Positions 1 through 38,344 of a DNA stretch of 38,344 nucleotides are shown here, piece by piece. Origin of the DNA: Macrostomum lignano (taxonomy: Eukaryota). The stretch is taken from assembly GCA_002269645.1 (NCBI GenBank), contig NIVC01002049.1, positions 1 to 38,344 on the forward strand. Direction: 5' to 3'. Each line of letters opens with the position of its first letter. The first letter of the stretch is position 1. The translations under genes and the position numbers were made by a program. The notes beneath the pieces are model-generated. The model saw only the letters and a program-made list of their open reading frames with translations. It ran no database searches and had not been told where the DNA came from.

Positions 1-102
1 TACTATTATTATTGTACTATATGTGTACTTTAGTAATTCGTCTTTAAGAAATAATCACACAAGAAACTAAAATAGTTGAGTAGCCTTGGCTGCAGAACTC
101 AC

Positions 103-319
103 TTGTTCGAAGTGCCATGATTGGCCAAATTGGCTCTGCCAGACGACGGTCGTCAAGGACAAACATCCGGTTTCGACATCTCGAGCCACAATTGTAACTT
201 TGTCGAATAGTTCCACCTGAACGTCGACCGTTCAGACGTCGCTGATGTCGCATGAAGCCGTCGTCAAGAGAAAACTCATTGGAGTAGCAACTGCTTTCGA
301 GTTCCTGCTTCATATTCAT
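103..319 (-). CDS. Probable first coding exon of an unidentified minus-strand gene continuing off the left edge
   Basis: Acceptor-like CTTTCTTTATTGTCAG (AG at 326-325) 5 nt before ATG (319-317). Open frame MNMKQELESS...AEPIWPIMALRT. Consensus donor GTGAGT at 102-97; another GTGAGT at 669-664 may end a 5' UTR exon. Product not recognised. Confidence 0.4.
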
Positions 320-751
320 GACTGCTGACAATAAAGAAAGTACTTGGCCAAAGCTAAATATAGCATCATGATTGCAAGCTATAGTGCGCTCACTGTGAGC
401 TAATGAGCTAAATTTAGCCTAGTCAACTAGTAGATCAATAGCTATTGCAGCTGAGTTTCATCAGAATCCAGATTAGGGCCAAAAGTTATCACTTTAATAA
501 TGGTATGAAAAAGTTAAACAAAAATTATAGCAAAGCAAAATTGAAGTGCGCTGACATCAATTAAAAACACGAGGAATAAACTACACATTTCAAAGTACAA
601 TTTTAATCTAATCAAAATTTACAAGCAGAAGTTCCTTTCAAAATAAACATAGCTAAAGGTTGTACTCACGATCGTAAAAGACATTTACAGTTTGCATCTT
701 GTGCCCCAGTATCAGTTAAAATGATTAATGACTTTAATGCTAATTGTATTA

Positions 752-1023
<272 letters not shown>

Positions 1024-1450
1024 GCAATTGCGCATTGTAAGTATATAGTTAAGCTGATTTAACTGATAAACTATCGCAGATCATGCTTTGAATTTCCAAG
1101 CAATACATGTACATGCAATACTGAGAAAGGGGAACTTCTATATGCCTAGCGATACAAATGCAACGGTATAAATGCGACGCTATTACGATTGACATGTAAA
1201 TACCAGGGTAGCTTTTGCTCACTCGCTCTCTCTCTTTCCCTGTCTCTCTCTGTTAGTGTCGACTTAGCTGCAGGGCCAAGTAATTCCAAGAAATTTATAT
1301 TCGTACATCTCTGACTTTATCTCGCGGTATAGAGACTTGCAGCCAAGGTCTAAGTTAAGAAAACTAACCAAGCTTACACGCATATTTTTGCTTAGCTGTT
1401 GACTAAACAATCAGACTAGCTAGGGTTGTTGCGCACTGCAAGACCAGAAG

Positions 1451-2313
1451 ATGGCAGCTGCATCCGCATCCAAAGCACCTAATGAACGGCTCTACTACAA
1501 ACTTTACGAAGCCTGTGGAAAAGGTGATTATAGTAGAGTTCGAGGCTACCTTAGCGAGGGCTTGTCACCCGGCTGGATCAACAAAAATGATCGCAACAGG
1601 AGCCTACTGATGGCTGCCGCGGCTTCAACCAATGGCGAAAATGTAAACATCTGCCGGCTGCTGACTGAACTGAAGTCTCCGCTGGACCATCGCGACAGCT
1701 CGGGGCTCGGCGCGTTGCACATCTGCGCCAGGCAGAATTTATTTAGCGTCGCTAAACTACTGTTGAACGCTGGCGCCAATGTGAACTTGTTGGCTAAGAA
1801 TGACGTCACCGCATTGATGATCTGCGTCGATTTTGGTCACATCGAACTAGCAAAACTGCTGCTGGACCAGAGGAACATCCAGTTGAACCAGCAGAGTAGC
1901 CAGCAAGGATTCACCGCTCTGATGAAGTCGGTGTTTGAGAACAGCGTCCAGCTGGCTTGCCTGCTCATCGATCGTGGCGCCAGGCTTGACCTGGCCTCAA
2001 AGAGCGGCTTCACCGCGTTGCACCTTTGCGCCCAGCTGGACAGACGCGAGATTGCTAAGCGCATTCTGGCTAAAGCGCCACATGAACTGGTCAATCGGAC
2101 AGCCAGGCCAGAGTTCAAGAGTAGCACAGCGTTTGCTTTAGCTGCTCTGAATGGTCACGTTGAGATGCTGCGACTGCTGCACGCGAGCGGCGCTGATCCA
2201 AATCTGGTAAATAGCGAGGGTTGCACAGCTTTGGACCAAGTGAAAATGGCAGGCGTGCCGGCTTCGCCTGAACTGCTCAGCCTGTTGAAGAGCTGGAGAG
2301 TTGTTGGCGGGAG
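1451..2313 (+). CDS. Exon 1: ankyrin-repeat block (~8 repeats)
   Basis: Ankyrin motifs GLGALHICARQN, DVTALMICVDFGH, GFTALHLCAQLD, STAFALAALNGHVEMLRLL. Ends at a consensus GTGAGT donor. Confidence 0.9.
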
Positions 2314-5300
2314 GTGAGTCAATCATCAAGGAGCCTCCTGATGAAAAGAATACGGAAGGGGCAAAAGGCCCTGGTGGAGTTCACTAGGAAGTGTAAAAAC
2401 TTAAATCTAAAAACAAGCAGCACGACCTCATTTACACCTTTTACCGCCACAAATAGGCAAAAGCGATCCAAGCAACTCAGCCTCATCAAAGCGATCCGAA
2501 GCGACAGGCTCGACCGAGTTCGAAACATCCTGCTGAACGATGGCGAAGGCGTCAATCAGGCGATCGCGATGGACCGGACAACGGGTCAGACACCGCTGAT
2601 GCTTGCAGCTGGATTGGATAAACCGGAAGCGCTAAAACTGCTTCTAGAAGCAATCAGAAGAGATCGCAGCAGTAACGCCAGTTTGCACGTCAATCTTCGG
2701 TCGACGAATTCCAGCCAGACGACCGCCCTGCACGCGGCAGTCCAAGCCGGGAGCGAGGCCTGCGTCAGCCAGCTGCTGCACGCCGGCGCCAAGCTGTCCA
2801 TAAGAGACGCCTGGGGTTCGACGCCGCTTCATTTCTGCGCAGATTTCGACTCGGCAAGGCCGTTGGTCAAGTTGCTTGTCAGCCGGGCAGGCTTCAACAA
2901 GTTGATGAACAGCGGCGGCGGCGGCCGCAACGGCAGTCCGCTCTGCCCGGTCAAGCTCGCAGCTGTCCGCGGTCATCTCGACGTCCTGAGGCCAATGCTA
3001 AGACGGCTTCTGCAGTTGGACGCTCAATGGGCCGGCAACGAATGGCTGCCGCAGATCTGCGACGAGGCCAAACGGGCACGTCAGTTAGACGCGGTTAACG
3101 TCGTGTTGGAGCTCATGTGAGACTGTATACAGGCTAGCGCGGTGGAGTTGTTAGTTGCAATGGTTCAGCTCTGACTCTGGCTAGTTTTAACCATAGACTC
3201 TAGCTTTAACCATAGAACATAGTTTTACCATAGACCCAAGTTTTAATCATAGACCCTAGTTTTAACCATAGACCCTAGTTTTAATCATAGACCATAGTTT
3301 TACCATAGAACCTAGTTTTAATCATAGACCATAGTTTTACCATAGACCCTAGTTTTAATCATAGACCCTAGTTTTAACCATAGACCCTAGTTTTAATCAT
3401 AGACCATAGTTTTACCATAGAACCTAGTTTTAATCATAGACCCTAGTTTTAACCATAGACCCTAGTTTTAATCATAGACCATAGTTTTACCATAGAACCC
3501 AGTTTTAACCCTACCTTATTGCTTAGTCATATAGACCGTAGTTTTAATCATAGAACCTTGTGAAGCTTGTGTTTCGTTTTGTTTTGAGCTTGTGAAAGCA
3601 ATTTCACAAGCTGCTAAAATGGTTTCGAGGTTGTGAAATTTCGAGCTTGTGAAATTTCGAGCTTATGAAAGTAACTGGTTTCGAGGTTGTGAAATTTCGA
3701 GCTTTTGAAGTCGGCTGCTAAAATTTTCGAGGTTGTCAAATTTCGAGCTTGTGAAGCGACCCCGTTTAAAAAATAGAACTTAAATATTTTGAACCACCAA
3801 CTAGAGCCTGCTGAAATGAAAAGACTTTATATACTACTGTACAAAGACCTTGACCAAGATGCTGAAATACCCATCTTATCCCAAAAAACCACCATTTACT
3901 CGAATCTATTTCAAACAGGTCAAAATCGACGCAAAACACCGACGAGCTGACCATATCGAAGGTTTTCAAAGCTGCAATGGACGGCAATACGAGAAAGGTG
4001 CGCTACTTGCTCGAGTCCAGCGGCGGCGCCCTACAGCGACGCATCAACGAGCGGATTAGGCAGGACCCGGGCTGGACCGTCCTGATGGCGGCCACCTGGA
4101 ACGATGACGAGGCCACCTGCAGGCTGCTGCTGGATCGAGGCGCGGATCCCAACGTCGCGCAGCAGGATCTGGGCGTCACGGCGTTGCACATCGCGGTGCA
4201 GCAGGACAGCCGCCGAGTCGCTAAGATCCTACTGGACCAGACATCCATTGACATCAACGCCAAGAGCTCCGACAGCCGGACTCCGTTGATTCGAGCCGCC
4301 TGGTTGAATCGTCGGGCTATCGCCATACTTCTGCTGGATAGAAGGGCCAGCGTCAACAACCAGGAGGCAGATGGATTTAGCGCTTTGCACTTTTGCGCCC
4401 AGGAGAATCTTCAAGAGCTTGCCGAACTGTTGATTAAACGCAACGCCAATTTAGAGCTGGAGACAAGCTCTAGAAAAAACCGCAACACTGCGTTTACCCT
4501 AGCGGCCGTCAAGGGCCATGCGGACATGCTGAAACTGCTGGCTAACTACGGGGCCAGTATCTACCACAGAAGCTCCCAAGGCGACGCAATGGAACTTGCT
4601 ATGCGGGCAAATCGGACAGCCGCAACTGAGGTGCTGCTGCAGCTCGATAGCCAGAAGCGTCGTACCTGGGCAGCCCATGCAGCTCCAACAAGGTTTGGAC
4701 TTTAAAATGTGTCTTCAAAATTAATAAGTTGAAAAATTATTGTGACCGTGCCATTGAGTGTAGTACAACACTAGTAAACTTGAGCCTTCTAAGGATGGAA
4801 GACTGCTAAGCAGAGTTGTGTTTGTGCAGAAGTTTTGATAGTTGACATGTGGAAATCTTTAATTAATGCATGGTGTTTTCTATGCTGAACGAAGGTAATG
4901 GCCCTAGCTCGTATAGAAATGAGGCTTTTAAAGTCGTTTACTATTGCTTAATAAACTTCTACTACCTACTCCAGTAGACCAGCGCGCAGAGGACGCAGGC
5001 TTGATTTCGATTTCGGAGGTACTCATTCAGGCCGTTTTGAACTATTCGAACCGGACTATTCGAGCCAGAACTCAAGTGTGGTGCCACCGATACGCGGCTA
5101 TCAGTACACGATGCGCAGCAAGCCTCGCGGGATCTGCCTCATTATCAACAACGAGAAGTTTGTCGACGACTCTCAAACTCGCACTGGCTCGCAGCAGGAT
5201 GTTAATCGTCTGGAGAGCCTGTTCAGAGAGACGCTAAATTTTGAAGTACAGGTGCACAGAGACAATAACGCCAACGAACTTCTGGCTCTGGTTCGGAAAC

Positions 5301-5860
5301 TCGCCACCAGCGATCGTCACACAAAATTTGACTGCTTTGTGGCCTTTATCATGTCGCACGGCAAATACGATAAAGTGTTGGGCTCAGATGGCAACTATGT
5401 CGAGCTGGATGACGTCATAAGCCCGTTCTACGACTGCAGATCGCTCCAGAATAAGCCGAAGCTGTTCTTTATCCAGGGATGTCGAATAATCGAAGGCTCA
5501 AGGAGTTCCTCCGGCAGTCAAAGTTCTGTGCAGCTACTCCGTAGCTCCCAATACGGCAGGGTCAGTTCAAGCAAAATGGACTTTCTCATCGCGTACGCTG
5601 TCACCAAGGGTGATAAGGCAATCCGGATCACAGATAAAGGCAGCCCGTACATTCAAACCCTGTGCAATGTGATCAGAAGGAACTACGAAAGGAGCCATCT
5701 GTGCGCCATGCTAAATATGGTCAGACACGAGCTGGGCAGGCGTCCGTTTTTTGCCTACGGTCCGGAATTCGAACCAATATTTAACTTGCCCTCTGAGATT
5801 AACCAACTGAGAGGTGACGTCTGGTTTAAGGATTCTTTTCGATACCAGTCAATTGACTAG
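1451..5860 (+). CDS. Ankyrin-repeat caspase, spliced model join(1451..2313,2457..3116,3919..4692,4975..5860), predicted 1060 aa
   Basis: Donors AG|GTGAGT (2313/2314), AT|GTGAGA (3116/3117), AAG|GTTTGG (4692/4693). Acceptors ...CCACAAATAG| (2456), ...TTTCAAACAG| (3918), ...CCTACTCCAG| (4974). All introns are phase 2 and the joins keep frame (863+660+774+886=3183 nt). The ank3 and caspase frames are open upstream of their track starts back to these acceptors. Confidence 0.75.
2457..3116 (+). CDS. Exon 2: ankyrin-repeat block (~5-6 repeats)
   Basis: GQTPLMLAAG, TTALHAAVQAG, GSTPLHFCAD, VKLAAVRGHLDVL. The track ORF start at 2314 (GTG) is the intron donor; 2314-2456 is AT-richer with a pyrimidine tract before the AG. 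Confidence 0.85.
3184..3515. repeat. ~18-19 bp minisatellite (TTTTAAYCATAGACCCTAG)n in intron 2
   Basis: About 17 tandem copies read directly. Confidence 0.9.
3555..3756. repeat. Degenerate 16-bp repeat cluster (TTTCGAGCTTGTGAAA) in intron 2
   Basis: Several TTTCGAG(C/G)TTGTGAAA copies, some interrupted. Confidence 0.8.
3919..4692 (+). CDS. Exon 3: ankyrin-repeat block (~7 repeats)
   Basis: Frame is open from the 3918 acceptor (SKSTQNTDELTISKVFKAAMDGNTRKVRYLL), completing an ankyrin helix that the ATG at 3977 would cut. Motifs GVTALHIAVQ, RTPLIRAAW, GFSALHFCAQ, NTAFTLAAVKGHADMLKLL. Confidence 0.85.
4975..5860 (+). CDS. Exon 4: caspase (peptidase C14A) domain, caspase-8-like in sequence
   Basis: YTMRSKPRGICLIINN, RTGSQQD (S1 Arg), FIMSHG (catalytic His), KPKLFFIQGCR (catalytic Cys), small subunit DFLIAY...R...GSPYIQTLC. 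Frame open from 4955 with no upstream ATG, so a splice at 4974 is needed. Confidence 0.95.
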
Positions 5861-6861
5861 TCTAGCTATTGATTATAGGAGTGTGCAGCGTCTTTTTAAG
5901 AGCATTGTAGTTGTCCATGAGTTTAACTGCCACATTATATTGACATTTTAGCCTGAAAAAAACAAAAAAATGTAGCTTAGGCTTAACGCACAACTGCCCA
6001 CCAGAAACGTTTAAAATAAAAAATCTTGTCCAGTGGCCAGATTTTCAGGCTTGCAATATGGCGTTTTACGCAATTCGCTATGTAAATTCATTGTTAATCA
6101 GCAACTGGGACCCCACAAGTACTGTAAAGATATTTATAATTCAATTGTAAAATGGGTGCCAGCAACAGCTTGGGTTAGTGAGGGTGTGTGGCGACCACAT
6201 CAGTCCCTTGGACTGAAAACTTCCTAATTAAAATTAATTTGTTTCTCCCTAACAGAGGGTCTTTCATTGGGATATCCTTCGGGATTGCTAGCACATTTTG
6301 ATTAGCTAGCTATTTTTTATTTAATGTGAATTCCTTGTTTTTACTTTCAATCTTTTCAGATTTTTACAAATTTCACACTGTTTTCAAATTTTCTAGTTGT
6401 TACTAATTAGCTAGCATGATAATTTCGGTTTTCGATAACGTCCCCTTATATAGCCTCATTTTCGAGTTGTAACAAAATTTTGTCTAAAGTCGATGAATTA
6501 TGTCAATGCCTTAAAATATCTTAAAGTCGTTTAAATCGTTGATTGAAAAAATTCACTGATTGCTATAGATGCGTATTTCTGTTGTTAATTCCATCGAATG
6601 TGTTGTGGTCTATTTACTGTAAAAATTGTATTCGTCTTATATTTAGCTACGGCTATGCGAGCTATATTTATTATTGTAAAGTTAAAACTCAATGCTCAAT
6701 TATGCTCAATTATTGGCTAATATATCTGACTGGATCGATGGTCTCCCCCGTTTTTACTTACCGAGACAAATCCCTGTTTACTAACGGTCATGTTTATCTA
6801 CATGTAGCTAGCTATAATAAACAATTGGCACTTTGGCTGATTTTTTTACTTTTGTGCGGTT

Positions 6862-7212
6862 TTTTTATTAGATTGTGTGCACCCTGGCGCACTTTAAGCG
6901 ACATAGGCACACAACCGGCGAGAGGCATTACTGCCCATTCTGCCGACTCCCCTGAGCAGGCATACAAGCGCGCGGATACGTACGCAGGCACACACTCACA
7001 CAGGAGTGTACAGCGGCCCTAACTTTATATTATCGTTAGGCATGTACACTTCACTGCGCCTTGGGGGGTTGGCTCTCAAGGCCGTTAATTGCACGAGCAG
7101 AGCCAAGCCGAGATTCCAATTCAGCCCCAAAATAATGTGACTGCACTTGGAATCGAGCCTGGGTCGCTGGCACACCAGAGCAGCTGCGCTACCGCTGGAC
7201 TACGGCCCCCCT
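6862..7212 (-). mobile_element. tRNA-derived SINE (~350 bp)
   Basis: Minus-strand head GGGGCCGTAGTCCAGCGGTAG...CCCAGGCTCGATTCC has A-box and B-box-like motifs. 3' end is AATAAAAAAA. 12-bp TSD TTTTGTGCGGTT at 6850-6861 and 7213-7224. Confidence 0.85.
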
Positions 7213-7647
7213 TTTTGTGCGGTTAAAGTAAGGAGTTTTATCTATAATATAATATACTCGTAGCTATACACGTTCCATTAACATAAAGTGAAATAATTAG
7301 AATTCGGCTTCGTCCTGCCAATATTTTCACCATAAATATAAATAAAAGTATACAAGAAGCAAGAAATTAAGTGACAATCATCAGCTTTAAAGGATATTAT
7401 TTTGGAAGTGGGGCTTTTAATTTGCTTTCATCAGTCAAGTTTAATAACCAATCCCCGTTCACTTCTGCAGCACTCGACCATATGGGCAACATAGCCAATA
7501 AGTTGTATGCTTGATAGTTGAATAAAAATGATTAGCTATTAACAATTTTGATTAAAAATGAAGCTGGCATCTCCATTTGATCAACTTGATTGTCTTGTAT
7601 CAGCATCAGCAATAATACAAAAATGTACAGTAGCTAGTTGTCTGACT

Positions 7648-9225
7648 TCACCCGATGTTGAATACTAGAAGTCGCTTATTATTGCGATCAGCTACCATCA
7701 GCTGGTCGCGCGTGCCTCCTGTCAGCACCGCTAGACCGCATGGACAGCAGAATTTGCCGTCTCCGCTGCCGCTCTCGCCCGGCACTCCTAGGGTCTGCAG
7801 CAGTGAGCCGCTTTCAGCGTCCACCACTCGCACTGAGTGACTGCGGAATTCGCTGACGAACAGGCGGCCTCTGCTGTCGACGACCACATCGTACGGATAA
7901 GTAAACTGAGCCATGCCGCTAGCACCCTTAATCGGAAAGGATGTCACGAGCTGTCTGTTTTCAATGGACACTCGGTGCACCATGTTGTGATGCTTGTCAG
8001 CCACAAGAATGCAGTCATGCAGGCATGTCATGTTGTACAAGTCTGCGTCGGGGAATTCCCTCAGCGTAATGATGAACTGGAATTCGAATCGCAACTTGTC
8101 GAATGCAGCAATCTTGTTGCCGCTGGATACAAACACGAAGGCTGCGTTGCCGCCGATGCCCCAGACGTCTCCAAAGTTGTTCACGTCTGTCTTAATTTGA
8201 AAACGAATCCGACCGCTCAGGTCTGCTACAGTCACTACATCTGGCTGAGCGATGAACAACTGCTGACGGTCGCAGTGCAGACCCCAGACAAGCTTTCTCC
8301 AATTAATCGGACAATAGCATCGGAAACACCGCGAACTATGCATCGAAAAGACAAACAAATACTCTTTGTCAGACAGGACTGCAAACACACACTGTTGGGA
8401 CAGAGCTTCACTACCAAAATCAGCTGACTCGGCGGGTACAATGCGACCTGAACGGTTAGCAACGAATCCGCTGGTGTCGCTGCACACGTCCAGCCAGTGC
8501 ACCCAGCCGTCTGGCTCCACTATATGAGTAATTATAATCGAACCAGTCGATTTATTAATCTCATGCCTCTTTGAATCTGTGGTAGGATAATAGTTTTTTC
8601 TCAGTGGCACCACTGCGGATTCAGAGTCACTCGAAGTGTCCGTCGCAACGTCTATCAACTCGGCGCCAGCTAGCGCGTTGCCAACCAGTCGCTTGAGCTG
8701 CCGAAGGCGTCGCAACTGCAGCTCGGCGCCGTCGGCCTTCGAACGCAGTCGCTTCGCAACTTCAAAGTCCGACTTCAAATCTGGAAGCGACAGCTGCATG
8801 GATTCGGCCAGCTGAACCACCTCGGCAATGCTGTCCGCCTTCTCCGCTGCGGCCACCTCCTCGGTGTAGCTGCAGACATCCTCGAGGTTCCGCTGGCAAA
8901 CGTGAACAGCCTCAAGGCGCTTCCGATACTGCTCCGCCAATCGGGTACAGTACTCTTGCACGTCTCGCTGTACAGAGGCGAGCGTCAGCTGAACCTCCAG
9001 CAGGTGTTTTTCAAGTTCGTCAGATTCCACCGCCAAGTCATTAGCGACATCTTGCGAGTAGGCGTCGAGTTCATCAGCAACAGACTGTTGCAGCTTGTAG
9101 GCGTCCGCTAAATCAATTTTGAGGTGATGATCGCACAGTTGGCAGCGAGAGAACGGACCCAAGCCTAGAGCCGGTTCGCCGCAGATGACGCACAGCTCAG
9201 TGTCAGAAGAGGTTTCCGAATTCAT
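7648..9225 (-). CDS. TRIM-NHL-like protein (B-box-like Zn finger, coiled coil, NHL beta-propeller)
   Basis: First ATG at 9225-9223. N-terminal CVIC-x12-CQLCDHH, then a helical heptad region. C-terminal NHL repeats FTYPYDVVVDSRGRLFVSE and FCCPCGLAV...LMVADRNNKRL. No RING within this ORF; no intron evident. Confidence 0.8.
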   Translation of the reverse strand: MNSETSSDTELCVICGEPALGLGPFSRCQLCDHHLKIDLADAYKLQQSVADELDAYSQDVANDLAVESDELEKHLLEVQLTLASVQRDVQEYCTRLAEQYRKRLEAVHVCQRNLEDVCSYTEEVAAAEKADSIAEVVQLAESMQLSLPDLKSDFEVAKRLRSKADGAELQLRRLRQLKRLVGNALAGAELIDVATDTSSDSESAVVPLRKNYYPTTDSKRHEINKSTGSIIITHIVEPDGWVHWLDVCSDTSGFVANRSGRIVPAESADFGSEALSQQCVFAVLSDKEYLFVFSMHSSRCFRCYCPINWRKLVWGLHCDRQQLFIAQPDVVTVADLSGRIRFQIKTDVNNFGDVWGIGGNAAFVFVSSGNKIAAFDKLRFEFQFIITLREFPDADLYNMTCLHDCILVADKHHNMVHRVSIENRQLVTSFPIKGASGMAQFTYPYDVVVDSRGRLFVSEFRSHSVRVVDAESGSLLQTLGVPGESGSGDGKFCCPCGLAVLTGGTRDQLMVADRNNKRLLVFNIG

Positions 9226-10197
9226 GATTCGCTGCTTCTTCTGGTAGCTTTTCAAGTGGCAATTTGTGTCAGTTTATTTCATGATTGACTTTATACTAAC
9301 TGCAAGCATTGCACTGGCCTTGATGCTGTTCGTGCAGCCAAATGTGACTAAATTTTGCCACCCCGAGGTACAATTTTAGATGCTTTCGGTCGACCGCGCA
9401 TGGAGTATGTGTAAACTAAAGGATTAATATGCGCCGGATGAATTCAGCTTGAATTTGTTTGACATGTACGCTGCTTTGCGGTTAGACAAACTTGCAAAAG
9501 AGAACTACAGTGAAAAGAAGTATTAAACATTTAATATAGTATGCGATATGCTTACCCTTCTAGTTTTGAATAAAACTGACGCCATCACAACGCCATGTAG
9601 TGAAACCAATTTTGTGGCTTATACTCAGAACGGGGCTGAAGACATCTCAAAGAATGAAAGGACTACTATAATTGCAATTTATATCAAATTTAAATGGTTG
9701 TATAGGCAAGTAGACAAGTCAGGCACTAGATCATTAACAAAAATGTATTTATTAAATTCGATAAAAATATCTTCATACGCGATAAAAATAGATGAGCATC
9801 AATATGTGTAAAAAACAGATACTGAAAACGACGCACTGGGAATGCAATACAATGCACTTGCAAGATCAAGGCGAAAGTGTCAATAACACAAGCTGATGAA
9901 ATTCATACACGTATTCGTGTTTATCTTAGTGTTTTGAAAAAACGAACTAATTACGAGTATCAAAACTGGTGTTAAATTTAATAATTAAGGGTATATTGCG
10001 GTATCAGAGCTACACTGAGTCCAACGGAAGCAGCTCGACCCGACATCGCATATATACACGTAATGCGTATTTATGATAGCTATATAAATACGTCTCGTAT
10101 TTCATTATTAAAAAACAAATAAACTATGAGCTTGCAGCACTATCTAAAAATTCTCTATAAAAAATTGTCATACGCTCGTATAAAGTAATTACTTTTT

Positions 10198-12162
10198 CTA
10201 AATCTTGATCAACACAGTACCGCGTATGTAGGCTGTGCAAATGGGGCAGCTGGTCACAGAGTTGGCACAAGGAGAGCAAATGTTTAAATGACCACAGTCC
10301 AGAAGCATGACGTTCACCTCATTGTCCATGCACACCTTGCACGTCTTCCAGTCGATTGTGTCTCGGTGTCTCGGCTGTTGGTTCAGTGACTCCCGAATCT
10401 GAGACATCCTGCTCTCGAAGAACGCCTCCGGATCCTGCGACTGCTTGCGCATGCGGCGGCTCTCGGAGAGCATGAAGTCGAGGAACAGCTCCGATGTTGC
10501 AAAGTCATCGCCTCGCTGTCTGAGATGCAGCTCTGTGAACAGTTTCACTTGCAGAGCAGAAAATCCGAGCTGAGTGAGCAGTCTCAAAACGGGCAGGTCG
10601 GCTCTGGCATTGATGTCTTTGGCCTCGACTCTGAACTCGACTCCAGGTGTGACTGCGAGAGACTGGTCTACGCGACTGCTGCGGACTGCAGTAGGGGCAA
10701 CGGACTCGTCGACAGTCGCAAAACTAGCTGATACAGTTGAGCCCGACTGCACCAGTGCAGTGCGACGCCGAGCTGAGGCAGCACAAGTCGGGTGCTGCAC
10801 GGGAGGTGACAGTCGGTGCACTGTCCGCACAAAGTCGCTGCCTCGTTCCAACAACACATGAGGACAGCGAGGCGACCATCTAGCGTGCTCAATCCACACA
10901 TCATCGCTGCAGCTCCAGTCGTTAACGCGAAGTCCACAGCTGAAGCAGCAGGTCGCTCTCTCGGCTTTCGAGTAGAAGAAGCCCGCCTTTGCAAGCAAGT
11001 ACACTGGCTGCTGAACGAAAGCCGAGTGCAGAGACTGCGACCTCGTTTGGTAGCTCTCGAAATCTGCGTGTTTGGCAGTCACACTCGATGGCTCACTTTC
11101 AAGACTGTGCTGGAGAGCAGACAGTTCCCTGAGCGCTCTCTCGGAGCACGCAGATCTCGCTACCTCGCTCGACACTGGTAGCTGAGGATGCTTTATCAGG
11201 TCGACTGCGACCAGCTCGTCATCAACAACGCGTACTGCACCAGCAGAGGTTGGACTACAAAGTCCTCGTGTCGCCAGCGCCCACTCTTTCAGCCCAGCGG
11301 CCTCAATCGGTGGAAGCTCAGCGACCAGCTTCATGCTCCAGTCTCCGTTCACCATCACTACGGCTTCATCTATGATCTGATCACTGCACTGCACTGCCTC
11401 GACCAGCTTTGCTGACCTCGAGGCTCCTTCCGGCTCCCTGTGCTCTCGAGGCACGTTGCCGACCTCGACGAATAGCACAAACGGACAGGTGGAGAAGTGG
11501 CGTCTGTGAGCCTCTCGGACCTGTTCGCCAGCCTTCCAGCCCTTGAGCACACCCTTGCAGAATGCACACTTGACTCTGTCCGTCTCCTGGAGGTAGAAGA
11601 ATCCGTCAGCAGCCAGATCCGTCACTGACACCAGGTGAGCCGCTGTAAAGCTGGCATCTGGCAGATGGAAAGACTGCCACCTGTTCTCTTCTCGTCTCAT
11701 GTCGCACAGTTGTTGGGGAATCGAGGCCGGTATTCCACTCGTGTCCCATCGCTGATTGCGGAAGTCCAGAGTCTGCGGCACAGGCGATACTCTGCCGTCA
11801 GATGTGCTTCTGCTGTTGCAGTAGTGCAACTTCTTGCACTTGCCAGTCTGTGATCGAGAACTAAAAGACTTTAACTGTTCGGGCTGAGTGTCAGAGTGCA
11901 AGACCCTCTGCCTGGACAATCCGTCAGTTGCAATTGCTAATAATGGATTAAATAACAGTTGAAATTCTGTGGCGTCAGTGTTACGCCAGGTTCTCGCAGA
12001 ATTTTGACCGGATTGAAATCTGGTTGATGCGCATGGAGCGTCACTTGCCGGACAAGTTTGATCGATGCGTTCAAGCCTTTGATCCGGTTCCGATGAAGAG
12101 GACGACTGATATGTAGCTTGCCAGGCATTCAATCTAACAAATCTATACCTGTTATTAGCCAT
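10198..12162 (-). CDS. Inhibitor of apoptosis (IAP): two BIR domains, UBA-like segment, C-terminal RING
   Basis: BIR1 CAFC-x16-H-x6-C and BIR2 CFSC-x16-H-x6-C (LAKAGFFY...DW...EHARWSPRC). RING CKVCMDNEVNVMLLDCGHLNICSPCANSVTSCPIC. The N-terminal ~90 aa could hide an intron (CAG|GTATAG near 12148). Confidence 0.95.
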   Translation of the reverse strand: MANNRYRFVRLNAWQATYQSSSSSEPDQRLERIDQTCPASDAPCASTRFQSGQNSARTWRNTDATEFQLLFNPLLAIATDGLSRQRVLHSDTQPEQLKSFSSRSQTGKCKKLHYCNSRSTSDGRVSPVPQTLDFRNQRWDTSGIPASIPQQLCDMRREENRWQSFHLPDASFTAAHLVSVTDLAADGFFYLQETDRVKCAFCKGVLKGWKAGEQVREAHRRHFSTCPFVLFVEVGNVPREHREPEGASRSAKLVEAVQCSDQIIDEAVVMVNGDWSMKLVAELPPIEAAGLKEWALATRGLCSPTSAGAVRVVDDELVAVDLIKHPQLPVSSEVARSACSERALRELSALQHSLESEPSSVTAKHADFESYQTRSQSLHSAFVQQPVYLLAKAGFFYSKAERATCCFSCGLRVNDWSCSDDVWIEHARWSPRCPHVLLERGSDFVRTVHRLSPPVQHPTCAASARRRTALVQSGSTVSASFATVDESVAPTAVRSSRVDQSLAVTPGVEFRVEAKDINARADLPVLRLLTQLGFSALQVKLFTELHLRQRGDDFATSELFLDFMLSESRRMRKQSQDPEAFFESRMSQIRESLNQQPRHRDTIDWKTCKVCMDNEVNVMLLDCGHLNICSPCANSVTSCPICTAYIRGTVLIKI

Positions 12163-13566
12163 TAAAATCTGTCGGTAGCGAATCGTGTAACGTGTTATCG
12201 GATTACTAGCACTGAACCGATACTGATCTAGCGTCTGAACCGAGTCTGAAATGATTTTTAAGAGGCCATTTGTTAATATAAACGTTGTTTATTCCCCCCT
12301 TTGATCAATTTTCAATACCCGAGTCGCGAACTTGATCTTGGGACGTCTGGTTAGGCTTATTTTATAGTACAGCACGAGTACTGAATTAGTTTTCTCGGGT
12401 CATACGGTTGAAGATTTGAAATTGGCCCCTCGAATTAACAGTTGGTGCCACTTAAATGCTTCTATTTTGTGTTATAGTGACTTAAGTTATTGAAACATTA
12501 TGACCACCTTGACTATATCGACTAGTTTATTTCTTATAAATATTATCAATGATACAGACACTTGAGTATTAAAGAGCAGACTTATGTGTCTCATTTCAAA
12601 GGTTCGAAATTTTAGTCTAACTAAGTTGATATTAAAGATAATGTGAACTTTCAACCTTTGGAGGCCTAGTCTTTGTGAAACTTACTTTTCTATTTTTAGA
12701 AAGCTTTTTTTAATTCAATTCCACGGCATTTCTATGGAGTTACCGCGGGAATTACAACTACAAACTTATTGTAGGTCACGCTAAAAATAGGCTACGTTGA
12801 AAATAAATGACTACAAATTATTGCAATTATTTTTTATTTCCACTGGAGTTTTAGGAATCTACGAGTAGAAGGTATAAAAAAGCTAGTCGTTTGTGGTAGA
12901 TCTTTTGGCTCTTGAACGAATTAATTCAAGGACTCTATCAGTTGATAAATTTGACACAACAGTGCCAATTGAACTAAAATTCAACAGTCTGATGATACAA
13001 AAAAACGAAAATATTGCTACTTACAAAGCTAGCCGTTTTACTCAAGCTTTCGATTATTATTTGAGAGAGCTAGTGGTCAATGTTTTTTAGAAGCCTTCCT
13101 GTCTGCTCTCCGCGCACTAAGCTTTTTTGACCACGCGCTACGAGCGTATGCGGCAGAACAATAAAGGCATTACCAAGTGCAAGCCACGGAAATTCCTTGG
13201 CTCTACCAAAAACGAATGCGCACATGCAATAGTACGCGTTCGTATTTCAAATTGTACATCTTGCAAATTATTTACTGTCTTTAGGCATAGATGTTCATTT
13301 TTATAATTGCAGAACTGGACCCAAAGGTTGAATTGAGACTGAACTTCAAACATGACCATTTTAACTCCTCTCAAAGCATTTCTGGCCATACACTATGAGA
13401 AAGCAATTTTTTATCAGATTGATTATCCTAATTCCTTCACTAGGGGTTAAAATGCTTGTTGTCAAACAATAGCACGGTGTTTAGATACAATCATTGAATA
13501 GAATGTTAAGTATATGTTAAGTATATAATATTTCGGCCATTTCAAAGCCAGTTAGAGCTACTTCTA

Positions 13567-13805
13567 CCATAGACACTAAAGGCTACAGCCATAATAAGCC
13601 AAAGGGAGGAGAAGCCCACCGGAGATGATTCGACCATAGACACTAAAGGCCAGACATAAGTCAAGGGAACGGGAGGAGAAGCCCACCGGAGATGATTCGA
13701 CCATAGACACTAAAGGCCAGACATAAGTCAAGGGAACGGGAGGAGAAGCCCACCGGAGATGATTCGACCATAGACACTAAAGGCCAGACATAAGTCAAGG
13801 AAAGT
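13567..13805. repeat. 67-bp tandem repeat, ~3.5 copies
   Basis: Units start at 13567, 13634, 13701 and 13768 (CCATAGACACTAAAGGC...GATGATTCGA). Confidence 0.93.
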
Positions 13806-14917
13806 GAGAAGCCTACTTGAAGTCCTTCAACAACAGACACTAAAAAACAAAGGCACTTAAACTTTCTCCCAATACACGGCAAAGCTCTCTTTATTATAAT
13901 TTACCCCGTAGGAATCTATTGACTGATGAAAGTGATCTAACTGTATAAAAGTAAGAAATAAATAAATAAAACTTAAGAAAACTATTATTAAATAAGACCA
14001 ATTATGACAGCTTAAAATCGTTAATTTGGCAGTATTTATTTGTTTGAAATTTGATTTGCTCATTAATTTTTTAATACTCAGATCACCTTGAAAATTGATA
14101 ATTAAAAATCAAAATTTACGGGAAATCACACTCAAATAAGGATTAGACAATCGCAATCAGTCAGCTCTACTATTCAGTAGTATTTCACTAAAGAAACTTC
14201 ATAGAGATAATTACTGAAAATTTAAGGCAGATCGCATATACTATACATAACAATGTGTACTTTTAAAATAAGATTACGTAACAAAATTATTACATATTAT
14301 TGGTACAGAAAATAGAATGGGCTCACGGCAGCTTTTCTTTCGTTATCAGCCAAATCCAAGCCGGAACAAATTATTCCGTTTACCTCGGATGGCGTCATTA
14401 GGCAGCGCGAACCATTATAGGAAAAACTTTATTAATGATGCGAAACAAAAATATTTTCATATTACTACTTGAATTCGTGGCGGCAGTAGTGTTAACTGAA
14501 TATCTAGCGTATTTTCTTTTCTAATCATAATATAAATATTGTCATTGCAAATTCGGCATGTAATTTCCACTTTTTTCGCGGTGAGATTCGCTGGACTAGA
14601 GAGAATAGGAACCCCCGGACAGTGTACAGACTGTGACTCGAGTTGGTCAGCAACAACAGAAAAAACATTGACAGCTAGATATTTAAAAAAAAATTTTTGA
14701 AATAGTCATGGCTATACTAAACAATATGACTATTAAAAACGGATAAAGATTTGAACAATTAATCAGAATTAAATAGGTTGTATTGTTTTAAACAAAATAA
14801 AAAAAAGTCTTTTGTCTTGGTCAACTGTGTACAGCCGGGCGGCAAGGGTGTGAATTTAAAGTGGAAATTACCAGCGCAAAGCAATGCTTTTATTAGGCTT
14901 GATTTTAGTAGATTTAG

Positions 14918-16180
14918 ATAGATTGGAGGGCGATTTTCATGAGAGTATATTTATAGACTGGAGGGCGATTCTCATGAGAGTATATTTATAGACTGGAGGG
15001 CGATTCTCATGAGAGTATATTTATAGACTGGAGGGCGATTCTCATGAGAGTATATTTATAGACTGGAGGGCGATTCTCATGAGAGTATATTTATAGACTG
15101 GAGGGCGATTCTCATGAGAGTATATTTATAGACTGGAGGGCGTTTTCTCATGAGAGTATATTTATAGACTGGAGGGCGATTCTCATGAGAGTATATTTAT
15201 AGATTGGAGGGCGATTCTCATGAGAGTATATTTATAGACTGGAGGGCGATTCTCATGAGAGTATATTTATAGACTGGAGGGCGATTCTCATGAGAGTATA
15301 TTTATAGACTGGAGGGCGATTCTCATGAGAGTATATTTATAGACTGGAGGGCGTTTTCTCATGAGAGTATATTTATAGACTGGAGGGCGATTCTCATGAG
15401 AGTATATTTATAGATTGGAGGGCGATTCTCATGAGAGTATATTTATAGACTGGAGGGCGATTCTCATGAGAGTGGATTTATAGACTGGAGGGCGATTCTC
15501 ATGAGAGTATATTTATAGACTGGAGGGCGATTCTCATGAGAGTATATTTATAGACTGGAGGGCGATTCTCATGAGAGTATATTTATAGACTGGAGGGCGA
15601 TTCTCATGAGAGTATATTTATAGACTGGAGGGCGTTTTCTCATGAGAGTATATTTATAGACTGGAGGGCGATTCTCATGAGAGTATATTTATAGATTGGA
15701 GGGCGATTCTCATGAGAGTATATTTATAGACTGGAGGGCGATTCTCATGAGAGTATATTTATAGACTGGAGGGCGATTCTCATGAGAGTATATTTATAGA
15801 TTGGAGGGCGATTCTCATGAGAGTATATTTATAGACTGGAGGGCGATTCTCATGAGAGTAGACTCAGATTGGAGGGCGATTCTCATGAGAGAAGACTTAT
15901 AGATTGGAGGGCGATTCTCATGAGAGTGGATTTATATATTGGAGGGCGATTCTCATGAGAGTAGACTCATAGATTGGAGGGCGATTCTCATGAGAGTAGA
16001 CTCATAGATTGGAGGGCGATTCTCATGAGAGTAGACTCATAGATTGGAGGGCGATTCTCATGAGAGTAGACTCATAGATTGGAGGGCGATTCTCATGAGA
16101 GTAGACTCATAGATTGGAGGGCGATTCTCATGAGAGTAGACTCATAGATTGGAGGGCGATTCTCATGAGAGTAGATTTAT
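14918..16180. repeat. 35-bp satellite, ~36 copies
   Basis: Unit ATAGACTGGAGGGCGATTCTCATGAGAGTATATTT, containing the palindrome TCTCATGAGA. No spacers. Confidence 0.98.
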
Positions 16181-16675
16181 TTTCATCAGACTAACTAATA
16201 ACTGCCATGAAACTTTAATACGTAACTTTACTAATTAAAACTGCCCACCTTAAAACCACCAGGAAAATTTCAACACAAATTTTAAAGATATTATTACTAC
16301 TAGTAGTAGTAGTACAAAAACGTTAGTCACCTGAATAAAGTAAATTCTATTTAAAACTGAAGCTGAAACGCAATGGAAATTAAAGTTCGTAAAGAAATTG
16401 AAAATGAAAACTCCAAGAGACACACTGCAGCTCTCAACCAATTGAACCGCGACAACAGGCGGATGGCAACATAACTGGCGAGGTTGCACAAAACTTTTCA
16501 CCAGCTACAATAAAAGCCAGCCACCTGATGCGGTCCGATTTAACTGGGAGAGCCGCAATTAACCTCATCCGCCACCGACGCACGGCGGAGCGCTCGGAGC
16601 GTCCGCTAAAATTTGAGAAATTTGTTATAATAAGATCTAGAATAGATATAATTATTATAGTTAGGCAGCAAATGT

Positions 16676-16866
16676 ACCTACTACTACTACTACTACTATT
16701 TCTACTACTACTACTACTACTAATACTACTACTACTATTTCTACTACTACTACTACTACCTCACCAATGCTACTACTACTACCTCACCAATGCTACTACT
16801 ACTACTACTACTACTACTACTAATACTACTATTTCTACTACTACTACTACTACTACCTCACCAATG

Positions 16867-16899
<33 letters not shown>

Positions 16900-17052
16900 A
16901 TACTACTACTACTATTTCTACTACTACTACTACTACTACCTCACCAATGCTACTACTACTACTACTACTACTACTACTAATACTACTACTACTACTACTA
17001 TCACTACTACTACTACTACTACCACTACTACTACTACTATTACTACTACTGC
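16676..17052. repeat. (CTA)n microsatellite with repeated CCTCACCAATG interruptions
   Basis: Read directly; it produces the poly-L/T/Y/S/V ORFs in the track. Confidence 0.95.
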
Positions 17053-19283
17053 GCAACTACTATTAAAAACCAATATCACATCTCTTACTGCCTCTGAATC
17101 CGCCAAATCTGCGTCGGGCACTGCCATTAGCTGCTCCGCCAGGTGCTGCAGAGCGCGATGGCGCCCGATAGTCTGAGCCGTAGCGATTGGCCTGCGAGCC
17201 GCTGCTCGTCAGCTGATTGATGGGAAATTAAATTTTTGTATCTAACTTGTGAATTGATAAATTGAATTCTAATTAACTATAGTAGAAAGAATTCGATAAA
17301 ATAAATTTGTACTCACATCAAAAGGAATCAATGTTTGGAAGCTGCAATACAATTCAGATAAGGTATTAAAAGAGCTTTACAAGATGCTATAAATAAACAA
17401 AATGGACACAGAGGAGCAATAAAGATACTTACAACATAACAACTCCTTGTACAAAGCTGCTGGCCCAGTTAAAAATGTTTGGCATTTTCCATGGTCGCTG
17501 CTCCATGATCTCGCCTAAAATTTGTTTTAATTGTTAATTAAATAATCATATCTTACAGAAACAATAAAGTTAAGAGTTGAGTTCTAACAAAATCTTATTT
17601 TATTTGAGTAGTCAGCGAACTTGCAACATGATCTATCTAGAATATGGAAGATATATTTTAGAATCTATGCAACCTAAGCAATATAACCCAACTTCAGTAA
17701 CCAACCACCAAGATTCTTAGTACTTTGTTTACTCATTTACTCATACTCATTTACTCATTTTATTTACTATTTAATTCATAGAAGCAAAAAGTTTATCATT
17801 GACTTTATAGACTATACAAAATTTCCTCAATTTTATGTAATACACTAATTTGCATTACTGTTTTTATGCATGGCATGAATTTATTTACCAAAATTTGTAT
17901 GCAAAAAATTGGCATGGATTTGTATGCCAAAATTTATATACCAAAAAATGCATGAATTTATATGCCAACTTTGAAAGGGATCATTTGTACACTGGAATCT
18001 AGCATACATGTAACCTTCTAGAATCTGGGTTGGCTGCAGTATAGCTATAGGCCTAGTAAATTGGACCCTTTCTCTCAAATCCCCACATTGCTACTGATGT
18101 AGTATGCCACATTTTATAATATAGAATGCCATCCAGTATAGATATTAACTACATTTATGAAACTTTTTCTTAGAAAATACTGTGTTTGAATTTACGCTAA
18201 AAAGAAATTAGTATACTTTTTGTTTAAATGTTGTGAAAGCAAATAACAGTTTATGAAATAAAATTTTGTTTTAAATATACCATGCAAGCAATATAAATAG
18301 AGGGCCAGGGAGAGGCCAAGAAGAGCAACCCTTGAGCAACTTGGAGCTTGGACAGTTTCATCTGTTGCCTCTTCTTCTGCAAGTTTTGCAAGTACAACCA
18401 ATTTAGTCTTTTTACTAAATTGCTATTTGCAGTGTTTGAAGGACTTAGTCATTTCCTTTTGAGTATTCAAAAACTGCTAAAGAGTGAGAGTCACCTCAGG
18501 GCATTAACCATTATAGAGCATAAAGGTCACCTCAGGGCAGAAGAATTGCTTCAAGGCAGGAAAATTGCATAAAGGCTGTGACCCTCTGATCCAGGGAATG
18601 CCCAGGACTGAGAGAACATCTCTAGAGGAGTAAAATAGTAGGAACATAAAGTGCCAAAAGACTGCTTAGGCCAAGAGTACAATACATATAATAGATAGAT
18701 AGATGCTACCAATATAGAAGTAGATAGAAAAGTAGTCCCACAACCAAGTACATTTACGCAAAAGTACATAAATTAAGAGAGCATAGAAGTTTAACCCTGT
18801 TACAACTGGTGTGAGCAATTAGGATTTTATAGAAAAAGAGCCAATAGGCCTGTTACAACTTGATAATAGCAGTTAGATCATCTATAGAGACAGAAGGAAA
18901 CCCCCCTGTTACTACTAACTAAACCTAATCAAAAAATTGTCAATACTGCATTGTTTTATGTTTTATCCCATGTACACCATGTATGCATATGCCAAATATA
19001 ATCTCAATTCATTGTTAATTTTTGTTAAGCTTAATTCAAATAGTAATTTAAATAGTATATGACTTATTGAAGTCATAAGATAGCTGCTATATATACAATT
19101 GAAACATTGGGTAGATGGCTGCTGTGCATGCAAGCCAATCAAGAAGGTGGCCTTTTTGCTTGAAAATTCCAGCATGAATTAGCCTTTCATAGTTCATTTA
19201 ACATGCATTTGGCATGCTTAAATCTTAAAAAATGCATTTGGCAAACTGGGTATCCAAAAAAGTTGCATTTGGTGTACAAAAAA

Positions 19284-19919
19284 TAGTGTTCCACTGTAGC
19301 CATATCTATGGCTACAGGATCCTATGGCAAATACGGTAAAATAAGTGCCTACGGCAGCTATGGATACACCTATGGTAGCTAGCTGCTCTTACGGCTATGA
19401 CTACGGAAATATGATAGTTGCTGTCACATTCCGTAGATTCCCGTAGCCATAGTTATTAATGTTAAAAATTGAAAAAATATTAGAAACAGGTAGAGTAAAA
19501 CAAAGATACTTTTAGTAAACTGTATTATCAACCTAGAAACTTATAAAATATACCTAAAAAAGTACAATAAAACACTAACAAACTCTAATTTTTATTAATG
19601 TGAAAAACTTTAGCATTAGTACTTTCAATAACAATTAAGTATTGTTGCTTTAAAAAAGACGAAATATAATCTTACAAAGACAATTAAGTGTTTATTTCAT
19701 TTTCTAATTTAATTTGCAGTTGTTTAAGCACTAGGTTATCTTCTTGATTCAAAATATTTTGTTTTTTTAGACTTTTTGTTAAAACTACGGCTATGGCTAT
19801 GGGAACTATGGGAATATGGTAATTTTGGGGTTCCTATGGCTACAGAATATGAAGAATTGGAGTAAGCCATAGTTTTGCTTAAAGCTATGGCTACGGATCC
19901 TCTTTATGGTAGAACACTA
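19284..19919. mobile_element. Non-autonomous hAT-type DNA transposon (MITE, 636 bp)
   Basis: TIR TAGTGTTCCAC / GTAGAACACTA (10 of 11 match). 8-bp TSD ACAAAAAA at 19276-19283 and 19920-19927. Subterminal CTATGGCTAC-type repeats at both ends. Confidence 0.85.
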
Positions 19920-20468
19920 ACAAAAAAATAATATACAAAAAAGCTATTTAAAAATGCTAGTATCGTCAGTCTCTGTAACAAAATATATCAACATTTCAAA
20001 GAAAGGTTGCAGTTCAAACATGACAGGAGTGGAAATAAAAAAATAATATTAATATAATTTGATTGTGCTATTTAAAATAATTTTAGTACCAGGACTTCAT
20101 ATAACTGTAAGTTATTATAAGCCTAGGCCTAAAGGAAAAATAGACCCAAAACATATTTTTATAGGGCCTAATCTAAATTTAAATGTCAAACATAAAAATG
20201 GAAAAAGGTCTTTTATTGTTGTAGTGCAAAAGTAAAATTGCCTAATTTTTTAATTTTGGCATACATGACAATTACATTGCAATTTTTATTTTTAGCATAA
20301 CTTGGCATGTATAAGGACCTCTTCCTAAATTTAATTTCAGCGGGCACATGTCACCTTCCTGACTATGGCATGCAAGCTCTTCATTTTAAAAACCTTTTAA
20401 TAAGATCTATATAGACTATAGTGATTAGGCCTAATGAAATAAGAATAGGCCTACAGGCTACTTATAGT

Positions 20469-20749
20469 CAGTGTTGGGCAAGTTACTCAAAAAAGTACCA
20501 TAACTTGCGTTACTGTAACTTAAGTTACCACTTTTTAAAAAGTAACTTACGTTAGCCTAGTAACTTTGAACAAAAACCCGGTAACTTTTAAGTTACTTCC
20601 GTTACTTACTTCCGTTACCTATGTTATTAACAAAATTTTCTGCTTTTTTAACATTGCAAATGTCTTAACGACAGTCCGTTAACGTTGATGAAAAATCTTA
20701 ACGCTTATTAACGGATTAACGCTTATTAACGGACTGGTGCCCAACACTG
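20469..20749. mobile_element. MITE-like element with 12-bp TIR
   Basis: CAGTGTTGGGCA at 20469-20480 and TGCCCAACACTG at 20738-20749. GTTAC repeats on the left, TTAAC repeats on the right. No matching TSD. Confidence 0.6.
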
Positions 20750-21132
20750 TAAATGGACACACAAATTAGGGCTTATAGCCATAGGGCCTAGACCTAGTAG
20801 GTTCAGCAAAACCATATTATAGGCCTAGGCCTATAAATCATAGGCAATAGGCCTAGTAGGCCTCCTAACCCTGCTCCTAGACGCCTAACTTATCTATGAA
20901 GTGCTTCAACAATAATTGCTTACAATTACAAGTGCAAGTGCAAAGATATTAATAGCCTAAAGGACATAAAGGAAATGTATTCAAGTTAAAAACTAATTAA
21001 TTTTTTAATAATCAATAAAACTTACCCGACGGGGTAACATAGACCATGATTAGGCCAAATCAATGTTACTCGTGTCGTGTCTATCTAATCTATTAGTTTA
21101 TCTATCTTATCTATTTGACACAAAATTAGAAA

Positions 21133-21164
21133 CTGTCCGATCGGGACAGTGCACTTTGCACTAG
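21133..21164 (+). mobile_element. Possible Helitron 3' terminus
   Basis: Hairpin CTGTCC-GATCG-GGACAG, 11 nt, then CTAG. The next base is C rather than the canonical T, and no clear 5' end. Confidence 0.3.
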
Positions 21165-22644
21165 CGCTAACAGAAGGCTAAAAATTAAGACCTTTTTACT
21201 TTGATAAGTCAGTTATGAGGCCAATGGCCAAAAGGAAAGCTCTTGAAACAATAACTTGTCGTCTTTAGACTTTAAAACACTTTAATAAAACAGAATGAAA
21301 AACTTCTTCGAAAAAGAATGACGAGTCATTCTAATTTATCAAAGAAGTTTTTAGTTAAATAAGAATTAACTTTTCTTGTTTAAAATTCACAAAAATAGTA
21401 ACCTACAATACTTTCTTTACCATAAAAAAATTATTTATAAAGTTTTGTTTTTCTTATTGTATCTATCAACATTTTAACTGTACGTTTTCAGTCTCAGTTT
21501 TTCCTCTCATTATTGGACATACTGAGTATGAGATATATGTATATCATAAAACAGTGCACACTATGTCTATATATGCTGATTCCCATGACAAATTACTCAT
21601 CTGCTTGATCTATTAGTATTCGAATTGCAGTTTGTTTTTTTACCCGTAAAATTAATGAGATACTGTCCCTTTTGTAACCACCGAAATAATTTATATTCTA
21701 TTTAAAAAACCATTGGTCTTCATGTTTTGCTGATAAATTAAGCTGGATGTAGACAAAATGTAGATTTATTTGCTTCTATCGTTACTGTAGATAGAAAAAC
21801 GAGCTAGAATATCATATTTTATATGATTTTTTTATTACTGAATTAAGAGTCGAAAGTTTAGCTTTGACTAAACTTTAAAAAGTGAACTTTAAACTTTCTT
21901 CTAAACTGTTTACTATTTAGAAGAAAGCAATCACAAGTGAAGGCTAATATTTGCAAAATTATTATCTTATTATGAATAATTGGACTTAGACTTTCCTAGA
22001 TAAAATCTAAATGCCAAAACAATTGCTTTAAGATAGATCTATTATTTAAACTTCTAAGTTAAATTGATTGATACAGTTGATTTTTAGCTCTTTAGCTCTT
22101 TAAATCTTTTAGTTTTAGATATTTATTAAAAAGCAATTAATCGCCCCTTCCGTTAGGAGCCAACAAAAAAAATTTGAATGAAGAAATTGAAGAAACCACA
22201 TTTATCTTTTGTCCTTATACAGTTGGTTTCTAAATGAATTAGTTTCTATATGGTTTTTAAGCAAATAAGCCATGCAGCTACCTAGCCGAAGATATCAGCA
22301 CCCCCTTTCAGCTACAAATATAAATTTGTAGAAGCTGTGGCTTAAACTTAACTCTTAAACACTCCGTTTGATGCTTGGCCTATCAAAAACTTCCAATTGA
22401 CAATTGGCATCTCATCTATTCCCAGCCGTGAGTCTTGACGTCTCAGCAACTCCCCCATGAGCATTGATATCTCAGAAATTCCCCCGTGAGCCATGAAATT
22501 TCGTCATTTATTGTCCAAAAACTTGGATAATTTTATATTCTTCATTTCAACGCTAAAATTTCATTCCTAGATATAGTCTAAACTTCTTTCAATTTACATA
22601 TCAGACTGTTCCATTAACTGCCTCATGCTTACAAGTCGTGCACG

Positions 22645-23204
22645 ATGGCTTCAAGTGACTCGTCAAACGCGACAGGCCCAGGCGGGGTACCGCAAGGCAG
22701 CAAGACATCCGAGTACTACGCCGTACAGAACATTCCCGACAGGTTCGACAATCCGGATTGGTTTAAAGGGTACGGCAACGTTAAACCGGTGCATCCAATG
22801 TACCGCACCACTGCATCGGATTACGGGAAAATGTCGCCCACAGTGCACACAATGCCGACTACATTCCATCCGGTGTCTCAGACTTTCTCTGAGGTGAGCA
22901 ACGTTTATTAGTTGCAAAATTATCTTAAGAAGCCCCCCCCCAAGAGGAGAGCTTTGAGATGTCGAATAACACGTGAATTCAAGATCGCTAAATTGATATT
23001 TAGACATGGTCAGAGGATTGGCTCTCTAATTAGTGAGACCGGTGCTCCTTGGTTGAGACCTCCCATTTAGCAGCACAGTAGATTGGGTGTTGCAATTTAT
23101 TAACAACCAGCTATACTTTGATTAATATTTCACAGGAGCTTGGACAGTGCGGCATGTACCGGAACCACTCTATGAACACTGGAAAAGACCCGAAGCTCAT
23201 CTGA
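22645..23204 (+). CDS. PIERCE1: PIERCE1/PIERCE2 family (C9orf116/C15orf65) ciliary microtubule protein, join(22645..22893,23136..23204), 105 aa
   Basis: TSEYY...PDRFDNPDWFKGY...YRTTASDYG...PTVHTMPTTFHP.SQTFSE then ELGQCGMYRNHSMNT matches the recalled human PIERCE1 pattern. Phase-0 intron GAG|GTGAGC ... TTTCACAG|. PIERCE1 versus PIERCE2 not resolved. Confidence 0.9.
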
Positions 23205-24106
23205 TGCGTCTGGTCAAGCCAATCTGCACGAATCATTTTGAATATTCACAGACATTTTTTTATATTTTTTAGTCAAAAATACTGTTTTTGCTATCGTTCA
23301 CTATAGAAGTTCACTTCTGAACTTTCTTGCTAAACCATTTAAACTTGTAATTAAAAAATCGTTTGCTCTAGCGATTTGAGACCATGGACAACTGAAGTAG
23401 AAGGACTCTTGACTCTGTTTTCTAACAAATGAGCTGCAGATCGGAAAAGAAGGCATATTTGTCGTATCGCTAGTGCATTTAGTCTGCTCCAAGAACTACT
23501 CAAGAAAATAGGACTGGAACCTACATTTCTTAGAAATTTTTAGGAGGCCGGTTTTACCGGAAAAAAACATTACGGAGAATGGAGCTTTACATTTTCTCAG
23601 GACAAAAATTGTTGATTTTGATAGGAAGCAGGCGCAATGTTCATCTTATGTTATGGCTTGCCATTCCTATATTCCTATATTCACAGAGCTTTTTGTTTAG
23701 TAGCTACCGTCCTTTTACTTAAGTCGTTCGTGTGTGAGAAATTTAATTTTGACAATAATAATTATAGTTTCAAGTCAATGCTATTTTACATTGCAATAAA
23801 TCAACAAATTTATTTGCTTTTCACTGTTTTTGAAAACTAAACGCGTATCAAAATGTTTTTAATTTCTGCGTCTTGTGTAATAGCTTAAGGATGATATCAT
23901 AGTTTTAGTTTCAGCATCACCATAAGATTTTACTTTTGATGTCCAAAGTTACTACTGAATTTAGTTTTTAGGTTAATTGCGATGTGTTTTTATTAGTGCA
24001 ATACGAGTTAATTGCAGTTGAATTTCATTTTGAAGTTCTAAAAAAATTGAAACCAGAAGATTTGGTCAAAACTCAAGGACACTATCAAGTCAATACTTTG
24101 TCAGGA

Positions 24107-25457
24107 CAAATCAGTCAATGGTGACACAAGACACTGTCAAGCACAAATCAGTGAATGGTGACACAAGACACTGTCAGCACAAATCAGTCAATGGTGACAC
24201 AAGACACTGTCAGCACAAATCAGTCAATGGTGACACAAGACACTGTCAAGCACAAATCAGTCAATGGTGACACAAGACACTGTCAAGCACAAATCAGTGA
24301 ATGGTGACACAAGACACTGTCAGCACAAATCAGTCAATGGTGACACAAGACACTGTCAGCACAAATCAGTCAATGGTGACACAAGACACTGTCAAGCACA
24401 AATCAGTCAATGGTGACACAAGACACTGTCAAGCACAAATCAGTGAATGGTGACACAAGACACTGTCAGCACAAATCAGTCAATGGTGACACAAGACACT
24501 GTCAGCACAAATCAGTCAATGGTGACACAAGACACTGTCAAGCACAAATCAGTCAATGGTGACACAAGACACTGTCAGCACAAACCAGTGACCAATGTTG
24601 ACACAAGACACTGTCAGCACAAACCAGTGACAAATGGTCACACAAGACACTGTCAGCACAAACCAGTGACCAATGATGACACAAGACACTGTCAAGCACA
24701 AATCAGTCAATGGTGACACAAGACACTGTCAGCACAAATCAGTCAATGGTGACACAAGACACTGTCAGCACAAACCAGTGACCAATGTTGACACAAGACA
24801 CTGTCAGCACAAACCAGTGACAAATGGTCACACAAGACACTGTCAGCACAAACCAGTGACCAATGGTGACACAAGACACTGTCAGCACAAATCAGTCAAT
24901 GGTGACACAAGACACTGTCAGCACAAACCAGTGACCAATGTTGACACAAGACACTGTCAGCACAAATCAGTCAATGGTGACACAAGACACTGTCAAGCAC
25001 AAATCAGTCACTGGTGACACAAGACACTGTCAGCACAAATCAGTCAATGGTGACACAAGACACTGTCAGCACAAACCAGTGACAAATGATCACACAAGAC
25101 ACTGTCAGCACAAACCAGTGACAAATGGTCACACAAGACACTGTCAGCACAAACCAGTGACAAATGGTCACACAAGACACTGTCAGCACAAACCAGTGAC
25201 AAATGGTCACACAAGACACTGTCAGCACAAACCAGTGACAAATGGTCACACAAGACACTGTCAGCACAAACCAGTGACAAATGGTCACACAAGACACTGT
25301 CAGTACAAACCAGTGACAAATGGTCACACAAGACACTGTCAGCACAAATCAGTCAATGGTCACACAAGACACTGTCAGCACAAACCAGTGACAAATGGTC
25401 ACACAAGACACTGTCAGCACAAACCAGTGACCAATGGTGACACAAGACACTGTCAGC
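24107..25457. repeat. 36-40 bp minisatellite (AATGGTGACACAAGACACTGTCAGCACAAATCAGTC)n
   Basis: About 35 units with 36/37/39-bp variants; same family as 29596-31412. Confidence 0.97.
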
Positions 25458-25527
25458 ACCGAGACACAGTCAGTATTTGATGCCTGTCTAAAACCCAATT
25501 TATTGCATGATCCATCAATAGAAAGAA

Positions 25528-28500
25528 ATGTCCAGCACTGCAACTGCGACAGCATCAAACGCGCTGGCGGACGCCAAATTGTCCTCTTCGTTCGCTTGCA
25601 TCAACAGACGAACACCGGTGCGCGCCGCCTGGTCAGATACGCGCCATCGCGTGAAAACCGCGCCAAGCGAGAAGCCGGCTAATTATTTGGCAGGACTAGT
25701 GACGCCGAGTTTGCTGGTTGTGTCCGAGCCGGTTAGAAGGCATTGTGCCACAGCTTCGCTGCCTTTGAGGCACCAGCAGCACCAGCAGCAGCACCAGCAG
25801 CAGCAACTCGGAGAGGTGCCCACAAGTGAAGAATCTGCTCTGCCTAAGACGGCGGTAAGACAGGGTGATGGGAGCTACATGTAAGCATGTAATTTTTCTG
25901 GATCGCACGAATGGTTGTCCGGAAAGATTCTGCGGCAACTTGTCAGATCTAGCGACAGCGGATTCCATTATTTTTTTCCATCTGAAGAGCCATTCAAAGG
26001 GGTTGAGTTCATGACAGGGAAGATCATTTGGAAGACAAGATCTGATGCGATTGACAGGATTGGAATGTTCAAGAAATGAGGGAGAATTACGTTGTTACAG
26101 GTGATGGTTAAATGGTGTTTAAACATAAAAATTTTTTCCATGTGGAAAAACCGTTACCTTTTATTTTCGTTGACACTGTTACTGCAAGACTATGACAAAC
26201 TTTTAAATAGAATGACGTACGAGATTGATCGTATTTAATCCCAAGCTTCATTTCTCACTCTTCCAGCCTCCAGCTAGCCGGACTTTCCAGCTTGGCCCGG
26301 GCTTCCAGTTGACCCGTTCGCGAGACCGAGTCCTGGTAACCCTGGACTCCGATCAGCTGTTCACAGCCAGGCAACAGAAAGCCGAAACAGTGGCGAAGCA
26401 GAGCCGAACTGTTGAAGAGGCACAGCGCGATGCTTTAGTCGGTCAGATGCAGAAACACCTGGACTCTTTGGTTGTCATGCTAGAAGAAGAGCGACTCAAA
26501 CGTCGAGAAGAGATCGAAGCCCTAACGGCTGAGATGCAAGAAAAACTCGAGGCTCAGTCTCAGGCTCACGAGGGTCGGATCATTGACCTGCTGGCCCAGC
26601 ATCAGACTGCTGTGCAACAGGTCGAGAAGGAGAGACAGGAGCAGGTGAGAAGTTTTGTTGAGAATAAGAAAATGATAATGAGCTTGGGAGTTGGAATCTG
26701 AGTGGAGGGAGATTTGAATCTGAGTATGCGGTTTTTTACCTGAGTAGTAGGTAGCTTAAGATCTGGGTAGGGTAGCTTGGGATCTGGGTAGGGTAGCTTG
26801 GGATCTGGGTAGGGTAGCTTAGGATCTGAGTAGGGTAGCTTCGGATCTGGGTAGGGTAGCTTGGGATCTGAGTAGGGTAGCTTGGGATCTGAGTAGGCCG
26901 TAGCTTAAAATCTGAGTAGGGTAGCTTAGAATCTGAATAGGGTAGCTTAGAATCTGAGTAGGGTAGCTTGGGATCTGAGTCAGGGTAGCTTGGGATCTGA
27001 CTAGGAGGAACTTGGGATCTGAGTAGGGTAGCTTGGGATCTGAGTAGGGTAACGTGGGATCTGAGTAGGGGAACGTGGGATCTGAGTAGGGGAACGTGGG
27101 ATCTGAGTAGGGGAACGTGGGATCTTAGTAGGGGAACGTGGGATCTGAGTCGGTTAACTTGGTGTCTGAATATTGAACGAATACTTATGTTCACTAAACT
27201 AAAAGCTGATTAATAATTAATAAACCAGGCCCAAGAAGCCGAGACCAAGTACACCCTGATGCGCAAAGAACTGGAGAGTCAGATCGCCTACCTCAAGAGC
27301 AGTTTCGACACATTCAAAGACTCCTACACCAAAGATCTTGATGAAAAGTGGCGAAAGAAAGAAGCAGAGCTGATTGCTGAAGGCGAGGCCCGCGCCAAAC
27401 GACTGGTTGATGAGGCCACGAGTGAGTTGCTGAAAGAGCGCGAGGCTGAAGTCGAAGCGTTGAAAACTTCTCACAATTCTGAGCTGCAGAAATTGCAATT
27501 GGAGCACGAGAAGGAATTAAGCGAACTGCACAATCGCTACTCAGATATGGAGGGCACTGTTCAGCGATTGAACTCAGCGACTAGGGACTTGGTGGTGAGT
27601 GGGGCTGATTTAAATTAGTGCTTTTTTGTTTAAATTGGTAGTTGAAGTTCATAGCGTGACACTTTACGAGCTATTAACTTAGCATTGTTGCTTACTAAAC
27701 TGGTTTTAAATTGCTGTGTCACTAATGTCACTCCGATTGGTATTCCAGTGTCACTCCGTACTGTTACTCCAATTCAATTTCACTCCGTACTGTTACTCCA
27801 ATGTCACTTCATACTGGTACTCCAATGTCACTTCATACTGTTACTCCAATGTCACTTCATACTGGTACTCCAATGTCACTTCATACTGTTACTCCAATGT
27901 CACTTCATACTGTTACTCCAATGTCACTTCATACTGTTACTCCAATGTCACTTCATACTGGTACTCCAATGTCACTCCGTCTTGTGTTCCAACATCATTC
28001 TGTAGTGGTACTCCGATGTACTCCATACTGGTACTTCAGTGTCACTCTGTCCAGTACTTATTTGTTACCAATTCCTTCCACTCCATCTGGCACTTAAATG
28101 CCACGCTAATATCACTCAAATGTCACTCTGTCTCTGGTCACTGTCGTTGTCACTAACTTACTTACTACTGACGGGGGGCGCAGGCGCCGCGAATAGGTCC
28201 TATTGCAATCCCAAGGTAAAAGAGCACAAGGATTAACCCTGAGGGTGCGCCCAGTCCCCGCCAGTAGTCGGCAGGTTCGCAGTGGAGGCATCGGCGACCC
28301 TCATCCGGCCGGTATCCCGGACGAAGGCGCAAAGGTCACGGATGTTGTCTGGGGTGGTCAACTCGTTCATCCGCTGGGGGAGGCCGAGATATTTGTGCCG
28401 CGCCTTGTTGAAGTAAGGGCAGAAGGTGACGTGATGCTCCGCAGTCTCCTCTCCTATGCCACAGAAGGGACAGGTGGGAGGGCAACCGGTTTGCAACGAG

Positions 28501-31500
28501 ATATGTCTCTGGAAGGAACCATGGCCGGTTAGGACCATGCACAATTCCCTTAGGTTAGGTTAGGTTAAGTGATGTCAGATAACCAGATGCTTTCCTGTTC
28601 AGGTTAGGCATAGCAGAGCGGCTCTGTCTGTACTCGGTGCAGCTGTTCCAGTGAAGCTGGTGTTGCTGGCGGAGCCAACTGTTCATATGGCGGGATATTT
28701 GCGAACTAGGAATGGGTAGCCTCATCTGACGGTGGTTGTCGTCTGGGTTGCTTCCCTCCTTGCCGAGAAAGTCCGCGAGCTCGTTGCCCAGGATTTTGCT
28801 GTGACCGGGTGTCCAGATAATTCTAATCCTGTTAAGGACTGAGAGAGACTGCACACTGCTGTGGCATGGGGATACTGTAGCAGCGGAGATATTCTCAGTG
28901 GTTAAGGCCTTGATAGCGGCTTGGCTATCAGTGTAAAAATGAATATTGAAATTATTGATGTTCGCTTGGAGGTTTTGGGCGCACTACTCAATGATGCAAA
29001 TTTCGTTGTCACTTAACTAACTTTTTAAAGCTGCTTTTTTATCTTTAATTATATATCTAGCAGTGAAGGAACTATCAAATCTTGTACCCATTTGCACTTT
29101 ACCACACTAAAATTTAATATGAAATACTCGTAAATTCTACTTTAAGTAGTGTAGCACTTAACCAGTTTTATTTACTCGTAGTTTGACAATTAAGAAAAAT
29201 TTTAAAAAATCTGCACGCGTGACGCAACCACCAACACCAGTAACAGCGGAACCTGCAGTGACTCTAATCTCTGTTTGGACGTGCAACAAATAAATTGGTT
29301 TTAATAGCAATTTCAAATATTGATTTATCGATAATCTATTGGTATTTATCTGGTATAATGCCAATTATGATTTGTTTACTGTGTGAGTAACTTCCTGATT
29401 AGAGAGGATTTAAGTATTGTCAATTTTTCTCGGATGAAAATTTACTTTCTGTTACTTTCTTTTCTAACAATTTTATAGCAAATAATTTAGACGTGATGTT
29501 AATTGATTATTCTTACATCAGCCTTGATTTTATTTTTTAATCTTGTTCTTTATATATAGAATTGATTAAAAAATACCACTTGATTTTAGCTAAACATACA
29601 CAAGACACTGTCAGCACAAACCAGTGACCAATGGTGACACAAGACACTGTCAAGCACAAATCAGTCAATGGTGACACAAGACACTGTCAGCACAAATCAG
29701 TCAATGGTGACACAAGAAACTGTCAGCACAAATCAGTGACCAATGGTGACACAAGGCACTGTCAGCACAAATCAGTGACCAATGGTGACACAAGACACTG
29801 TCAGCACAAACCAGTGACCAATGGTGACACAAGACACTGTCAGCACAAACCAGTGACCAATGGTGACACAAGACACTGTCAGCACAAATCAGTCAATGGT
29901 GACACAAGACACTGTCAGCACAAACCAGTGACTAATGGTGACACAAGACACTGTCAGCACAAACCAGTGACCAATAATGACACAAGACACTGTCAGCACA
30001 AATCAGTGACCAATAATGACACAAGACACTGTCAGCACAAATCAGTGAATGGTGACACAAGACACTGTCAGCACAAACCAGTGACCAATGGTGACACAAG
30101 TCACTGTCAGCACAAATCAGTGACCAATGGTGACACAAGACACTGTCAGCACAAATCAGTCAATGGTGACACAAGACACTGTCAGCACAAATCAGTGACC
30201 AATGGTGACACAAGACACTGTCAGCACAAATCAGTGACCAATGGTGACACAAGACACTGTCAGCACAAATCAGTGACCAATGGTGACACAAGACACTGTC
30301 AGCACAAATCAGTGACCAATGGTGACACAAGACACTGTCAGCACTAATCAGTGACCAATGGTGACACAAGACACTGTCAGCACAAATCAGTCAATGGTGA
30401 CACAAGACACTGTCAGCACAAATCAGTCAATGGTGACACAAGACACTGTCAGCACAAATCAGTGACCAATGGTGACACAAGACACTGTCAAGCACAAATC
30501 AGTCAATGGTGACACAAGACACTGTCAGCACAAATCAGTGACCAATGGTGACACAAGACACTGTCAAGCACAAATCAGTGACCAATGGTGACACAAGACA
30601 CTGTCAGCACAAATCAGTGACCAATGGTGACACAAGACACTGTCAGCACTAATCAGTGACCAATGGTGACACAAGACACTGTCAGCACAAATCAGTCAAT
30701 GGTGACACAAGACACTGTCAGCACAAATCAGCCAATGGTGACACAAGACACTGTCAGCACAAATCAGTGACCAATGGTGACACAAGACACTGTCAGCACA
30801 AATCAGTGACCAATGGTGACACAAGACACTGTCAGCACAAATCAGTGACAATGGTGACACAAGACACTGTCAGCACAAATCAGTGACCAATGGTGACACA
30901 AGACACTGTCAGCACAATCAGTGACAATGGTGACACAAGACACTGTCAGCACAAATCAGTCAATGGTGACACAAGACACTGTCAGCACAAATCAGTCAAT
31001 GGTGACACAAGACACTGTCAGCACAAATCAGTCAATGGTGACACAAGACACTGTCAAGCACAAATCAGTCAATGGTGACACAAGACACTGTCAGCACAAA
31101 TCAGTGACCAATGGTGACACAAGACACTGTCAAGCACAAATCAGTGACCAATGGTGACACAAGACACTGTCAGCACAAATCAGTGACAATGGTGACACAA
31201 GACACTGTCAGCACAAATCAGTGACCAATGGTGACACAAGACACTGTCAGCACAAATCATCAATGGTGACACAAGACACTGTCAGCACAAATCATCAATG
31301 GTGACACAAGACACTGTCAGCACAAATCAGTCAATGGTGACACAAGACACTGTCAAGCACAAATCAGTCAATGGTGACACAAGACACTGTCAGCACAAAT
31401 CAGTGACCAATGCTGACAAAAGAAGTCTATAATTAATGTGTACAATGGTTACAAACACGCAATAAAATCTAATTTCTCAGGCCAAAGAAGAAAAGGTGAA

Positions 31501-31910
31501 ATCGCTGACGTCCCAGCTCGAATCGCGAGAGAACGAGGTTGCCAGCCTCGAGCGAAACCTGGCCAACACTCGCGTCAGAGTTAGCGGCTTTCAAAGCTCG
31601 CCTAGACGAACGAGTTCGCCTAGTAGACGAGAAGTACAAAGCTCGCATGGCAACAATGCGACTCGAAGCGGTTGACCTACGCAAAGCGTATATTACCAAA
31701 TGCGAACAGTTGGTAGAGTCGAGAAAAACAGAGGACACCAAACTAGGCGAACGAGTTTACAAATCCAAAGAGATTATGCGTGACGTCATCAAAGCCAGAC
31801 ATCGAGTCGAAGTGTCCATGGCGGCGTTGGATCCAAGCGAGGAGGATCTGCGCCGATGCCATTCGACCGGAGGTTCAGTCAGCCAACTACCGTTAACGAA
31901 CGTGAGCTAG
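25528..31910 (+). CDS. FLACC1: FLACC1/ALS2CR12-like flagellar coiled-coil protein, join(25528..25854,26267..26644,27229..27594,31481..31910) with one extra base near 31574
   Basis: All introns phase 0 (GCG|GTAAGA, CAG|GTGAGA, GTG|GTGAGT; acceptors at 26266, 27228, 31480). [18 protein letters not shown] resembles recalled human VSPGYQLVRNREQISVTL; [18 protein letters not shown] resembles YLKNMFRTYQDS..EMEEKW; DEKYK...LRKAYITK resembles EEKYK...LRQKIISK. About 499 aa after correcting the frameshift. Confidence 0.8.
26758..27150. repeat. 21-bp minisatellite (GGGATCTGAGTAGGGTAGCTT)n in an intron
   Basis: About 18 units read directly. Confidence 0.93.
27715..28135. repeat. 24-bp minisatellite (TACTCCAATGTCACTTCATACTGT)n with degenerate flanks
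   Basis: About 8 clean units at 27790-27975; flanks decay. Confidence 0.88.
28155..29002 (-). mobile_element. 5'-truncated, disrupted non-LTR retrotransposon (RNase H-bearing, I/R1/Loa-like) in the FLACC1 intron
   Basis: RNase H motifs [12 protein letters not shown] and [22 protein letters not shown]-terminal GHG...CPFC...ETAEHH..FC knuckle. Short AGTA-type 3' tail. 11-bp TSD TCGTTGTCACT at 28144-28154 and 29003-29013. Confidence 0.9.
29596..31412. repeat. 36-40 bp minisatellite, same family and orientation as 24107-25457
   Basis: About 48 units read directly. Confidence 0.97.
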
Positions 31911-32473
31911 CGGTGCGGTCAGCTGGTCACCACGAAGACGATTTTTAATTTAAATTTTCTTTGTTTTAACCGACGAAGGTATAAATATTAAAGCACCTTA
32001 CTAGAAAATTCGGTTAGATTCTGAGAAAAATTGGGAAGAGTAAATTGCTTTCTACAATAGCTATTTAAATTGGAAGACCATATAATATTTGAGAAAAGAT
32101 AAAAAAGCATTTCCAAAAGTTTACAATTTTTTAGGGAATTAAAGTTGTATTGTCAAATATATTTAACTTTTTTGGAAAAGTTGGTTTTATTTGGATTTCG
32201 TAGAAAGTTTTTTTATATTTAAAAAATTAACTAGGAATTAAAACAACAAGCTAGACTTGTGAAGGAGCGTGAAATTCGTTTTAAATCTGATCGATAGTAA
32301 CGTTTCTTAGAAAACAAGCTATAACAAAAAGTGTTTTGGTAAAAATTATTTAAAAAGTATAGCTTGTAGCGCCTTGTTTCCCACTGTTTCCCTGCATTTA
32401 ATAAAAGTACTTTCTTTCGAGTGCCCACAAGCTAGTTTGTCTATGGCCTAAACTCCCACTTTCGGTTTCAGCC

Positions 32474-32692
32474 CATGGATGAAAGTATAGAAAGGATCGC
32501 TCATCTGAAGGCGAGACTATGGTTAAGACTTCCTAAAAAAAGCTGCAGGTCCAGTAAGAACTTTGGGGGGGGGGGGGCTATTAATAAATTCTAGCAGCCA
32601 CTGAAATACATGGGGGGATATCCCAATTTTAATGAAGTCTTGGCCATAGATTCGCTTTCAGATGAGAGATACTTTCTATTCCTTAATCCATG
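32474..32692. repeat. 59-bp imperfect inverted repeat, MITE/foldback-like
   Basis: 32474-32532 (CATGGATGAAAGTATAGAAAGG...AAGACTTC) matches the reverse complement of 32634-32692 at roughly 80%. Confidence 0.75.
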
Positions 32693-34232
32693 TTTCAGCC
32701 TCAATTAAACTAACTGTACATGTTCATAAATTTTTATTAAATAGACGCGGTCGCCCCCCCCCCAGCCAAGAGTTAACCTTTCGCTCAACTTAATCAAGCT
32801 CTGATCGCCTTCATCTTTTATTAGCCACAAGCTATCTACAGTAGTTGCAGGATCGGAGTTTGTAGACAAAAAATTGTTTCACTTTTTAAGATAACTCGTC
32901 TGAGTTTGGTTTCCTATAATAATGTCGGATATTATAATTTTTTAAAACAAATATTTGTCTTTCTGGAAGTAGAAGTGAAAATCGATTAAAGTATAGTTTC
33001 GTAGAAAATTCCTAATTATAAATTCTTGTAAAGATGGCAATAAACTTCACTCGTTTCGTGAGATTACTAGAAAAATTCTAATTAATAATACAATTTGCAA
33101 GATCGAAATAAATCACTCGATACGACGTATTATTGACGCCAGCTTTTATCGAAAAATTAATATATCGAATTTGATTAAAGATTTGTTATAATAAGCGCAT
33201 TTTTTACTGACGGAAATGAATAAATTCTTTTTTGAAAGCTGATCTTTGCCACGTTTGAACTTGTTATAAATATGTTACTAGTATTTAATGCTAGTAGCGA
33301 TGAAGTCTTCTATGTAGTTGTGATATATTTATAGCTCGTATCAACTAGCTTTTTTGCACGTCGAATCTTGTAAAACGGAGAGAGCACAATCTTTATCTTG
33401 AACAGTTTATTTTTCTCTTGTTTTTCTTTTTTAATCTACGAACTCATCCAAATTTTAATGCCTAATTTGTTGATAAGATATTAGCTTGTGCACCTATAGC
33501 TATTGTTGCACTTTGAATTTTATTGAATATACATGTAGTATGTTTAAATACACATAAAATAATGTGTTGAGGTAGCAGTGTGTGTTTCCATCAGTCCTTA
33601 ATTACTTAACATGTATCCATATGGAACAAATTATTCAAGAGATTCTTTGTCACAATTATTATTAACTCCGATCTGGTCATTCGGGGGTCCAATCACATCT
33701 GTCTACTTCCGTTCACATCTATCTACTTCCGGTATATACGTATCTATGTACTTCCGGTCACATCTTACTATATCTACTCAATAGAGTAAAGTATATTTAC
33801 TTTTAAATACTCTAGGAAAAATAAACGAACATAAAATGATATTCAAACATACATGTAGCTCGTTAAACGTAAAATTATATCCGCAGTTCGGCATAAACTT
33901 TCTAAACTACAGACCGTTTAGTAGCTGCTCTGTATGTCATAAATCATTCGAGTTCCACGTGGCAAAGGATGATGGTGCGCGCGCGGTGCGGTTCCCGAGA
34001 TTTTTATTTTCCTTCCCACAAGGTGGTTTGCTGGGCGAAACCCTGCATGTGCCTTTCTAATTAGTCAGAGTTAACTACCTGCTATTTGCTCCCTACTGCT
34101 TTTTTCCTATGTTGATCAACTGGAAATGCTTTATTTCGCTTTAAAAATACAAAGTACAAATTAGTCCGACTAAAACCAATAGCATGCTTTGTCAAGTGAG
34201 TTTTTGGAATTATGTCCGGCATGCTCTGCATC

Positions 34233-34262
34233 AACAGACAGACAGACGACAGACAGACAGAC

Positions 34263-34305
<43 letters not shown>

Positions 34306-34328
34306 CAGACAGACAGACAGACAGACAG

Positions 34329-34360
<32 letters not shown>

Positions 34361-34402
34361 GCAGGCAGGCAGACAGACAGACAGACAGACAGACAGACAC
34401 TA

Positions 34403-34435
<33 letters not shown>

Positions 34436-34512
34436 CACAGACAGACAGACAGACACACAGACAGACAGACAGACAGACAGACACACAGACAGACAGACGG
34501 ACAGACAGACAC

Positions 34513-34559
<47 letters not shown>

Positions 34560-34609
34560 GGAAGGCAGGCAGACAGGCAGGCAGGCAGGCAGGCAGGCAG
34601 ACAGACAGA
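34233..34609. repeat. (GACA)n microsatellite
   Basis: Read directly, with GGCA variants at the 3' end. Confidence 0.97.
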
Positions 34610-35105
34610 TGTTTATAAAACTACCGACCGCACAAAAGCAGACACCAATTAAGGCAACGCCAAGAAAAGCAGTGAATCAGAGCAATGCAGCCAAGCAATG
34701 GACAAGTGAAGGACAAATTCTACGCCTTGACAATTACCAGTTCGTGATCGAATGCACAGCGGCCGGCTGCAGTCTGACTTCAGAATCGGTATATCCCTCG
34801 CCTGTCTGACTTTATTACAGTCACAATGTCCAGGATGAAGGCATTAGGATTAGCCCACAGCTGGAATGCGTGGATGAAAGATTTGCTGAGGCAATCCTCA
34901 ATCCATATTTGGTTTGATTGAAGACTCGAACAGACCGGAGTGCAGCAACGAGGAAGTTTGGAGACAGAGAAAAGTAAATAATGCCAGTCCGACGGCGTCA
35001 GCCATCATGCGACCGGCTTTGCCCTCCGCGATCTCCGTTCGAGCTTCGAGCCATTTTCTGCTCAAAAAGTCAAATGCACCAGGCACATTGGAGCGAGCGC
35101 GCTAC

Positions 35106-37070
<1,965 letters not shown>

Positions 37071-37716
37071 CCTTCACTCCTGGCAGTAATAAAAGCGCCA
37101 ACCTTGACAAATTTACGTGTAATTAGCATTATTTTAGGCTTACTGGTTAATCTGCAGAAAATACTACAGATCTGTACTTCTTCAATTAGGCAATATGCAA
37201 AAGTAATTATTTTTATTCTAAGCATTTAACAAAAATGTACATTAGTTGACAAAAAATCTACTCCAGTCTTTAAGTGCATGTTCTTTCTCAATAAAACTGC
37301 ATTTCTATCTGAATCCGTAGGTTTTTGTTTGCTTTAACTCGCTAACCGATGAGGGATTACAGTGCAATAAAACTGCAGCCAATCAGAGAGCTTGGAGTCA
37401 CGACAGAGCATTAAGTACAGTATATTAAGCGCTGTGTTTCTTCCTTCCTTCGTACTACGAGCTAGCAATGGCTTGTTTAAAATTTTCTATTTTGAAGAAT
37501 AAATCACAAATACATTTTTGCAGTACAGCTTTCATTGCGTCTTTTCGAAATTCATTTTGACATTTTCCGGAAAAAAACTAATGATAGAAAATTTTCTAGC
37601 TTTTGGCACTAATAACATGAATAGGTAAGTGCAATGAACCTTGGACTTTAAGTTTCAGGGCAGCCCGCTTTCGAGTATCACGCTGTCACGTTCCGCGGAT
37701 CAGGGGTAAATATAAT

Positions 37717-38274
37717 TTGAGTGTCAGGGCTAACTAATTTGAGTGTCAGGGTTAACTAATTTGAGTGTCAAGGCTATAATTAATTTGAGTGTCAGGGCTA
37801 ACTAATTTAAGTGTCAAGGCTATAATTAATTTGAGTGTCAGGGCTAACTAATTTAAGTGTCAAGGCTATAATTAATTTGATGTCAGGGCTAACTAATTAA
37901 GTCAAGGCTATAATTAATTTGAGTGTCAGGCTAACTAACTTGAGTGTCAGGGCTAACTAATATTGAGTGTCAGGGCTAACTAATTTGAGTGTCAGGGCTA
38001 ACTAATTGAGTGTCAGGGTTAACTAATTTAAGTGTCAAGGCTATAATTAATTTGAGTATCAGGGCTAACTTATTTAAGTGTCAGGACTAACTAATTTGAG
38101 TGTCAGGGCTAACTAATTTGAGTGTTAGGGCTAACTTATTTAAGTGTCAGGACTAACTAATTTGAGTGTTAGGGCTAACTAATATGAGTGTCAGGGCTAA
38201 CTAATTTGAGTGTCAGGACTAACTAATTTGAGTGTCAGGGCTAACTAATTTGAGTGTCAGGGCTAACTAATTTG
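37717..38274. repeat. ~22-bp minisatellite (TTTGAGTGTCAGGGCTAACTAA)n
   Basis: About 25 units read directly. Confidence 0.93.
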
Positions 38275-38344
38275 CTGCCTGTCTGTCTGTCTGTGTGTCT
38301 GTCTGTCTGTCTGTATTTATCTGTCTGTGTGTCTGTCTGTCTCA
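38275..38344. repeat. (GTCT)n microsatellite at the right edge
   Basis: Read directly. Confidence 0.85.

What the first reader, a model, noticed from the sequence alone, without database searches (positions are those of the whole stretch)
1451..5860. Caspase with a ~20-ankyrin-repeat prodomain, hidden as four ORFs
Seen: three GT-AG introns join ank1, ank2, ank3 and the caspase ORF in frame into one 1060-aa protein. The caspase frame has no in-frame ATG before its acceptor, and the ank3 ATG would cut an ankyrin helix. The His-Cys dyad (SHG, QGCR) and S1 arginines are present. Established: animal initiator caspases use CARD or DED prodomains and are activated by dimerisation. RNase L is a precedent for an ankyrin domain that binds a ligand and dimerises an effector. 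Inference: this could be an adaptor-independent sensor-caspase whose ankyrin solenoid binds a ligand directly and triggers proteolysis. I do not recall this as a canonical animal caspase architecture but cannot confirm novelty.
Basis: partly seen in the sequence, partly recalled or inferred. Interest (0 to 1): 0.92.

Follow-up and report, generated by a model that had tools for sequence, protein, structure and literature searches.

The report
Flatworm caspase with ankyrin-repeat prodomain
This is a real four-exon gene of the free-living flatworm Macrostomum lignano encoding a cell-death protease (caspase) behind about 21 ankyrin repeats; this caspase type was already published for parasitic flatworms, so the find adds a member and corrects a published claim but is not a new kind of protein.

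Summary
Joining 1451-2313, 2457-3116, 3919-4692 and 4975-5860 (+) through three GT-AG introns gives one open 1060-aa frame. It has 21 ankyrin repeats in three exon-sized blocks (8+6+7), a 40-residue disordered linker and a complete caspase domain. The window is Macrostomum lignano. UniProt A0A1I8I0Q1 uses the same three junctions but is wrongly extended to 2049 aa. A 59%-identical paralogue (BOX15_Mlig008053g1) comes from an RNA-seq-derived annotation. It has the same four exons and three phase-2 introns; one is at the identical aligned position, two within 2-4 columns.

The architecture is not new. 'ANK caspases' were described in platyhelminths (Horkan et al. 2024, citing Lee et al. 2014), though they were said to be absent from free-living flatworms. 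M. lignano has at least five Ank+caspase groups, plus kinase and Ras/Roc fusions. Ticks and a jellyfish also have Ank-caspases.

The ligand-sensor mechanism is untested speculation. My best reading is a long-prodomain zymogen whose ankyrin modules recruit partners for proximity-induced activation.

Verdict: a real, apparently functional gene and a new member of a known kind. Interest is moderate to low (0.35).

The parts
1451..2313 (+). Exon 1: start codon (CAGAAGATGG context, in-frame TAG 30 nt upstream) and ankyrin block 1 (repeats 1-8, residues 1-288)
   Evidence: This block is 67% identical to the paralogue's block 1, with dN/dS 0.17.
2314..2456 (+). Intron 1 (143 nt, GTGAGT...AG, phase 2)
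   Evidence: The paralogue has a phase-2 intron 4 alignment columns away, in a gappy linker. The exact acceptor is the least certain of the three.
2457..3116 (+). Exon 2: ankyrin block 2 (repeats 9-14, residues 289-508)
   Evidence: It is 54% identical to the paralogue, with dN/dS 0.19.
3117..3918 (+). Intron 2 (802 nt, GTGAGA...AG, phase 2), containing a 19-bp minisatellite at 3181-3510
   Evidence: The paralogue's intron is at the identical alignment column and phase. The acceptor is the only in-frame one.
3919..4692 (+). Exon 3: ankyrin block 3 (repeats 15-21, residues 509-765), an internal duplicate of block 1
   Evidence: Blocks 1 and 3 are 38% identical over 188 aa, E 1e-23. It is 68% identical to the paralogue, with dN/dS 0.13.
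4693..4974 (+). Intron 3 (282 nt, GTTTGG...AG, phase 2), with a NAGNAG acceptor at 4975/4978
   Evidence: The paralogue's phase-2 intron lies 2 alignment columns away.
4975..5092 (+). Start of exon 4: disordered prodomain-caspase linker (residues 766-805), including FEPD793|Y (GAC 5054-5056), a candidate prodomain-removal site
   Evidence: pLDDT is 26-40 over residues 763-803. dN/dS is 0.54. An Asp aligns at the same place in the paralogue (AEMD|S). That cleavage happens here is an inference.
5093..5860 (+). Rest of exon 4: caspase (Peptidase_C14) domain with stop codon. Key residues are R835 (5180-5182), H894 (5357-5359), Q933/C935 (C at 5480-5482) and R983 (5624-5626). The intersubunit linker (residues 942-963) contains no Asp.
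   Evidence: Pfam E 2.4e-44. PDB caspase-7 E 1e-27 with catalytic and S1 residues aligned. These residues are invariant in alignment A1. pLDDT is above 90, and TM to caspase-7 is 0.88-0.90. One search gives the residue positions and the Asp count.
6015..6020 (+). AATAAA, a candidate polyadenylation signal 155 nt after the stop
   Evidence: pattern position only; no evidence of function.

Best explanation
Shown: positions 1451-5860 (+) are a single four-exon gene of Macrostomum lignano. It encodes a 1060-aa long-prodomain caspase. The protein has three ankyrin modules (8+6+7 repeats, one per exon), a disordered 40-residue linker, and a caspase-3/7/8-like catalytic domain. The His-Cys dyad and the Asp-specific S1 pocket are intact. 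It belongs to a Macrostomum expansion of caspases fused to ankyrin, kinase or Ras/Roc modules, and it is of the published 'ANK caspase' kind.

Inferred: it is made as an inactive zymogen. The ankyrin modules take the place of a DED or CARD domain as a protein-protein recruitment and clustering surface. Binding of an unknown partner brings caspase domains together, so they activate by induced proximity. The prodomain may then be removed at the conserved Asp in the linker (FEPD793|Y). Because the intersubunit linker has no Asp, activation of this copy probably does not need intersubunit cleavage. The active enzyme would cleave after Asp, either in downstream caspases or in substrates.

My confidence is about 0.9 for the gene and architecture, and about 0.4 for the activation mechanism.
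For: Gene structure. The joined frame is open. Each donor is followed by a stop on read-through, and the caspase frame has no usable upstream ATG. The chosen splice sites are the best in-frame ones. The independent UniProt model P0123 (A0A1I8I0Q1) is identical over residues 1-1045.

Paralogue. P0001 (BOX15_Mlig008053g1) aligns collinearly at 59% identity. It has four exons and three phase-2 introns at the same or nearly the same columns. Its introns cannot be aligned to the window's, while its exons are 67-75% identical in DNA. The GenBank annotation it comes from was built from RNA-seq transcripts (PMC5730564).

Translated linker. NSSVVPPIRGYQY, upstream of the first ATG in the caspase frame, is identical in both paralogues. 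That region must therefore be translated as part of a longer protein.

Constraint. dN/dS is 0.09-0.19 in every ankyrin block and in the caspase domain, and 0.54 in the linker.

Enzyme. Pfam C14 E 2.4e-44. Alignment to caspase-7 matches R, SHG, QxCR and R, and these residues are invariant in A1. The model has pLDDT above 90 and TM 0.9 to caspase-7.

Family context. Other M. lignano loci carry ankyrin repeats N-terminal to a caspase domain. The published interpretation of ANK caspases is as initiators.
Against: I found no transcript evidence for this locus itself. The RNA support is for the paralogue only. No partner, oligomeric state or cleavage site has been tested.

The catalytic domain scores best against effector caspase-7, so an initiator role is not implied by sequence. 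The active-site pentapeptide is QGCRI, not QACRG, with unknown effect.

The predicted interdomain arrangement is unreliable (pTM 0.46). I therefore cannot tell whether the ankyrin modules form one solenoid or touch the protease. My tree is a rough neighbour-joining tree with unsupported deep nodes.
Confidence: 0.6

Rival explanations
1. One reading: an adaptor-independent sensor caspase. The ankyrin region directly binds a small or macromolecular ligand, such as a pathogen or damage signal. Binding dimerises the protease, as 2-5A does for RNase L.
For: The ankyrin blocks are under purifying selection, and blocks 1 and 3 are better conserved than the protease between paralogues. The gene sits in a lineage-specific expansion of caspases fused to repeat or signalling modules: Ank, LRR, kinase and Ras/Roc. 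From general knowledge, that pattern is typical of immune sensor-effector families. Horkan et al. report that platyhelminths have lost FADD, the DED adaptor (PMC11463336).
Against: Nothing in the sequence identifies a ligand site. The ankyrin region matches only generic ankyrin proteins. RNase L dimerises through ankyrin plus pseudokinase domains, and this protein has no pseudokinase. Purifying rather than diversifying selection does not particularly favour a pathogen sensor.
Confidence: 0.15
2. The ankyrin prodomain is not an activation platform. Instead it acts as a cis-inhibitor, a tether or a substrate-selecting exosite. It would mask the protease or anchor it to a membrane or cytoskeletal partner, and the enzyme would act as an effector-type caspase once the linker is cut by another protease.
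For: The catalytic domain scores best against effector caspase-7 and starts with the caspase-3/7-like YQY(T/N)M motif. A disordered linker carries a conserved Asp. Designed ankyrin repeat proteins are known to bind and inhibit caspases (cited in PMC11463336). The best structural matches of the ankyrin region are the membrane-binding domains of ankyrin-R and ankyrin-B.
Against: In my tree the domain falls outside the caspase-3/6/7 group. The published tree places ANK caspases next to DED caspases. No contact between the ankyrin region and the protease could be assessed (pTM 0.46).
Confidence: 0.2
3. Gene-model artefact: an ankyrin-repeat gene and a short caspase gene (translated from M812, ATG 5111) are separate transcripts. 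They could, for example, be neighbours in a trans-spliced unit.
For: An in-frame ATG exists at 5111, just before the first beta-strand, and the Met is conserved in the paralogue. M. lignano uses SL trans-splicing widely: 38.8% of genes according to PMC5730564. I found no RNA data for this locus.
Against: The 13 residues upstream of that Met are identical between paralogues that are 59% identical overall. The frame stays open for 52 codons upstream without an ATG. The transcript-derived paralogue model joins the equivalent exons. Other independent M. lignano loci have the same ankyrin-then-caspase order.
Confidence: 0.04
4. An intact-looking but non-functional or decaying duplicate (pseudogene or pseudo-enzyme).
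For: The active-site motif is the unusual QGCR. The intersubunit linker has no Asp, unlike the paralogue's. The genome is highly redundant.
Against: The 3183-nt frame is open, and all catalytic and S1 residues are kept. dN/dS is 0.09-0.19.
Confidence: 0.03

Closest known systems
Platyhelminth 'ANK caspases' (Horkan et al. 2024, Genome Biol Evol, PMC11463336; first noted in Schistosoma by Lee et al. 2014, as cited there). Example found here: Cichlidogyrus casuarinus KAL3319427.1 (P0249)
   Same: An N-terminal ankyrin-repeat prodomain replaces DED or CARD, followed by a complete p20/p10 caspase domain. The host phylum is Platyhelminthes. No function has been shown experimentally.
   Different: The published clade is described as restricted to parasitic flatworms; this gene is from a free-living macrostomid. 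The prodomain is much longer: 21 repeats in three modules, against two Pfam Ank_2 stretches in the 799-aa P0249. In my rough tree the parasite sequences group with another M. lignano gene, Mlig019067 (bootstrap 80), not with this one.
M. lignano paralogue BOX15_Mlig008053g1 (P0001, 1067 aa)
   Same: It has the same three ankyrin blocks, linker and caspase, the same four-exon structure and the same intron phases. Identity is 59%.
   Different: It has the canonical QACR motif and two Asp residues in its intersubunit linker; the window gene has QGCR and none. There is no IAP or NHL gene within 10 kb of the paralogue.
M. lignano Ank+kinase+caspase (BOX15_Mlig018903, P0193) and Ras/Roc+caspase (Mlig000293/021837)
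   Same: They fall in the same weakly supported Macrostomum caspase clade (bootstrap 59). Each has an N-terminal signalling or repeat module in place of a death-fold domain.
   Different: They carry a protein kinase or small-GTPase domain that the window protein lacks. [quoted passage not shown]
Caspase-8 / DED caspases and caspase-7 (human structures, e.g. 1F1J, 4PS1)
   Same: The catalytic domain has the same fold (TM 0.86-0.90). The dyad and the S1 Arg/Gln/Arg residues are aligned. The long-prodomain layout resembles an initiator caspase.
   Different: There is no DED, CARD or other death-fold domain. There is no Asp in the intersubunit linker. The pentapeptide is QGCRI.
RNase L (a functional analogy only)
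   Same: Ankyrin repeats lie N-terminal to an effector enzyme that needs dimerisation.
   Different: The effector is different and there is no pseudokinase. No evidence of ligand binding exists, and the two are not homologous beyond generic ankyrin repeats.
Ank-caspases outside flatworms: tick Haemaphysalis longicornis XP_077551367 (Mind-bomb SH3 + Ank + RING + caspase) and jellyfish Sanderia malayensis (Ank + caspase, twice)
   Same: Ankyrin repeats lie N-terminal to a caspase domain.
   Different: They have other accessory domains and separate positions in the tree, so they are probably independent fusions.

Membership tests
Caspases (peptidase family C14A) | Caspase/hemoglobinase fold with p20 and p10 segments | tested here: met
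   Pfam PF00656 E 2.4e-44. The AF2 model has pLDDT above 90, and Foldseek TM to caspase-7 is 0.88-0.90.
Caspases (peptidase family C14A) | Catalytic His-Cys dyad in SHG and QxCxx motifs | tested here: met
   H894 and C935 align to the caspase-7 dyad. They are invariant in alignments A1 and A3. The motif is QGCRI, not QACRG.
Caspases (peptidase family C14A) | Asp-specific S1 pocket (Arg, Gln, Arg) | tested here: met
   R835, Q933 and R983 are aligned and conserved.
Caspases (peptidase family C14A) | Cleavage after Asp shown biochemically | not testable with these tools
   This needs recombinant enzyme and peptide substrates.
Platyhelminth ANK caspases (Horkan et al. 2024) | Ankyrin-repeat prodomain N-terminal to the caspase domain in one polypeptide | tested here: met
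   The paralogue's transcript-derived model has the same layout.
Platyhelminth ANK caspases (Horkan et al. 2024) | Membership of the monophyletic ANK-caspase clade that is sister to DED caspases | tested here: inconclusive
   In the NJ tree the window gene groups with other M. lignano fusions (bootstrap 59). The parasite ANK caspases group with Mlig019067 (bootstrap 80). The deeper nodes are unsupported.
Platyhelminth ANK caspases (Horkan et al. 2024) | Restricted to parasitic flatworms (as published) | tested here: not met
   The host is the free-living M. lignano. This failure reflects on the published criterion, not on the architecture.
Initiator caspases (functional class) | Death-fold prodomain (CARD or DED) that binds an adaptor | tested here: not met
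   No death-fold domain appears in Pfam.
Initiator caspases (functional class) | Monomeric zymogen activated by induced dimerisation on a platform | not testable with these tools
   This needs biochemistry.
RNase L-type ligand-gated ankyrin effectors | Ankyrin repeats that bind a defined small ligand, with a pseudokinase-mediated dimer | tested here: not met
   There is no kinase or pseudokinase domain. Ligand binding itself cannot be tested here.

The most novel reading that the evidence does not exclude
The 21-repeat, three-module ankyrin prodomain is itself the receptor. It would bind a microbial, viral or damage-derived ligand directly and cluster the protease without any adaptor. On that reading, the Macrostomum expansion of Ank-, kinase- and Ras/Roc-caspase fusions would be a family of one-polypeptide sensor-executioners. 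They would stand in for the DED/FADD pathway that Horkan et al. report as lost or partly lost in flatworms.
Probability: 0.12. Interest if true: 0.75.

Novelty: new member of a known kind. Interest (0 to 1): 0.35.

Why it matters
Nobody has characterised an ANK caspase experimentally. The only comparative study says they arose with parasitism and are absent from free-living flatworms.

This gene, its paralogue and at least three further Ank+caspase groups in M. lignano show that the architecture exists in an early-branching, free-living flatworm. One of those groups clusters with the parasite sequences. The 'parasitism' explanation therefore needs revising.

It also means the function can be studied in an animal for which transgenesis is published (PMC5730564) and, from my own knowledge, RNAi is established, instead of in schistosomes or tapeworms.

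On the practical side, the public UniProt model of this gene (A0A1I8I0Q1, 2049 aa) is wrong after residue 1045 and should be cut back to 1060 aa.

Tried and rejected
(1) A word-index search with the caspase domain alone found only two short unnamed proteins. I replaced it with the exhaustive HMMER scan.

I therefore could not check whether the GenBank Mlig_3_7 annotation contains this exact gene.

(3) The mixed ankyrin-plus-caspase alignment A2 was misaligned: the catalytic Cys column was 97 of 108 gaps. I discarded it and used A3 for the structure prediction.

(4) I tested whether the neighbouring IAP and NHL genes are also next to the paralogue. There was no tblastn hit in L001, which includes the 10 kb on each side of the paralogue, so I do not claim a conserved caspase-IAP gene pair.

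(5) The profile search for more ANK caspases returned caspase-8, -6, -3 and -2 and a cestode protein with a caspase domain only. No new Ank fusion appeared among the 120 proteins listed, of 407 found.

(6) The paper's supplementary tables are not held. I could not see which M. lignano accessions the authors used.

(7) The bacterial promoter/terminator scan is irrelevant to a eukaryotic gene, and I ignored it.

(8) I considered a bacterial origin, prompted by P0068, a secreted bacterial Ank protein with an orthocaspase. I rejected it because the catalytic domain is an animal caspase and the gene has spliceosomal introns.


Full report
**What is in the sequence.** The region holds four long + strand ORFs. 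Joining 1451-2313, 2457-3116, 3919-4692 and 4975-5860 gives a 3183-nt frame with no internal stop, encoding 1060 aa. The donors are GTGAGT, GTGAGA and GTTTGG, and every acceptor ends in AG.

Read-through past each donor meets a stop within 1, 1 and 4 codons. The caspase frame opens only at 4955 and has no ATG before 5111. The intron 2 acceptor is the only in-frame one, and acceptor 3 is a NAGNAG pair at 4975/4978.

Pfam on the joined protein finds ankyrin families over residues 1-780 (Ank_2 E 1.7e-74) and Peptidase_C14 at 817-1020 (E 2.4e-44).

**Whose gene it is.** An exhaustive HMMER scan with the caspase exon found P0123 as the top hit. This is UniProt A0A1I8I0Q1 from Macrostomum lignano, and it is identical to my model over residues 1-1045. 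The window is therefore M. lignano, a free-living macrostomid flatworm.

That public model is 2049 aa long. It leaves the caspase exon at a GT at 5814, 12 codons before the stop. It then strings together + strand ORFs that are antisense to the NHL and IAP genes (7837-8427 and 10816-11181), followed by distant coiled-coil exons. The paralogue ends ...GDVWFKDLENDQ, which matches read-through to the stop codon that ends at 5860. The true product is therefore 1060 aa.

**Independent support for the splicing.** The best database relative is P0001, BOX15_Mlig008053g1. It is 1067 aa, 59% identical over 99% of the model, and carries Ank plus PF00656. The alignment is collinear across all three junctions.

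I mapped P0001 back onto its contig, NIVC01000059.1 of GCA_002269645.1. This gives four exons and three GT-AG introns. All are phase 2, as in the window. Intron 2 is at the identical alignment column, and introns 1 and 3 lie within 2-4 columns in gappy linkers.

At the DNA level only the exons align, at 67-75% identity. Introns and flanks do not align.

The GenBank annotation of that assembly was built from a genome-guided RNA-seq transcriptome with TransDecoder ORFs (PMC5730564). The paralogue's Ank3-to-caspase join is therefore transcript-derived.

The 13 residues NSSVVPPIRGYQY lie upstream of the first ATG of the caspase frame and are identical in both paralogues. That is hard to explain unless they are translated as part of the long protein. 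I found no RNA evidence for the window locus itself.

**Anatomy.** By hand I count 21 repeat units, arranged 8+6+7, with each block confined to one exon and carrying its own capping repeats.

An AlphaFold2 model was built on an alignment of the two paralogues plus 64 caspases. Mean pLDDT is 76.7. It shows exactly 21 helix pairs between residues 10 and 762, a disordered linker at 763-803, and a caspase domain with pLDDT above 90. The one exception within the caspase domain is the intersubunit linker at 942-963. pTM is 0.46, so the mutual arrangement of the modules is not reliable.

Foldseek matches the protease to caspase-7, -3 and -8 with TM 0.82-0.90. It matches the repeats to the 24-repeat domains of ankyrin-R and ankyrin-B, but only locally (global TM about 0.3).

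Blocks 1 and 3 are internal duplicates: 38% identity over 188 aa, E 1e-23.

**Is it a working enzyme?** The best solved relatives by sequence are caspase-7 (E 1e-27), caspase-8 and caspase-3. R835, SH894G, Q933-x-C935-R and R983 align to the S1 pocket and the dyad. These residues are invariant across seven flatworm Ank-type caspases.

There are two peculiarities. The pentapeptide is QGCRI, not QACRG. The intersubunit linker contains no Asp, whereas the paralogue's has two.

An Asp in the prodomain linker (FEPD793|Y) aligns with AEMD|S in the paralogue. It is a candidate prodomain-removal site, but that is an inference.

Against the paralogue, dN/dS is 0.17, 0.19 and 0.13 for the three ankyrin blocks, 0.09 for the caspase and 0.54 for the linker. 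dS is near saturation, so the values are rough. Both halves are clearly constrained. Blocks 1 and 3 (67-68% identity) are better conserved than the protease (54%).

**What is already known.** Horkan et al. 2024 (PMC11463336) describe 'ANK caspases' as a maximally supported platyhelminth clade that is sister to DED caspases. They cite Lee et al. 2014 for the first sighting in Schistosoma, and they report one convergent case in the annelid A. virens. [quoted passage not shown] For M. lignano they report only a caspase with a kinase-like prodomain. They suggest the ANK caspases are initiators with an unidentified partner, and no experiments exist.

**What this window adds.** M. lignano has at least five Ank+C14 groups:
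- this gene;
- Mlig008053;
- Mlig001045 (about 650 aa);
- Mlig000705/009621 (about 700 aa);
- Mlig019067 (599 aa).

It also has Ank+kinase+C14 (Mlig018903), kinase+C14+Ank+C14, and Ras/Roc+C14 (Mlig000293/021837).

In a rough neighbour-joining tree, the window gene and Mlig008053 are sisters (bootstrap 100) within a weakly supported Macrostomum group (59). The monogenean and cestode sequences group with Mlig019067 (80). The claim that ANK caspases are parasite-restricted therefore looks wrong.

Ank-caspases also occur in a tick (Mind-bomb-like SH3 + Ank + RING + caspase) and in a jellyfish. This contradicts the statement that the feature is unseen in ecdysozoans.

**Mechanism.** Nothing here can test it. 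I favour a zymogen whose ankyrin modules serve as the recruitment and clustering surface in place of a death-fold domain, with proximity-induced activation and optional prodomain removal at D793.

A cis-inhibitory or tethering prodomain on an effector-like enzyme is a serious rival, because the domain scores best against caspase-7 and the ankyrin part resembles membrane-binding ankyrins. Separate genes or a pseudogene are unlikely.

**Verdict.** This is a real, apparently functional gene and a new member of a known kind. It is of moderate to low interest. Its main values are correcting a public gene model, correcting a published distribution claim, and offering a tractable organism in which to study ANK caspases.

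Noticed in passing
window 10198-12162 (-): A single-ORF 654-aa IAP-like protein with two BIR stretches (E 5e-27) and a C-terminal RING. It lies 4.3 kb downstream of the caspase and is convergent with it. No counterpart lies within 10 kb of the paralogue locus, so the adjacency may be chance.
   Followed up: partly
window 7648-9255 (-): A 535-aa ORF with an NHL repeat (Pfam E 1.8e-06) and, by my reading of the sequence only (not tested), a Cys-rich N-terminus. It lies between the caspase and the IAP gene.
   Followed up: partly
window 5814 onward; 7837-8427 (+), 10816-11181 (+), 31539-31910 (+): UniProt A0A1I8I0Q1 (2049 aa) over-extends the caspase gene. It skips the last 15 codons (from 5814) and the stop. 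It then runs through ORFs antisense to the NHL and IAP genes into a distant coiled-coil gene. The model should end at 5860.
   Followed up: yes
P0197 = BOX15_Mlig019067g1 (not in window): A 599-aa M. lignano Ank+caspase groups with monogenean and cestode caspases (NJ bootstrap 80). It is probably the free-living orthologue of the published parasite 'ANK caspase' clade, which contradicts the claim of parasite restriction.
   Followed up: partly
P0152/P0319 = BOX15_Mlig000293g2 / Mlig021837g1; P0193; P0255 (not in window): M. lignano also fuses caspases to Ras/Roc GTPase domains, to Ank+protein kinase, and to kinase+caspase+Ank+caspase. This domain vocabulary (Ank, Roc, kinase) recalls DAPK/ROCO proteins. 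That is my own comparison and I did not test it.
   Followed up: partly
P0218/P0257 (Haemaphysalis longicornis), P0126 (Sanderia malayensis), P0158 (unidentified): Ank-caspase fusions exist outside flatworms: a tick Mind-bomb-like SH3+Ank+RING+caspase and a jellyfish Ank+caspase tandem. There is also an LRR+caspase of unknown source.
   Followed up: partly
window 4970-4980: The last intron has a NAGNAG tandem acceptor (CCAG|TAG|ACC). Both choices are in frame and would differ by one serine.
   Followed up: yes
window 5474-5590: The active-site pentapeptide is QGCRI, not QACRG. The intersubunit linker is Ser-rich with no Asp, unlike the paralogue's (SNVD, SNFD). This suggests this copy is not matured by intersubunit cleavage after Asp.
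   Followed up: partly
window 3181-3510; 752-1023; 14918-16180; 24099-25459; 29598-31423; 34234-34609; 35107-37071; 37713-38274: The window is dense in satellites. There is a 19-bp minisatellite inside intron 2, and (ACAG)n/(TGTC)n tracts of up to 2 kb that produce long spurious ORFs. There are also 35-bp and 39-bp minisatellites of 1.3-1.8 kb.
   Followed up: no
window 26225-26701 (+), 31539-31910 (+): These are coiled-coil-like ORFs, probably exons of another + strand gene. One has a weak, sub-threshold FAM184 match (E 0.003).
   Followed up: no
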